Part shown: positions 1 through 64,000 of the stretch, piece after piece
How the letters are laid out: each line of letters begins with the position of its first letter
How positions within the stretch are numbered: position 1 is the first letter of the stretch
Origin: Marsupella aquatica
Lineage: Eukaryota > Plantae > Marchantiophyta
Reading direction: 5' to 3'
NCBI GenBank assembly: GCA_973895155.1
Contig: OZ316899.1
Coordinates: 705,573 to 769,572, forward strand
Length of the DNA stretch: 64,000 nt
Translations under genes and position numbers: made by a program
The notes under the pieces: model-generated
The model's database searches: none
Told to the model about the DNA's origin: nothing
The model's input: only the letters and a program-made list of their open reading frames with translations

Positions 1-1305
1 TGGAACCCTGAAAACAACTTCCTGCTTGCCTGAAACACCAATTTTGTGAAGATGTGGCATTGGTTCCGCACATTTCTGCAAGATACTTCGAATTGATTAT
101 GTGAACAACACAACGTAGTCTTTGGTCTTGATGGTCCCTTCATTCCCATGAACACCAACTTTTGCCCCCTCCATGTATCGTGAATACATTGTGTAAAATG
201 TTCCTCGAGAAAATCCATGAATATTCCAGAAAGCTTCCTTGCAGATCCTGCTTCCCTTGAATACAATCATGCCTGAGGCGATGGTTTCATCGTCACGATA
301 GTGAAGATGATTGAGCACGTAAGTATGTTGCTCAACATGAGATAGACCATAGTACTCTTCCCTAATGTCAGTGACGGTCTCACGGAGTTGTCGTCGACAA
401 CAACTCTGTGTGCAACAATCAACCCGATAAAGAGTATCTATGGACACCCGAAACATCTTTTGATTGCGTCTTTTCTCGAGTCGGTTTCTCTCCTTCTGGT
501 TTGAATCTTGAGGATTTCTTCATTGATTATTATAGCCCCTTTTTGGCTTGATATATGAGAGAATTCTAACTCCCTCATCGTTACCATCATTCCGATCTAA
601 AAGATCACTCAAACATTTCATTCCAGACTCAATCCTAGTTTTGTTGATTGGCCATCAAACTGTGCATGGTGATCCGTCAACAAATTGAGGGAACAAAACT
701 TTTCCCAAGCCAACTTCAATAGCTAGACTCAAAATATTCACACCAACATGATCTTCCCCAACTTGCTCGTTGTTAATGGACGCGAGAGGATGTGGGTTTA
801 TGATGCAACCTCTTGCGAGCAAGGTTTCTCCGTCGTCCGCATAGAGAAGGGTCAACTTTTTGAACCATGTGGTACATCTTTCAGAACCTCCGCAAAAACC
901 TCTGTCCCCTCCAGTCTGGTGGCTGATTCAGAATTACCTTGAATATTGTCAATTGGGTCAGCAATGACATAAGCTGACTCTGTTTGACCTCCAAGATTCA
1001 TGTCATTTGCATGGCGGACATCTTGCTGATCCCACAAAACAATGGAGTTCACCGACTCTCCTACTAGATCAGCTCCCGGATGTGGATACGGCAGTTGTGC
1101 GAGGTGAAAGAAAGCATTGTCCACCGCCACACTTATCCGTTCTGCTCCAAGCAACACAGTGGCAGGTGTCGGAAGGTAGAACACAAAAAACCTTCCCACC
1201 AGCAACTGGTTGTTCATTGATAAGCATGTGAACGACTTCTCCAGGTAGAAGCTGCGTTCTAGAAGCCATTTTGGATCTGAGGAAAAACATTTGCAACAAA
1301 AACAT
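1..1305 (-). pseudogene. Decayed transposase-like gene: two Tnp1/En-Spm-like (DUF8039-like) barrels, then a Cys-cluster and HGNxG...MPH region resembling the N-terminal half of DUF7869-type proteins; continues past the left edge
   Basis: ORFs 1069-1305 and 852-1217 join by frameshift (QPVAGGKV...GAERISVAVDN...LPYP...VLWD). One frame then runs from 855 to the window edge with three in-frame stops (655, ~510, 97): LLARGCI...VGEDHVGV, DCCTQSCC, ICKEAFWNIHGFS, HGNEG, and after the stop at 97 SIRSILQKCAEPMPHL. Family names are recalled from motifs. Confidence 0.55.
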
Positions 1306-1432
1306 CTTTTAAAACATCCTGCACGAGGCTCATGTGAAAATCTCTAACTCTAATCTAAGCAAATATCACAGAACTGAAAATTCAAATCCAGTTTAAACAA
1401 GCAATGAAGACAGTCATCTAAAAAGTTGAATG

Positions 1433-1575
1433 TGTTGTGGGATAAATGAGACAAAGAGTTCATTCCATCTTTACTCTTGGTAGAATATGTACATGTGGTT
1501 ACGGCCTAAGTAGTTAGGGTAGTTACATAGGTAGTTATCCCAAAGGTAGACTTAACTCAAGTATGAGTTACAACA
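1433..1575 (-). repeat. 3' LTR of the Copia-like element
   Basis: TGTTGTGG...TTACAACA, differing from 4253-4395 at one visible position; adjacent to the PPT. Confidence 0.92.
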
Positions 1576-4238
1576 CTCCCCCTTTGTAACATTGGGGTTG
1601 AAATGTTACAATCAAGAGTCTACTTTGGGTATACTCAGTGGTATACAATAGGTTTTGTTTATGTCTAGCCTATTTTATAAATGGTGTAGCCATCTCAAGT
1701 CTACTATAAATGAAAAGCTTCTCCTAATAGATGTCTTATAATTCATGTTGCATGGTAAAGTGTAAGTGGGGGATGTAATCTCATTAAAACCTCCCCTACT
1801 TTCTTTGTGGGAGGAAAGAGTATTACCATCCCCATGGGTGAAACATAATTGGGTTTAAGCATATAGTGTATGTGTAATTTCTACAAAGTATCTTAAGGTG
1901 CTTGTCAGCACTATAGGCTTGTTGAAGATCTTCCTTGGTTGATTGTTTCTCGTGTCTCCTTCCAATCGGGAAATGGAGACTCCTTGATGGTCACCGATTA
2001 CATGCCATGACAAAGTAAAGTATTAGTACAAAATGAAGATGATATGGTGTAATCCATGGCCTTGGAATTGGATTGGGTGTCCAACCCTAGATTTGGTGTG
2101 GGCATAACCTATTTGCACCACATCACGTACCATATCCACAACGTAGGGTTATCATATTGGGGTATGGCGCACCATCTCTTATGGTGCCTTACCATGCCAT
2201 GTCTCACCTTATGGTACCTTATGACCTGGTATTGTACCTCATATTATCATATGGTACTTTAATATCCAGTATACCTCATCAAGTATTGGTAAGTGATTGT
2301 GTTAACACCATGTTCAATCATCTATAAAAATTCCTTAGATTTCATGATTTGCCATATGCATGGAATAAAGTTCCATTTTTAGGTATTCATTGGTGCGAAA
2401 GGCACTTGTGCAATAGGCACATCCCATGGGTTACATTGCTTAATGTCAAGTCTTACTTGAGGTCTCCCCCTCAATTTGTCGTTTACTTCCATGTGCAGTA
2501 GGCACTCTTTGGCTTCCATGTGTAGTAGGCACGGAGCTTAACTTTTAAGTGCAGTAGGCACATTGGGAAAAACAATTCTCCCCCTGAATTTGTGAATGGC
2601 AATTCTTATATGGTAATATTCCCAATAGATATCTTTCGTTTTAATGCCATTTCGTCCCCATTCTTAGTATGTGTGTTTCCCTGGTTCAGTGCACATTGTT
2701 CTTTGTATACGCAAATCTATTTGACGGGTTTTGCAATTAAGGAGGGTTTGCACTTAGCGGTATGTTCTCGACGTTTTCTCGACGTTTCAGCGTTTTTGTT
2801 GTGAGATTTGTTCTTTGCTGCGCGCGTTCCCCTTCGTGCTCTTATCCTCTTTTCTCCGAGCTTCTGTTGGTTCGTGCTCCCAATGGTCAACTCGTAAGCT
2901 CATAACACCAATGCCCCTACCCCTGGTCGTGGATTGTTCCATCTTATCCATGCATACTGCCAATCTCACGAGAACTGTTGTTTACTGAAACTGGCATTCT
3001 GTGTCCTTCTGTGCTATAGGTGCCGTAACTTTGGGACTCCCATTGGTCATTGCTATCCTCCTTACTTTCCTCATCCTTGTGTTTGCCTTTGATAACGAGG
3101 AAGAAGAAATCGAAGGCACAAAAAATGCCTAAGGGAGAGAACTTTCCGCGGCGCGACAGAGTGTCCGAGTCCCCTCTTCTCTTCTCCACTTTGTTTTCCT
3201 CGTACTCGGGCGACATCTCCTGAGCAGCCGAGGCCTTTATCCGCGGCTTACCGTAATGTAGTTGCATGACACAATTCACCGCATTCCTTGCATTGCTATC
3301 TTTCAACATAGCAGACCTCCGAACAATTGTAGGAGTTTCCAGTGGCTTCGCTCTCAATTCAATGTGCTTGCATAGTTTTCTTGGTCACAGTTTTCGGTAA
3401 GAAGAATGAGAAATCAATCCAATTAACTTCATCAACTCCAGGAACTCACAAACAGATTGGTAGTACCGGTGGAGAAAGAGCAAGAGAACATAGTGAAACG
3501 GACTGGACCAGGACTATTGACGCATGTGTGAACTAATGTGGCGCAGGCCAGTTCAGAATGCAAAGCAGGACTACGATGAAAATTCATTCGCGGATAACAA
3601 TGAAAGAATCACTGTGTGACTTTGGGAACTAAGACCCTAAGCGGGGATAGCATTGCCTTTCCCGCAGTCCTCATTGCACGGCAGGAATGAAGAGACACAG
3701 CAGGAATTCCGTAGGGACCATGATATCTTCGTAATCCTTGCCACTGTGCAGAATTAACCTAGGAATTTGATAACTTCCGAGGCAATAGGTCGCTTCAAAA
3801 CTGAAATATCGACGAGGCATCATCGCAATTCTGCACTTAAAGTTGACAGAGACACCAAGATCGAGGGAATCCATTGCTCAAAAAATTTGTTAAAAATGAG
3901 AAGAAGACATCCAATAGCAACCATGAAACTTAGGACGAGCGGGATCCCAACGTGCATAGCCCAAGCCAACAACAAACGATGCGGACGCCATTTGCTCACA
4001 ATACATTCCGCTTTCCCTTCACACAATTGGCCGCATTCAAGCTAACATCAATGCCATCTTCGTCCACATTCCGCCACAAATCAGACTACAAAGCGAGCTG
4101 CAGCGCTTCAAGCAGTTCTCGCAGAAAAAAAAACTAAAAAAAACTTTGGCACATTCAAATCACGTCTTCAGGGCTCTCCTTCATTTCTTTGTCTTAGATT
4201 GAATCAGTCATGGCCTAAAAATTCAGCCAGTCTTAGGC

Positions 4239-4252
4239 TCGTGCTGATAACG
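4239..4252 (-). promoter_or_regulatory. Primer-binding site CGTTATCAGCACGA, complementary to the anticodon arm of tRNA-Ile (half-tRNA priming)
   Basis: Directly abuts the 5' LTR. It pairs with the recalled plant tRNA-Ile segment UCGUGCU(I)AUAACG, with inosine opposite C. Confidence 0.65.
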
Positions 4253-4395
4253 TGTTGTGGGATAAATGAGACAAAGAGTTCATTCCATCTTTACTCTTGG
4301 TAGAATATGTACATGTGGTTACGGCGTAAGTAGTTAGGGTAGTTACATAGGTAGTTATCCCAAAGGTAGACTTAACTCAAGTATGAGTTACAACA
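4253..4395 (-). repeat. 5' LTR of the Copia-like element
   Basis: Direct repeat of 1433-1575; adjacent to the PBS on the minus strand. Confidence 0.92.
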
Positions 4396-4419
4396 GAATG
4401 TTCTTTCATTAAAGAGAAA

Positions 4420-5205
4420 ATTCTATTGTATCTTAGACAAGGGGAACAACACGAGACTCGTGTAGACAATCAAAAGTCCAAGATTCAATAGAGATTATGA
4501 CTGAATCCACACTAGTAGGCTCTTAAACCTTCTATATAGAGATGGATATTTTGAAATGAGTATTCTTCTTAGAGGAACTTTCTATTGAACGTTGTATTTG
4601 GATAGACGAGGGGAACAACACAAGGCTTGTGTAGACAATCCAAAGTCCAATATTCAATACAGGTTACGACTGAATCCACACTAGTAGGCTCTTAAACCTT
4701 CTATACAAAGATGGATATTTTGAAATGAGTATTCTTCTTAGAGGAACTTTCTATTGAACGTTGTATTTGGATAGACGAGGGGAACAACACGAGGCTCGTG
4801 TAGACAATCCAAAGTCCAATATTCAATACAGGTTACGACTGAATCCACACTAATAGGCTCTTAAACCTTCTATACAAAGATGGATATTTTGAAATGAGTA
4901 TTCTTCTTAGAGGAACTTTCTATTGAACGTTGTATTTGGATAGACGAGGGGAACAACACGAGGCTCGTGTAGACAATCAAAAGTCCAAAATTCAATAGAG
5001 ATTACTACTGAATACACACTAGTAGGCTCTTAAAACTTCTATAGAGAGATGGATATTCTGAAATGTTAGAGGAACTTTCTATTGAATGTATTGAATGTTG
5101 TATTTAGATAGACGAGGGGAACAACACGAGACTCGTGTAGCAAATCAAAAGTCCAAAATTCAATAGAGATTACTACTGAATATACATTAGTAGGCTCTCA
5201 AAACT
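4420..5205. repeat. Tandem array of ~5 copies of a 169-bp unit, each carrying the palindrome ACACGAG-N-CTCGTGT
   Basis: GAC(G/A)AGGGGAACAACAC recurs at 4436, 4605, 4774, 4943 and 5111 (spacing 169, 169, 169, 168). Confidence 0.95.
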
Positions 5206-5700
5206 TGTACAGTTAAACCACATCCCAATGGGAAAGACTCAAGCACATACATTCACCTACTGACACAATCACTAAAACAAAATTGAAAATGATAGGAGAA
5301 AAACTGTATGAGAAACTGTACCGATGCAGTACTTGAAACAATAGAGCACGCTTTAACGACAGTCCCACCTCGGACTGAAGGCACGAATGAGTCAGGACTC
5401 AAACAATGACTTGCACAAAGTGGTATGTCACGTTATATAGTGAGTGGGGGTGCAAGAATTTCAGATTTTCAACTCTACTAGATTGTTGTGTAGTACTTTT
5501 TTGTGGCGGCGTGGTGTGTGGTGAGCAGCCGTTTCCATAAATGCAGATTGGTTTGGCGGCGGGTGGTGGTTTGCCATGTTAGTGACACGTCCTCCACCAG
5601 ATCTCGAGTGTCAGGTTTGGCGGCTGGGTAGCAACCGCAATCATTGTTTGACAATATTCCACGCAGAAGGGGTATATGTTGCTTTCCAGCTCGTTGTCGC

Positions 5701-5820
5701 TCTCATTCTCTTTCTCTCTGAATCACGCTCTCTCTCTCGCTCTCTCTCTCTTTCTCTCTCGCTCTCTCTCTTTCTCTCTCGCTCTCTCTCTTTCTCTCTC
5801 GCTCTCTCTCTCTCTCTCTC
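5701..5820 (+). repeat. (CT)n microsatellite with 20-bp higher-order repeats, in the probable 5' region of the coiled-coil gene
   Basis: Pure CT tract with periodic GC/TT interruptions. Confidence 0.95.
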
Positions 5821-6014
5821 ACGCTTGGCCCTCAAATTGTTTCACGCTCTTTCACACTCACGTCAGACGATAAGCTCTTTCATGCTCGTCTTGAACTATA
5901 AAAGGACCTCGGACCTCGGACCTTGGACCTTGGATCATTTGTGTTTTCTATTTGTTTTTGCTCAACTCGTCGGTCCTTGACATTGCCGTGGAGGAGTTTG
6001 CACGTGCAAAGGGA

Positions 6015-6691
6015 ATGACGACTTCTTTGGCAGAAAATGACGTCGGATTACTTGCTCTGGCTGCATTGAGGAAGCTCAAAGGTAATTCTGACCTACATTT
6101 ATCGGTTTTCTATGGATTGTGCTAAACTTGAGTCTGCTCTACACGAGAGTCGTGTAGAATGGGTCTCTTTCATCGACCCATAGTCTCTATTTGAGAGCCA
6201 TTATGTCAGAATTTAGAATTTCTTGTTTAGTTCTACGCGAGTCTCGCATAGAACCGATTCTCCAATCTTGGAAGATAATGGATTTCTACGCGACTGTCGT
6301 GTAGAAACTCATGTTTTCTACGTGACTGTCGTGTAGAATCCTCGTTCGGAGATAGTACCATATGGAATCAAAACATTGTTCATGTGACTTTGTTCGTTTA
6401 ACTTTTCTAGAGGAAGGCACTCATCGCAAGGACGATTTTGAGAAGATTGAGGGATTGTTACAAAAAAGTATTTATGCTTTTGATATGAGTTTGATGGAGA
6501 ATTCCATTCTCCAAAAAGCGTTGGAGGAAGAAAAGGAAGCAATAGAATACGAGCGGGAGCAGATGTTTGCAAAGTATCGATGGGCACAGATCCAGCATTG
6601 ACTACTTGCAACGTAGCGGCAAAGTCCATGAAAGCTTCTCTTGAGATGGAGAAGTTTCGAGATCGTCAAGTTCATGACTTGCGACAGGAGC
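6015..6691 (+). pseudogene. Coiled-coil protein gene of the host element, 5' part; interrupted by the CACTA insertion
   Basis: ATG at 6015. A GT-AG intron 6082-6410 joins in frame (LRKLK-EEGTHRK). E/K/Q-rich heptad-like sequence with a frameshift near 6580-6600. Removing 6692-16667 and one TSD restores RQE-LADGRERERQLDTK. Confidence 0.6.
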
Positions 6692-9600
6692 CACTAGTAC
6701 ATTTTCAGCGTTTTTCCGATGCTCCGATATCGCGCCTCGTCACTCTTTCGATACTAATACCGTCGCATAGTTCTGATATTTTACCTTACGCAATTTGCCA
6801 TTATTTTTACATCGCATATTATTTTTCCGATACAAAAGCCATCGGTCCCTATTTCCATTATTTTTGGCATCGAAAGTGTTCCGATGCGGAGAGGATCGGA
6901 AATATCTCTGATAACTTTCATGAGGGGTTTGATGCAGATTGAATCGGATATTGCCACAATTGTAAGGCACTATGTTTCCGAGTACTTTCCATTGGTCACT
7001 ACATTGGACAGAGTGTGGGAAAACCAACATTCATAAGTTTATTAAGAAATGTGGTCACTCTCATAGGAGAGGGTACATGAAATAAAACAATCATAAAAAT
7101 AATGCCGGTAAAAGTAAACATTCAGAGGTGGTCCTATTTGATTGGTCCCAAGGTAGACTAGCAAGGACCTCAAGGCTCAGGGTCCAAATCTTCTACTACA
7201 ACTACATTGGGTCACTCCTGGACTATGGATCGTGATCGTGGAATATAACTCATGACAATGGACCACTCAGGATCATCGGGACAGGGAAGATAGAAGGCCT
7301 GCTCAAGATGATCAGGGAATGCAAATGGATTAGAGGTTCTCCAAGTTGAGCTAATGACACTATTTGCACCTGTCTTCAACCGTGTGAACCCACAAGCATC
7401 TTCTTTGCAAGTTTGGTTTTGGCCAACAAGGTTCATCCAAAACCATTTGCACTTCAACACCACCTCCTCCAAAGTGGTGTGTGCATGGTACTTTGCACTC
7501 AATATCTCTTCAATCTTTCCATAGTGGGCCACCATAGAGCGTATTGGATTCCTATCAGATATGCTACTTTGTGAATCTTGGGTGAACCAACCCATGACCC
7601 CACAATCTTGTGTAGCTGCCCTCTTGTCATCAAGTCGTTGCACATGAAAATGTCTTCCCTTTGACCACATGGCTGTCCGAGTTGTCACCGTAAGTAATGG
7701 TCCATGAACCAAGGTGCGAAGACTGTCTGTAACCAAGGGAAGTCTGACACACTCTCCCCTTGCTCCAACAAGGCATCAATCTCTATCAACTTTTCCCTCA
7801 TGTACGGGACAAACTTGGGGAAGTTGCGTGGCCGACGACTATTTGCCTTTTCCTCCTCATAAAAAGTTGTCCAATCTCCCACAATCTCAGGCGAGTTATA
7901 CAACATAAATGTAGTAAGTTGAAGACGCTCAGTTGAGCCCATAAGTTGTTCTCCCTTTTCCCCTGTGAGACGGTCATCCTCAAAGTCTGCTTCCCTTGAT
8001 GCCTCGTCTATCCAGCCCCTTGGAGCTTTGGGATCAAGTGTAGCTACAATGTTTGTACAATAAAACATGCTCTCTGCTCCAAGATGACGCTCAGCAATGC
8101 TACCTTCCACTCTTGCACGATTTGACACATATGACTTCATCACTCCCATATACCACTTTACCCAGTACATCCAACGACAATGTACCGGCCCTGCAATCGC
8201 AACCTCACGCACTAGGTGGAGGAGGAAGTGAACTTGACCATCAAAGAATGAAGGAGGGAGTGCCCTCTCCAACTTGCACAATACCTCCACTCCAAAAAGG
8301 TCCATCACTGCAATCTCATCCTCATTCACCTCTTTCTGACACACCCACCTCAAGAGCTTACCTAATGACCATAGGGCATCTCGAAGATCCTCACTACCCA
8401 ATCCAATAATTGCAACTGGAATGACATGTTCGAGTAACCGATGAAAATCATGTGTTTTCAGGTAAGATGGCCATTTTGGAGAATCATCACCCCCAAATGC
8501 CTTACAAAGATTGGCACCATAACCTGTGGGAAACCTCATTGACCCTATACGTTTTTGAAACTCAGTCCGCTCACCTCTGGTCAATACCCAAGGAGGGTGA
8601 ATAGTCATGGGGCATTAGGAGGATCCATAGATGGCCAAAACCCATGAGGGCCATGCATCCCCATCTCCTCACAACTCTCTCTCCAGTTGTTGTCTTTCTC
8701 TCCATATAGATGGCGAATCAATGACCTCCCAACATTCCCCTCAATGTGCATAGGGTCAAACAAATGGTTAATTGGCATCTCAGCCCAATATGACAGCTTT
8801 GACATTAATGCAGACAATCAAGTCATGCCACATCGGGCCAACTATAATGGATCATCCGGGTCTGTCACTCTATCCCATACATCTTTCCAATAATGTGGAT
8901 CCCTTGGCACTGGTTGAGGGCGTGTGTCTGGTTGGCCATCATCTGTGTCGTATAAGAATGGGTCACGCCTCCATTCATGCTCTGGGGGGAGATACTTTGT
9001 GTGACCAATGTAAACTATCTTCCGTAGGGTGGTAGACTTTGGGCGTGCCACTCCCTCCAAATCGGGCCCACAAGTTGGGCAAGCTCGATATCCCGAGACC
9101 TGCAACCCAGAGATATATCCAAACCCTACAATGTTCACACCCACTGCATACATTAAACAATGGCCAGGGGTCCAATATATGATAAACCAAGGCATAATTA
9201 ATATGGGGTGAGGTATATTATCCAGAAATGACAAACCATGCATAATTTATATGGGGTGAGGTATATTTCCACATACCCGGAAGATTGTGTATGGTCCACA
9301 TACAGATGGCTTTCAATTTAAATTCACGAGGTAAACCACCCGTAAGCACTCGACCATCATAGCAATCCACTCCTCTCCATAGTTGTTGAAGCTCCTCCAA
9401 CAATGGTTGCAAGTAAACATCAATCTTTTTTACTTGTTTGGGGCCTGGGATAATCATTGAGAGCAGCAAATGACCCTTCTTCATGGCCATCCATGGAGGG
9501 ATGTTATAATTTGTAAGGACTACTGGCCAAACTGAGTATGGTTGGGCCTTCCCTGCCAATGCAAAGGGGCTGATCCCATCTGATGCCAAACCTAGACGTA

Positions 9601-10506
9601 CATGACGTGGATCTGTCTTGAACTCACCCCATTGGTCCTCCACAAACCTATTGGCAGGTGAGTCCACCATCATACGCATGGTGGGCGGATCTGAAGTCAT
9701 ATCTGACCGGTTCTTGGAATGCCACACCATATACTCAGCCAACTCCGCACATCGGTACTGGTGCCGTAATCTAGGGATAAGAGGAAAATACCTCATGACC
9801 TTTTGTGCTACTTTTCCAGTGAGCATGTCCTCTCGATACCTCGGTTGGTCACATGTAGGACATGTAGTGGCATCTTTGTGTTCCCCCCTAAAGAGAACAC
9901 AATCATTCACACAAGCATGTATGACTTTGTATTTGAGACCTGTGGATTTCAACACCTTTTTTGCTGCTTTCTAGGAACTAGGCAAGCAGTTCCCTTCTGG
10001 CAAAATCCGACTATGCAAAGTCCTGAAAAGATCATCAAGAAGGAGATTGCTTGCACCATGTCTTTGTTGCAAGTTCAACAATAACATTATTCCTGATAGT
10101 CGAGACAACTGTGACCCCTCAAAAATCCTTGTTTGTGCATGGTCACGAGCTTCCTCCCATTGTCTAGAGTGGGAACCTTGACGTGAAGGAATGTCATGAT
10201 GAGCATGTGTTGTGGTGTCAAATGCATCACCCATACCATGGTCACCATCCTCTACGTCATAGAACTGGTGCATGAGATCATCCATGGCCCTCTCATCCTC
10301 AAGTCTGTCATTGGTGGCATTAGATACTTGCTCAGGAGGGATATCTTCATTCGCTGAAGCTTGAGCCCTACGCCAATCTTCCATGGCCTCGACAAGGTGT
10401 TGCCGCATTGCTCGTGATAATACCCCCACATCTGGTTGAACATACACATTCTAGCAGTTCACAAACATACATAAATATTAGAAGAGACCCACAATGAGAC
10501 AATTGT

Positions 10507-10533
10507 TTTAGGGTTTAGGGTTTAGGGTTTAGG
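10507..10533 (+). repeat. (TTTAGGG)n telomere-like/telobox tract inside a transposase intron
   Basis: Three full units plus TTTAGG. Confidence 0.9.
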
Positions 10534-10663
10534 ATTTATTTATACAAAGAACCAAATTTGTTTGGAAACCATTGTCATGTATTTTATGTTCAACAAAAGA
10601 GGTGGTATATACATGTCTGCCCTACACAGGGTGAGAAAGGAATGCTTTTTTGGGAGCATCCCA

Positions 10664-11125
10664 CTCATAGTCGCAAAACAACTCCTCGCCAGCCCTAATG
10701 GTTGTAATGGCTACAGTCATGACATGGTCATCCATGTGTTTTACATAATAAGGCTCTCTAGGTGGACCAAATATTTGTATCCACTCAACATTAGGCCTAA
10801 GTCCTCTCCCTCTCCCACGAGTACTATTGATGTACCTGGCTATGTTGTCGGAGCGAACAGGGTCCCCATCAATCATCCAAGAATGCCAAGGCCTCCGCAT
10901 GACCTCATCCGGATCAGAATCCATTTGCAATGCATAGACACCCCAAGATGGGTGTTGGCGCAATAGAATGTTCCAACTTTTTGAAGTGTATACGGGACCA
11001 ATATATGGAAATAGGTGCTCCCCATCATAACCTCGGGGCCATGGCTTTGTAGGGACCAAAATGTCCTCCAAGGCAAATACGCCAAATCCTATGTCAGGAC
11101 CAAGGGAGGATGTCTTCACTATCCA
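10664..11125 (-). CDS. SET-domain (lysine methyltransferase fold) segment within ORF 10622-11536
   Basis: SSLGPDIGFGVFA (GxG motif I), YIGPVY, IDG, ARYINS (RFINHS-like), PNV, IRAGEELFCDY (GEELxxDY with the catalytic Tyr), all in canonical order. Confidence 0.88.
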
Positions 11126-12858
11126 TTGGTGACCCCATATGTGGATAGGAGTGTCAATGGTTAGGCCAGGGGGTATTTTGAATCTCTCAGATGAGAAATC
11201 CTTCAAGATTGTCAATGCCTTCCCAGTGACATATGAAAGCCCCAACCTCCCTTCCACTTCCACATAGTCCTCTCCTGGCGGTACTCTATGAGTATGGTGC
11301 AGAACTTGGTCCTCGGTCTCATGCACACCCAAGGGTTCATAACGACGCCGTTGTCTTTGGGAACGTGCTCGGGTGCGACCAACCCTAGATGGAACTGGTA
11401 TAGTCTCCGGATCAACACAAGGGAGGCTACATTGAGGGGGATCTGATGATGCTGCTAACAACTCTCTTGCACCAGCCAAAAGTGTGTTTACCCATAAGTC
11501 ATTAGAGACCAATGGAGGAGAGGTCCTACGAGGCACCTATTCAATCACAAAAAATACCAACAATTAATAAATGTATGGGTGCAATGTTACAACTTGTGCA
11601 TATCAATGTCTCCAAGTGCAATAAATGATGCATACCTGGCGAGCAGAATATCCAAGTAAATCACCCTCATATCGGCCATAGTTTCTCAATGGGCTCAATG
11701 GCTTCCCAGGCTTGACAAACCACCATGCCTTTACATCTAACACACCAGCATGGAATAGGTCCTATAGGAGGAGGACATTGAGTCCGAGGAGGGGGAGGAG
11801 GAACGTCCCCCTCAGAAGATGACGAGGTTGAGTCTGAGTCCGACTCAGAACTCCCAGAACAGGACATCTGCCCATCATCCATACACAATGTCATTATATT
11901 TTAGAATCCGCGCCATTGTGATTTACATATATATGTCTTAAGGCAAAACAAAAAAATGTTTAAATCAATAATACCTTAATGAGACCCGTGCTCTGCAGTG
12001 CCAACTAGGATCTTGGCCTTAGACTATATGCTAAGACAAGTCTGAAATTACTGCACAAGAACACTTCAACTTAATTAGTGTGGAACAAGATCAATAATTA
12101 ACCTCTGTATGACCATAATTATAGTTGGCTAAGGGGCCGACCTATGTCGGGCACCTCCCAACATTCACCTCCAGAACCTTTTAGAGTGGTCCAACCATAC
12201 CTTTCAGACGTGCAGGCTCTCGCTGTGCATGCTGCATTACAAAAAATGGACCCCCAAAAAAGCTCAGCAACCTAACCCTCCGCAAAAACTGAGTGACTTA
12301 ACCCTCTGCAAAAAAGAACTGCAAAATTTGGCATGTCACTGTATGCATAAGGTTAGCTAGCTAGGTGAATCCATATTTTGCCCCCAAAATGTCACAATGT
12401 AAATACCACACAACTCTCAAATATAACTCGCAACATCTATACATATCAACCACCTCCAAACCACACAATGAGAAGGGACCGCGGCTCCAACGGTCCACCC
12501 TATCCCTAAAACCCTGCTTAAACACATAGAACCAACATAGGGTCATCAAACATACAACCAAATTAATTGCCATAGTTATTCTATCGGAAAAGACTTTGGA
12601 CATGAGTAATACAAGGAATTAACAAGAGGGGTCCGATGCTGTAAGAATCGGACATCCACTATGTTTCCGATAATTATAGCATCGCTTGTTCTGATGCTGT
12701 AAGAATCGGATCCATAGTCGGACAAGTTTTAGGTTTCTCGACCAAAGTGCCACTCCTTAGTCGGGCTTTGCATCGAAAGAGCTTCGGGAGATGTTTTCTT
12801 TGGCAAAAGCCGGGGAGGTGCGTGGTCGCAAACTGGAATTGAAGGCCGGGAGGAGCTT

Positions 12859-13996
12859 ATGGCTATGGAGGGGAACAATGGAGGGGCAAGAGGGGCAGGA
12901 GGTGGAGCCGGGGGAGCCGGAGCAGCCGGGGGAGCCGGAAGAGCCGGAGGATCTGCAGGAGATGGAGCCGGGCCATCTCAAAACTTTGGGGACATTATGA
13001 CAGCCATTTTTCAAACGCAAATAGGGCTCTCAATAGAAGTTGCACAACAGGTTGCTGCATTGACACAGGGATTGATTGACTCTTCAAAGGGCACAATTAT
13101 TTCAGAAGCTGAGAAAGCATTCGAGGAAAGGCAGCAGAGGGAGAAAGAAAAGAAGAGGAAGCGAAGGGATGAGAAGCGAAGCATCCCCGCGGAGGCCCTC
13201 TCACCAAGACAGAGAGAGAAAGCCCTGCGTAAAGAAGCACAGGCTGCAGAGAGGAAGAGAGCAGAGGAGGAGAAACAGCAAGCAGAGGAGCGAAGCAAGC
13301 GGCCAAAGCTGTTTTTGAATAGTGGAGGAGCTCCTAGGGCCAAGAGCTATAATCTCTTCAGGAGTCAGCTTGGGCAGGTACTTAGATCCCATTTTGGGGT
13401 GTTAGACTACTGGGGGAAGCAAAATGAACAGGAGAAATTCAGAGTTTGTGAGCAGGTGAAGGAGAGGTTTTCCAATGGATCATTCCTTGATGACAGGTTC
13501 TTGAATCAAAAAATCAGCCTCTCACTTGCAAACTCAAAGAACCATGTCAGGGAGAAGCTCAGGAAATACCTTGGTGAATGCAAGGAAAATGAGGAGGTGA
13601 TCAGGCAGAGGGGGTGCCCAGTTGATCTACCACCAGATGTATGGGCAGCTTGGATTGAGACCAAGCTACAAGTTCGAGCTTGGCAGGCAAGACGGTACTG
13701 GCAGGCCAAATTAGAAGAGCTTGCCACCAAGGCCCAAGCAGGGGAGACTGTTGACACCCGCCATGCTTAGAGCAACCTGCAGCATTGGGAAGCAAGATCA
13801 GTTCAGCTTGGAGACCCTCCCTAGCTCACAAATCATGAAAGCATTGCTTCGAGTTGACAATAGGCCAGTAATCACTCACCGGATGGGGCAGGGTGGGTCG
13901 CAGCGTCTCAAGGCAGAGTTTGTAAGTACTCCCCCTCCTCTGTCCAAGCTCCTCACCTCAATTTTGCCTGATCACCTGAGGCTTGTGTATGCCTAA
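12859..13996 (+). pseudogene. CACTA TnpA-like gene (Transposase_24/Ptta-like), probably continuing in low-complexity exons to ~15875
   Basis: Gly-rich N-terminus, charged coiled coil, helical region (CPVDLPPDVWAAW), then after a frameshift HRMGQGG...LKAEF, typical of Ptta/En-Spm TnpA-type proteins. Divergent from TnpD inside the TIRs. Confidence 0.65.
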
Positions 13997-15049
13997 AGAG
14001 CCCCGACCCAAAGCTAGTCCATTCTTATTGTCGAGGTGAGACCTGCAAGTCAAGCCCGCTCTCGACACTGTATTTTTTCTTTCCTGGGCCGTCTTTCCGA
14101 TACCGGTCCGATTTAGTCGGTATCGGACCCATAATCGGAAGTGTTATCACACCTTTTTTTGAAATTGGGGTCCGATTATGATCCGATAGTATCAGTATCG
14201 GATCAACATTCGGACAATGTGTCCAATATTTTAGCACGAGGGGTCCGATACTTGGGTAATCGGATAATTTGAATTTTTATCGGTAATCCTTGGTAGATTT
14301 GTTAGTAGGATCCAAAGGCCATTGTACATGTATTTGGGGGTGTGAGGATGTGGGACTACTTGGGGTGTGATAGGGAGGGACTAATGGGGGACAATTTGAT
14401 GTTGGGGCCATTTTGTGTGGGGTGTAGGAGCGTGAGCATGGGCGGCCAATCTTACCAGACGAGAGGGAGTTGGCTAAGAAGCACGGACCGCGAGCTCTCA
14501 AGATTCACATGGAGGAGGAGTTGGGTTTGGTATGGACAATCCTTTGAATGCAATGTCTTAATTGGTTGATGAAAATTTTGTGGTAAGATGGAGCATACAC
14601 TAATTGGATTGCTAGTTGGATATATGTAGGGATCAGAGGAGGAGGGGTTGGAGGGTGAGGACTCGGAGGAGGGCTCAAGGGCGGACGATTCAGATGCAGA
14701 GTCATTGGGCCCAGAGGAGGCAATTGTGGCTGCACCCACATCTCGCCGGTCTGGAGCAGTTAGGGACCGTGTTAGTGGTCCTCGCCACTCGACTTGACGG
14801 GGTGAGGATCATGGTGTTCCAGCGTCACAAAGTAGGGCCGGCAAAGGTGGTGCTAGTCGGGCCCCTAGCGCACACCAGTCAAGAGCCATAGGGGTTGGTT
14901 CTAGTGGCCGACGCCAATCAGGGGTTGCTGGTAGAGCTGACACTCAGGGCCCGCGACATGTTGTTGCACAACATGCCGTTGGTGGGTCTCGCCGATTAGA
15001 GCCCCGCGGGGAAGGGTGTTCTAGCGGCTCTCAGTAGTTAGGCGTAGTT

Positions 15050-15600
15050 GGGAGTGGCTCTGGAGGCTCTGGCCACTCTGGCCACACTGGGGGTGGCCAG
15101 GTTGGAGGGAGTGCAGCCGACGGTGGAGGGTCTTGGCACTCTGGCCGCACTGGGGGCGGCCAGTCTGGAGGGAGTGCAGGCGGTGGTGGTGCAGTCTCTC
15201 ACCATGGAGGCAGCACTGGGAGTGGTCGACATGCCCTTGGCCAGTCTGGAGGGAGTGCAAGCGGTGGTGGTGGAGTCTCTCACCATGGAGGCAGCACTAG
15301 GGGTGGTTGACATGCCCCTGGCCAGTACGGAGGGAGTGCAGGTAGTGGTGGTGGTGTCTCTCAACATGCGGGCAGCACTGGGGGTGGTCGACATGCCCCT
15401 GGCCAGTCTGGAGGGAGTGCAGGCAGTGGTGGCGGTGTCTCTCAGCATGCAGGCAGCATTGGGGGTGGTGGACATGCCTCTGGCACGTCTGGAGGGAGTG
15501 GAGGCGGTGGTGGTGGGGTCTCTCACCACTCAGGTCCTCCAGCGGCTAGCCATGGTGCCCCTAGCCAGTCAGGAGGGAGTGGTGGTGGTGGTGGTGAGTC
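15050..15600 (+). repeat. GC-rich minisatellite, ~81-bp unit x ~4.5 plus shorter related units
   Basis: GGCAGCA(C/T)T...GACATGCC recurs every ~81 bp. The Gly/Ser/His-rich frame reads HGGSTGSGRHALGQSGGSASGGGGVSH. Confidence 0.85.
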
Positions 15601-16133
15601 ACGACGTTCTACTGCCAATGGGACTAGTGGGGGGGGGTCCTGTAGCTTCCTTTCATACTTGCCGAGGTAGCGAAGAGGGTGTGCCCTCTCATGGCTCAGG
15701 GGCTTCCCATGGTGGTGGTGGTGGGGTTGGTCCACTTCCTCATGTTGCCTCTACACTTGGGACAGACGACCTGGACCAAGCCAATATGGACCAGACCACA
15801 TTCACCGAGGCTTCTCCACCCCCACCTCCACGGACTTGTTCCAAAAAGAGGAAGGGACGACATGCTCCATTTTGAGCTGGTAGCAAGTCAGATAGTTGAC
15901 CAACATGTGTAGAGTAGAGGCCTAGTGTATTAGGGCAAAAAGTGTAGACCATATGGGGCAGGCTGCTATTTCTTATTTGATCCGAGTGGATCACACTTGT
16001 ACATATTGGGGTCTATATGTATATATTCATTTTAGGGGCTTGAGTACCCTTTTTGGCCATGCATGGGTTCTAATTAGATCTAGTTGCATGGTTGTTTCAA
16101 TAAGCTCCAAAATGCCTCCAAAACACCCCTACA

Positions 16134-16177
16134 CCTAACCCTCACCCTCACCCTAACCCTAACCCTAACCCCCTAAA
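16134..16177 (-). repeat. Degenerate (TTAGGG)n-type tract near the right CACTA end
   Basis: Plus strand reads CCTAAC CCTCAC CCTCAC CCTAAC CCTAAC CCTAAC CCCCTAAA. Confidence 0.8.
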
Positions 16178-16667
16178 TATGCTAATAAGCGTGGCATCCC
16201 CCCTTCCCAAAGAACTCTTTCCGATGCCATTCCGATACTTAAATCATCCCACTCCATCCAACTAAAACCACGCCCTTCCGATGCACTTTGTATTGGACTT
16301 TCCCATTCCAGAACATTCGGATCTTCCAAATCTTACCGCATCAGAACTTGCAATACTAATAATATCGGATATTCCAAAGTTTCAACCAACGGACACTAAT
16401 CGGACACGAACTAAACAGAACAGGCAAAAAAGTGGTGGTCTGATACTTCCGGCATCGGATAGTAAAATATCCAATATTTTAGATCACGGATGGTCCGATG
16501 AAGGTAATATCGGTGTTTCTGAGAGTTGTCCGATGGTCTATATCCGATGTGCAGAAAATGGCATGTATCGATATTGTGGTAATCGGAAGTTCCAAAAATC
16601 TGGTCGCAAGTTGTCGAAGGGTTCCAATACTTTCATTGTCGGAAAAGGGCGATAAAATGTACTAGTG

Positions 16668-16783
16668 AGTTGGCCGATGGCCGAGAGAGGGAAAGACAAT
16701 TGGATACCAAAGTGCGATGGATTGAATTGGAAAAGAAAAATTGTTGCCTTCATGGCCACACGTGTGCGCATACTTTGAGTTAG
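16668..16783 (+). pseudogene. 3' end of the coiled-coil gene split by the CACTA
   Basis: Continues the frame of 6580-6691 to TAG at 16781-16783 (LADGRERERQLDTKVRWIELEKKNCCLHGHTCAHTLS). Confidence 0.65.
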
Positions 16784-18968
16784 GGTTCTCTTATGTTTCT
16801 AGCGGATCGGATTGTTTTCTTAAATCTGGACAATGTTTGACTCCGAATCATGATGAGCTCAAATGGCTCATAAGACTATCTCCAAAGTTCTGATAGTCAT
16901 TTTTTGCGGGACCGTTTACACGCCAAAGAGGCCATTTTGTAAAGGATGTTTTCACATCATTTTGTTTATAATGAATCAATAGTTTGTCGGCTCACTTTAT
17001 TTTCTACGCGAGTGTCGTGCAGATGTTTGACATATTTCTCCTTGTCTTCTAGGAGTTCGCTCTGTTTATTTCCGTTTTGACAGGCTTCGGATTGAAACTC
17101 CAACGGTCGCAAAACTTGAGAATATTTTGGCGACTGTGAATTCATGGTCTTTTGAATTGCAACCACTCAAAGGTAACTACCGTTTGATTGTGAGGGGAGT
17201 TAAAAAAGAAAATGGACGAAGAAACTTTGTGAGTTTTGGCACTCTCGCAGACTGTACGAGATTTGCATCCCCAAAGGACAACCCATCTCTTCTGCTGACA
17301 TTGGAGTCTGAGAGTTCTTGGAATTTCAAGCAGATGGTTGCTCCAATTCATGGGTTTTGTTCATCACATTGTCTTGAACCTTACAACCAGGACACAAATG
17401 TTGTCTCATGCGGTTTCTTTGATCCTTTGGCGGATAGATGGCTCTCACCTGATCGGGTCTTTACGGCTGATGAAATAATTCTGGGGCTTGGACGGGTCTC
17501 CTATGTCATGAAGCAGTCGGAATATTTTATCTCTCGGACATGAGAGGTGGATCACATAATGCGGATGAAGATCCCAGACGATGACTGGAGGAGAAAGATG
17601 ACTATTTCTTTGAATGTTGTGTTCATGAAACACTTCACTAAGACAAAGGTGGAGGAATGGATTTGAGGGTATCCAGTAATCCAAGACTTGGTACGCCCAA
17701 AGAAGAAAGAAGCTAGTGGAAAAGAGATTGACGATGATGATGGGGAGGGAAAGGACAAGGATGACTTGTCTGCCTCTAGAGAGAGCAAGTCCCATGAAAT
17801 GATATCAGTCTATGAGTCAGAAAATGAGGATGACGGAGAGGAGGGAAGTGTCCAAGAAGAGAGCAAGAAGACTTTTCAGAATTGGGCGGGGTCAGAGAAT
17901 GAGTCATAATCAACAAGTTTAGAAGGTGGAGTTGAACCAACCAACGATGATGTTGAGAGTGGGGAAATTCAACAAAATGAGGTCATCCCCCCAGCAAAGC
18001 CTCCAACAGAGAAGCGATACGCAAAGACTTCAAAGGGAGTTTTGCCCAGGAAGGGGAAAGCTAGTGTCGTGTCAGAGTCATCCACACCTAGTGGGAAGAA
18101 AAAAGCAGTGGACAAAAAATCACCATCAGGGAAACTAGGCCGGAAGAAGGTTGATTTTGAGAAAACAAAAGAAGAAGCTAAACTACCTCGGAAGAGAGTG
18201 AGAGTCGTTGATCAAGCAGATGAGCCGCCTACGGTGAAAATAGGCCGCAAGAAGGTTCAACGGGAAGAACAAAAAGAAGACAAGAAACCATCTCAAAAGA
18301 GAGTTCTTGTTTCTGACTAGCGCAAAGTTGTGCCTCAAGTGAAAGGTGGAAAAAACGTATCTCCGATTGATAAACAAGAAGAGGCAACGTCTTCTCGAAA
18401 GATAATTCAAGTTGTCAAGGAAGTGCAAGGAATTGAGGACAGAATACGAAAATCAAGCAAAGCAAAGAAAGTCGCTTCACCAGCAAAACCTGAGGAGGAG
18501 AAACCGTCTCAAAAGTCTCGGGTTGGACAGAAATCTGCGTCGGTCAGGAAGAAAGTTGAAAAGGTCAAATCGGAGATCAGGACGCTGAACCGAAAGGGAG
18601 TCGTAAAAGATCCTTCACCAAAGGGAAAGAAAAAAGCAAAACTTGATGTTGACTCAGTAGTTGTGGAATCAAGGGCAAAGCCTCCTAAGCGAAGGGGAAC
18701 GACCATAGAGTTGGCTGAAATTGTTGTGAAAACTCCCATGGTCAGAGCCGTGGAGAAGAAGGCCCCAAACGTTGAGAAGAAGGTTGTCATCACCTCTCAA
18801 GTTGTCGTTCGCAAGCCCAAGAAAGCAAAGAAAAATCAGGAAGCTGTGGATATTGATGAGAACCCTAGTTCCGCGAAGCTAGTTGTCGATCGTGCTCGTC
18901 TGGAGACTGCAGAAAAAACATTGGAGTTGAATAAGTCTTGGTATTGTTTCGGGATATCCAAAAAAAAT

Positions 18969-19400
18969 TCTGTCCCGGTTGAAAACATCCATCCCCCTCC
19001 TGCAAAGATGAATGAGAGACTCCTCAATGAGGAGCATGTCAACCATCTTGCGCAACTGATGACGACAAATGCAGGGCAAGAACCTTTACCTGCAAATTTG
19101 GTTCCTTACAACATGATCGACGGAGTACCAAGTTTAATTGACCTTGCGGGAAAGGATATTGACACCAAGAAGCTTGCGGAATTCAAGTTCTTTGCCATCA
19201 ATGGTCAACATTCCACAATGGCCGCCAAGAAAATTATCCGAAGTTCAAAGACCCAACCATCTCTCATGCAAACAGCCAATTTGCTCAAATATTGTCGAGC
19301 GTGAATTCTCAAAGGGTCAACTCTGGTGAAAGTTCTTGTGGAAATTTCACACGCGAACAACCTTCAGGCGGAGGCACATCGGTTTTCATCTCCATTTATT
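18969..19400 (+). CDS. ParB/Srx-like domain
   Basis: VPVENI...ERLLNEEHVNHLAQLM...FFAINGQHSTMAAK matches the ParB pattern (R-x-L...V..L...M; hhhDGxHR..A). GQH is at 19203-19211; the usual Arg is Ser. Confidence 0.7.
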
Positions 19401-20249
19401 GACCAAGTGAAACATGCAAGAATGCAATACAATGATATGGGGCGACCAGCTCGTCCACTTCCATCGGGTCGGAAATCTCCAGAATTTCAGGTAGGTTCTC
19501 CATGAGAGTTGTGAACAAAATTCAGACACTTTGTCCTTCTCTCCTTTCTATGCGAGGGTCGTGTAGAGCCTTTCCAATATTTTGGGATTCAAAACTTTGA
19601 GCTGGCTAACTTTGAGTTGTTTGGTCTTTCCTCCCAGGAGTATGAAACACTTGCAAAAGTTATGTTAAAGGTGAATAGTATCAGCGAGTACAATTGGATT
19701 TTGTTTGCTCCCGAGAAGCTCTACTCTTTATGGAGAGAGGTTTGCAATAATTGGCTCAAGGGTAATCTTTTGGATTCAACCGGACAAATGACTGGAAAAT
19801 CGAAAGAAGCAAAACAGTTGACAGGGACAACATTCCGGGTTTTTGAGGGTGCCGTAGAATCCGACATCTTGGAAATCCTCCACAAAGTGAATTTGGGGGA
19901 GGCGGTTTTGATGAAAAAGAAACATGCTTTGACTGATCTTCCCGCCATGTCAGAATTGGCAAGAAAAGCAAAGTATACTGACAAACTTAAGGGGGCAACA
20001 CTTCGATTCTATCGGGAGAAGTACGAAGGGGTTTTCTCGCAAGGATCAACTTGGGGTGATGTAGTTCAGCAATATAATTTCACTGATGAGGAATTGGATC
20101 GTTGTTGTGCAATGGTGGACATTGGATATTTCAAGAGCCTTGTGAAGGTGTCATTAAAAGTAGAGATGCTAGAGCCACTGAAAAATAGGTTGAGAAATAT
20201 TCACCAAAAGAGGTTTGGCGGCCATCTCCGTGCAAGGATGGATCCTTAC

Positions 20250-20970
20250 CGAGTTTTCTATACTGGAAATCTGCTCGCGTCTGCTAATCCTCCTTTTGAT
20301 TTGGCTAGCTGCAAGGAGTCAATATTGGCATCTCTAGCGATTGTTGATTTGACCCATACTGGAAAACCGGTTTGGACGCAGTCTGAAATCTTGAACTTCT
20401 TGAAGATCGTCGTGAATATCCCAACAAATGATCTGGTAACAGTTGTTTTTTTGTTTGTCTTGGTATTATTCTTGCAAGAATAATTGAAGCTATTCGAGAT
20501 CTCCCGGAGAACTATAATGCGCACCTTGAATATGGTTCGTTCATGAGGAGTTAATTGGTTAATGCTCCTTTGCAACACATGAGAGGCGATGCGGACATGG
20601 TTCTTTTCCTTGGCGTCTCCCAAGATCGGGTTCCTGATTGGGAAAAGCATTTCAAGGATTTTACCGGTCACTTTGTGTTGGAGGAGTCCGACCTCGAGGA
20701 GACAATCAAGCCAAGTCGAGAGGATTATTCCGATATTTTGAAGGAAGATATGCAGGAGAAAAAAAGGGACACATTGATCTCACGACTTGAAGGCCTTGTT
20801 CCTTTCAAATTGACGACTGGACGGCCATTCAATTGAATATTAAGCCCAGTTGCATCCTGCAGAGTTGTATTCATGCATTTTCTTCGAGGGAGGAAATTGT
20901 CCTGGATTTTTTCACAGGAGGGCAAGTACTGAAGAATGCATTGATGCTTGAGCGTGAGTTTTTTTCATTC
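20250..20970 (+). CDS. Beta-class N6-adenine/N4-cytosine DNA methyltransferase-like domain (frameshifted)
   Basis: KPSCILQSCIHAFSSREEIVLDFFTGGQVLKNALMLEREF (20842-20970) parallels the KP..L...I...S..GD.VLDPF.GSG....A..LGR.F C-terminal block of N6_N4_Mtase. Upstream candidates for motif IV are SLAIVDLTH (20331-20357) and NPPF (20286-20297). Confidence 0.7.
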
Positions 20971-21902
20971 TGCTCTGACCGTGAGGATGTCTCTGACCTC
21001 ACGGCTTATGCAGAGAATCTTAAATTGTTAGTTCCGGTTGCACAATTTGCCAAATCATTGTGGAAACCTCTTGGCCTTGAAGGGAGTTCGACTCAGAACT
21101 CCAATGCTAGTGGAGCAAAAGAGGGCCAGCATTATCAGATTGCCGGTACAGTTTTACATTACGCCGAGGTGGAAGCGGAGGAAAAGTTTCTAAGTTCCAT
21201 TGGGGAGATGAGAATTAGTCCATCAGTCGTTCCAATTGCAAGTCGCGAAGGATTTCCTCTTCTAATGGCTGAAGGAGGTTATGGTTTGGTAGATAATTCT
21301 GAAAACTTACAGGCAGGCACGGGGTTGATTGCGTTCAACAAAACTCTGGAAGATGTTGTGGATGATGTCTCCCTACACACGTATCGTGTAGATCCTCAAA
21401 ATTTGTTTGACCCTCCAGGGTTAGAGTGCAACAGAGGTGTTGAGCAATCTCTTCTGGTTGATGCTTCAGTTCTTCGAAGTGGCCCAGTTTTTGATGATTG
21501 TGAGGCAAAAACTACACTTGAGGATGTCGAGAAGGGGGTGGTGGATTGTGGACCCTTAAAAGAGATTGTTGTGGAGGAGGTTGGGATTGTGGAAAAAGAT
21601 CACACTCCGATTGAATTTCAATGCGATGACAATGTTGACTCTCGTAGCGCTGAAGTAACAGGAGAGAATGATAACTCATTTTCTCTCACAGTGAATCTTC
21701 CTGAGGTGTCAGAGAGGCGAGTCAATCGTGCGGAGGCAACCAATGAGGCAGGTGCCAATTTCCTCTCTCTTGTCTCAAGTCATAAAGTTCTAAACATAAA
21801 CAAATGTCCTCTCCCGTCTCCGGATCCAATGGATAACAAAACAAGGATTGACAATTGCCTCAGTGATCCTATTGGATCAGGATCCGGTTCTAGTACAGGA
21901 CT

Positions 21903-22551
21903 AATGGGTGCCTAATAACTCATGGACAGATGAGGTGCCTGAGTCCTAGAAATTGGATAAGTTCCGATATTCTAAATGCCTACTTAAGTCTCATAGTGGA
22001 GAGGAATCAACATTTCCGACAAGGAGCTTCTGAAGTGCCATGTGTTTGACACTTGGTTCTATACTACACTGACGTTGAATGGCTACTCTTACCAATCCGT
22101 GGAGGCTTGGACTTCACGACTGAAATATTTCTTAATTGATTGTCATCAAATATTTTTCCCCATTCACGAAGGTGGCAATCATTGGGCGTTAGTTGTGATT
22201 GACATGGAACACAAGTATTTAGAATATCTTGATTCTTTGCATAACAATAGGCCAGAGGTTCTTGAAAACTTAGCCAGATATGTTGAGGATGAAATTCAAA
22301 GCAGAAGTCACAAGCAAGTCTTAGCTACTCTATGGCCAAAACATAGTCCCAAGGACATCCCAAGACAAACTGATTACTATAATTGTGGTGTGTTCGTTAT
22401 GAAGTTTGCGAACTACCGTAGTTTGGACCTTCCTTTTGATTTCACAGGAGAGGACATAGATTTGGAGAGGAGAGAAATCGTTTTAAGTCTATTCAGGAAT
22501 AGATTGAGCTTTCCTCTGCAATACAGTGATTTTTGCACGAGACGCGTGTAG
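21903..22551 (+). CDS. Ulp1/SENP-type SUMO protease domain (Peptidase C48)
   Basis: ITHGQMRCLSPRNWISSDILNAYL (frame upstream of the listed ORF), FDTWFY, FFPIH..NHWALVVID, YLDSL, RQTDYYNCGVF. His/Asp/Cys triad and oxyanion Gln are present. Confidence 0.93.
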
Positions 22552-22652
22552 AGGGTGACAGACGGGGTATTTTATTTCAAGGACTGACTTGACTTCAAAT
22601 GGTCTTTGGTCAAGACTGTTCCAATGACTAACCATCCGGATTCGATATTTTT

Positions 22653-23387
22653 ATGTTTGCAGAGTTTGTTCCCAAACTCCACTTAGAGATCAAGCGAAAG
22701 CTCTTGATTTTTGACCTTAATAAGGTTTGTTTCAATTTTGTAAAGAGTAAAAGCTCCAGACCATTTTGGAGGCTCACATCTGTGAGGGGCATTCACTGGG
22801 GAAGACAAGGTGGGAACACATTTATGTATGTGGAGCGTCCAGGACTTCACAAATTTTTACAAGTGATTTTCACGTATTACGATGTCGTGATTTGGACTTG
22901 CGCGGGAAGGCCGAGAACAAATGAAATGATGGATCTTGTTTTCAACGATGCTGAACAAAAGTAGTTCAAGTTTGTATTCACCCAAGAAGAAACGTTTGAC
23001 ACTGGCTTTTTGAGGTCAAATATTACGGATGGGAAGGCAAACATACTTCTCAAGGAAATCCAAATTGTTTGGGATCATTTTGGCAATAGATATGGTCCGA
23101 CAAATATTGTTCTCATCGATGACTCTCCTCTGAAGTGTTTTGCGAATCCAAATGTTAACATGTTGTTTCTAGTTCCATTTGTTCACAACATGGGAGGCGA
23201 CACTTTTCTGATGGAGATATTGCTTCCACTTCTTCAAAGAATGCACAATGCTTTTGATGTAAGACACTTTTTGAATGTTAACTACCCAAAATGGTCCGCC
23301 TACAACAAGGGTGAAGCCCAAAGGAGGCATGGTGATATCTTTGCACACTCAAGCCTGGGGGCACCGCGTTGTTGGCATCGTCGATAA
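22653..23387 (+). pseudogene. FCP1/NIF-like HAD-fold phosphatase gene with one in-frame stop (22962-22964)
   Basis: KLLIFDLNKV, ERPGLHKFL, YDVVIWT, LLKEI..VW, NIVLIDDSPLKCFANP; ORFs 22653-22964 and 23010-23387 share a frame. Motif I is DLN rather than DxD. Confidence 0.85.
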
Positions 23388-23869
23388 TTTCACTGTCCTT
23401 GATCACACGGCAGACGAGATTTCCTGGGAAGTGAAGCATACCGTGCAAAGTTTGCCACCGGTGCAGGATATGAGTGACCATGACATCAATTCAATTGCTA
23501 AAGGTCTACTGGAGATGGTTATTCCAGCCCATATTTGCAAAATAAGCGGCAATTTGTTTGGGAAGTCCTAAAAACTAGGGACCTTACTTCTAAGTTTAAA
23601 AACTTGTATCCTAAAGACGCTTGCAACCGAGATAGAAAGGTTGATAAGTCAGGAAGTAGACTTACTTGCTCAAATATGTTTTGTAGCAACACACATTCAA
23701 TGATCGTTATTTAAAAATTTGGAGACTTGTAACATTGAGGGGAGGCCTATTACAAGTAAACAATTGTTACGGACTTCTGTATGGTTCCCGTTAGTGGGTG
23801 ACAATGAAAATGTGACATTACTCATGTGACTATTCTCCACCAAATTTGTACGCCAAAAATGTATTTTAC

Positions 23870-24032
23870 ATGGATTTGGAAATTTCAACTGGTGTTTAGG
23901 AAACTTGAAAGAGTGTTCTAGAAATTCCAGTTCCAAGTTTTGGAAACTTCATTTAAGGTTGTTGGATAATGTATTTATTAATTTGGAAATTTCACCAAGC
24001 CACTTTGGAAAAAAGAATTTCCAGAATTAGTG
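23870..24032. repeat. Candidate right terminus of the host element: (TTT)GGAAA/TTTCC subterminal repeats ending in TAGTG
   Basis: About six short repeats in both orientations and TAGTG (CACTA on the minus strand) at 24028-24032. The matching left end would lie outside the window. Confidence 0.4.
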
Positions 24033-24039
24033 AAATCAC

Positions 24040-25512
24040 TGATAAAACTTGACTACCTTAGTACTTAGCTCCGGCGGTGCTGACTCTGACACCAAGCTCC
24101 CGTGTGGTCCAGGCCCAAATGGCCAACCGGGGATGACTTAGCATAGGGAGACTTGTGGGCAATTATGGGGCGTGGCACTGGCAAAGGCAAGGCACTGAGT
24201 TGATGACACACACTAAGAACTTAGACTAGCTGAGAGCTGGTTGGGTCAAGGGCAAAGGGCCAGGCTCAAGGTTGACCATCCGGACCCCCAGACGGACTTT
24301 GAGTTTTGAGGGCTTGAGTGAGAGCACCTCTTGGGCCCAATGCCAATGGAATTGACTCCATGGACAACGGACGCTTGGGGCACAAGTTATGGCTTGATCT
24401 GGGTTTGGCCAATCAGGGGTCCCGGGCGATGATGGGATCTGAGGGCTTAGGCATGAGCACTAGGTCGGCCCAATCACAACAGGCTAAGGCACTCTGCTTA
24501 TAGATGCCTAATTAGAAAACTATGGGCATTGCTAGTTGGTGGCATGCCCAGACATGCAAGTTGGGGTCCAGGTGGGGGGACCAAAGTTGGTCCGGGGTTG
24601 AAAGGTCTTCAGAAGCATATAATTATGGGGGGAGTGGTGTCTCCCTGGGGGCTAAGGGTGAGACAAAGGTGTGGGCCGGGGTGGTCGCGACACTAAGGGA
24701 AAATGGCAAACGGAAACGGCGATAACTTCCCAATGGGAAGTCCGTTGGAGGACTTCTTGGGTGCGTTGGAAAGATCTCAAGGAAGGATACATCCTCTTGA
24801 GCTCATCTGGGTCTGGGGGTGCCATATGTTCTTGGGGTTTGCGGGTGTTATCTCGCTGGCTTGCCAAACCCTACCAAAATAGCAGCCAAGTTGCATTCAG
24901 TATCACAAGGGAGATTGTGTTGGGGAGGCAAGGTCAAATAGGCATGGAGGATGAGTTCCAAGGCACTTGGCCCCTAGAACATGAGTGGGGCGAGAACCCG
25001 AGTTGGTTGTTGGGGTCGGGGTCATTCTGGTCCCGGCGTGTTGGGACAAACTTTAGGACAAGCTACGCTAATTGGGCCATGAGCATGTCCTGGGGGCAGG
25101 GCGGTCAGTTGGTGAGGGATAGGTACAAGGGGAAACCCAGGCCGCACCCAAGGAAGGAGTTGTTCTAGACAAACAATGGGTGTTGGTTTTGGTTCTGGCT
25201 TATGACATCTGGAGGACCTATCATTGACCTACTTAACAATGTCTATTGAGCTTGAGTTAGGATGCTAGACTTGGGAGACCTTGATCCCGAGGGGTTACTT
25301 ATTGAGACGCTTGGTTGCTTGTGCAGACAGTGAGGACAGTTGAGTAGTGGTCGTGTTGGAGAGCAAGTGCGGCTTCATATGGGAGGGGCCGCAGGTGGTG
25401 CAAGGGGCACCGGGTTAATTGCTCAAGGTATTCCGTGGAGGCATTTGGGCACCAGGGACACTTAGGCATGGGTGTTGGGATTGGTGAGGGCACTAGGTGG
25501 CAAGGTCCACCA
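24040..25512 (+). repeat. Old ~1.47-kb LTR-like repeat followed by a degenerate tRNA-Met PBS (CGGTATCAAAGC, 25517-25528)
   Basis: Colinear with 27119-28607; starts TG, ends GGTCCACCA. Confidence 0.65.
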
Positions 25513-26029
25513 CTTGCGGTATCAAAGCAATTGCTGGCATAGACACCGGGTTGGAGTTGTGCTAGGTCAGCCAAAAATCCTAATGGAATTTTGTAGGGAC
25601 TTAGTGCTTTAACGTGCTCGGCAGGTCAATTATGGGCATTGGAGACATGGTTAAGAACACTCAATCAAAGAGTGGCAAGAAAGCTCTTCCTACCAAGGGA
25701 AGAGCACAAGTTCAAGAAAAACAAAAGGAAGATGGGTCAACTTCCCTAGACAAACGCTACAAGCAAGATGAGGAGGACATGGCTGCCAAACCGTTGATCG
25801 CCGCAGCAACTACGTCAAGCGCAGAGTGTTGTCAACTTAAAGGGAAAGAGGCGACCAAACCTTCAAAGGACAAGTCAAGCCAGGACAACACCAACTTGGA
25901 TAAAAGCAACAACGGTTCAAAGACTAGATTGAAGGGAGAGGGTCAGGATCAGAAGAGGGACTGATCCCAACCTTAAGAGGTTTGGATGCGGAATCAGAGT
26001 ATGATGTCAAGCCAAACGTCATCGTGGAC

Positions 26030-26850
26030 AATTTGACATTGGGAGGACCTATCGCTGACCTACTTACCAATGTCTGTTGAGCTTGAGTTAGGATGCTAGA
26101 CTTGGGGAGATCTAGATCTTGAAGGGTTACTTATCGAGATGCTTGGTTGCTTGTGCAAACTGTGAGGACTGTTGAGTAGCGATCATATGGGAGGGGCCGT
26201 GGGTGGTGCAAGGGGCACTAGGTTGCTTGCTTGAGGTATTTTGTGAGAGCGTTTGGACACCAAGGGCATTTAGGCGTGGGTGTTGGGATTAGTGAGGGCG
26301 CGGAGTGGCAAGGTCCACCACTTGTGGTATCAGAGCGATTGTCGGTAGACACCAGGTCGGGGTTGTGCTAGGTCATAATCCAAAAATCTTAACAGATTTT
26401 TGTGGGGACTTAGTGCTTCAACGTACCCGACGGGTCGTCTGCGGACAGATTTGGTTGCTGGTGACATGGCAGAGAACACTCGTTCAAAGAGTGCCAAGCA
26501 GGCTCCCCCCCACCAAGGGGAGAGCCCAAGTTCAAGAAGAACAGAAAGAGGACGGGTTGACTTCCCTACACAAATGTTACAAGCAGGACAATGAGGATGT
26601 GGCGGCCAAACCGTCAAGTGCAGAACGCCGTTGACTTAAAGGGAAGGAGGTTGCCGATCCTCCAGAGGACGAGCTAGGCGATGACGGCTCCGACTCAGAT
26701 GGAAGCGACAACTGTTCAGAGGCTGAATCAGAGGAAGAGGGTCAAGACCCAAAAGAGGAATTGATCCCAACCTTAAGGGGGTTGGATGCGGAACCAGAGG
26801 ATGATGTCAAGTCGGACATCATCGTGGATAATTTGACCAAACAAAACCAG
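26030..26850 (+). repeat. Tandem duplicate of the LTR 3' part, a perfect tRNA-iMet PBS (TGGTATCAGAGC, 26325-26336) and the leader
   Basis: Colinear with ~25205-26035. Confidence 0.7.
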
Positions 26851-27118
26851 GGCGATGCAAGTGATGCCTCAGCCCTGGGAGGTCATGGTGCTCGCAAGTC
26901 GCGGGAGGTGTCACCAAATCCACAAAGGAACCTAAGGACAGGCGGCCCACAAAGGAAACACGGTTGGAGGACCATCCTCATACAACCCACAAGGGCCCAG
27001 CCACTGATGACGGTTTGGGTCCGTTGACTGACCAACAACTCCTTTATGAGCAGTTGGAACACAACAGGGGGGCCCAGATTAAGTACTTACTTAGTCTGGG
27101 TAGTCAGAGTGCAACAGT

Positions 27119-28607
27119 TGTGGAACTTGACTACCTTAACACTTAGCTCCGGCATCGCTGACTTCGACGCCGAGCTCCCTTATGGTCCAGGCCTGGATAG
27201 GCCATCTGGGGAGGACTTAGCATGGGGAGACTTGTGGGCAATGAGACGTGGCACTAGCGAGGCAAGGGGCCAAGCTGGGGACACACACTAAGGACTTGGA
27301 CTAGCCTATGGCTGGTCGGGTCAAGGGAAAATGGGCCAGGCTCAAGGATGGCCGTCCGGACCGTTGGATGGACTTTGAGTTTTGAGGGCTTGGGAGTGAG
27401 CTCCTCTTGGGCCCAAGGCCAATGGAGTTGACGCCATTGGCAGCGGATGCTTGGGGCGCAAGTTGTGGCCCAATCCGGGATGGGCCGGTCGGGGACCCTG
27501 AGCGGCGATCAGACCTAAGGGCCTAGGCATGAGCACTGGGTCGGCCTGGTCACAACGGGCTAAGGCACTCCGCTTGCGGATGCCTATCAAGAAAGTTATG
27601 GGCGTTGCCAGTTGGTGGCGCACCCATTATGCGCGATGGGATCTGGGTTGGGGGCCAAATGTTTAGGGACCAAAGCTGGTCCGGGGGTGGCAGGTCTCCA
27701 GAAGCATATATGAGGGGAGTGGTGTCTCCCTGGTGGCTAAGGCCGAGCCGAAGTCGTGAGCCACGGCGGTCGCGACACTAAGGGAAACTGCCAAACCGAA
27801 ATGGCGATATCTTCCCAACGGGAAGTCCGTTGGAGGACTTCTTGAGTGCGTTGGCAAGCTCTTGAGGAGGGCTACGCCCTCCTGAGCTCAGATGGGTCCA
27901 GGAGTGCCATGGGTTTTCGTGGTTTGCGGGTGTTAGCTCGCCCGCTTGCCAAATCCTGCCGAACAGCAGCCAAGCCACGTTCAGCCTCCCAAGGGAGCTT
28001 GCGTTGGGGAGGCAAGGCCAAGTAGGTATGGAGGCTGAGTCCCAAGGGCGCTCGGTCCCTAGACCATCACTGGGGCGAACCGCGAGCGATTGTTAGAGTC
28101 GGGGCCATTCTGGTCCCGGCGTGTTGAGACAAGCTTGGGACAAGCTTTAGGACAAGCTACGCTATTTGGGCCATGAGCATGTTCTGAGGTCAGGGCGGTC
28201 AGTTGGTGATGGATAGGTACGAGGGGGAACCCAGGCCGCGCCCAAGGAAGGAGCTGTTCTGGACAAACGGTGGGTGTGGGTTCTGGTTCCAGCTTATGGC
28301 ATCGGGAGGACCTATCACTGACCTATTTACCAACGTCTGTTGAACTTGAGTTAGGATGCTAGACTTGGCGAGTTCTAGATCCTAAAGGGTTACTTACCGA
28401 GGTTTTTGGTTGCTTGTGCAGATAGGGAGGACCGTTGAGTAGCGGTCGTGTTAGAGAGCAAGTGCGGCTTTGTATGGGAGGGGCCGTTGGTGGTGCAAGG
28501 GGCACTAGGTTACTTGCTCGAGGTATTCCGTGGAGGCGTTCGGGCACCAAGGGCACTTAGGCGTGAGTGCTGGGATTGGTGAGGGCGCTAGGTGGCAAGG
28601 TCCACCA
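27119..28607 (+). repeat. Second ~1.49-kb LTR-like repeat
   Basis: Homologous to 24040-25512; ends GGTCCACCA but is not followed by a PBS. Confidence 0.65.
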
Positions 28608-30128
28608 CTGCGACGCATCCCAAGGGGGAAATGGTAGTTGGACAGAGTATGTTCCAAGTGAACCAACTACCGACTCCTCCAACTTACGATGGGGCCTATG
28701 AACAAAATGGACAAAATATCCTAAGTTGGCTCTCCACGATGGAGATCCATCTGCAAGCGTGTGTTGAGCGATCCACTTGGGCTACCGCAGCCGCTCCTTA
28801 CCTAAAGGACTCTTCCTTGCCGCTAACTTGGGAAAACCTGGTTGAGGGTCTCCGTGCTCATGTCACCACTAAGTACCCAGAGCGGGACGCTCATAAATGC
28901 GTAACAAAGATGAGTTTTAGGGGTGATATCCAAAAGTTCATCACTTATTACCAGAACCAGTTGGCGTGTATCCCGAAAGGACAAGAGACCCTACATACAC
29001 AGCTTCACAACTTTATAATGAAGCTCCTGCAGTTGCATAGGGAATGAGATTTAGTTCGTTGGCCATATCTTTACCCTAGAGGGGATTACGCCTAGTTAGG
29101 ACAAGCTTAAGGAGATCAAAGAGTGGGAGCGCCCGTCCAATGTAAGGCAAGTTAGAGCCTTCTTAGGATTTATGGGGTTCTATTGGAGATACATGAAAGA
29201 CTATGCAAGGATTGCGAGGCCCCTAAACGCGCTAACGTTGAAAAACAAAGTGTTTGTGTGGACACAAGATTGCGAGTTAGCATTCCTAGAACTTAAGAGG
29301 TTAATGATAACGCCGCCGGTTCTAAAGTTACCTGAGATGGGAAAGCCGTTCGAAATTTGGATAGACGCAAGTGATTATGCCATTGGCGCCTGTCTTCACC
29401 AAGATGGGCGTCCTGTGGCCTTTGAGTCATGTAAGTTGGAAAATCACTGGATCACGCCGGAAAGGGAAATGTATGCTGTGATCTATGCGTTGAAGAAGTG
29501 GGAGATTTACCTTAGGAACGGTCCCAAAGTGGTAATCCACACAGATAGCTCGCCAGCCGGGTACTTCAGTTCTAAGCCAAGGCTGAACCCCAAGGAAATG
29601 CGTTGGCAGATGTTCTTGGCGGATTTTGATTTCAAAGTCCGCCACGTTCCAGGGAAGACAAATACGGCAGTGGACGCGTTATTGCGTAAGGACCAACATC
29701 GGGTCAATGGGATCACGATGCTCAAATCCGAGTGGCCAAAGGTTCTGGCCGTAGCGTATGGGGATGACAGGTTAGCTAAGGAATGGCAAAGCAATGGGGG
29801 TAGCCAAGGCAAGGTAAGGCATGTATTGTTGGGGTTGGATAAGATGCATAATGTCCAGTTATGGCAATACAAGCAGAGGCGTGTGTACATACCGGAGTCT
29901 CTAAGGTTAGAGGTTCTGCTAAAGTACCACGACTCGCCCTGGGGAGGGCATGGAGGACAAGCCGCTATGTATCGCAGCATGTCGCGAGATGTGTATTGAC
30001 CGGACATGAAGCAATCGGTCCTTCAACACGTGCAAAGTTGTTACTCGTGCCAAAGAACCAAACGGTCTATAGGGTAAAAGGAGGACTACTACAACCCTTA
30101 CCAGTAGTTGCGGCTCCATGGGAGTCTA
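28608..30128 (+). pseudogene. Ty3/Gypsy chromovirus remnant, 5' part: gag fragment, RT end, RNase H, integrase Zn-finger
   Basis: PTPPTYDG gag; VRAFLG..GFY, DASDYAIGA, EMYAVIYALKKW; HDSPWGGHGG...CYSCQ; ends PWES at the insertion point. Confidence 0.88.
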
Positions 30129-30486
30129 TGTGACGCCGCTGGTACGGCGGTTAATGAGTGATTCAGTCTAACTGCGCTCGGCACGCGCGTTAGGTGGGTC
30201 TTAGGCCGCTATTATTAGCATAACGACAGTATTTAGGTAATCATTAGGGGTAGGACATCATTAGGCAATAAGGGGGACTTCAAGTTCGGGCTGGCGGCGG
30301 GTCGCTATTCGCACACCCGGGTTACGAGCGTGGAGGGGCCCCTCCCTCGGGTCCGTATAACGAACTTAAGGAAGCGGCCACTGACGCACGCTGACTCAGA
30401 CCGGCGGAGTGGCCGGTACACCACAAGCGTGAGTGGTTCAACCTATGGGCGTCGAGGAGACGTCGGGGATCGACAAGCCCTCAAAG

Positions 30487-30493
30487 TATAAAA
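30487..30493 (+). promoter_or_regulatory. TATA box in the LTR, ~100 bp upstream of the LTR ORF
   Basis: TATAAAA followed by GGGG. Present at the same position in the 3' LTR; copy 2 has GTATAAAAAGGG. Confidence 0.6.
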
Positions 30494-30594
30494 GGGGAGC
30501 CAACCCTTTGTAGTGCACCAGTCCATCAGTCCGCGCGCCAGCTTCGACCCCAGCTCTCTCGTTCTCTCTAGGTCGCCACTACTATCTCCTCTGA

Positions 30595-33225
30595 ATGTCG
30601 CACACAATCCTCTCCAGCTCGGCCATTCGATTCTGGACGCAGTTCCTATCTACCGGAAGGCACTTGGCCGATTCATTGAAACACGCCAACCCGCGCCGAT
30701 ACGAGATCGAACGCGAATACGAGAGAGCCATCCGCCTAGCAGGACGACACCACTACGTCCTTAACTTTGACTACCCGTCTCAGAGCAAGCTTTACCGACC
30801 AGCTGAGGTATCTGGGTACTTCTTCAACGGAGACAAATATATCGGGTTCTGGGAAGCATTGCTTCGGCTTCCGGACGAGGTCTTCAATATCCCGGGTACA
30901 ATCGACCTGTAGCGACATCACTTCGACCACATCCCTGCCCAGGTTCGGGCTGTCATTAACGGCGAGTCCAGTACCAACCGTTCGACAAGGGCGTCCGCAC
31001 TCGCTTCGGAGAACTTCTACCAGCACCTGCAGAGCTTCATGGGAACTCGGCCATCAACCAACATGACCAACTCAGCCGGGCCCGTACCCGTACCCGTGCC
31101 CATGCAACCTCAGCTTCAGCCTCAGCCTCAGCCTAGCCAAACCCCACCACCTATCACCCAGCCAGCACAGGTACGCTCCGTCATCAACGCTGTGGATCTT
31201 AGCGATGACGACGAGGCTACCCCACCCTTGACCAGGCGGCCCAGAGGAACAAGCGCGCGGGGGGCCGACACTATATTGTCCCCACCCCCTGCTCTGACCC
31301 CAGGAGCGGCCCCAGCAGACAACATGGTGACCGTGGCCGCCCCGGGCCCGTTACCAACCGCAGTGGCACTCCCCAGGCCCGATCGGGAGGATGGGGAAGT
31401 ATCACCTTCCCCGAGTCAGTCACGGGGAAAGAAGAGGAAGGAATCCGCCACTGCATCCGGGTTACCGTTGGCCACGGTAGCCGTAGCCAAGGTGACGATG
31501 CATCGCATGGGGGAAAACGTTCACAGCAACATCCTCCATCCCAAGCATGCGGTGTACCTGAAGACTCAGGGATTTGAGCACCTCGCCTCTCTCCCCTGGA
31601 ACACTTGCAGGTACTACGGGGAGGACATGACAGAATTCGTCAAGAATTATGACGACGTACGTCAACAGACTCGGCTGCGGGGAAGGAATATGTCCCTCAC
31701 AGAAGAACGGCTCAAGATGATCTTCGGGTTACCCGAAGGTGATTATCGAGTCGAATCACGGGCTCCCGGGGGCAAGGGGGCCAAGTACCAATCTTCAAGT
31801 TTTCCCTCAGAGGGATCAGTAGACAACGGGTTCGTGATGAGGACCTGCCTCATGCCCGAGATAGTTGAGCGGCTGGAGTTCCAGAGGTACACTCTCCAGA
31901 TGATGGAACCCCGGGGGGAGATCTCCGCCGCCCAGGTTATCCAGGTCGAGAACTATCGACCTAGGAAATGGGCGTCGTACTTCGCTAAGAAATTCCATGA
32001 AGAGATGGAGCGGCGAAGGAAGACGTTGTACATTGGCGGGAAGACGTATTTCGCTAGCCACATCGAAATCATTCTTGAGTGGTACGCCCGGTTTGATCGA
32101 CGAACCCTTCCCCGCATCAACGTTACAAAGCTGGTCCCAGCTAGGTGGGTTTTTCCGGCATTGGAGAGACGGCCCCAACCCGAGGCCCGAAGTCCAGTGG
32201 ACACGCCAGCTTCACCCACCCCACCTCCACAAATAGCTGTAATCGTACCCGAGGAGGCGCCGGAGGGGTCGGTCGTCGCAACCGTTGATGCGACCCAACT
32301 AGCCGGGCTAAGTACAGAAGTTGGTACGGCAGAGGTCTTACCCGAACCCGGGTCTCCCAAGGACCCGCCGGTGGCAATTCTGGAGAACCGGACATCGCTG
32401 CAGGAGGACACTCCAGCCCCTTCCAACGTTATGTCCCCAGGGCTGGACGTCACTGCCCCGGCCCCTGCGCGTGTTGATGTCTGCCCGTGCCCAAATCCGG
32501 ACAGGCACAACTTGGACCACCCGGAACTCTTCGTATAGGGTACGTTTCTGAACGGGCTTCTGGGAGATTTCTCTCATCAAATTGCCCGGGATACCGGGGA
32601 GTTCATGGCCCGGAAGGTAGCCTGTTTCTTCAATCAGGAGTTGGTTGCCGCCGTAAAGGCAGGTCGGGCCCAGTCGGAGGCCCTTCAGAGGATAGAGCGG
32701 TACCGGGTGGAGTCCGTGTACCTAAAGAACGAAGTGGCGGCTCAAGAGGCTGAGCTTCTGCAACTACGACCCAAGGTTGCAGCCGCCGATGAGTTGTTAG
32801 CAAAGGCGTACGCTCTTACCGCCCTAGCCGAACAGGCCAAAGCTGGGAACGAGGCCGAGATTACACGACTCCGGAACCAGATTGACAGTTTGAAGAAACA
32901 AGCTGTCACCTGGCAGAAAGACCTGGAGGAGGCCGAGGAGCGAGCCCAGCGGGACGCGACGGAGATAGCCACGCTGCAGGCCGAGATGGCGTGGCTCCAA
33001 ACCGAGGCCAAGAAGCAGGACCAGCTGGCGAGTAAACTGACGAGCGACGCCCAGCAGCTGGAGGAGGCATGTCAGGAGGCAGCAGAGGAGACGGATGCGG
33101 CGAGGTGAGAGAACGAATCTCTGCTGGACCAGGTCCAGCTCCTTGAGGCGGACAATGACAGGCTTCGAAGGCAGCGGGATGGCCGTTCCCATTCGGGCGG
33201 CTCTGGCAAGCGTGCCAGGCATTAG
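30595..33225 (+). pseudogene. LTR-encoded ~876-aa ORF (plant-transposon-protein-like core, Pro-rich linkers, C-terminal coiled coil)
   Basis: One frame with three point stops (30910, 32536, 33106) that are sense codons CAG, CAG, CGA in the 3' LTR. Confidence 0.9.
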
Positions 33226-34135
33226 CGGCGGAGTAGGAATAGATTAGGATTAGGATTGGCTTAGTCAGGCTCTTGGGACAGGCACCTGCCTTAGGTACAG
33301 CAGCGCTGCCCTGCTGTCCAGCCTGCGTAAATTAGGATCTTCTAATAAGACACAGCCATTTTCTGGCCTGACTGTCAGCTTAGTTAGGACCTTAGTCAGC
33401 GAATCTTCAGCGTGAGGACACCCCGTTCCTCGGCTCTTAGTATTTAGTGCACCCCTCGGTAGAGGCAGGGGGGGTTTTTAGTTTCAGAGTCGGACATCCG
33501 CGGGACATGCGGGGAGTCCCGACCGCTGGGAATGACAGAGTACCAAGGGGAGGGGGTAGGACTAAGCTCGCCGGGCGAGTGCGGAGCCGGGCTCCGTTGT
33601 AGTGTGCACCCTTGGCCTTGAACCTGTGCATTCCAGGGCTGTCGTGTCAACTAAGTGTACGCATATGTTCCCTTTGTAGTAAAATCCTTTCCCATCATTT
33701 TTCCTTCGTGTAAATCGAGATTGTATGCATGTGTGCGCATATGTGTGTGGGTTTCTCGTATATGGGTGGCAGCGCCGGGCCGAACGCACTACCCGAGACG
33801 TGCACAGGGTGCAGCCTGCGGGTAAGTGGTTGCGAGCACGGGTTGAGGACCTGTATCATCGAATCCGGATCGAAGGCGGACAGCACGAAGGCTTAGAAGC
33901 CCTTAAGCCGGGGTCGATCCTGCTATCGACTAAGGTACGTTCCGGCGGCGGAACACAAACCATACCTAGGAGGTGTCCGTATTTAGCAGTATGCGCACTT
34001 AGCGCTAGTTTACGAGAATAAGGTGCATTACGTGCTTCCCTTCCTGCCCGAACCCTCAGATTTACGAGGGATGTGCCCGTCTAAGCTGAAGTCTGAGTTA
34101 AGGCCGAAGCCTACGACGTGACATAGCCTTTGTTT

Positions 34136-34153
34136 TGGCGCTAGATGGAGGGG
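34136..34153 (+). promoter_or_regulatory. PBS TGGCGCTAGATGGAGGGG, tRNA-Asn-like
   Basis: Complementary, with one mismatch, to the recalled plant tRNA-Asn 3' end (...CCUCCUUCUAGCGCCA). The same PBS occurs at 49216 and 57634-57651. Confidence 0.7.
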
Positions 34154-34246
34154 GCACTCTACATATCGTAGAGGGGAGACATGTGCGTATTCACCTAGGC
34201 AGGATACATCAGGACGTAGTACTAACCATTGCATTTATATGAGTAA

Positions 34247-37200
34247 ATGCCCGTCACTCGTTCTCAAGCAGCTTACTTGAGGAGATTGACCAGCGAACGA
34301 GAAAGTGCAACCGCAACAAGCTCCGACTCGTCGGGCTCGGAGGACTCACAATCGTCCCGACGTATGAACATACCCCCGGGATCTTCGGGGTCCGGTTCGA
34401 CCGGCCCTGCTGCGGTTCCACCACCACCACCACCACCACCACCACCTATGGCAGCCGCTCCACCGGTGGCCCGCGCTGCTCAGGCGCCTCCACAAATATC
34501 GCAACGATCGCGATTTCATTATCGACCTTTCAAAGGGCGTCATGGGGATGATCCGGATGAATGGTTGGATGAGTTTGAAGCCACTGCTAAAGCTAATGGG
34601 GAAGACGCCATTAAGCTAACCGTCCTCCCGGGAGTGATGCGGGGAGAAGCTCGTCCATGGTACAACTCGTTACCACCCAGGACTACCTGGGCACAATTCC
34701 AAGCTGCATTGCTGCAGGAGTTTCGTGCCATTGGATCAGAACAACGTTCTCTATTAAAGATTGGCCAGCTTTGCATGGAAAAAAAAGAGTCCCTGCGGAA
34801 GTTCATTCAGAAGTTTCAGAAACTTGCGGCCAAGATCCGGCCCAGGCCAGGAGACGCGCTCCAGCTTACATGGTTCCTTCATGGTTTGCCCACGAATATG
34901 CAATTCTGGGTACGCCAGAATAATCCAATTTCAATGCAGGCGGCCATAGCGTGCGCTGAAACTTACCGGGAGTCCACCTATAACTCCCGGCGGAGCCAGC
35001 GAGCACGCCGCAGGAAGGGTAAGTATGAAACCTTCAGTGACAGTGACTCCGAATCGGACGACGAGAGGAAGAAGAAACGCAAGAAGAAGAAGAAACATTG
35101 TTCGACCTCGTCCAGCTCCGAGACGGAATCCAGTTCGGATTCAGCTTCAAGCATCGGATCCTCTACCTCCAGTTCATCAGGAAGTGACTTGGAGAGCGAA
35201 AGCCGGAGCAAAAAGAAGAAGAGACGAGTGAAGAAGGAGGGGAAGATTAAACCCCGGGCGCGAAGAACGATACCAGATCCAAAGGCTGCCGAAGCAGACA
35301 AGCTGAACGAAATCACGGATCGACTCAAAGCACTGTCAGTACATCTTGCAGAAAAGCCGGTGGAGAAGAAGAAGCCATCTGAGATTCGAGCCCATGCGTG
35401 GTGTTCAAAGTGCTTCCAATCCGGCCATGTGGTGCAGGAATGCCCAAGGTGGAAGAACCGAGTTCACCAAGTAGAGCTGGATGATGTTGACAACCCGGGC
35501 CCCGAATCGGAGTCCACGGAGTATTTCTTTGAGGACCCTCCTGATTCCGTGTACCAGATTTCAACGGTAGGTCCGCGTAATTTAGCGGGTAGAACTGCGT
35601 ACCCCTACCCAAGTAATGGTCGGAGTTTCCAGGTTATCAGTAACCCGAGCATCCCTCCTAAGCCAGGGATTTGGCGGTCCCCGGTTTGTTACAACTGTGA
35701 AAAGCCAGGACACTTTGCGAGGGAATGCACCGAACCAAGACGTCAGGGAGATGGCCGAGGCACCCCACTATGTCAAGTTTGCAAAACGGAGGCTCATTCC
35801 ACGGCCAACTGCCCGTTGGTAATCGCTGGTCGAACGAGTGCGGCTAGACCGGCCCAGGCTGGACCAGTCACGAGCGATGCAGTCGTCCAAATGATTGCTG
35901 TAGAATGGCAAGATGACAACACCGAGTGGGTGAATCTGGTGGACGTGGCGGAACACCCTAATCCATTGGATGAGGCCGAGTGCTACCGAGTGTCGACAAG
36001 GGCCGAACGGAAGGAAGAAAAGACGGAGGAGAAACGGAGGAAAAAGAAAGATACTACTCCGGTGCAGCCAGCGATAAATATACCCCCGGAAAAGGACGAT
36101 GACTACCGACGGGACGACCCGAAGCTGTTTTTTCCCCGCATCGAAGAATTGGTAAAGAAACAGCTGGAGGCTTACGAAGCTCGGGAATACCAGAAGGCAA
36201 TCGATAAGGACATCAAAGCAGCCGAGACAGCCCGACGTCAGGAGCAAGAAAAGCAAGATAAACAAGAGGAAGCCAAGCAGCAGCCAACGAAAGAAACAAA
36301 GGAGGACTATGATATTAAGGAGGACGTGAAGAGTTGCCCGGTTACAGCGACGGTGGGGCAACTGCTGCAGAACAACCCACAGTACAGACGACAACTGAGG
36401 GAGTTGCTCATGGGTCGCCGAAGGAGGAGACTACCCCGAGTTGGGAGTGCGGACTGCAACATGATATGCGAGGACCTTGGAGCGCCGGACATCTCGATCG
36501 AAATTAATAACTGTACCATCAAGATGGTTCTTGTAGACGGAGGAGCGGGAGTCAACATCATGACTGAAGAAACGTCAGTCAAGTTAGGATACCTCACGTA
36601 TCAACCCACGGCCCGAGCTATCAGATTAGCAAACGGGGCAAGGGTCCTCCCATTAGGCACGCTCACACGAGTCCTCACTCTGGTGGGAGGGGTAGAGTTC
36701 TATCTCAACTTCTTAGTCATGAGGCCGGTTTGTCCCTCCTCTTATCCGGTTCTTCTGGGCAGGCCGTGGTTGTACGGTGGCCGCGTAGTCACGGATTGGG
36801 GAAAGAAGGAGCTACGGTTCGGAAAACCCACCGTACGGGTATCCTGGGCAATGGACGATTATCAGGGAGAAACCCCACAAGGACCCGAGGAATATGATTC
36901 GGAGACCTCGGAGGAAGAGGAACTCAATATGATCGAACTCATCTCGTCCCTATCCGAGGAAGATGTCTTCGGAGTTGAAGCAACCCGAGAAACACATCTC
37001 CTAAATTACCCGAGGGCTGCCATTGAGTCCACCCCAAGTACATCTACTGTCGGGGATGAGGAAACGCACGAACAACTCGTCGAGACGGAGGACACGGCTC
37101 CAGCTAAGCAGGGAGCCGAGGCTACTCCTTCCATTTCAGAGCCTCGTAACCATGAACCAGCCCAACAACCGCCTGAGGCCGGAAACTCGAGACCGAGACA

Positions 37201-40200
37201 TAAAAAGCGAGTCTCATGGGATCCGTCCATTCCGCAATTGGAGGAAGTAAACCCCATCCTGAGACCAATCCCGGTCCCACCCATGTACGGAGGGGTTCGG
37301 TTAGCTGAGCTTGACGCGAGCCTGGACCCGAGTCTGCGAAACCAGGTTGAAGTCATCAGGAAGGAGCACTACCGGAAGTACACTATTGGGATGGACAAAT
37401 CTTTTAACCTGGGCCACGCTCTGACGGGGAAGGCTGAAAAATCCATCCAAGCTTTGCTCAAGGAATATGAAGATGTGTTTGCATGGAGTCATCATGATTT
37501 AACAGGCGTCTCCCCCGAGTTGGGAGAACACACAATCGATCTGAACCTAGGAGCCCATGCGGTACGACAGCGACAACGTCGCATGAATCCGAGGTACTCC
37601 ATCTTAGTGAAGGAGGAAATTGATCGTCTCCTCGCCGCCGATATCATTTACCCGGTAATGGCCAGCGACTGGGTCTCTCCCATTGTCATTGTACCAAAGA
37701 AGGGAGGTACGGATGGAAAACCTAAGATTCGTATCTGTCAGGACTACCATAAGCTGAATGACGCAACCCGAAAAGACCATTACCCATTACCATTCACGGA
37801 TATGGTTCTAGATATGGTGGCCCGAAATGAAATCTATACATTTCTTGACGGGTATTCAGGTTATAACCAAATCTGGATTCGTCTCGCGGATCAGCTCAAA
37901 ACAACTTTCACTATGGAGTGGGGAACGTTCGCATTTCGGAGGATGCCTTTTGGTCTGTGTAACGCCCCGGCTATGTTTCAGCGCCTTATGATGAATATCT
38001 TCCACGATTTCCTACGGGAATTTTTGGAGATATTTATCGATGACTTTGCCATCTTCGGAACCGTTGCCATGCACCCCGAACACCTACGACGAACGTTGCA
38101 ACGATGCCGAGATGTTAACCTCAAACTACATCCCGCCAAATGCTTCTTCGGGGTAGAGGAGGGGGTGTTACTCGGGCATCGTGTGTCCAAACGGGGCATT
38201 GAGGTGGACCAAGAGAAAGTTGCGGCCTGGATGGCGGTGGTGTTCCCCTTGGATCAAAAAGCAGTACGATCCTTCTTGGGCTGCGTAGGGTATTACCGCC
38301 GGTTCATTAAAGACTTTGCTAAAATTGCATTGCCCTTAACTGAGATGATGAAGAAGGACGCAGCGGTCGAGGAGACACCCCGAAGACGGATTGCTTTTGA
38401 GGAACTCCGTAAACGACTCACCACCGCGCCTATCATGGTCACCCCAGACTGGAATAAGGAGTTCCACGTGTATGTCGATGTGTCAGGGTTCTGTATCGGA
38501 TCCGTACTTAGTCAGCTAGATGAGGATGGACGTGATCACCCCATCTATTTCGCTAGCCGTCAACTATTTGCAGCCGAAAAGAATTATTCCCCCACTGATC
38601 GAGAAGCTTTGGGAATAATCTACTCGTGTAAAAAGTTCCGACACTATCTGCTAGGCTACAAGGTCATTTTCCACACGGATCATGATAGCCTGAAGTACAT
38701 GGTCAACAAAGCGGATGTGACAGGACGGATAGCCCGGTGGGTGCTACTTCTCCAGGAATTTAATTACGAAGTTCGGGTTCGGCCAGGAAGGGTACACCTC
38801 AATGCCGATTTCTTTTCACGACTGGACGGCGTACCAGTCGATCAGCCAATTGATGATATTTTTCCGGATGAGGAGTTGTTCCACGTGGGGGAAGGGACAC
38901 CAACGTGGTACGGCTCAATAATCACCTTCCTTTTAACGGGCCCCATCCCTGACGGCATCAATCAGGAGGCCGCCGCTGTGTTTTTACGGAAAGCCGGGCC
39001 TTACGTCATGATACAGGGTCACCTACATAAGGAAGGTATTAACGGAAAGTTACGACGCTGCTTAGAGTATAAGGAGACACTTATCGTGATACGGGCCCTG
39101 CATGAAGAAGAAGCTGGAGGCCATTTCGCGGCAGTTACGACAGCCCGAAAGATTCTGGACTCGGGGTATTGGTGGCCTACGTTGCATCGGGATGTACAGC
39201 GCTTCATTAAGGGCTGTGACTTGTGTCAGCGAGCGGGGGCCCCGAGGCGGGCTCATCATCACCCGCTCACATCTGTGCTTCCATTGGCACCATTCGAAAA
39301 ATGGGGAATTGATTATATCGGACCGTTCACTCCCGTTACCCGAAGGCGAAGGTGCAGGTACATCCTATTAGCTATTGATTACTCCACCAAATGGGTCGAA
39401 GCGCGGGCTACGGTAAAGGACGACGCCGCAACCAGTGCCAGATTCTTATACGAACAGATTTTCACCCGATTCGGACCGCCCTTAGAATTGGTAAGCGACC
39501 GTGGAACCCACTTCCTCAATGACACCGTAGCCCAGCTTACGGAGCGTTACCTAGTCAAGCACCGCAAGACTACCCCATATCATCCTAAAGCCAACGGGAT
39601 GGCGGAGAGAGCAAATGGTATCATTGGGAAGATCCTCAACAAAACTGTAGCTGCGCACAAAATGGATTGGGATGATAAGTTGTACGCGGCGGTGTACTCG
39701 TATAATCTAGCTTACAAAACTACTACGAGTCACAGCCCGTACTTTCTGGTGTTCGGCCAACATTCGTTGGTGCCCGTCGAATTTGAAGTGCACACTCCAC
39801 GGGTCAGCATTCGGGATCGCTTACCTGAATCTGAAAGTCTGTCAGACCGAGCTTATCAGATTGAAGCCTTGGAAGAAGCACGGCTACTGGCAGCTCGACA
39901 CACCGTGAAGAAACAGGCAACTTCGAAGAAGCAGCACGACAAAGGACTACGGAGGGTCGACGTCGTGGCAGGCGATCTAGTCCTTCTGTACGATAGTACG
40001 TACATGCAGTTTCCAGGGAAGCTGCATACCCGGTGGTTAGGGCCCTTCCTTGTCAATCAGATCTACCGAAACGGATCTTTGGAGCTTGCGACGTATGCCG
40101 GCGATTTACTCCCCACGCGAATCAGCTACGATCGTGTAAAAAAGTACCACCATCAAGATGACGACGCCGATAGCGATGTTCGCGAGGACGCTTCACAATT

Positions 40201-40246
40201 AAGCAGGGAGCTATGTGACGCCGCCGGTACGGCGGTTAATGAGTGA
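34247..40246 (+). CDS. Gag-Pol polyprotein, 1999 aa: gag, CCHC knuckles, aspartic protease, RT, RNase H, integrase; no chromodomain and no extra RNase H
   Basis: CYNCEKPGHFAREC; LVDGGAGVN; RICQDY..LN, FIDD; DVSGFCIG, REALG; H..H...C..C, GIDYIGPF, SDRG, ERAN, GPF. Athila-like WYGSIITFL. The frame runs 33 nt into the 3' LTR. Confidence 0.97.
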   Translation: MPVTRSQAAYLRRLTSERESATATSSDSSGSEDSQSSRRMNIPPGSSGSGSTGPAAVPPPPPPPPPPMAAAPPVARAAQAPPQISQRSRFHYRPFKGRHGDDPDEWLDEFEATAKANGEDAIKLTVLPGVMRGEARPWYNSLPPRTTWAQFQAALLQEFRAIGSEQRSLLKIGQLCMEKKESLRKFIQKFQKLAAKIRPRPGDALQLTWFLHGLPTNMQFWVRQNNPISMQAAIACAETYRESTYNSRRSQRARRRKGKYETFSDSDSESDDERKKKRKKKKKHCSTSSSSETESSSDSASSIGSSTSSSSGSDLESESRSKKKKRRVKKEGKIKPRARRTIPDPKAAEADKLNEITDRLKALSVHLAEKPVEKKKPSEIRAHAWCSKCFQSGHVVQECPRWKNRVHQVELDDVDNPGPESESTEYFFEDPPDSVYQISTVGPRNLAGRTAYPYPSNGRSFQVISNPSIPPKPGIWRSPVCYNCEKPGHFARECTEPRRQGDGRGTPLCQVCKTEAHSTANCPLVIAGRTSAARPAQAGPVTSDAVVQMIAVEWQDDNTEWVNLVDVAEHPNPLDEAECYRVSTRAERKEEKTEEKRRKKKDTTPVQPAINIPPEKDDDYRRDDPKLFFPRIEELVKKQLEAYEAREYQKAIDKDIKAAETARRQEQEKQDKQEEAKQQPTKETKEDYDIKEDVKSCPVTATVGQLLQNNPQYRRQLRELLMGRRRRRLPRVGSADCNMICEDLGAPDISIEINNCTIKMVLVDGGAGVNIMTEETSVKLGYLTYQPTARAIRLANGARVLPLGTLTRVLTLVGGVEFYLNFLVMRPVCPSSYPVLLGRPWLYGGRVVTDWGKKELRFGKPTVRVSWAMDDYQGETPQGPEEYDSETSEEEELNMIELISSLSEEDVFGVEATRETHLLNYPRAAIESTPSTSTVGDEETHEQLVETEDTAPAKQGAEATPSISEPRNHEPAQQPPEAGNSRPRHKKRVSWDPSIPQLEEVNPILRPIPVPPMYGGVRLAELDASLDPSLRNQVEVIRKEHYRKYTIGMDKSFNLGHALTGKAEKSIQALLKEYEDVFAWSHHDLTGVSPELGEHTIDLNLGAHAVRQRQRRMNPRYSILVKEEIDRLLAADIIYPVMASDWVSPIVIVPKKGGTDGKPKIRICQDYHKLNDATRKDHYPLPFTDMVLDMVARNEIYTFLDGYSGYNQIWIRLADQLKTTFTMEWGTFAFRRMPFGLCNAPAMFQRLMMNIFHDFLREFLEIFIDDFAIFGTVAMHPEHLRRTLQRCRDVNLKLHPAKCFFGVEEGVLLGHRVSKRGIEVDQEKVAAWMAVVFPLDQKAVRSFLGCVGYYRRFIKDFAKIALPLTEMMKKDAAVEETPRRRIAFEELRKRLTTAPIMVTPDWNKEFHVYVDVSGFCIGSVLSQLDEDGRDHPIYFASRQLFAAEKNYSPTDREALGIIYSCKKFRHYLLGYKVIFHTDHDSLKYMVNKADVTGRIARWVLLLQEFNYEVRVRPGRVHLNADFFSRLDGVPVDQPIDDIFPDEELFHVGEGTPTWYGSIITFLLTGPIPDGINQEAAAVFLRKAGPYVMIQGHLHKEGINGKLRRCLEYKETLIVIRALHEEEAGGHFAAVTTARKILDSGYWWPTLHRDVQRFIKGCDLCQRAGAPRRAHHHPLTSVLPLAPFEKWGIDYIGPFTPVTRRRRCRYILLAIDYSTKWVEARATVKDDAATSARFLYEQIFTRFGPPLELVSDRGTHFLNDTVAQLTERYLVKHRKTTPYHPKANGMAERANGIIGKILNKTVAAHKMDWDDKLYAAVYSYNLAYKTTTSHSPYFLVFGQHSLVPVEFEVHTPRVSIRDRLPESESLSDRAYQIEALEEARLLAARHTVKKQATSKKQHDKGLRRVDVVAGDLVLLYDSTYMQFPGKLHTRWLGPFLVNQIYRNGSLELATYAGDLLPTRISYDRVKKYHHQDDDADSDVREDASQLSRELCDAAGTAVNE

Positions 40247-43200
40247 TTCAGTCTAACTGCGCTCGGCACGCGCGTTAGGTGGGTCTTAGGCCGCTATTAT
40301 TAGCATAACGATAGTATTTAGGTAATCATTAGGGGTAGGACATCATTAGGCAATAAGGGGGACTTCAGGTTCGGGCTGGCGGCGGGTCGCTATTCGCACA
40401 CCCGGGTTACGAGCGTGGAGGGGCCCCTCCCTCGGGTCCGTATAACGAACTTAAGGAAGCGGCCACTGACGCACGCTGACTCAGACCGGCGGAGTGGCCG
40501 GTACACCACAAGCGTGAGTGGTTCAACCTATGGGCGTCGAGGAGACGTCGGGGATCGACAAGCCCTCAAAGTATAAAAGGGGAGCCAACCCTTTGTAGTG
40601 CACCAGTCCATCAGTCCGCGCGCCAGCTTCGACCCCAGCTCTCTCGTTCTCTCTAGGTCGCCACTACTATCTCCTCTGAATGTCGCACACGATCCTCTCC
40701 AGCTCGGCCATTCGATTCTGGACGCAGTTCCTATCTACCAGAAGGCACTTGGCCGATTCATTGAAACACGCCAACCCGCGCCGATACGAGATCGAACGCG
40801 AATACGAGAGAGCCATCCGCCTAGCAGGACGACACCACTACGTCCTTAACTTTGACTACCCGTCTCAGAGCAAGCTTTACCGACCAGCTGAGGTATCTGG
40901 GTACTTCTTCAACGGAGACAAATATATCGGGTTCTGGGAAGCATTGCTTCGGCTTCCGGACGAGGTCTTCAATATCCCGGGTACAATCGACCTGCAGCGA
41001 CATCACTTCGACCACATCCCTGCCCAGGTTCGGGCTGTCATTAACGGTGAGTCCAGTACCAACCGTTCGACAAGGGCGTCCGCACTCGCTTCGGAGAACT
41101 TCTACCAGCACCTGCAAAGCTTCATGGGAACTCGGCCATCAACCAACATGACCAACTCAGCCGGGCCCGTACCCGTACCCGTGCCCATGCAACCTCAGCT
41201 TCAGCCTCAGCCTCAGCCGCAGCCTAGCCAAACCCCACCACCTATCACCCAGCCAGCACAGGTACGCTCCGTCATCAACGCTGTGGATCTTAGCGATGAC
41301 GACGAGGCTACCCCACCCTTGACCAGGCGGCCCAGAGGAACAAGCGCGCGGGGGGCCGACACTATATCGTCCCCACCCCCTGCTCTGACCCCAGGAGCGG
41401 CCCCAGCAGACAACATGGTGACCGTGGCCGCCCCGGGCCCGTTACCAACCGCAGTGGCACTCCCCAGGCCCGATCGGGCGGATGGGGAAGTATCACCTTC
41501 CCCGAGTCAGTCACGGGGAAAGAAGAGGAAGGAATCTGCCACTGCATCCGGGTTACCGTTGGCCACGGTAGCCGTAGGCAAGGTGACGATGCATCGCATG
41601 GGGGAAAACGTTCACAGCAACATCCTCCATCCCAAGCATGCGGTGTACCTGAAGACTCAGGGATTTGAGCACCTCGCCTCTCTCCCCTGGAACACTTGCA
41701 GGTACTACGGGGAGGACATGACAGAATTCGTCAAGAATTATGATGACGTACGTCAACAGACTCGGCTGCGGGGAAGGAATATGTCCCTCACAGAAGAACG
41801 GCTCAAGATGATCTTCGGGTTACCCGAAGGTGATCATCGAGTCGAATCACGGGCTCCCGGGGGCAAGGGGGCCAAGTACCAATCTTCAAGTTTTCCCTCA
41901 GAGGGATCAGTAGACAACGGGTTCGTGATGAGGACCTGCCTCATGCCCGAGATAGTTGAGCGGCTGGAGTTCCAGAGGTACGCTGTCCACATGATGGAAC
42001 CCCGGGGGGAGATCTCCGCCGCCCAGGTTATCCAGGTCGAGAACTATCGACCTAGGAAATGGGCGTCGTACTTCGCTAAGAAATTCCATGAAGAGATGGA
42101 GCGGCGAAGGAAGACGCTGTACATTGGCGGGAAGGCGTATTTCGCTAGCCACATCGAAATCATTCTTGAGTGGTACGCCCGGTTTGATCGACGAACCCTT
42201 CCCCGCATCAACGTTACAAAGCTGGTCCCAGCTAGGTGGGTTTTTCCGGCATTGGAGAGACGGCCCCAACCCGAGGCCCGAAGTCCAATGGACACGCCAG
42301 CTTCACCCACCCCACCTCCACAAATAGCTGTAATCGTACCCGAGGAGGCGCCGGAGGGGTCGGTCGTCGCAACCGTTGATGCGACCCAACTAGCCGGGCT
42401 AAGTACAGAAGTTGGTACGGCAGAGGTCTTACCCGAACCCGGGTCTCCCAAGGACCCGCCGGTGGCAATTCCGGAGAACCGGACATCGCTGTAGGAGGAC
42501 ACTCCAGCCCCTTCCAACGTTATGTCCCCAGGGCTGGACGTCACTGCCCCGGCCCCTGCGCGTGTTGATGTCTGCCCGTGCCCAAATCCGGACAGGCACA
42601 ACTTGGACCACCCGGAACTCTTCGTACAGGGTACGTTTCTGAACGGGCTTCTGGGAGATTTCTCTCATCAAATTGCCCGGGATACCGGGGAGTTCATGGC
42701 CCGGAAGGTAGCCTGTTTCTTCAATCAGGAGTTGGTTGCCGCCGTAAAGGCAGGTCGGGCCCAGTCGGAGGCCCTTCAGAGGATAGAGCGGTATCGGGTG
42801 GAGTCCGTGTACCTAAAGAACGAAGTGGCGGCTCAAGAGGCTGAGCTTCTGCAACTACGACCCAAGGTTGCAGCCGCCGATGAGTTGTTAGCAAAGGCGT
42901 ACGCTCTTACCGCCCTAGCCGAACAGGCCAAAGCTGGGAACGAGGCCGAGATTACACGACTCCGGAACCAGATTGACAGTTTGAAGAAACAAGCTGTCAC
43001 CTGGCAGAAAGACCTGGAGGAGGCCGAGGAGCGAGCCCAGCGGGACGCGACGGAGATAGCCACGCTGCAGGCCGAGATGGCGTGGCTCCAAACCGAGGCC
43101 AAGAAGCAGGACCAGCTGGCGAGTAAACTGACGAGCGACGCCCAGCAGCTGGAGGAGGCATGTCAGGAGGCAGCAGAGGAGACGGACGCGGCGAGGCGAG

Positions 43201-44213
43201 AGAACGAATCTCTGCTGGACCAGGTCCAGCTCCTCTAGGCGGACAATGACAGGCTTCGAAGGCAGCGGGATGGCCGTTCCCATTCAGGCGGCTCTGGCAA
43301 GCGTGCCAGGCATTAGCGGCGGAGTAGGAATAGATTAGGATTAGGATTGGCTTAGTCAGGCTCTTGGGACAGGCACCTGCCTTAGGTACAACAGCGCTGC
43401 CCTGCTGTCCAGCCTGCGTAAATTAGGATCTTCTAATAAGACACAGCCGTTTTCCGGCCTGACTGTCAGCTTAGTTAGGACCTTAGTCAGCGAATCTTCA
43501 GCGTGAGGACACCCCGTTCCTCGGCTCTTAGTATTTAGTGCACCCCTCGGTAGAGGCAGGGGGGTTTTTAGTTTCAGAGTCGGACATCCGCGGGACATGC
43601 GGGGAGTCCCGACCGCTGGGAATGACAGAGTACCAAGGGGAGGGGGTAGGACTAAGCTTGCCGGGCGAGTGCGGAGCCGGGCTCCGTTGTAGTGTGCACC
43701 CTTGGCCTTGAACCTGTGCATTCCAGGGCTGTCGTGTCAACTAAGTGTACGCATATGTTCCCTTTGTAGTAAAATCCTTTCCCATCATTTTTCCTTCGTG
43801 TAAATCGAGATTGTATGCATGTGTGCGCATATGTGTGTGGGTTTCTCGTATATGGGTGGCAGCGCCGGGCCGAACGCACTACCCGAGACGTGCACAGGGT
43901 GCAGCCTGCAGGTAAGTGGTTGCGAGCACAGGTTGAGGACCTGTATCATCGAATCCGGATCAAAGGCGGACAGCACGAAGGCTTAGAAGCCCTTAAGCCG
44001 GGGTCGATCCTGCTATCGACTAAGGTACGTTCCGGCGGCGGAACACAAACCATACCTAGGAGGTGTCCGTATTTAGCAGTATGCGCACTTAGCGCTAGTT
44101 TACGAGAATAAGGTGCATTACGTGCTTCCCTTCCTGCCCGAACCCTCAGATTTACGAGGGATGTGCCCGTCTAAGCTGAAGTCTGAGTTAAGGCCGAAGC
44201 CTACGACGTGACA
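40214..44213 (+). repeat. 3' LTR (4,000 bp)
   Basis: Preceded by the PPT AAGCAGGGAG and CTA; ends at the TSD. Confidence 0.95.
40680..43316 (+). pseudogene. LTR-encoded ~878-aa ORF, 3' LTR copy
   Basis: Same frame throughout; point stops only at 42492 and 43236, which are CAG and GAG in the 5' LTR. Confidence 0.9.
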
Positions 44214-45294
44214 GTCTATCTCCATGGACTTCATTGTTGGGTTACCTGAGTCCCACGGCAGTAACTCCATCTTAACAATCGTGGATTGTTTTTCCCAGAT
44301 GGCGTATTTCTTGCCTATTACGAAGATGGTTTCGGCCCGAGAGGTTGCCAATCTAGTATTTGACAATGTCTTTCGACAATGGGGATTGCCGTTGCATATC
44401 CTGTCCGACCGCGATACCAAGTTCACGGGCCATTTCTGGAAGGCGTTGTTCCGGTTATCCGGAACAGACCTGACTAGGGGATCAGCGTATCATCACGAGA
44501 CAGATGGCCAAACAAAATGGGTGAATGGTATCGTGGAGGACTACTTGTGTCACTTTGTGATGGCCAATCAGAAGGATTGGGCGAAGCATTTAATAATGGC
44601 CGAGTTTAGGTATAACTCGACCAAGCATTCGGTGACGGGGTTTGCGCAGTTTGTGTTGGCCACAGGGAGGACGCCAAGGGCGCCCTCCTGGTTTATAAAT
44701 CCGAAAGCTTGGCGGACGGAAAGCAAGGTTCCTTTTGTAGACAATTTTATTCAAGAGTGGCGCTTTGTTGGGGAAGCGGCTACCAAGGGTATGACCCTTG
44801 CCCAAAGTCAGTACAAGAAGCAAGGGGATAAACATTGACGTCAGGTAAGTTTTGAAATTGGGAAGAGCGCTTAGTTGCAGTTAAGACCTGAGCAATACCA
44901 TGGGAACATAACTAGGAAGCTGGCTCCCAGATATGCGGGGCCCTATCGTATCATCCAATGGGCCCACAAGGATAATCCGGTTTTGATGGTGTTGGACCCA
45001 AGGAAATGGGCGTGGGCAAAAGCTACCATGTCAGCCAACTCAAGAAGTTTGTCAAAGACGATGATCCCAACCGGGATCAAGTCTTGCATCCGGACGCCTT
45101 GCTGGTGGAGGAGTTTGAGGTGGAGGCAATTCTGGACCACTGTTACAAACGCAAGTTGGGAAGGCAAATCTTAGAGTATTTGGTGAAGTGGGCTGGCTAT
45201 GATCAGGCCAAGAGTACTTGGGAATCGGAAGAAAATTTGGGTAATGCCTCAGAGATCCTTGGAAGCTATTGTAAGCAAAGCGGCCTACCACCGT
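44214..45294 (+). pseudogene. Chromovirus remnant, 3' part: integrase core, GPY motif and chromodomain
   Basis: SMDFIVGLP, ILSDRD, HHETDGQ, YAGPYRI; EFEVEAILDH...EYLVKWAGYD...STWESEENL. Confidence 0.92.
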
Positions 45295-48200
45295 TGTGAA
45301 CTGGTACAGGCAGTTGTAGCTACCTTTGTGAGTTGTATCCTAGTGTGGTAGAGTGGTCAGACCGTTAAAGAACACTTTAACCTCTAAAGACCTGAATTCG
45401 TTCCCTGTAAGAGTGAATGAAAAGCAAATTGGTACTAAAAAGATCAAATAAGATGTTGATTTCGGTGGAGGTGCAACTACATTTTGCACGGGAGGAGGAT
45501 GCATGCTTTACGGCCATGCAGACCAAGAAGTACCAAGGCTTCATGGCCGGATCCGGCTTAGAGGCCTTTGTAAGATTACCATGGCTGAAGCCGGAGGTAC
45601 CGGAGTCAGACCTATTAGAATTCGTGGGGTCATGGGAACCCGAGACCAATTGCACGAGGATATATGGGAAGGATTTCTATCTTACTCCCAAGGTAATTGC
45701 CGAAGTGTTTGGCTTGCCGATAGGCAATAAGACCAAAGTTGATACCAGGAAGACCTTGCCTGACAAGGAGTTCCGGTCGTTCCCCGGGCCATCAACAAAG
45801 AATGGCTTCTTCCGGAACACCTGCACCAACCCGCACATAGGAGAGATGATCGACTTCTTGCGGGTGACCATGCATTGTAACTTGCCGAGGGCAGAGATCG
45901 GCAAAGCACAGGTCTATCTGGCAGAAAGGCCAGACCCAAGCTGGGACTACAACGGGTACCTCCTCAACCAATTGAAGAAGATCTTAAAGGAGGAGCAGCA
46001 GGTAATCGGCATGGGGAGCGTATCGCGGCTTGGCTATCACATGCCGCTGTTGTGCCGGTATGCCAGAGGTCAGACTTTTGCCCCAGTACTTCCCCTGCAG
46101 GTAAGGGCACCCGAGGAAGCTCCAACGCCGAGGCCGTTGGCTGAGAAGCCTCAACCACCTGTTAGCCCTACGATCGAGCAGGTGTTTAGGCCCAGGAAGG
46201 AGGACTTGCCGATGCAGCAACCAGGCATGCAGAGTCTGCTGAAACTACTGGAGAAAGAAAAGAAATCGGCATCGGCAACAACAACGGCAACGGCAACAAT
46301 GCAGGACACTACTACAGAGGTAGGCCTACACCGGCTCACAAGAGAAAACCCCTTTGCTGGAGACAAGGAGAGAATCAGGCCGGAATCCAAGCCAGGTGTT
46401 CGAATGTATGTGGGAATCTCAAGCTCCAAATCTGAGGCAGAATTGCCTGAAGCTCCTACCGACGAAGAGGAGAGGGAGAAGCCGGACGTCCAAGAAGTAG
46501 AGGAGGCAATGGAGGACTGCAGCCATGATAATTCCGGCTATGGGTCGGACCATCACGTTCCAGGAGTAAGGACCTGTGGCCGGTTTGTCCCCACACTTCC
46601 AAGGGTAGTGCGAGGGGACCCCAACCAGCAGAGTAGCCCTGAGTCTCCCCCACCAGACGTTGCTCCCCCGAGCTTTGACGGCATAAAACAGACGGTGCAG
46701 GAATTTCAGGAGCGAATCAGGTAGGAAGAGGAGGCAGCCCTGGCTAGGGAAAAGGATTTACCAGGAGGAGATTGGCCGGAGGACATCAGGCGGCTAGCCA
46801 AAAAAGGAAGCAAACCTCTAGCCACGATTGAAGAGATCCGCAGGACGGCTTGGGAGCAGAGGCCGCGATGGGCGATGCCGATCACTTCTACTTACTCCAC
46901 CTACGCTAAGAATAGAGCCATGGAGTATGGTGAGATGTGTGGGGAACTTGCGCTCGGCATCTTTGGAGAGGAGTTGGAGGTAGGACCCTTTTTCCATAGG
47001 GAGCAGTTGGAGAAGCACCAATTAGAAGAAGCGGTGGCTTTAGAGAGAAGCAAGAAGGACGAGGTCATTCGGCGGCTTAGGAGGATGGAAGCCGAGATTG
47101 AAGATCTAAGGGCGGCCAAGAAAGCCCAAGATGAACTGCGGATTAAACGACATGAGCTGAACATCATGTAGGGGCAGTTGGACACCGCGCAGGCTGATAA
47201 TCAGAATATCAAGGAAAAACTGACTCAGTCGCAGGGAGAGTTGGCCGACACGATCAAAGAGAGGGAGAAGTGGAAGCAAGAGCTGAAGAATACAGAGGAG
47301 GCCCACATAACAGCCAACAGCCGGGCCATGGCGGAGACCCAAAGAAAGGAATGGGCGTTGAAGGGGGAGCTCGAGAAAATCCGCGGAGCCCTTGAGCAGA
47401 AGGAGGCCGAGTTAGGGAAATCCTATCAAGGGATTATGGCGCTGCAGCAGGAGCTTGCGTCCCTGACGGCCAGCTTCAAGGCCGACCTAAGGGAGAAGGA
47501 CGAGATGCTCGAACAGACTTACGCCAAGATGAACCAGATGGAGTCTGTCATCATTGCAGAGCTCGACAAGGAGCTAAGAGCAACCCGGGAGGAGAGGACT
47601 ACCTTGAAACAAGAACGGGAGGAAGCCCAAAAGGAACTAGAGGAGGCACGCAAGGACCTGGATGAGACCCAGGAGGAGTTGGAGGAAATCACGAGGAAGA
47701 TGGAGAACCTCCAGCGGCGGGCCGACAACCAAACGGAGCGGTTGAAGAAACAAGCCGCAGTATTTAAGTGCTTGTCTTCATCAGGCCCAACTCCAATTGG
47801 GGCAACCAAGTTACCAGGAGTGGTACTGGCCGAAGAAAAAGCCACGCCACCTGCACCAGTGCCGGAAGTAAGTGGGAAGGGGAAGGGACCAGCTGCCGAA
47901 CCAGAAAAGAAGAAAAAGCGGAAACCTTCAGGGTCAAGGAGTAATCCGACTCCACAAGCCGTGGTGACCAAGGAGGTAGAACCAGCACCATCCTCCGGCA
48001 TGAATACGGCAATAGATCCCGCTATCATCACAGGTGGGGGTGGTGCGGCCCAAGCCGAACTACTCAGTAATGAGGCCGGTATTCCAGATCCGCCTCTTGA
48101 GCAGGCCGGGGAGACCGTAGCCGAGGCTGAGGCCGTAACCGATTCCCGAGCCGATGCCGACGCCGATGGTGGACCCAGTCAGGCCGATGGAGAGTTGACT

Positions 48201-49211
48201 CAGTCAAGGGCAGGTAATTTGTCAGAAAATGAACCTACGGCAGTGGCTGAGGAGGAAGCGTTGGGGGCGTCCATTAAGGATCCACCACCGGTGTCGTGAC
48301 GGTGCAAGGGCGCCGTTCCTTTTAGGGAGGGCGGACGTGGAGGGAGGAGGCGTGAGTGGGCAGGGCGGGCGCTGATCTCCAAGTTTAAGATTAGAATCAG
48401 GACCAGGAGCGGCCCTGACACTTAGCTTAGTGGGATTGCGGTCCCATTGGTAGGAGCAACACTTGTGCTCCTGCCTTGCTGTACATAGGTAGATTCGGGC
48501 AAGTAGATTACTGTTAAGTAGATTAGGCTTACGATGCAAAGAATGGCGGATCCACTACCAGGATAAGTACCTGGGCAGCGGGGAGCTCAGAGCCTCTTCT
48601 TTAGCAAGTTTTTAGTTTGCACCAGCCGGGCTGGGATCAAGTAGTACGAGAAGCTCTCGGTTAGTCATACAGTGACCCTTGTGTATATTCATGTTTCCTC
48701 ATGCCTAAGAGCTGAATAGAGTTGGCCTCACGGCTTAGTTCGCAGAGCTTGTGTATGAGATGTACTGTTTGTATGGCAAGTGCATGGTATGACTCAGTCA
48801 GAATGAGTCATTTTGCTATTTGTGTGTCGCATTAACTTGTGTGAAGAGTGCCCACATCAACCAAAAGGAAGGAAAGTAAGCAGGGGAGTGAGAGTTGGAT
48901 GTGTCGAGCTGAGAGAGGTCTTAGCGGCTTAACCAAGCCTATTGGGGATCATTCCGGCGGCGGAATCCAAACATACCTAACAAGACGGAGGGGAAGACAG
49001 GGGAAGGCCTAGATTAGGCCGGCTACGTATCTCATGACCCGATGAAGGATCTGTCCAGTATATGTGTGTAAAATGTTAATAGTAGTAGTAGAAGGTTAGC
49101 AGCGTCCCATGCCGCTAAGCTGCGGAAACGGCCTCGCCAAGCGCGAAACCTGCGGGAATCGGCTTGAGCTGGGGGGTTTCTTGGGTTTAGGGAGCCATGG
49201 GACGCACCACA
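45295..49211 (+). repeat. 5' LTR (3,917 bp) of a second, divergent Athila-like family
   Basis: Begins TGTG where the chromovirus breaks off and ends CACA. Followed by TTTT and the same tRNA-Asn-like PBS (49216), then a gag homologous to copy 1. No partner LTR is in the window. Confidence 0.75.
45417..48299 (+). pseudogene. LTR-encoded ~960-codon ORF of family 2, homologous to the copy-1 LTR ORF
   Basis: ORFs 45417, 46875 and 47178 are one frame broken only by TAG at 46722 and 47169. Shared core LPW...EFV...FGLP.G...NGF...TC..P.I.E...PR.EI..AQV, then a long coiled coil. Confidence 0.85.
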
Positions 49212-49280
49212 TTTTTGGCGCTAGATGGAGGGGGCATTTCTTAAGCCGTGAGATATGAAGTTAGAATGGAAGCGTAGGTA

Positions 49281-49760
49281 ATGACTGACCTTACGCCGAG
49301 GGAAGAAAGAGTGATTCAACGGGAGAGAGCTCGACTGCAGCAGCTCGTCGGGTGGCATGATACACAGCGACTGAGAGGGGCAGAAAGAGCTGGTAGCTCC
49401 GAAACTGGAAGTGGCGTCGAAGAAGACATACCAGAAGAAGAGTCGGTAAGGAGAAGTGAGTCTCCAACCGACATGGGGGAACCAGAGGCACGGCCAGACG
49501 AGAGGCCAGGGACCAGATTGAGCCAGCGGTTGCGCATACATTACAAGGCATTTCATGGGAGAGGAGATGAGGATCCGGACGAATGGTTGGATGATTTCGA
49601 GGGAACCGCTGCAGCAAATGGAGAATCGGCCATCAAGATGCAGATTCTTCCCGGCCTGTTCAAGGGTGAGGCTAGGCCTTGGTACAGAGCATTAGATGTG
49701 GAAGATCAAGCCATCTGGGATATCTTCAAAACACTTCATCTTCTGTTCAAGGAAGGGTGA
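49281..49760 (+). pseudogene. Truncated gag N-terminus of family 2
   Basis: HYKAFHGRGDEDPDEWLDDFEGTAAANGE...GEARPWY aligns with the copy-1 gag; breaks off at a rearrangement junction. Confidence 0.88.
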
Positions 49761-49771
49761 GGCATTTAGGG

Positions 49772-49974
49772 TGATTCGCTCCTGAAATTCCTGCGCCGTC
49801 TGTTTTATGCCGTCAAAGCTCGGGGGAGCAACATCTGGTGGGGGAGACTCAGGGCTACTCTGCTGGTTGGGGTCCCCTCGTACTACCCTTGGAAGTGTGG
49901 GGATAAACCGGCCACAGGTCCTTACTCCTGGAACGTGATGGTCCGACCCATAGCCGGAGTTATCATGGCTGTAG
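49772..49974 (-). repeat. ~200-bp inverted copy of 46519-46719, flanked by TTTAGGG on both sides
   Basis: Reverse-complement match; TTTAGGG at 49765-49771 and 49975-49981. Confidence 0.9.
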
Positions 49975-51534
49975 TTTAGGGTCCTTCCCCGCAGCCGAGT
50001 ATGCTGACGTGTATCATCATAATTCTTGACGAATTCTGTCATGTCCTCCCCGTAGTACCTGCAAGTGTTCCAAGGCAGAGCGGCGAGGTGCTCGAATCCC
50101 TGAGTCTTCAGGTACACCGCATGCTTGGGATGGAGGATGTTCTTATGCACGTTTTCCCCCATGCGGTGCATTGTTACCTTGGCCACGGCTACCGTGGCCA
50201 ATGGTAACCCGGATACAGTGGCGGGTTCCTTCCTCTTCTTCCCCCATGACTGGCTCGGGGAAGGTGACACCTCCCCATCCTCTCGATCGGGCATAGGTAG
50301 TACTACCGCTGTTAGTATTGGTCCCGGGGCAGCCACGGTCACCGTGTTGTCTGCTGGAGCCGCTCCTTGGGTCGAGCATGGGGAGGGGACGATGCAGTGT
50401 CGGCCCCCTGAGTGTTTACTCCTCTGGGCCGCCTGAGCAAGGGTGGGGTAGCCTCGTCGTCATCGCTAAGGTCCACAACGTTGATGACGGAGCGTACTTG
50501 TACTACTGGCGGGGCGATCGGCGGTGGGGGTTGGCTAGGCTGAGGCTGAGACTGAAGCTGAGCCTGAAGCTGAGCCTGAGCCTGAGTCTGCGTTGGTACG
50601 GGTACGGGTATGGGGTCCACTGGGCTGGCGCCGGTGGTTGCGGGTCTAGTTCCCATGAAGCTCTGCAGGTGCTGGTAGAAGTTCTCCAAAGCAAGTGCGG
50701 ACGACCTTGTCGAACGGGTAGTGGTGGACTCGCTGTTGATGATAACCCGAACCTGAGCAGGGATGTGGTCGAAGTCATGTCGTTGCAAGTCGATCGTACC
50801 CGGGATATTGAAGACCTCGTCCGGAAGCCGAAGCAATGCTTCCCAAAAACCGATATATTTGTCTCCATTGAAGAAGTACCGAGATACCTCTGCTGGTCGG
50901 TAAAGCTTGCTCTGAGACGGGTAGTCAAAGTTAAGGATGTAGTGGTGTCATCCTGCTAGGCAGATGGCTCTCTCGTACTCGCGTTCAATTTTGTATCGGC
51001 GCGGGTTGGCGTGTTTCAATGAGTCGGCCAAGTGCCTTCCGGTAGATAGGAACTGCGTCCAGAATCGAATGGCCGAGCTGGAGAGGATCGTGTGCAACAT
51101 TCAGAGGAGATAGTAGTGGCGACTTAGAGCGAACAAGAGAGCTGGGGTCGAAGCTGGCGCGTGGACTGATGGACTGGTGCACTCCAAAGGGTCGGCTCCC
51201 TTTTTATACCTTGAGGGCTTGCCGATCCCCCGACATCTCCTCGACGCCCATAGGCTGAACCGCTCACGCTTGTGGTGTACCGGCCACTCCGCCGGTCTGA
51301 GTCAGCGCGTGTCAGTGGCCGCTTCCTTAAGTTTGTTATACGGACCCGAGGGAGGGGCCCCTCCACGCTCGTAACCTGGGTGTGCGAATAGCGACTCATC
51401 GCCAGTCCGAACCTGAATTCCCCCTTATTGCCTAATGATGTCCTACCCATAATGATTACCTAAATACTGTCGTTATGCTAATAATAGCAGCCTAAGACAC
51501 TCCTAACGCGCGTGCTGAGCGCAGTTAGACCGAA

Positions 51535-54500
51535 TCACTCATTAACCGCCGTACCGGCGGCGTCACATAGCTCCCTGCTTAATTGTGAAGCGTCCTCGCG
51601 AACATCACTCTCGGCGTCGTCATCTTGATGGTGGTACTTTTTTACACGATCGTAGCTGATTCGCGTGGGGAGTAAATCGCCGGCATACGTCGCAAGCTCC
51701 AAAGATCCGTTACGGTAGATCTGATTGACAAGGAAGGGCCCTAACCATCGGGTATGAAGCTTCCCTGGAAACTGCATGTACCTACTATCGTACAGAAGGA
51801 CTAGATCGCCTGCCACGACGTCGACCCTCCGTAGTCCTTTGTCGTGCTGCTTCTTCGAAGTTGCCTGTTTCTTCAGGGCGTGTCGAGCTGCTAGTAGCCG
51901 TGCTTCTTCTAGGGCTTCAATCTGATAAGCTCGGTCTGACAAACTTTCAGGTTCGGGTAAGCGATCCCGAATGCTGACTCGTGGAGTGTGTACTTCAAAC
52001 TCGACGGGTACCAACGAATGTTGGCCGAACATGAGAAAGTACGGGCTGTGACTCGTAGTAGTTTTGTAAGCGAGATTATACGAGTACACCGCTGCGTACA
52101 ACTTATTATCCCAATCCATTTTGTGCGCCGCTACCGTATTGTTGAGGATTTTCCCAATGATACCATTGGCTCTCTCTGTCATCCCGTTGGCCTTAGGATG
52201 ATACGGGGTAGTCTTGCGGTCTTGACTAGGTAACGCTCCATAAGCTGGGCTACGGTGTCATTGAGGAAGTGGGTTCCACGGTCGCTTACCAATTCTAAGG
52301 GTGGGCCGAACCGGGTGAAAATCTGTTCATATAAGATCCTGGCGCTGGTTGCGGCGTCGTCCTTCACCGTAGCCCGTGCTTCGACCCACTTGGTGGAGTA
52401 ATCAATAGCTAGCAGGATGTACCTGCATCTTCATCTTCGGGTAACGGGAGTAAATGGCCCGATATAATCAATACCCCACTTTTTGAACGGTGCTAATGGA
52501 AGTACGGACGTGAGAGGGTGATGATGAGCTCGTCTCGGGGCCCCAGCCCGCTGACACAGGTCACAGCCCTTGATGAAGCGTTGTACATCCCGATGCAACG
52601 TAGGCCACCAATATCCGGAGTCCAAAATCTTTCGGGCTGTTGTGATAGCCGCGAAATGGCCTCCAGCTTCTTCTTCATGCAAGGCCCGCATCACGATAAG
52701 CGTCTCCTTATACTCCAAGCAGCGTCGTAACTTCCCATTAACTCCTTCCTTATGTAGGTGACCCTGTACCATGACGTAAGGCCCGGCTTTCGGTAGAAAC
52801 ACAGTGGCGGCTTCCTGATTGATGCCGTCAGGGATGCGGCCTGTCAAGTGGAAGGTGATAATTGAGCCGTACCACGTTGGCGTCCCCGCCCCTACGTGGA
52901 ACAACTCCTCATCCGGAAAAATATCATCAATTGGCTGATCGACTGGTACGCCGTCCAGCCTTGAAAAGAAGTCGGCATTGAGGTGTGCCTTTCCGGGCCG
53001 AACCCGAACTTCGTAGTTAAATTCCTGGAGAAGTAGCACCCACCGGGCTATCCGTCCCGTCACGTCCGCTTTGTTGACCATGTACTTTAGGCTATCATGA
53101 TCCGTGTGGAATATGACCTTGTAGCCTAGCAGATAGTGTCGGAACTTTTTACACGAGTAGATTATTCCCAGAGCTTCTCGATCAGTGGGGGAATAATTCT
53201 TTTCGGCTGTGAATAATTGACGGCTAGAGAAGTAGATGGGGTGGTCGCGTCCGTTCTCATCAAGCTGACTGAGCACGGATCCAATACAGAACCCTGACAC
53301 ATCGACATACACGTGGAACTCCTTATTCCAGTCCGGAGTGACCATGATAGGTGCGGTGGTGAGTCTTTTACGGAGTTCTTCGAAAGCAATCCGTCTCCTG
53401 GGTGTCTCCTCGATCACCGCGTCCTTTTTCATCATCTCAGTCAAGGGCAGCGCTATTTTAGCAAAGTCTTTAATAAACCGATGGTAATACCCTACACAGC
53501 CCAAGAAGGATCGTACCGTTGTTTGATCTACGGTAAACACCACTGCCATCCAGGCCGCGACCTTCTCTTGGTCCACCTCGATACCCCGTTTGGACACACG
53601 ATGCCCGAGTAATACTCCCTCCTCTACCCCAAAAAAACATTTAGCGGGATGTAGTTTGAGGTTAACCTCTCGGCATCGTTGGAACGTACATCTTAGGTGT
53701 TCGAGGTGCATGGCGACAGTTCCAAAGATGGCGAAGTCGTCGATAAATATCTCCAGAAATTCCCGTAGGAAGTCATGGAAGATATTCATCATGAGTCGCT
53801 GAAACATGGCCGGAGCGTTACACAATCCGAACGGCATTCTCCGAAATGCGAAAGTCCCCCATTCCGTAGTGAACGTTGTTTTGAGCTGATCCGAGAGGCG
53901 AATCCAGATTTGGTTATAACCCGAATACCCATCAAGGAATGTATAAATTTCATTTCGGGCTACCATATCTAGAACCATATCCGTGAATGGTAACGGGTAA
54001 TGGTCTTTTTGGGTTGCGTCGTTCAGCTTACGATAGTCCTGACAAATTCGGATCTTAGGTTTTCCGTCCGTTCCTCCTTTTTTCGGTACAATGACGATGG
54101 GAGAGACCCAATCGCTGGCCATTACCGGGTAGATGATATCTGCGGCGAGGAGACGATCAATTTCCTCCTTCACTAAGATGGCTTGGGTTCATGCGACGTT
54201 GTCGCTGCCGTACTGCATGGGCCCCCAGATTCAAATCGATCGTGTGTTCTCCTAACTCGGGGGAGACTCCTGTTAAATCGTGATGGCTCCATGCAAACAC
54301 ATCTTCATATTCCTTGAGCAAAGCTTGGATGGATTTTTCAGCCTCCCCTGTCAGAGCGTGGCCCAGGTTAAAAGATTTGTCCATCCCAATGGTGTACTTC
54401 CGGTAGTGCTCCTTCCTGATGACTTCAACCTGGTTTTGCAGGCTCGGGTCCAGGCTCGCATCAAGCTCAACTAACCGAACTCCTTCGTACATGGGTGGAA

Positions 54501-57500
54501 CCGGGATTGGTCTCGGGATTGGAGTTACTTCCTCCAATTGCGGAATGGACGGATCCCATGAGGCTCGTTTCTTATGTCTCGGTCTCGAGTTTTCAGCCTC
54601 GGGCGGTTGTTGGGCTGGTTCGTGGTCACGAGGCTCTGCAACGGTAGAAGCAGCCTCGGCTCCCTGCTTAGCTAGAGCCGTGTCCTCCGTCTCGATGAGT
54701 TGTTCGTGCGTTTCCTCATCCCCTGCAGTAGATGTGCTTGGGGTGGACTCAATGGCAGCCCTCGGGTAATTTAGGAGATGTGTTTCGCGGGTTGCTTCAA
54801 CTCCGAAGACATCTTCCTCGGACAGGGACGAGATGAGTTCAATCATATTGAGTTCCTCTTCCTCCGAGGTCTCCGAATCATATTCCTCGGGTCCTTGTGG
54901 GGTTTCTCCCTGATAATCGTCCATTGCCCATGATACCCGTACGGTGGGTGTCCCAAACCGTAGCTCCTTCTTTCCCCAATCCGTGACCACACGGCCACCG
55001 TACAGCCACGGCCTGCCTAGGAGGACCGGATAAGAGGAGGGCCGAACCGGCCTCATAACTAGGAAGTTGAGATAGAACTCCACCCCTCCTACCAGAGTGA
55101 GTACCCGTGTAAGCGTGCCCAATGGAAGTACCCTTGCCCCGTTTGCTAATCTGATAGCTCGGGCTGTGGGTTGATACGTGAGGTATCCTAACTTGACTGA
55201 CGTCTCTTCCGTCATGATGTTGACTCCCACTCCTCCGTCTACGAGAACCATCCTGATGGTACAATTATTAATTTCAATCGAGATGTCCGGCGCTCCCAGG
55301 TCCTTGCATATCATGTTGCAATCCGCGGTCCCAACTCGGGGTAGTCGTCTCCGTCGTCGACCCGTAAGCAACTCCCTCAGTTGCCGTATGTACTGTGGAT
55401 TGTTTTGCAGCAGTTGTCCTACCGTTGCTGTAACCGGGCAACTCTTCACGTCCTCCTTAATATCATAGTCCTCCTTCTTTTCTTCCTTCGGCTGCTGCTT
55501 GGCTTCCTCTTGCTTATCTTGCTTTTCTTGCTCCTGTCGCCGGGCTGTCTCGGTTGCTTTGATGTCCTTATCGATTGCCTTCTGGTATTCCCGAGCTTCG
55601 TAGTCCTCCAGCTGTTTCTTTACCAATTCTTCGATGCGGGGGAAAAATAGCTTCGGGTCATCCCGTCGGTAGTCATCATCCTTCTCCGGGGGTATATCTA
55701 TCGCTGGCTGCACCGGAGTAGTATCTTGCTTTTTCCTGCGTTTCTCCTCCTGCTTCTCTTCCTTCCGTTCAGCTCTTGTTGACACACGATAGCACTCAGC
55801 CTCGTCAGATGGATTAGGGTGTTCCGCCACATCCACCAGATTCACCCACTCGGTATTGTCATCCTGCCATTCCACCGCAATCATTTGGACAACCGCATCA
55901 CTCGTGGTCGGTCCGCCCTGGGCTGGTCTTGCTGCATTTGTTCGAGCGGCCATGACCAATGGACAGTTGGCCGTGGAATGAGCTTCCGTTTTGCAGACTT
56001 GACAAAGTGGCATGCCACGGCCATCCCCCTGGCGTCTTGGTTTGGTGCATTCCCTCGCAAAGTGTCCTGGCTTTTCACAGTTATAACAAACCGGGGATCG
56101 CCAAATCCCTGGCTTAGGAGGGATGCTCGGGTTACTGATAACCTGGAAACTCCGGCCATTGTTTGGGTAGGGGTACGCAGTTCTACCCGCTAAATGACGC
56201 GGACCTACCGTTGAAATCTGGTACACGGAATCAGGAGGGTCCTCAAAGAAATACTCTGTGGACTCCGATTCGGGACCCGGGTTGTCAACATCATCCAGCT
56301 CTACTTGGTGAACTCGGTTCTTCCACCTTGGGCATTCCTGCACCACATGGCCGGATTGGAAGCACTTTGAACACCACGCATGGGCTCGAATCTCAGATGG
56401 CTTCTTCTTCTCCACCGGCTTTTCCGCAAGATGTACTGACAGTGCTTTGAGTCGATCCGTGATTTTGTTCAGCTTGTCTGCTTCGGCAGCCTTTGGATCT
56501 GGTATCGTTCTTCGCGCCCGGGGTTTGATCTTCCCCTCCTTCTTCACTCGTCTCTTCTTCTTTTTGCTCCGGCTTTCGCTCTCCGAGTCACTTCCTGATG
56601 AACTGGAGATAGAGGATCCGATGCTTGAAGCTGAATCTGAACTGGATTCCGTCTCCGAGCTGGACGAGGTCGAACGATGTTTCTTCTTCTTCTTGCATTT
56701 CTTCTTCCTCTCGTCGTCCAATTCGGAGTCACTGTCATTGAAGGTCTCGTACTTACCCTTCTTGCGGCGTGCTCGCTGGCTCCGCCGGGAGTTATAGGTG
56801 GACTCCCGGTAAGTTTTGGCGCACGCTATGGCCGCCTGCATTGAAATTGGATTATTCTGGCATACCCAGAATTGCATATTCGTGGGCAAACCATGAAGGA
56901 ACCATGTAAGCTGGAGCGCGTCTCCCGGCCTGGGCCGGATCTTGGCCGCAAGTTTCTGAAACTTCTGAATGAACTTCCGCAGGGACTCCTTCTTTCCCAT
57001 GCAAAGTTGGCCAATCTTTAATAGAGAACGCTGTTCTGATCCAATGGCACGAAACTCCTGCAGCAATGCAGCTTGGAATTGTGCCCATGTAGTCCCGGGT
57101 GGCAATGAGTTGTACCATGGACGAGCTTCTCCCCGCATCACTCCCGGGAGGACGGTTAGCTTAATGGCGTCTTCCCCATTAGCTTTAGCAGTGGCTTCAA
57201 ACTCATCCAACCATTCATCCGGATCATCCCCATGACGCCCCTTGAAAGGTCGATAATGAAATCGCGATCGTTGTGATATTTGTGGAGGAGCTTGAGCAGC
57301 GCGGGCCATCGGTGGAGCGGCTGCCATAGGTGGTGGTGGAGGTGGCGGTGGTGGTGGTGGTGGCGGAGGAACCGCAGCAGGACCGGTCGAACCGGACCCC
57401 GAAGGTCCCGGGGGTATGTTCATACGTCGGGGCGATTGCGAGTCCTCCGAGCCCAAAGAATCGGAACTTGTCGTGGTTGCACTTTCTCGTTCGCTGGTCA

Positions 57501-57540
57501 ATCTCCTCAAGTAAGCTGCTTGAGAACGAGTGACGGGCAT
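51535..57540 (-). pseudogene. gag-pol of copy 2, disrupted
   Basis: Colinear with 34247-40246. Small deletion and frameshift near 54175, nonsense codon at 52431, 1-bp deletion near 52185. Confidence 0.95.
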
Positions 57541-58558
57541 TTACTCATATAAATGCGATGGTTAGTACTACGTCCTGATGTATCCTGCCTAGGTGAATAC
57601 GCACATGTCTCCCCTCTATGATATGTAGAGTGCCCCCTCCATCTAGCGCCAAAACAAAGGCTATGTCACGTCATTGGCTTCGGCCTTAACTCAGACTTCA
57701 GCTTAGATGGGCACATCCCTCGTAAATCTGAGGGTTCGGGCAGGGAGGGAAGCGCGTAATGCACCTAATTCACGTAAACTAGCGCTAAGTGCGCCTACTG
57801 TTAGATACGGACATCTTCTAGGTATGGTTTGTGTTCCGCAGTCGGAATGTACCTTAATCGATAACAGGATCGACCTCGGCTTAAGGACTTCTAAGCCTTC
57901 GTGTTGTCCGCCTTCGATCCGGATTCCATGATACAGGTCCTCAACCCGTGCTCGCAACCACATCCCCACAAGCTGCACCTCGTGCACAATTCGGGTAGTG
58001 CGTTCGGCCCGGCGTTGTCACCTATACACAAGATTCACACACACATACACGCGCACAAGCATACAATCTCGATTTACATGAAGGAAATAATGGGAAAGGA
58101 TTTTACTACATAGGGGACATGTGCGTACACTTGGTTGACCCGATAGCTCCGGAATGAACAGGTTCAAGGCCAAGAGAGTATACTACAACGGAGCCCGGCT
58201 CCGCACTCGCCCGGCGAGCTTAGTCCTACCCCCTCCCCTTGGTACTCTTTCACTCCCAGAAGCCGGGACTCCCCGCACATACCACCGATGTCCAACTCTG
58301 AGACTAAAAACCCCCCTGCCTCTACCGAGGGGTGCACTAAATACTAAGGGCCGAGGGACGGGGTGTCCTCTCGCCGAAGATTCGCTGACTAAGGTCCTAA
58401 CTAAGCTGACAGTCAGGCCGGAAAACGGCTGTGTCTTATTAGAAGATCCTAATCTACGCAAGCTGGACAGCATGGCAGCGCTGCTGTACCTAAGGCAGGT
58501 GCCTGTCCCAAGAGCCTGACTAAGCTAGTCCTAATCCTAATCTATTCCTGCTCCGCTG

Positions 58559-61216
58559 CTAATGCCTGGCACGCTTGCCAGAGCCGCCCGAATGGGAGCG
58601 GCCATCCCGCTGCCTTCAAAGCCTGTCATTGTCCGCCTTGAGGAGCTGGACCTGGTCCAGCAGAGATTCGTTCTCTCGCCTCGCCGCGTCCATCTCCTTT
58701 GCTGCCTCCTGACATGCCTCCTCCAGCTGCTGGGCGTCGCTCGTCAGTTTACCCGCCAGCTGGTCCTACTTCTCGGCCTTGGTTTGGAGCCGCACCACCT
58801 TGGCCTGCAGCGTGGCTATCTCCGCAGTGTCCCGCTGGGCCCGTTCTTCGGCCTCCTCCAGGTCCTTCTGCCAGATGACAGCTTGATTCTTCAAACTGTC
58901 AATCTGGTTCTGGAGTCGTGCAATCTCGGCCTCGTTCCCAGCTTTGGCCTGCTCGGCTAGGGCGGTAAGGGCGTGCGCCTTTGCTAACAAATCATTGGCG
59001 GCTGCAACCTTGGGTCGTAGTTGCAGAAGCTCAGCCTCTTGAGCCGCAACTTCATTCTTTAAGTAGATGGACTCCACCCGGTACCGCTCTATCCTCTGAA
59101 GGGCCTCTGACTGGGCCCAACCTGCCTTTACTGCGGCAACTAACTCCTGATTGAAGAAATAGGCTACCTTCCGGGCCATGAACTCCCCGGTATCCCGGGA
59201 AATTTGATGAGAGAAATCTCCCAGAAGCCCGTTCAGAAATGTACCCGGTACAAAGAGTTCCGAGTGGTCCAGGTTGTGCCTGTCCGGAGTTGGGCATTGG
59301 CAGACGTCAACACGCGCGGGGGCCGGGGCAGTGACGTCCAGCCCTAGGGACGTAATGTTGGAAGGGGCTGGAGTGTCCTCCTGCAGCAATGTCCGGTTCT
59401 CCGGAATAGCCACCGGTGGGTCATTGGGAGACCCGGGCTCGGGTAAGACCTCCGCCGTACCGACTTCTGTACTTAGCCCGGCCTGTTGGATCGCATCAAC
59501 GGTTGCGACAACCGACCCATCCGGTACCTCCTCGATTACGACTACAGCTACTTGTGGAGGTGGGGTGGGTGAAGCTGGCGTGTCCGCTGGACTTCGGGCC
59601 TCGGGTTGGGGCCGTCTCTCCAAGGCTGGAAAAACCCACCTAGTTGGGACCAACTTTGTAACGTTGACACGGGGAAGGGTTCGTCGATCAAACCGAGCGT
59701 ACCACTCAAGAATGATCTCGATGTGGCTAGCGAAATATGCCTTCCCGCCAATGTACAGCGTCTTCCTTCGCCGCTCCATCTCTTCATGGAATTTCTTAGC
59801 GAAGTACGACGCCCACTTCCTAGGTCGACAGTTCTTGACCTGGATAACCTGGGCGGCGGAGATCTCCCCCCGGGGTTCCATCATGTGGAGGGCGTACCTC
59901 TGGAACTCCAGTCACTCAACTATCTCGGGGATGAGGCAGGTCCTCATCACAAATCCGTTGTCCACTGCTCCTTCCGAGGGAAAACTTGAGGATTGGTACT
60001 TGGCTCCCTTGCCCCCGGGAGCCCGTGATTCGACTCGATGGTCACCTTCGGGTAATCCGAAGATCATCCTGAGCCGTTCTTCCGTGAGGGACATATTCCT
60101 TCCCCCCAGCCGAGTATGCTGACGTGTATCATCATAATTCTTGACGAATTCTGTCATGTCCTCCCCGTAGTACCTACAAGTGTTCCAGGGCAGAGCGACG
60201 AGGTGCTCGAATCCCTGAGTCTTCAGGTACACCGCATGCTTGGGATGGAGGATGTTCTTATGCACGTTTTCCCCCATGCGGTGCATTGTTACCTTGGCCA
60301 CGGCTACCGTGGCCAATGGTAACCCGGATGCAGTGGCGGGTTCCTTCCTCTTCTTCCCCCGTGACTGGTTCGGGGAAGGTGACACCTCCCCATCCTCTCG
60401 ATCGGGCATAGGTAGTACTACCGCCGTTAGTATTGGTCCCGGGGCGGCCACGGTCACCGTGTTGTCTGCTGGAGCCGCTCCTTGGGTCCGAGCATGGGGA
60501 GCGGACGATGCAGTGTCGGCCCCCTGAGTGTTTACTCCTCTGGGCCGCCTGAGCAAGGGTGGGGTAGCCTCGTTGTCGTCGCTAAGGTCCATAGCGTGGA
60601 TGACGGAGCGTACTTGTACTGCTGGCGGGGCGATCGGTGGTGGGGGTTGGCTAGACTGAGGCTGAGACTGAAGCTGAGCCTGAAGCTGAGCCTGAGCCTG
60701 AGTCTGCGTTGGTACGGGTACGGGTATGGGGTCCACTGGGCTGGCGCCGGTGGTTGCGGGTCTAGTTCCCATGAAGCTCTGCAGGTGCTGGTAGAAGTTC
60801 TTCGAAGCAAGTGCGGATGACCTTGTCGAACGGGTAGTGGTGGACTCGCTGTTGATGATAGCCCAAACCTGAGCAGGGATGTGGTCGAAGTGATGTCGTT
60901 ACAAGTCGATCGTACCCGGGATATTGAAGACCTCGTCCGGAAGCCGAAGCAATGCTTCCCAAAAACCAATATATTTGTCTCCGTTGAAGAAGTACCCAGA
61001 TACCTCTGCTGGTCGGTAAAGCTCGCTCTGAGACGGGTAGTCAAAGTTAAGGATGTAGTGGTGTCATCCTGCTAGGCGGATGGCTCTCTCGTACTCGCGT
61101 TCGATTTCATATCGGCGCGGGTTGGCGTGTTTCAATGAGTCGGCCAAGTGCCTTCCGGTAGATAGGAACTGCGTCCAGAATCGAATGGCCGAGCTGGAGA
61201 GGATCGTGTGCAACAT
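58559..61216 (-). pseudogene. LTR-encoded ~885-aa ORF in the 5' LTR of copy 2
   Basis: ATG at 61216 to TAG at 58561-58559 in one frame. Point stops near 61065, 59912 and 58766, all at positions different from copy 1. Confidence 0.88.
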
Positions 61217-61683
61217 TCAGAGGAGATAGTAGTGGCGACTTAGAGCGAACGAGAGAGCTGGGGTCGAAGCTGGCGCGTGGACTGATGGACTAGTGCACTC
61301 CAAAGGGTCGGCTCCCTTTTTATACCTTGAGGTCTTGCCGATCCCCCGACATCTCCTCGACGCCCATAGGCTGAACCGCTCACGCTTGTGGTGTACCGGC
61401 CACTCCCCCGGTCTGAGTCAGTGCGTGTCAGTGGCCGCTTCCTTAAGTTCGTTATACGGACCCGAGGGAGGGGCCCCTCCACGCTCGTAACCCCGGTGTG
61501 CGAATAGCGACCCGTCACCAGTCCGAACCTGAATTCCCCCTTATTGCCTAATGATGTCCTACCCATAATGATTACCTAAATATTGTCGTTATGCTAATAA
61601 TAGCCGCCTAAGACACTCCTAACGCGCGTGCTGAGTGCAGTTAGACCGAATCACTCATTAACCGCCGTACCGGCGGCGTCACA

Positions 61684-64000
61684 AAAGACACATACAAGGA
61701 AGTTCAACACACCCCGGGGGATTGCGAGAGGGATGTCTCCCTCTTACGAGGAAAACTTCGAGTCCTGAAAGCTGCTCTTATAAACACTTTCACTGATACG
61801 GAGCTCAAAGATTATTCTACCATTGAGGACCAGGTCCGTGCAGCGGAACACAAAGATGCGCAACTAGGCAGAAGACTCTCACGGATCAGATGGCTGGGGC
61901 AAGGTGATGAACCTTCAAATTTTTACTTTGCCACCATTGAGGCTAAAAGGTCTAGAGAATCGATGCCTTCTCTTCTGTTAGATAATGGGAACACTATCAC
62001 TCAAGATTTGTTGATCTTACAAGAAGTAGAGAAGCAGTGCGCTCTTTTGTATGAGCTCCTGAGGATTTGCGTAACAGTGAATCAAGGGAGGTCCGTAATG
62101 CTCGGCGCAAACTTCTTGCGCATACTCACAAGACTCTCACGGCAGAAGAAATCAAGAAACTAGAATCTCCGCCGACATTGGAGGAAATCCGTTGCACTCT
62201 TTGGCTACTTCCAGCGGACAAAGCTCCTGGTCCCGATGGCATCACTGCTGAGATATACAGATCTTGTTGGCATTTTATGAAGAATGATCTGTACGACATG
62301 ATTCTTGACTTTTGGAGAACAGGCACCCTCTCAGCTAATCTGAAGGAAGGCGTGATTAAGTTGATTCCTAAGAAACCTGACAAGCGGAGACTGAAGGATT
62401 GGCGCCCTCTAACAATGCTCAACACAGTATACAAAATTGTAGCTAAGCTTTTGGCCTTAAGACTTAAACCGCTCCTCAATAAGCTCATAAGTCCCCAGCA
62501 AACCGGTTTTATTCCGGGCCGACATATATTAGAAAATATCTCTATTGCTTGGATGACTGTCGATTGGGTCTGTTCCCAGAAGACTAGTGCACTTTTCTTG
62601 CTTCTTGATTTTGAAAAAGCATTTGATAGAGTATGTCACTCCTATATCTGGGAAGTTATGCATTTACTCGGTTTGGGTAGCCATTTCATTAGCCTGGTTA
62701 GATCCTTGCTTACTGGAGCCTATTCCAAAGTTCACGTCAACGGTATGTTCTCTCAGGACATCAAGATGCTTAGAGGGGTTTTTCAAGGGTGTCCTCTTTC
62801 CCCCCTTCTCTTCGTTATTGCCACTCAGCCGCTGATGGATTATTTGGACCACAAGATCCGTCAGGGCAGTTTCAGAGGCATTCAGGTCTCTGAATCTCTC
62901 TTGATCTCTTACAGACTATTTGCAGACAACTTGGGAATGGTTATACCAGCTACCGAAGAGGACTTCAAGGGAGCAACTGAGGCATTAGCCTGCTACAAAC
63001 TTGCCTCTGGTGCCGAGCTCAATCTTTGCAAATCGACGGTGATTCCCCTGACAACAGAAAATGTTCCCGAATGGCTTATGAACACTGGATGCAGAATTAG
63101 CCTTCCTGGAAAAATTCAGCGATATCTGGGTGCACCTCTTGGATGGGGCTTAATTGCCTCTCGACTTCACAAATTCTGTCTTGACAAGCTAAGCGCCAGA
63201 CTCTCTAGCTGGGCTACTCGTTTTCTATCGTTTACAGGACGCACTATTCTCATTAAACATGTGTTACAAGCGATACCCATCTATAACATGATGTTCTTGC
63301 GCAGCCCCAGCTCACTAGCCAAATCGATGGTTGCCTTATGCCGTGACTTCCTCTGGGGTTACAATGCTGCTGGCCGTAGAAAGATTCCTCTGGTTGCATG
63401 GCAAATGATGGCCAGACCCAAAATTGATGGCGGTCTTGGCTTCAAAGATTTTAGAAGTCATTCAGATGCGCTACTATGCCAATGGTTTACTCGAGCGCTG
63501 GATACGAAGCTGTCTGATTGGTCTTTCCTATTTGAAGCGAATCTTCGTATGGCAAAATGGAGGAATCCGAAACACATTCGGCGGAACAATTACTCTCTTT
63601 CCGATCTTTTATTACTCAGTTATCCTTTTTCCTTTGGCCGCCTTCACTACACAGGGGGATTGTGGAAGGCTTGGGAATCATTACGTTCCCATCTTATTTT
63701 CTCCCTGAAAGCATCTAGTGTCGCTAGCTGGTGGAGCATTGAGGACGTACTTAGATGTTTTGAAATCTTTCAGCAACTGGATGATCCTACTCTTTGCTCT
63801 ATGATTAAGCTATTGGGAAGAATAGGTATCAGGAAAATAGCAGATCTTAGGGGAGAACATGACGTGGTCTTACATTACTACAATGGCAAACTGTCACGTA
63901 TCAGAGGTTTTGAGTGGAGGATTCGGGAGCTGTGTCTGCTTTTCATCGGGAAAATCCAGGGCATTTCAGATGCGAGAGGCCCTCTCCAGTTTAGAGCCAC
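61684..64000 (+). mobile_element. L1-clade LINE ORF2 (linker and RT), 5' part cut off by the LTR insertion; open to the window end
   Basis: RWLGQGDEPSNFYF, KAPGPDG, WRPLTMLN, QTGFIPGR, LDFEKAFD, QGCPLSP, LFADN, RYLG, GGLG. By my reading the frame is open from ~62170 to the edge, with no stop, which may be why it is missing from the ORF track. Confidence 0.95.

Follow-up and report, generated by a model that had tools for sequence, protein, structure and literature searches.

A SET-domain module conserved inside the transposase gene of a bryophyte CACTA transposon lineage

The window, a 64,000-nucleotide stretch of Marsupella aquatica DNA analysed here at its full length, contains a CACTA (En/Spm-type) transposon of a bryophyte lineage in which a SET coding sequence lies inside the transposase gene; the copy present here is decayed. 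Comparison of the sequences of related elements identifies the SET module as a real, conserved, and selected part of this lineage. We favor, with moderate confidence, a reading in which the conserved product is a short protein combining a Transposase-associated domain with the SET domain, a SET-less transposase being generated by alternative splicing of the same unit. SET genes have previously been found on transposons, including a Plavaka element (CACTA superfamily) of a red alga. What is new is the group of hosts, together with the location of SET within the transposase gene and its connection to the transposase's own N-terminal domain.

The element is bounded by a perfect pair of 14-nt terminal inverted repeats (TIRs), as an earlier note on this DNA had claimed (Table 1). 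A perfect 14-mer pair is expected by chance about once in 22 kb. The pair found here begins with CACTA, faces outward, and encloses the transposase between its two halves. The subterminal motif TTCCGATG has four matches in the 64-kb window, all four of them located at most 450 bp from the element ends, and further subterminal copies have the sequences TTCCGAT and ATCGGAA. A target-site duplication had also been claimed. The flanking 3-bp triplets agree at two of their three bases (AGC versus AGT), so that the duplication is imperfect. CACTA TIRs, TnpD-type transposase domains, and subterminal repeats are all present, and the element belongs to the CACTA (En/Spm) group.

Table 1. Features of the CACTA element in the window. 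Slashes mark splice junctions.
Feature	Position	Strand	Description
Whole CACTA element	6692..16667 (9,976 bp)	transposase transcription unit (-)	TIRs and subterminal motifs
Left TIR	6692..6705	+	Flanking triplet AGC
C-terminal part of the transposase (DUF4218, DUF4216)	7212..8817	-	Pfam matches; frameshifts near 8608 and 7734
Transposase_21 (tnp2) catalytic region	8845..9955	-	Two overlapping frames
Exon 3, first transposase-specific exon	9971..10450	-	NVYVQPDVGVLSRAMRQ...; behind a TAG acceptor, ended in this copy by a nonsense codon
Spacer or intron, non-coding	10451..10621	-	From the SET stop to the next exon; acceptor CTGCTAG/AAT
SET exon or ORF	10622..11536	-	304 codons, open in this copy; TAG stop at 10622-10624
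Intron between exon 1 and SET	11537..11635 (99 nt)	-	GT..AG, phase 0, CAG/GTATGC ... AATAG/GTG
Exon 1	11636..11894	-	Ser/Asp-rich N-terminus and CxCxxC...H..GR(H/Y) domain; ATG at 11894
Divergent 303-codon ORF within the element	12859..13770	+	Conserved ahead of exon 1 in relatives of the element
Right TIR	16654..16667	-	Flanking triplet AGT (two of three bases of the target-site duplication)

The Transposase_21, DUF4218, and DUF4216 domains are all encoded downstream of SET on the same strand. Transposase_21 (PF02992) was matched with E-values of 4.6e-39 and 4.5e-09. The earlier note had a Transposase_21 exon starting at position 10450; an exon does open there, but the Pfam match starts further on, in the ORF at 9221-9955. 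The transposase coding sequence of this copy is damaged at several positions. A nonsense codon (9971-9973) falls within conserved transposase coding sequence. Other genomic copies have an additional G after 8608 and an additional A after 7734, and the same C-terminal region reads through in one frame in the related locus L012. These lesions, together with a frameshift in exon 1, indicate that the copy is decayed. Despite this decay, the ends of the copy and its SET ORF are intact. The divergent ORF located on the opposite strand was matched by tblastn in six related loci (L011, L013, L014, L026, L027, and L029), and a Pfam search with this ORF matched no family.

Exon 1 had been described as a CxCxxC exon extending from 11894 to 11636. 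The motif and the phase-0 donor at its 3' end are present, but the exon is not a single open frame in the window copy, since the ATG shares its frame with the CxCxxC motif and the donor end (...GYSARQ) lies in a different one. The shift amounts to 1 nt near 11682-11689. One base at about 11682 is missing from relatives and from other genomic copies, and exon 1 of the closest relative, L004, is an uninterrupted frame. Exon 1 of 12 family members was compared with Pfam, and Transposase-associated (PF13963) was the sole family matched by more than one member; the matches were weak, involving 5 of the 12 members with a best E-value of 0.0022. Judged by this profile, exon 1 encodes a divergent Transposase-associated domain. 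CACTA transposases of plants usually begin with this domain.

The phase-0 intron that had been proposed between exon 1 and SET was confirmed, and both its donor and its acceptor are also found in L004, L001, the metagenome subfamily, L030, and L031. Exon 1 and SET form a single continuous, intronless ORF in Riccia, as they do in several further members. Through the phase-0 intron or a continuous ORF, the junction between exon 1 and SET is in frame across all lineages, in support of the initial claim of an in-frame connection between SET and the N-terminal CxCxxC exon.

The SET ORF matches the Pfam SET profile (PF00856) with a score of 36.7 bits for a cut-off of 22.4. The match involves residues 150-290 of the ORF and positions 1-104 of the 105 positions of the profile, and the SET core extends approximately from residue 138 to residue 295. 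The motifs GFG, RYINST, and GEELFCDY occur in this order. The profile search had been suggested by the earlier note, and its outcome, above the Pfam threshold, agrees with the SET exon and the ordered motifs recognized there. An AlphaFold2 model of the domain, based on an alignment of 40 sequences, had a pLDDT of 90.6 and a pTM of 0.86. The top Foldseek matches of the model were all SET enzymes (SETD8, LegAS4 from Legionella, MLL1, NSD1, DIM-5, and ATXR5), with a probability of 1.00 and a TM by target of about 0.6. The ORF is a SET domain by sequence and, in the predicted model, by fold. Assignment to a SET subfamily from the Foldseek results was abandoned because SETD8, LegAS4, MLL, NSD, and SUV39 score about alike. 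A search of the ESM Atlas returned generic SET clusters and no subfamily.

Relatives numbered 4 in a word-indexed protein search and 118 when 1.84 billion representatives were searched exhaustively with HMMER. Named relatives in the latter search came from two liverworts, Riccia sorocarpa and Calypogeia fissa. We collected 31 related loci, with R. sorocarpa and metagenome or read-assembly contigs among the sources. In 17 of the 17 loci that reach far enough downstream (L001, L005-L007, L009, L010, L012, L013, L017-L021, L024, L025, L030, and L031), exon 3 and Transposase_21 come after SET in the same orientation, and the SET proteins of these loci are only 40-50% identical. The identical arrangement indicates a long association with the CACTA lineage, in line with the claim that the SET exon moved with the element.

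In the sequencing runs of two organisms, the family represented in the window takes the form of short, collapsed contigs of high depth, and is a multi-copy repeat. Contigs from four sequencing runs behaved as genomic Logan contigs, being short and very deep and retaining introns, and the run searches yielded no RNA-Seq run. Joints detected inside 11547-11632 were considered as splicing and rejected, as they are intron length variants.

The splice sites located on either side of SET were compared across lineages. In nearly all of the approximately 50 family members, the SET ORF ends at a stop located 1-13 codons past the DYxW motif. In the best-sampled subfamily, of metagenome origin, eight of ten copies lack any GT from the catalytic Tyr onward to the stop; the GT present in the two remaining copies is in the wrong phase. 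A compatible donor at the 3' end of SET was likewise not found in L002, L007, L030, and L031. The window contains a candidate phase-0 donor (CCT/GTGTAG at 10627-10626), and a phase-0 GT also precedes the SET stop in L005 and L006, so that inclusion of SET in a longer product is possible in these three cases. The three GTs occupy non-homologous positions, as chance would give. The uncertain donor that had been placed at about 10610-10630 thus has a counterpart in the window, but its position is not conserved in relatives. In five to six lineages, the stop overlaps a GTAG or GTAA sequence (phase-2 donors), which could be a real donor; matching acceptors were sought in these lineages and found in L031 only.

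The acceptor of exon 3 is in phase 0 in every lineage examined. The spacer that separates it from SET is full of stops, and its lengths in relatives differ by non-multiples of 3; in the window, it includes a run of telomere-like (CCCTAAA)n sequence as well as an AATAAA. A phase-0 donor of the GAG/GTA type is present after the Transposase-associated domain in all lineages, including the Riccia loci that have no intron at this position. The comparison across lineages therefore leaves the exon 1 donor as the only conserved in-frame partner for exon 3. Since many of the compared loci are decayed copies, some of the splice sites in this comparison may be mutated.

The splice-site phases are best accounted for, in our view and somewhat better than evenly, by two products of a single transcription unit. 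The first would be a protein of about 300-500 residues comprising the Transposase-associated and SET domains and ending at the stop located just past SET. The second would be the transposase, obtained from the same unit by splicing exon 1 straight to exon 3, SET being skipped. The two proteins would share their N-terminal module, which may direct SET to the transposition complex or to copies of the element itself.

The earlier note had proposed a SETMAR-like polypeptide uniting SET and the transposase. According to this alternative, SET would be an in-frame internal cassette, with a donor located before the stop and joined to exon 3, resulting in a single polypeptide containing the Transposase-associated, SET, and transposase domains. 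Use of the candidate donor of the window with the TAG/AAT acceptor, both in phase 0, would remove 177 nt in frame. In the Riccia locus L005, the deposited gene model P0049 relies on a 102-nt in-frame intron (TTG/GTATCC ... TGTAG/ATA), and SET and Transposase_21 are combined in three Riccia gene models. Both introns flanking SET would be in phase 0, as fits a shuffled exon. Nonetheless, nearly all ORFs of the family end a few codons past SET, and the donor on which the fusion depends is unconserved in position, most lineages having none or one in the wrong phase. The Riccia fusion models are unreliable: one exon of P0049 is off the frame of the conserved CxCxxC ORF and the locus is degenerate, and P0069 leaves out half of the SET domain. 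We therefore consider a fused polypeptide unlikely as the conserved product, and the two-product reading is retained below.

The residues of the SET domain bear on the question of its activity. In the alignment of 40 family sequences, GxG, Y, N..NS, PN, and GxE..Y are nearly invariant, and the His residue of the canonical NHS motif is replaced by Ser in the whole family. Because of this replacement, catalysis is not assured, and lysine methyltransferase activity of the SET protein is best regarded as plausible from its sequence. SUV39-type enzymes are inactivated by mutations of the NHS His. A second alternative, which we regard as doubtful, is that the module is retained as a pseudo-enzyme, for example as a binder of histone tails or SAM, instead of a methyltransferase. 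The near invariance of the N-S pair is consistent with this possibility, as is the outcome of running the family profile against the sequences of solved structures, which returned nothing significant and hence no SET enzyme matched at the sequence level. Against it, conservation extends to GxG, the SAM-contacting Asn, PN, and the catalytic Tyr of GEELxxxY. In addition, PR/SET enzymes lacking the NHS His, such as PRDM9, are active.

Purifying selection on SET, the absence of which would have weakened the earlier interpretation, is indicated by two comparisons. Between subfamilies, pN (0.21-0.28) is well below pS (0.67-0.86, a saturated value). Among the variants of genomic copies listed for the SET ORF, 10 of 14 are at third codon positions (p=0.004). 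Within a young metagenome subfamily, dN/dS ranges from 0.4 to 1.3, which reflects neutral decay following insertion and says nothing on selection. Recent capture of a host gene fragment (transduplication), leaving SET without a role for the element, is effectively refuted by the arrangement common to the 17 divergent loci and by open reading frames with pN far below pS, and an in-frame splice moreover connects SET with exon 1 of the transposase itself, although plant CACTA elements do capture host gene fragments and a stand-alone homologue exists among the host genes of Calypogeia fissa.

A broader proposal, which we put forward tentatively and hold to be less probable than the two-product reading itself, is that the lineage has long kept a histone-lysine 'writer' of its own, sharing the targeting domain of the transposase as a result of alternative splicing. 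Such a protein might mark the chromatin of the element's own copies or of its insertion sites and thereby counter host silencing or tune the activity of the element. Transposons carrying chromatin-modifying enzymes are rare and show how mobile DNA can act on host epigenetic silencing. In the present case, SET is wired into the transposase gene, and one targeting domain could serve both products. The lineage occurs in land plants, its named members belonging to the annotated genome of the liverwort R. sorocarpa, and its many diverged copies make evolutionary analysis feasible. It offers a concrete system for asking whether a transposon SET protein writes histone marks on its own copies. If the SET protein were inactive or unexpressed, the finding would shrink to a well-conserved, ordinary accessory ORF.

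The closest known system is the Plavaka element (EnSpm/CACTA superfamily) of the red alga Bostrychia moritziana, in which PAG2 encodes a SET domain (PF00856) (bioRxiv 10.1101/2025.02.11.637652). As compared by description, both are DNA transposons of the CACTA superfamily that include a SET coding sequence. As an accessory gene of its own, PAG2 combines a DNA methylase domain (PF01555) with SET, whereas the bryophyte SET is located inside the transposase gene, is joined to its N-terminal domain, and has no DNA methylase. The claim that no SET-bearing CACTA element had been described is weakened by PAG2; as for a bryophyte CACTA lineage with SET, a literature search found no paper.

SET proteins are also encoded by HarbingerS and by Phytophthora MuDR elements, according to the citation of Kojima and Jurka (2014, Repbase Reports) in PMC12730594. 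As described in that citation, these elements would resemble the bryophyte element in being DNA transposons that maintain a gene of the SET histone-lysine-methyltransferase type, and would differ from it in their superfamilies and hosts (oomycetes and others). Conservation of the in-element SET among members, as in the transposon accessory SET genes of the HarbingerS and PAG2 type, is found in the bryophyte lineage. Transposon-borne SET genes have also been described in Helitrons.

SETMAR is a single-copy domesticated primate gene that arose when a host SET gene captured an immobile copy of Hsmar1. The bryophyte element resembles SETMAR in having SET and DNA-transposase sequences in one transcription unit. 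In contrast to SETMAR, it is multi-copy and has TIRs, and a fused polypeptide is unsupported as its conserved product.

Beyond SET genes, fungal KDZ/Plavaka elements with TET/JBP genes and the anti-silencing protein VANC of VANDAL elements (PMC12730594) similarly represent transposon-borne enzymes or factors acting on epigenetic marks. Their chemistry and hosts differ from those of the SET element, since TET/JBP enzymes oxidize DNA bases and VANC causes hypomethylation as a non-enzymatic factor.

The closest parallel for the proposed expression strategy is provided by another CACTA element. In maize En/Spm, TnpA and TnpD arise by alternative splicing. TnpA has no SET domain, and the alternative splicing that we infer for the bryophyte element is read from splice-site phases. 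By analogy with TnpA and TnpD, a single CACTA unit would give rise to a transposase and to an accessory factor sharing its first exon.

In the window and at four fetched loci carrying relatives of the SET ORF (L002, L007, L030, and L031), a G directly precedes the SET stop codon, generating a GTAG or GTAA sequence that resembles a phase-2 splice donor. Such a sequence was seen at the SET stop in 5 to 6 independent lineages, among which a matching phase-2 acceptor was found at L031 only. Database proteins of Riccia sorocarpa combining SET and Transposase_21 were rejected as evidence of a fusion because the gene models deposited over the corresponding elements (L005 and L006, assembly GCA_046195345.1) mix reading frames and skip conserved exons.

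Features of the CACTA element and of a related locus
Feature	Position	Strand	Remarks
Telomere-like short run, (CCCTAAA)n or variant CCCTAACCC	10505-10535		Spacer after SET stop
303-codon ORF	12859-13770	+	Within the element, pointing away from the transposase unit
G+C-rich stretch	15038-15875		Within the element, near its right end
Telomere-like short run, (CCCTAAA)n or variant CCCTAACCC	16127-16171		Within the element, near its right end
SET-family homologue P0067	L008, 10001-11512		Calypogeia fissa; single exon, 503 aa, stand-alone

The 303-codon ORF, which is Gly/Ala-rich at its start and Lys/Glu-rich in its middle, matched no Pfam family. A counterpart is kept in six related metagenome loci, on the opposite strand and approximately 1 kb upstream from exon 1 (CxCxxC domain). 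This ORF may be the second gene of the CACTA element. The G+C-rich stretch is open on both strands and contains a tandemly repeated coding-like unit of approximately 28 residues (...GVVDMPLASLEGVQAVVV...). The telomere-like run in the spacer accounts for a peak of sequencing-run depth at 10339-10700. Mutually related palindromic sequences of the TCTACGCGAG..CTCGCATAGAA type lie to either side of the element, at 6136-6253 and 19543-19569. The CACTA copy therefore appears, from the sequence of its flanks, to be nested inside another element.

The Calypogeia fissa homologue P0067, which has a paralogue (P0137), is flanked by ordinary host genes encoding a mitochondrial ribosomal protein and FtsH, and no transposase was found within 10 kb of it at L008. 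P0067 could be a host progenitor of the SET family or a domesticated copy; its Cys-rich N-terminus differs from that of the transposon SET family.

Follow-up and report, generated by a model that had tools for sequence, protein, structure and literature searches.

Results

Within a 64,000 nt stretch of Marsupella aquatica DNA (hereafter the window), a single reading frame occupies 17127-22548 of the plus strand, amounting to ~1,746 codons once repaired, as judged by frame analysis of the listed ORFs. The initial annotation, in which these ORFs form one gene with one phase-0 intron and four frameshifts, was borne out, and every motif it quoted was found (FAINGQHS, NPPF, IVDLTH, IKP...IVLDFFTGG...LEREF and the Ulp1 residues H, D, Q and C). 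Besides the intron, the gene copy is broken by six in-frame stops and four frameshifts. Frame 0 extends from 17127 to 20444 with stops at 17541, 17664, 17907, 18318 and 19302; frame 2 covers 20447-20830 with a single stop at 20552; the remaining segments are stop-free and lie in frame 1 (20833-21867), frame 0 (21897-22010) and frame 1 again (22015-22548). The window holds a pseudogenised, dead copy of a high-copy repeat gene, represented by 155-414 contigs per sequencing run at 90-100% identity, with word depths of hundreds to thousands. The intact form is predicted to encode ~1,750 residues, comprising a K-rich low-complexity N-terminus, a ParB/Srx domain with ParB/KorB-like helices, a beta-class methyltransferase-like domain, an acidic linker and a Ulp1/SENP domain, in that order.

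The sole intron lies at 19491-19637 (plus strand, 147 nt, phase 0, GT..AG), with splice sites read directly as CAG/GTAGGT at its start and CCCAG/GAG at its end. Splicing it out yields ...PEFQ/EYETLAK..., in agreement with relatives that lack the insertion (P0012, ...SKFQDWQVLAK), and the same position is a gap or an intron in Calypogeia L005, L006 and L009. The sequencing runs behave as DNA, retaining the intron and lacking the 19490/19638 joint. A second candidate intron at 20483-20555 was rejected, as a point stop and a frameshift account for the break there. Compared with the window, contigs from other copies in the genome have an extra T at 20445, an extra C at 20831 and one base fewer at 22013, and 30-nt loose ends, found at 21867/21868 in three runs and compared with the window sequence, give a net -2 nt across 21868-21897. 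These indels are exactly those that close the four frameshifts of the window copy (frame 0 to 2 to 1 to 0 to 1). In other copies the linker reads straight on into Ulp1, a continuity read from the 30-nt loose-end consensus sequences and not from one full intact copy, and in the relative P0057 the ParB and methylase-like regions share one uninterrupted ORF.

The N-terminal region (17127-18860, plus strand), assigned by frame-0 continuity and carrying the first four stops, is mostly K/V/E/S-rich low-complexity sequence (K 18%, V 12%, E 11%, S 10% over 17688-18860). It has no match in Pfam, and its segment 17142-17231 is weakly similar to positions 7778-7867 of Calypogeia L005. The ParB/Srx-fold domain and the start of a helical HTH-like region follow at 18861-19490 (plus strand), aligning to P0057 residues 46-259; the core spans ~18980-19400, contains the motif FAINGQHS and is interrupted by the stop at 19302. 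An AlphaFold model of residues 50-480 of P0057, an intact relative, reached a pLDDT of 87. Foldseek with this model returned Noc, ParB, KorB and Srx as best matches, and VIA returned M. xanthus ParB (Z 9.1, rmsd 2.3 Å, 93 residues) with all of the top 30 in the ParB/Srx superfamily, upholding the fold first proposed from motifs. Searches of Pfam and NCBIfam gave no ParB match for this part. The GERR box of ParB is replaced by GQHS, whose G, H and S are invariant in aligned relatives, and this replacement makes ParB-type CTP binding doubtful. By language-model features the nearest clusters are DUF3723 (0.96), and by shape a DUF3723-containing cluster aligns at TM 0.41/0.44 over 249 residues; at the sequence level there is no match to DUF3723, and the link is a lead only.

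The helical region between the ParB-like and methylase-like domains (19638-20240, plus strand) retrieved 54 relatives when used as a query, is all-helical in the model and is partly alignable to ParB/KorB DNA-binding helices. VIA alignments of this ParB and helical model span 193 residues with KorB and 160 with Noc and extend to model residue 327, and Atlas ParB_N+HTH proteins align over 230-270 residues; the HTH assignment is based on two-domain alignments of high rmsd (5-12 Å).

Alignment, a profile match and a structural model identify 20241-21099 (plus strand) as a beta-class amino-methyltransferase-like domain, broken in the window copy by the frameshifts at 20445 and 20831 and the stop at 20552. 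The profile matched M.RsrI among PDB sequences at E 6.7e-6. The AlphaFold model of an intact relative (pLDDT 84) retrieved CcrM by Foldseek (1.6e-8, top 27 all beta-class) and by VIA (Z 17.5 over 222 residues), with bdelloid rotifer N4CMT also among its structural matches (Z 15.8). Both the fold and the permuted motif order of the initial annotation stand. Scores against Pfam N6_N4_Mtase, at 17-23 bits, miss the 26.7 cutoff, and the matches are confined to the C-terminal half of the Pfam model.

The domain retains the aspartate at the end of strand 4, the motif X-I-II block (IKP...IVLDFFTGGQVLK...LEREFFSF in the window copy) and the motif II acid. Aligned members all have an aspartate at the motif IV position, and (D/S/N)PP(Y/F) after the beta-4 strand occurs in none of the ~20. 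This position reads mostly D-F-x-R or a variant thereof, D-L-T-H in the window (within IVDLTH), and DTTS, DATT and DSAN in the three most divergent members. Compared with M.RsrI, the glycine loop is short by one residue. A literal NPPF was rejected as motif IV; it is a chance match, because no relative has it. The domain is probably a pseudo-enzyme, and the earlier suggestion that it lays a 4mC/6mA mark becomes unlikely. Loss of PP(Y/F) is no proof of lost catalysis; an atypical but active enzyme could also have the invariant aspartate and the conserved X-I-II block.

An acidic, probably disordered linker (21100-21896, plus strand), open in frame 1 to 21867, is collinear with the ...DEAGA... 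linker of relatives and ends in an indel zone (21868-21896) where the window copy has two bases more than other copies. The Ulp1/SENP (peptidase C48) catalytic domain occupies 21897-22551 of the plus strand (Pfam PF02902, E 4.1e-25, 89 bits) and is frameshifted at 22013, a base missing from other copies. It matches SENP2 at E 5e-26, with the catalytic positions falling in NHW, YLDS, PRQ and NCG; H, D, Q and C are all in place, as first described. Relatives outside two liverwort genomes have a different conserved tail in place of Ulp1. By this comparison Ulp1 is a lineage-specific addition, and because those relatives lack it, deSUMOylation cannot be the core function of the family.

A decayed NIF/FCP1-like HAD phosphatase homologue follows at 22653-23714 on the plus strand (Pfam NIF, E 1e-8 and 9e-7), with FDLNK (D-x-N) at motif I where DxDxT is expected; we count it as a separate gene. 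A NIF-like gene is likewise always downstream of the ParB-methylase gene in L001, L002, L005, L006, L008 and L009, and the full order ParB, helical, methylase-like, Ulp1, NIF is kept in Calypogeia fissa L005. In relatives, the ParB-methylase ORF ends with a conserved tail and a stop, and NIF begins at its own ATG 100-270 nt downstream.

Upstream of the gene lies an array of eight sites of the 21-bp palindrome TCTAYRCGAGNNTCGYRTAGA (4434-6337, unstranded), four of them within a 169-bp tandem repeat (4434-5206). One further site is found just ahead of the gene (17003-17023) and one within the intron (19547-19567); in total the window holds 23 strand-matches at 12 places against 0.09 expected. 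The palindromes have 8-9-nt arms and a 3-nt spacer, measure 19-21 bp with a CG-rich core and are lineage-specific; depending on the lineage they occupy the intron that directly follows the ParB exon, the region upstream of the gene, or both. In Calypogeia there are 14 against 0.11 expected, all within 6210-14706, which is the unit, including one in the homologous intron and one just beyond the end of Ulp1 homology. L003 has four in the homologous intron, L006 three upstream and three in the intron, and L008 a single upstream site.

Between the array and the gene sits a CACTA (En/Spm) element (6692-16667, minus strand) with perfect 14-bp inverted ends, CACTAGTACATTTT, encoding Transposase_21, DUF4218, DUF4216 and SET. 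It was rejected as the carrier, since its limits exclude the gene; it has inserted upstream of the gene, and with it taken out the array is contiguous with the gene. Another copy of the gene has the same end sequence inserted at 18851. Of the description of the gene as carried by a plant transposon, the repetitive, high-copy nature of the unit is what survives. The unit yielded neither terminal inverted repeats nor target-site duplications nor a recognisable transposase, so that copy number is the ground for calling it a 'mobile element'. Beyond the array, both liverworts have a conserved minus-strand gene of unknown family, a possible transposase.

Discussion

Among the closest parallels are prokaryotic and phage ParB_N + N6_N4_Mtase fusions (PF02195 + PF01555), which likewise join a ParB-fold N-domain to a circularly permuted beta-class amino-methyltransferase and are likewise borne by mobile DNA; the structural neighbours of the methylase-like part's top feature match include an ESM Atlas cluster that has exactly these two domains. 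The liverwort gene differs in being eukaryotic and intron-containing, in having GQHS for GERR and a lost motif IV, in giving no ParB match in Pfam or NCBIfam, and in adding a ~200-residue helical insert, long disordered regions, a C-terminal Ulp1 and a NIF partner gene. Fungal DUF3723 proteins, conserved Starship cargo, are comparable as mobile-element accessory genes and have neither methylase nor Ulp1.

Plant Mutator (VANDAL, KI-MULE) and CACTA elements carry Ulp1 domains, and in VANDAL21 the anti-silencing VANC proteins recognise short motifs that are amplified in their own element and differ between lineages. The window Ulp1 resembles those Ulp1 domains as a C48 protease on a transposon, but is fused to ParB-like and methylase-like modules and lies outside the only element with defined ends; the likeness to VANC is one of proposed logic, without homology.

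On balance we lean, at somewhat better than an even chance, towards an element protein that acts as a self-addressed anti-silencing or transposition-accessory factor, with a non-catalytic methylase-like part and a dead copy in the window. The ParB-HTH module would tether the protein to the element's own palindromes, and each lineage would have co-evolved its own site; the methylase-like domain would bind DNA, bases or SAM, or dimerise; and active Ulp1 would deSUMOylate chromatin or silencing factors at the element, by a logic like that of VANC (VANDAL) or TnpA (En/Spm). Indirect support for the earlier proposal, in which the protein loads onto the DNA that encodes it, comes from the lineage-specific palindromes; loading itself is something we infer.

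A TnpA-like factor that binds the palindromes as arrayed subterminal repeats and assembles or regulates a transposition complex, with Ulp1 and NIF as later cargo of no joint function, overlaps with this reading more than it excludes it, and we consider it unlikely. Like subterminal repeats, the palindrome arrays lie towards one side of the unit and are in part built of 169-bp tandem repeats, the minus-strand gene beyond them may be the transposase, and most relatives lack Ulp1; set against this are the missing ends and transposase and the conserved intragenic placement of palindromes (intron, Ulp1 3' end), which suits regulation better than end recognition.

It is more doubtful that one element has ParB-methylase-like, Ulp1 and NIF side by side as three genes, with continuity into Ulp1 an accident of decayed copies. 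The ORF end and separate NIF start in relatives would accord with this, as would the ~1.2 kb of poorly coding, AT-rich DNA between motif I and Ulp1 in Calypogeia; yet the window frame is open to 21867 with Ulp1 homology from ~21930, the net 2-base deletion of other copies joins the frames with no stop, there is no promoter space between the methylase-like linker and Ulp1, and NIF is already counted as its own gene.

An active DNA amino-methyltransferase, loaded by ParB on the element and writing a 6mA/4mC self-mark or anti-silencing mark through a non-canonical motif IV, is quite improbable: the high beta-class fold scores, the invariant aspartate, the conserved X-I-II block and motif II acid that align to M.RsrI, the labelling of same-architecture AlphaFold DB relatives as DNA methylase N-4/N-6 domain proteins and the functional 4mC enzymes of this class in Marchantia (bioRxiv 10.1101/2021.02.12.428880) and rotifers (PMC8885841) are outweighed by the absence of prolines or aromatic at PP(Y/F) in all ~20 aligned members (MpDN4MT1 retains TSPPY), the short glycine loop, the partial, sub-threshold Pfam match and a precedent for inactive transposon-borne methylase domains in DIRS1 (PMC4738411). 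The Marchantia and rotifer enzymes, MpDN4MT1 and N4CMT, share the eukaryotic beta-class N6_N4 fold, but retain SPPY/TSPPY and make 4mC (PMC8885841), lack ParB and Ulp1, and are not high-copy repeats. The DIRS1 retrotransposon domain keeps its fold with a disrupted catalytic motif and is proposed to bind, not catalyse (PMC4738411); it and METTL14 resemble the liverwort domain as methyltransferase folds with disrupted motifs in a mobile element or complex, but belong to PCIF1-like and MT-A70 clades and have other partners.

Three uncharacterised eukaryotic proteins in AlphaFold DB (A0A388LX61, A0A388MEC1 and A7RT40), which by accession series are probably from Chara braunii and Nematostella, have consecutive segments that match the ParB+helical and methylase models at E 1e-7 to 1e-11, with no Ulp1 reported. 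Because they share the ParB, helical and methylase architecture, the family extends well beyond liverworts. Since relatives have their own matching palindromic sites, the gene looks like a self-recognising chromatin tool and not a DNA methylase.

Gene structure and position

Frame 0 of the window's forward strand runs from 17127 to 20444 unbroken except for 5 stops, after which the reading order passes through frames 2, 1, 0 and 1, with an additional stop at 20552, and ends at 22548, giving a coding total of approximately 1,746 codons for 17127-22548. The ORFs listed in the initial annotation are present, and its observation that they form a single fusion gene, along with its domain assignments, is borne out by the reading frames, by relatives and by structural models. 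One intron (19491-19637, forward strand, 147 nt, phase 0) has boundaries CAG/GTAGGT and CCCAG/GAG that can be read directly; its splicing gives ...PEFQ/EYETLAK..., in agreement with relatives that lack the insertion, and a gap or intron occurs at the homologous position in Calypogeia fissa and in two other relative loci, L006 and L009. A break at 20483-20555, also considered as an intron, is instead a frameshift plus a stop, and homology runs on through it.

The four frameshifts postulated to restore the gene are all private lesions of the window copy, because contigs from other copies carry compensating indels. We compared assembled contigs of four public runs over window positions 17600-23599. 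Each run contained hundreds of related contigs (90-100% identity, repeat-like depth), most of which, relative to the window, gain a T at 20445 and a C at 20831 and lose one base at 22013; loose ends at 21867/21868 differ from the window sequence by a net -2 nt, which takes frame 1 into frame 0, the frame of the N-terminal piece of Ulp1. Although these runs are filed as 'rna', they behave as DNA assemblies, since the intron is retained, depth is repeat-like and splice joints are absent from them. The window copy is a dead relic of the gene.

The gene had been described as cargo of a plant transposon, and we considered as its carrier the CACTA element at 6692-16667, with minus-strand genes at 7.2-11.5 kb encoding Transposase_21, DUF4218, DUF4216 and SET. 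Its perfect 14-bp inverted ends (CACTAGTACATTTT; flanking triplets AGC/AGT, a 2/3 match) fall at 6692 and 16667 and therefore exclude the gene, which starts at approximately 17127, so that this element is ruled out as the carrier. The CACTA element also contains an 81-nt tandem repeat (15158-15596), and its end sequence recurs in a different copy of the ParB gene, inserted at 18851.

ParB-like domain

Because the window copy is broken, structural models were built from P0057, a relative protein approximately 30% identical to the window. The model of the ParB-like part (P0057 residues 50-480, pLDDT 87) superposed on residues 37-130 of Myxococcus xanthus ParB with a VIA structure comparison Z score of 9.1 (rmsd 2.3 A over 93 residues), and the best 30 PDB entries by VIA were all ParB, Noc, KorB, PadC, SerK, SbnI or Srx. 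The best 21 by Foldseek fell in the same ParB/Srx group (E from 2e-3, probability 1.0), alignments of KorB and Noc in VIA reach into the helices that follow the ParB-like domain, and shape neighbours in the ESM Atlas are ParB_N+HTH proteins. These matches uphold the ParB-like assignment and place the domain, as modelled from P0057 rather than the window copy, in the ParB/Srx superfamily with a predicted ParB N-terminal fold. This fold is visible by structure only and not by sequence: Pfam returned no ParB match, with E allowed up to 1 (window ORF) or 0.1 (whole P0057), the ParB-like segments were unmatched in NCBIfam at E up to 10, and a sequence-profile search of the PDB recovered no ParB chain for this part. 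By language-model features the nearest family is DUF3723, conserved cargo of Starships, a link that is only a lead.

The GERRxR arginine box for CTP binding is not present. The aligned position reads (S/N)G(Q/A)HS, with no arginine, in which G, H and S are invariant among aligned members (GQHS in the window); we take this to resemble the DGQHR/GCHR type of DndB and Srx.

Methylase-like domain

The second P0057 model (residues 440-770, built on a 25-row alignment, pLDDT 84) aligned with the methyltransferase CcrM over 222 residues at a VIA Z score of 17.5. All of its best 20 VIA matches were beta-class or Type III Mod enzymes, MT-A70 enzymes reaching only about 11, and the top of the Foldseek ranking consisted exclusively of beta-class amino-methyltransferases, led by CcrM (1.6e-8) and followed by RsrI, PvuII, MboIIA, HpyAVI, BceJIV and the rotifer N4CMT. 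Together with a match of the family sequence profile to M.RsrI across motifs X-I-II (E 6.7e-6), these results sustain the proposed amino-methyltransferase fold, and the model predicts a beta-class N6/N4 fold of permuted order, with the motif IV strand first and X-I-II last. The initial annotation had made its reading depend on structural matches to ParB/Srx and to a Rossmann methyltransferase, and both were found. Pfam PF01555 scores 17.3 bits in the window and 18.5-23.5 bits in relatives, short of its 26.7-bit cutoff and covering only profile positions ~92-210 in either; a precomputed PF01555 match exists on the short relative protein P0068 and on one L006 ORF.

Motif I reads DFF(S/T)GG, one residue less than the DFFAGSG of M.RsrI, and the acid after strand 2 (motif II; FSD, YVD, CSD) is retained in most members. 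The catalytic motif IV, (D/N/S)PP(Y/F/W) after strand 4, occurs in none of approximately 20 aligned members, all of which keep the aspartate and have neither prolines nor an aromatic residue at the PP(Y/F) positions. The P0057 model has the strand CAIVD followed by FARR where DPPY is expected, and the same position reads DLTH in the window and DFTR in Calypogeia. A literal NPPF in the window copy was considered as the true motif IV and rejected because it is absent from every relative. The earlier caveat that the methyltransferase might be dead thus gains support from the motif IV alignment, and the accompanying proposal that it writes 4mC or 6mA is, on these sequence grounds, unlikely. A transposon-encoded 4mC/6mA writer is a tempting and probably wrong reading. 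The Marchantia enzyme MpDN4MT1 is different, since it bears TSPPY.

Ulp1 domain and NIF-like partner gene

The Ulp1 domain scores 89.3 bits against PF02902 (cutoff 20.7) and aligns with SENP2 at E 5e-26, with NHW, YLDS, PRQ and NCG opposite the catalytic H, D, Q and C. The suggestion of a SUMO protease with intact catalytic residues therefore stands, and profile score and residues together indicate a peptidase of family C48 (Ulp1/SENP). By contrast with the losses in the ParB box, methylase motif IV and the NIF-like motif, Ulp1 is the sole domain likely to be an ordinary enzyme.

Directly downstream of the ParB-methylase gene lies a NIF-like gene (22653-23714, forward strand). A homologue of NIF/FCP1-like phosphatases is always found directly 3' of the ParB-methylase gene, in the window and in relative loci L001 (3572-4510), L002 (3339-4154), L005, which is Calypogeia fissa (13402-14067), L006 (4927-5640), L008 (3988-4629) and L009 (4047-5132). 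Pfam NIF matches have E values of 1e-8 in the window and 2.6e-19 in L001. HAD motif I, expected to be DxDx(T/V), is D-x-N-x in 7 of the 7 sequences that cover it (for example LDCNG, FDLNK, LDMNH), suggesting that the whole family lacks the general acid. A C-terminal motif, ...CNRD.RVD..R..LTCSN..., is also conserved.

Relatives and domain order

With the helical piece as query, 54 relatives were recovered among 1.84 billion representative proteins, and the ParB-methylase family is therefore rare; the only named relatives of the gene are the liverworts Calypogeia fissa and Riccia sorocarpa, which makes a liverwort host very probable. P0057, encoded by a single ORF of 1,009 aa on an ENA contig, spans the equivalent of window 18888-21048, so the ParB-like, helical and methylase-like parts form one protein in relatives. 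A Pfam search of relatives found no Ulp1 in those of the P0057 type, which terminate in a conserved tail, HYVW..GP.KG...EYGSFV, and Riccia has the ParB and methylase-like domains only. In Calypogeia the order is ParB (9165-9773), helical (9974-10735), methylase-like (10728-11379), Ulp1 (12742-13211) and NIF (13402-14067), identical to that of the window at a protein identity of only ~38%. Because the window and Calypogeia carry Ulp1 where relatives keep the tail, we regard it on sequence comparison as an old yet lineage-restricted addition that took the place of the tail.

In the AlphaFold DB both P0057 models match consecutive parts of A0A388LX61, A0A388MEC1 and A7RT40, as well as many paralogues of the A0A388 series. 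These proteins are uncharacterised, some being labelled DNA methylase N-4/N-6 domain proteins, and from their accession series we take the A0A388 entries and A7RT40 to be from Chara braunii and Nematostella. In a third round, run on a broader alignment, the homologue search brought no further relatives and recovered none of the AlphaFold DB proteins. Locus searches found no relative in viral contigs and one 1.8-kb contig with a relative in metagenomes. The dN/dS ratio between two 97%-identical copies, L001 and L008, was 0.51 from 56 changes, too few for a firm inference on selection.

Palindromes

Five loci show strong enrichment of lineage-specific palindromes within the gene and around it. 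The window's 21-bp palindrome, TCTAYRCGAGNNTCGYRTAGA, has 12 sites where 0.09 are expected and 0 elsewhere in the 64 kb: eight lie in the 4434-6691 stretch, four of them inside a 169-bp tandem repeat, and the others are one in the intron (19547), one where Ulp1 ends (22532) and two more at 17003 and 21372. Removal of the CACTA element brings the 4434-6691 stretch next to the gene. Calypogeia has a different palindrome, CCTCGCGAnnnTCGCGAGG, whose 14 sites (0.11 expected) all fall inside 6210-14706, including one in the homologous intron and one just beyond the point where Ulp1 homology stops. In L003 the intron homologous to that of the window contains four CATCGCGATGATCGCGATG sites, L006 carries TCACGCGCCAAGCGCGTGA three times upstream and another three times in the intron, and L008 has one related site, upstream. 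Their common plan combines 8-9 nt arms with a CG-rich core and a 3-nt spacer; the flanks are particular to each lineage, and the positions are conserved. This shared plan is the strongest indirect support for a ParB-like module that may read its own element.

The palindromes of the L003, L006 and L008 contigs are 19 bp long (8-nt arms, 3-nt spacer) and are found both 5' of the gene and within the intron after the ParB exon (L003 180-403; L006 14-126 and 1640-1752; L008 22-40); those of L006 are triplets at 47 nt spacing.

Surroundings of the ParB unit

The window is repeat-rich, with Ty3-type LTR retrotransposons as well as the CACTA transposase, and no inverted ends of the ParB unit, the high-copy repeat that carries the gene, were found between 1-6691 and 22500-31000. 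A step in G+C from 0.40 to 0.52 at ~24.0 kb probably marks its right edge. Beyond lie a pair of direct repeats (24046-24499 and 27124-27575, 80% identical) and, at 28592-29999, fragments of Ty3-type capsid, RNase H and integrase.

Both liverworts share a conserved minus-strand gene beyond the palindrome array (97-1245, truncated by the start of the window; L005 1281-1895 and 5906-6118, minus strand), 31-52% identical in pieces. No Pfam family was found for it; its language-model neighbours are multi-copy hypothetical proteins of arthropods and oomycetes, and a faint link points to DUF7869. This gene may encode the ParB unit's transposase. A nearby 2.97 kb segment (1429-4395) is bounded by 147-bp direct repeats, 98.6% identical, and a segment of L005 (1903-5675) by 184-bp direct repeats. 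The core at 2163-2676 shares 66% DNA identity over 543 nt with L005 4526-5035, which lies within that L005 segment in opposite orientation and in a different place relative to the neighbouring gene; such non-coding identity is odd given proteins that are only ~38% identical.

Discussion

The window copy is dead and belongs to a previously undescribed variation on the ParB-methylase theme. Literature searched on ParB with methyltransferase, CACTA, Ulp1 and Marchantia did not describe the architecture. Fusions of ParB to a methylase belong to the toolkit of phages and plasmids; among the 'chromatin' cargo that plant transposons carry, Ulp1 is the best known. We tentatively entertain, while thinking it rather doubtful, that this is a eukaryotic mobile-element family with a self-addressed anti-silencing chromatin module, rebuilt from a bacterial partition and anti-restriction cassette. 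A ParB-HTH reader would have co-evolved with element-specific palindromes in the promoter and first intron. It would be joined to a DNA-methylase fold without catalytic activity, and its partner would be a NIF phosphatase homologue lacking the general acid. The dead methylase fold and the NIF homologue might then act as binding or decoy modules, with flipped bases, the phosphorylated polymerase tail or SAM as examples of what they bind. An active SUMO protease, which could strip SUMO-dependent silencing locally, would have been added in some liverworts. A survey of eukaryotic adenine methylases describes inactive methylase domains in DIRS1 and does not list the ParB/methylase/Ulp1 architecture (PMC4738411).

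Because the window copy is a dead relic, the value of the finding resides in the family. A ParB-methylase and a Ulp1 in one polypeptide connect the phage and plasmid world with that of plant transposons, and the fusion is accompanied by a fixed NIF-like partner and by lineage-specific palindromes at conserved positions, among copies that have diverged deeply (approximately 30-40% protein identity). The motif losses in ParB, methylase and NIF, set against an intact Ulp1, indicate which activity to test first, and the palindrome variants are natural specificity swaps. The family thus provides a eukaryotic example, concrete and open to test, in which a protein encoded by an element may recognise the DNA of that same element.

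Follow-up and report, generated by a model that had tools for sequence, protein, structure and literature searches.

A candidate VANC-like accessory gene inside the long terminal repeats of an Athila-like retrotransposon from the liverwort Marsupella aquatica

The Athila lineage of LTR retrotransposons, classified in REXdb as non-chromovirus|OTA|Athila (PMC6317226), carries an extra ORF assigned to PF03078 (ATHILA) and PF20167 (Transposase_32). The extra ORFs described for Athila are internal and either precede or follow gag-pol (PMC6317226, PMC7264820). What the extra ORFs of Athila, Tat and Ogre do has been an open question for two decades, their usual label being env-like. Among class II elements, VANDAL Mutator-like transposons encode anti-silencing factors of the VANC21/DUF1985 type (PDB 9LNJ, 9LNK; PMC5735166); the targets of VANC21 are motifs of one orientation, densely packed in non-coding DNA (PMC5735166). 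A further group, the plant mobile domain (PMD) proteins, includes the Gypsy-encoded PMD-A, and an anti-silencing role for transposon PMDs has been a matter of speculation (PMC5418596, bioRxiv 2024.09.27.615353). Solo LTRs are usually seen as dead ends of element removal. Accessory genes in the U3 of an LTR, copied to both ends, are familiar from MMTV sag and HIV nef.

Here we describe an element in a window of 64,000 nucleotides of M. aquatica DNA (assembly GCA_973895155.1, contig OZ316899.1, positions 705,573 to 769,572), within which all coordinates are given. The element carries a long ORF in each LTR (hereafter LTR-ORF), which is almost certainly a real and LTR-borne gene.

Architecture of the element

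The element, family A copy 1, is a 14,085-bp Athila-like Ty3/gypsy element with 4.0-kb LTRs, each holding an ORF of ~880 codons. It has the marks of a Ty3/gypsy LTR retrotransposon, namely LTRs that run from TG to CA, a TSD, a PBS, a PPT and the order PR-RT-RH-IN. Its features are as follows.

30124..30128, + strand: left TSD, 5 bp
30129..34123, + strand: 5' LTR, 3995 bp, TG...CA
30487..30492, + strand: TATA-like box (TATAAA) at LTR position 359, followed by a pyrimidine tract; putative promoter
30595..33225, + strand: LTR-ORF of the 5' LTR, three internal stops
34136..34153, + strand: PBS motif, 12 nt past the LTR, within a 24-nt stretch identical in family B
34247..40246, + strand: single open gag-pol, 1999 aa (gag, CCHC, PR, RT, RH, IN)
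40201..40210, + strand: polypurine tract, overlapped by the pol frame and ending 3 nt short of the LTR
40214..44213, + strand: 3' LTR, 4000 bp, TG...CA; joint of public contigs at 40214
40680..43316, + strand: LTR-ORF of the 3' LTR, 878 codons and a final stop, interrupted by two internal stops, with an open stretch of 604 codons
40692..41054, + strand: conserved N-terminal helical domain, ~aa 5-125, no clear fold match
41565..42194, + strand: core domain, ~aa 296-505, pI 9.4, predicted VANC/PMD/ATHILA-ORF1-like fold
42747..43265, + strand: predicted heptad coiled coil, ~aa 690-862, with a basic C-terminal tail after it
43313..43572, + strand: cluster of TTAG(G) words on the same strand after the ORF stop, candidate motif
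44030..44058, + strand: 29-nt motif containing a 5-bp hairpin, located 155-183 nt from the LTR end and also present in family B (48952-48979)
44214..44218, + strand: right TSD

The LTR limits proposed in an earlier note on this DNA hold well. The TSD GTCTA is present on both sides of the element, the host integrase is restored across the insertion in a single register (left ...APWES with Integrase_H2C2, right ISMDF... with rve), and the PPT lies at 40201-40210. The claimed PBS was also found, at 34136, but it is placed 12 nt from the LTR end and is not adjacent to it; it is putatively of the tRNA-Asn type, the window holding no tRNA gene for comparison. The gag-pol frame crosses the PPT and stops 33 nt into the 3' LTR, and because pol overlaps the PPT, a 3' internal region is absent. 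Neither an aRH nor a chromodomain gave a Pfam match in the polyprotein or in its PR-RT, RH-IN and C-terminal stretches scanned singly. The two LTRs differ at 36 of 3994 aligned sites, and 28 of these 36 differences are CG/CHG transitions, which indicates that inserted copies were methylated and counts against an anti-silencing reading. As a side observation, the CpG observed/expected ratio was highest in family A (0.89-0.96 vs 0.37-0.78), a value confounded by age and GC.

Copies of the LTR-ORF and selection

The window holds a second family A insertion and a remnant of another family.

57664..61683, - strand: family A copy 2 5' LTR, 4020 bp, with its LTR-ORF at 61216-58559
51568..57663, - strand: internal region of family A copy 2, its gag-pol split into three pieces
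49982..51567, - strand: family A copy 2 3' LTR, truncated, with the first ~370 ORF codons
45463..49211, + strand: family B LTR remnant, 5'-truncated at ~45463 (depth step; loose ends at 45463 in 3/4 runs; joints at 49211)
45474..48299, + strand: family B LTR-ORF, homologous core and coiled coil, two internal stops
49216..49700, + strand: family B PBS and beginning of gag, the latter at 38% to that of family A

Family B, overlooked in the earlier note, is a second, distant family with the layout of family A, located nearby at 45.4-49.7 kb; its LTR-ORF core is 28% identical to that of family A and its PBS is identical. A short-LTR element with an internal ORF was considered for family B and ruled out by depth. 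In public contigs, crude estimates place the LTR-ORF of family A at 4.6x and 6.0x the internal part in 2 deep runs and that of family B at 3.7-5.1x gag in 4/4 runs. A predominance of short LTRs, which the earlier note named as grounds for rejecting its reading, was not found, the depth of the LTR-ORF being, on these crude figures, at LTR level.

As first reported, the three full-length copies of the LTR-ORF lack frameshifts and differ in length by multiples of three (2631, 2637 and 2658 nt). Indels within them are all in frame (3/3; 6, 18 and 3 nt), those in the non-coding LTR measuring 1, 1 and 2 nt; the fourth copy, partial (51100-49982, minus strand), has a 1-nt deletion. Between the two independent insertions, a single element pair, dN/dS of the LTR-ORF was 0.32 (95% bootstrap 0.24-0.42), far from the value near 1 that would have spoken against a functional gene; in the same pair it was 0.17 for the core, 0.19 for the N-terminal domain and 0.09 for gag-pol. 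Synonymous changes made up 111 of 232, against 71±7 in a trinucleotide-matched null that reached this number in 0/5000 draws. The LTR-ORF has thus been under purifying selection between the two insertions.

All copies inside the window contain stops, and public contigs at the stop sites 30910 (family A) and 47169 (family B) are mostly sense. Two earlier statements need correction here. Nonsense codons had been placed at different positions in each copy, whereas two stops are shared, at codon 106 and codon 51. Codon 106 is a stop in the 5' LTR of both copies and sense in both 3' LTRs; as the stops also use different codons, they point to parallel hits. In copy 2, codon 51 is a stop in the 5' and the 3' LTR alike; this copy was therefore probably null when it inserted, and the claim that the ORF was intact at insertion fails for it. 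The shared stop of copy 2 is consistent with supply of the protein in trans.

Homologues and predicted fold

All homologue records that name a species (7/7) are from the liverwort Calypogeia fissa, and one 906-aa homologue is stop-free with the same domains as the LTR-ORF protein. A word-based search returned no homologue with the single core and none among proteins of 1587-4530 aa; with a profile it returned 4. The Calypogeia 'unnamed protein products' may be missed or mislabelled LTR-ORFs of this kind. At curated Pfam cut-offs, PMD, DUF1985, ATHILA and Transposase_32 matched 0/39 aligned members, the best sub-threshold case being one member with Transposase_32 (E 0.059), and a PDB sequence search gave no match.

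The AlphaFold model of the core (pLDDT 90.9) had VANC21-DNA as its first Foldseek match (TMq 0.52; all others 0.16 or less) and VANC21 as its first VIA match (Z 7.8, rmsd 4.4, 204 aligned; next 2.5), and a second core model gave Z 8.1, rmsd 3.9 and 201 aligned against VANC21 by VIA. The match is moderate, with Foldseek E of 0.34 and 0.16, 9-10% identity and Z values near the 7-8 that the tool terms 'common'. Atlas neighbours of a homologue (P0059) were DUF1985, PMD, ATHILA and Transposase_32, with TM 0.57-0.62 by target; the Atlas feature scores (0.77-0.82) count as no more than leads and were obtained for a homologue of 23% identity. The core is therefore predicted, on moderate scores, to share the fold of the VANC/PMD structural group, and its VANC21-like predicted fold is what is new here. 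The likeness to a plant-transposon-protein domain proposed earlier stands at the level of fold, via the homologue, but not by sequence, where no Pfam family reached the cut-off. The core is basic, and R391, R428 and R442 are K/R in ~90% of alignment rows. No convincing viral fold match was found (best E 0.013, TMq 0.22), and the N-terminal domain, folded only as part of a longer stretch, gave generic helical matches only (Z 5.1 or less). In agreement with the earlier note, no transmembrane segment was seen in the protein (best 19-residue hydropathy 1.0). A metagenome scan for genomic context confirmed 0/231 stretches, and 11/11 metagenome loci with the PBS pattern were without ORF or gag-pol match.

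Possible mechanism, alternatives and relation to known systems

We tentatively propose, at a little under an even chance for the whole, an Athila-like element with a selected accessory gene in each 4-kb LTR, likely in U3, encoding what is likely a VANC-like DNA-binding anti-silencing protein that acts in trans on its own family. Placement of the LTR-ORF in U3 is somewhat more likely than not. On the RNA, pol would be followed by a spacer, the extra ORF and a non-coding tail, which is the Athila order, as if an Athila 3' extra-ORF cassette had been absorbed into U3. With the PPT in the last codons of pol, reverse transcription would place a copy of the entire cassette in each LTR, and recombination would leave it in solo LTRs, every one of which may be an expression cassette. 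The TATA box near the LTR start would drive the LTR-ORF and the genomic RNA would start after it, so that R would be short and gag the first ORF. The earlier note had expected gag-pol to need a multi-kb R, a second promoter or splicing; none is necessary if the ORF is in U3 and transcription of the genomic RNA begins within a few hundred bases of the LTR's 3' end.

Alternatively, and with appreciably lower probability, the same gene may lie in an R or U5 of several kb, with the genomic RNA starting at the TATA box, the ORF being translated first like the 5' ORF of Ogre, and gag-pol coming from a spliced or separately started RNA. The TATA box, noted earlier at ~100 bp ahead of the ORF and located here 108 nt before its ATG, is the sole clear TATAAA of the LTR; no clear TATA box follows the LTR-ORF, which counts against a downstream RNA start. 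A TACTAAC word and an AG also lie just upstream of the gag ATG in both family A copies. Yet such a layout would require a strong-stop DNA of ~3.6 kb, the only good splice donor after the ORF is not conserved in copy 2, no branch word is evident by eye before family B gag, and the overlap of pol with the PPT suits a shifted PPT.

As for function, an anti-silencing or chromatin-activating role of the LTR-ORF protein is somewhat favoured. The protein would oligomerise via its coiled coil, bind short motifs, all on the same strand, in the non-coding part of the LTR and keep the LTR promoters unsilenced. Besides the TTAG(G) cluster after the ORF, a second lies at LTR positions 62-133; TTAG occurs 20 times vs 7.6 expected, with 6 on the opposite strand, an excess noticed post hoc, and its sites are not significantly better conserved (3/80 vs 70/932, p=0.26). 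These motifs are common to families A and B, whereas rapid divergence is typical of VANC targets, and a family-specific motif array was not found. This leaves some room, at clearly less than even probability, for a genuine accessory factor borne in the LTR that serves another purpose, such as integration targeting, nuclear import of particles, a chromatin scaffold or plain transactivation. Fold does not give function, little is known about Athila-domain and PMD proteins (PMC13547354, PMC5418596), the same fold occurs in host MAIN/MAIL and in Athila/Ogre extra ORFs without a demonstrated anti-silencing role, and a long coiled coil with a basic tail would suit scaffolding or import. On the other hand, the sole solved match is a DNA-bound anti-silencing factor, factors of this type are reported to combine a core with a coiled coil (PMC11512509), and MAIN/MAIL likewise oppose silencing at DNA motifs (bioRxiv 2024.09.27.615353).

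A tandem or recombinant structure or an assembly artefact, with short true LTRs and a duplicated internal extra ORF, is largely refuted and very improbable. PPT-like words, found 220 nt (A) and 335 nt (B) ahead of the LTR ends, are a weak hint in its favour, and in run X4 the post-ORF part of family B is 3.4x deeper than the ORF; however, a TSD flanks the 4-kb repeats, their limits are identical in two independent insertions, the last bins of family A are no deeper than the ORF, the family B depth rises from ~48600, upstream of the PPT-like word, and the PPT-like 11-mers match 21 places in the window. Equally improbable is a captured non-functional ORF or env-like membrane protein, which the stops in all window copies would suit and which purifying selection, mostly sense contigs at 30910 and 47169 and the lack of a hydrophobic segment oppose.

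A non-membrane relative of the extra ORFs with the predicted fold of the sole solved transposon anti-silencing factor offers a direct way to test their function. Location in the LTR turns LTR-LTR recombination, a host route for element deletion, into gene retention. Annotation pipelines that seek extra ORFs only beside gag-pol, or that call solo-LTR ORFs host genes, would miss or mislabel such genes. A broader scenario, which we regard as speculative and rather unlikely, is a widespread Athila-like lineage of liverworts with an LTR-encoded VANC-like anti-silencing factor, in which the many solo LTRs are a dispersed gene family, the lineage is unsilenced in trans and null copies remain mobile. 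If true, an LTR retrotransposon would possess a sequence-specific anti-silencing system, Athila ORF1/PMD extra ORFs would gain a function, and the VANC/PMD fold would be placed in retroelements outside flowering plants.

The literature covered, which includes few subscription papers, yielded neither a gene borne in a plant LTR nor a VANC-like factor of a retrotransposon. With Athila as treated in REXdb, the element shares a 5-bp TSD (Phygy and Selgy have 4-bp TSDs), a length of ~14 kb within the Athila range of 7.3-22.8 kb, a single GAG-PROT-RT-RH-INT frame, prevailing there, and the lack of aRH and chromodomain. A PBS of the presumed Asn type would suit Athila (REXdb: tRNA-Asp, Asn or Ala). 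The extra ORFs are also alike in having a coiled coil and are related in predicted fold; unlike those of Athila, the ORF here lies in each LTR, an internal 3' region is lacking, no Pfam family matches by sequence and there is an additional N-terminal domain. VANC21 is the best structural match over ~200 residues and has in common the core plus coiled coil and, as candidates here, same-strand motifs in non-coding DNA; in contrast, identity is ~10%, the element is class I rather than class II, and no tandem target array was found. VANC is dicot-specific according to PMC13547354, whereas the named homologues of the LTR-ORF are from a liverwort. With PMD proteins (PF10536; PMD-A of Gypsy, MAIN/MAIL PMD-C) the fold group is shared via the homologue, but there is no PF10536 sequence match, and the PMD survey covers angiosperms, with no LTR location reported in the part covered here. 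MMTV sag and HIV nef are unrelated, far shorter and retroviral. Finally, Retrosat2, RIRE3 and FRetro3 (PMC3485330) likewise have LTRs >3 kb, an extra ORF and many solo LTRs (2.6 per full element), but they belong to the Tekay lineage, and their ORF0 lies upstream of gag-pol and is treated apart from the LTR.

An LTR retrotransposon with a gene in each repeat

Self-comparison of the window delimited copy 1 of family A at 14,085 bp, its two LTRs measuring 3995 and 4000 bp, and an inverted relative, copy 2, which is 91.6% identical and whose 3' LTR is truncated after 1586 bp. Copy 1 is bounded by the TSD GTCTA, both LTRs have TG...CA termini, and the insertion site is a chromovirus integrase reading ...APWES on the left and, in frame, ISMDF... 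on the right, with a chromodomain downstream. The internal region spans 6090 bp, the PBS, which we take to be of tRNA-Asn type, lies 12 nt past the LTR, and gag-pol forms one open 1999-aa frame that continues across the PPT and terminates 33 nt into the 3' LTR. The retrotransposon with ~4-kb LTRs proposed in the earlier note was thus recovered with its limits, TSD, PBS, PPT and split host integrase. Neither aRH nor a chromodomain was found in its gag-pol. Judged from TSD, size, frame and domain content, family A fits Athila in the REXdb lineage table, and not Phygy, Selgy or Tat (PMC6317226).

The following features were placed in the window.

30129-44213, plus: family A copy 1
61683-49982, inverted: family A copy 2
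45463-49700: family B copy, 5' end cut and joined to the 3' region of the chromovirus
49700-49982: rearranged junction where the truncated 3' LTR of copy 2 meets an inverted family B ORF piece (46516-46719, 97%) that abuts family B gag
24046-30128 and 44214-45460: host chromovirus, RT deleted
61684-64000: LINE-like reverse transcriptase (by eye from translation), the insertion site of copy 2
7688-11536, minus: CACTA transposase pieces (Transposase_21, DUF4218) beside a SET-domain ORF, possibly a transposon with a histone methyltransferase domain
10507-10538: short TTTAGGG array
17031-22551, plus: series of unknown ORFs, the last a Ulp1 peptidase (PF02902, E 8e-28); a DNA-methylase match (PF01555, E 0.004) is weak and below cut-off; likely DNA-transposon cargo
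4434-5206: tandem array, 169 bp, 4.6 copies
15158-15596: tandem array, 81 bp, 4.6 copies, within an open frame

Upstream of the host chromovirus, direct repeats (75-81%) with PBS-like words, presumably Met-type, suggest tandem LTRs. At both LTRs of copy 1 the terminal inverted repeat continues for 4 nt into the internal region (34124-34127, 40210-40213); this and the differing PBS distance (12 nt in family A, 4 nt in family B) bear on the processing of cDNA ends. Synonymous divergence between the copies (34247-40243 vs 57540-51538) ranges from 0.13 in capsid to 0.56 in RT, which suggests mosaic recombination between subfamilies.

Selection on the LTR gene and spread of the layout

The ~880-codon gene (LTR-ORF) occupies LTR positions 467-3103, and TATAAA lies 108 nt upstream, in line with the ~100 bp first noticed. 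All three indels within full ORF copies are in frame, as claimed for net length differences, vs three of 1-2 nt in the non-coding LTR; two ORF indels among the 12 of 19 public contig matches listed are of 6 and 24 nt. Between copies 1 and 2, dN/dS of the LTR-ORF is 0.32 (0.24-0.42; 0.42 with transition weight 4), not near 1, and that of gag-pol 0.09. By part, it is 0.19 in the N-domain, 0.48 in the low-complexity stretch, 0.17 in the core, 0.45 in the linker and 0.39 in the coiled coil. Synonymous changes in the ORF number 111 of 232, vs 71±7 expected under a trinucleotide-matched null, a value reached in 0 of 5000 draws; taken singly, linker (p 0.32) and coiled coil (p 0.07) showed no significant excess under this null. 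The two LTRs of copy 1 differ by 10 synonymous changes (8.4 expected) and five stops, with 28 of 36 differences at CG/CHG, and these look like post-insertion decay.

Two claims of the earlier note did not stand. Nonsense codons were said to differ in position among copies, but the two 5' LTRs share a stop at codon 106. The ORF was said to be intact at insertion, but in copy 2 each LTR has a stop at codon 51, for which inheritance is likelier than a parallel CpG hit, itself possible; copy 2 therefore probably moved without its own LTR-ORF protein.

The element, or part of it, is present in six of seven listed public runs (four organism codes, none recorded as RNA). In the two deep runs, each full LTR bin of copy 1 is deeper than each internal bin, and the ORF has a median summed contig depth 4.6 and 6.0 times that of the internal region. 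These figures are not copy numbers; they serve solely to show that the family A ORF behaves as LTR and, with an ORF/internal ratio exceeding 2, as a hint of solo LTRs.

Family B adjoins copy 1 on the right. It carries a homologous ORF with a coiled coil and a core at 28% identity; 910 nt further on its LTR ends, at 49211, and then come a PBS region with a 24-nt stretch identical to family A and a gag at 38% identity. In four of four runs the depth of this ORF is 3.7-5.1 times that of the family B gag, and the contigs have loose ends at 45463 in three of four, so this copy has lost its 5' part. The layout is older than the deep split of the two families, since family B repeats it. In run X4 the depth of family B after the ORF is 3.4 times that over it; ORF-less derivatives may exist, which counts against the LTR-ORF as a family trait. 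Contig depth of family B in run X2 exceeds that of family A.

Predicted fold and a possible anti-silencing role

The AlphaFold check proposed for the core gave a confident model (pLDDT 90.9). Foldseek ranked DNA-bound VANC21, an anti-silencing factor of VANDAL transposons, first (E 0.34, TMq 0.52; no other above 0.16), and VIA aligned 204 residues (Z 7.8, rmsd 4.4; next match 2.5). A second core model gave E 0.16, Z 8.1 and rmsd 3.9 over 201 residues. These scores are middling, yet the match has no competitor and spans the core domain. The likeness to the plant-transposon-protein domain was borne out by structural neighbours of a homologue, P0059 (23% identical to the family A protein over the core), and not by sequence, no Pfam family passing cut-off for the protein or the relatives scanned. 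In the Atlas, feature similarity linked P0059 to DUF1985, PMD and Transposase_32 (0.77-0.82, leads only), and structure comparison linked it to PMD, ATHILA and Transposase_32. Conserved arginines occur in the core, which is basic; a clear heptad pattern marks the C-terminal part and, as noticed earlier, no membrane segment was found. The N-domain model is confident, and structure comparison gave it no clear match.

At E 0.001 or better, phmmer returned 43 relatives, including P0044, a 906-aa protein without stops that has N-domain, core, coiled coil and basic tail. Species were named for four of ten clusters looked up, and all seven distinct species-named records (P0009, P0010, P0013's cluster, P0022, P0059, P0040, P0048) are from the liverwort Calypogeia fissa.

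VANC21 is described as binding dense same-orientation motifs in non-coding DNA and removing methylation (PMC5735166). VANC is reported to have the same fold as MAIN, and coiled coils are predicted to mediate oligomerisation of both VANC and the Athila domain (PMC13547354). MAIN/MAIL are described as countering Polycomb silencing at motifs (bioRxiv 2024.09.27.615353), a meeting report outlines an anti-silencing design of coiled coil plus DNA-binding pocket (PMC11512509), and an anti-silencing role of TE PMDs has been speculated upon (PMC5418596). In the non-coding LTR, TTAG occurs 20 times vs 7.6 expected, on a single strand in two clusters; conservation of these sites was not significantly above that of other non-coding LTR sites. 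We consider it slightly better than an even bet that the protein is a trans-acting anti-silencing factor.

Origin of the layout and comparison with known elements

Whatever lies from PPT to PBS is copied into both LTRs during reverse transcription. The genes MMTV sag and HIV nef are located in U3, as is proposed here for the LTR-ORF. Genomic RNA would then start downstream of the LTR-ORF, with gag first and a short R, and a 29-nt motif near the LTR end, common to both families, may serve this start region. A long R/U5 containing the ORF, with gag-pol translated from spliced RNA, is a live alternative, and a branch-like word upstream of the gag ATG fits it.

The gene inside the LTRs is a real observation; extra ORFs and the VANC/PMD/Athila fold group were already known. 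The literature searched placed no such gene inside a plant LTR, described no such layout persisting in two divergent families, and reported no VANC-like fold in a retrotransposon, here probably outside flowering plants. The REXdb methods sought extra ORFs on either side of the polyprotein (PMC6317226), so ORFs inside LTRs could have gone unnoticed in that collection. Reports exist of an Athila ORF with Transposase_32 that is internal and nuclear (PMC11728184) and of Athila in a liverwort (PMC12885004), and the literature covered also included PMC12844716 and PMC3485330. Described Athila elements carry the extra ORF internally, between pol and the 3' LTR (PMC7264820), whereas family A has no sequence separating pol from the PPT, and the same cassette comes after it; for this reason we favor a U3 gene, which a one-step move of the PPT to the pol terminus would have placed, with its cassette, inside both LTRs.
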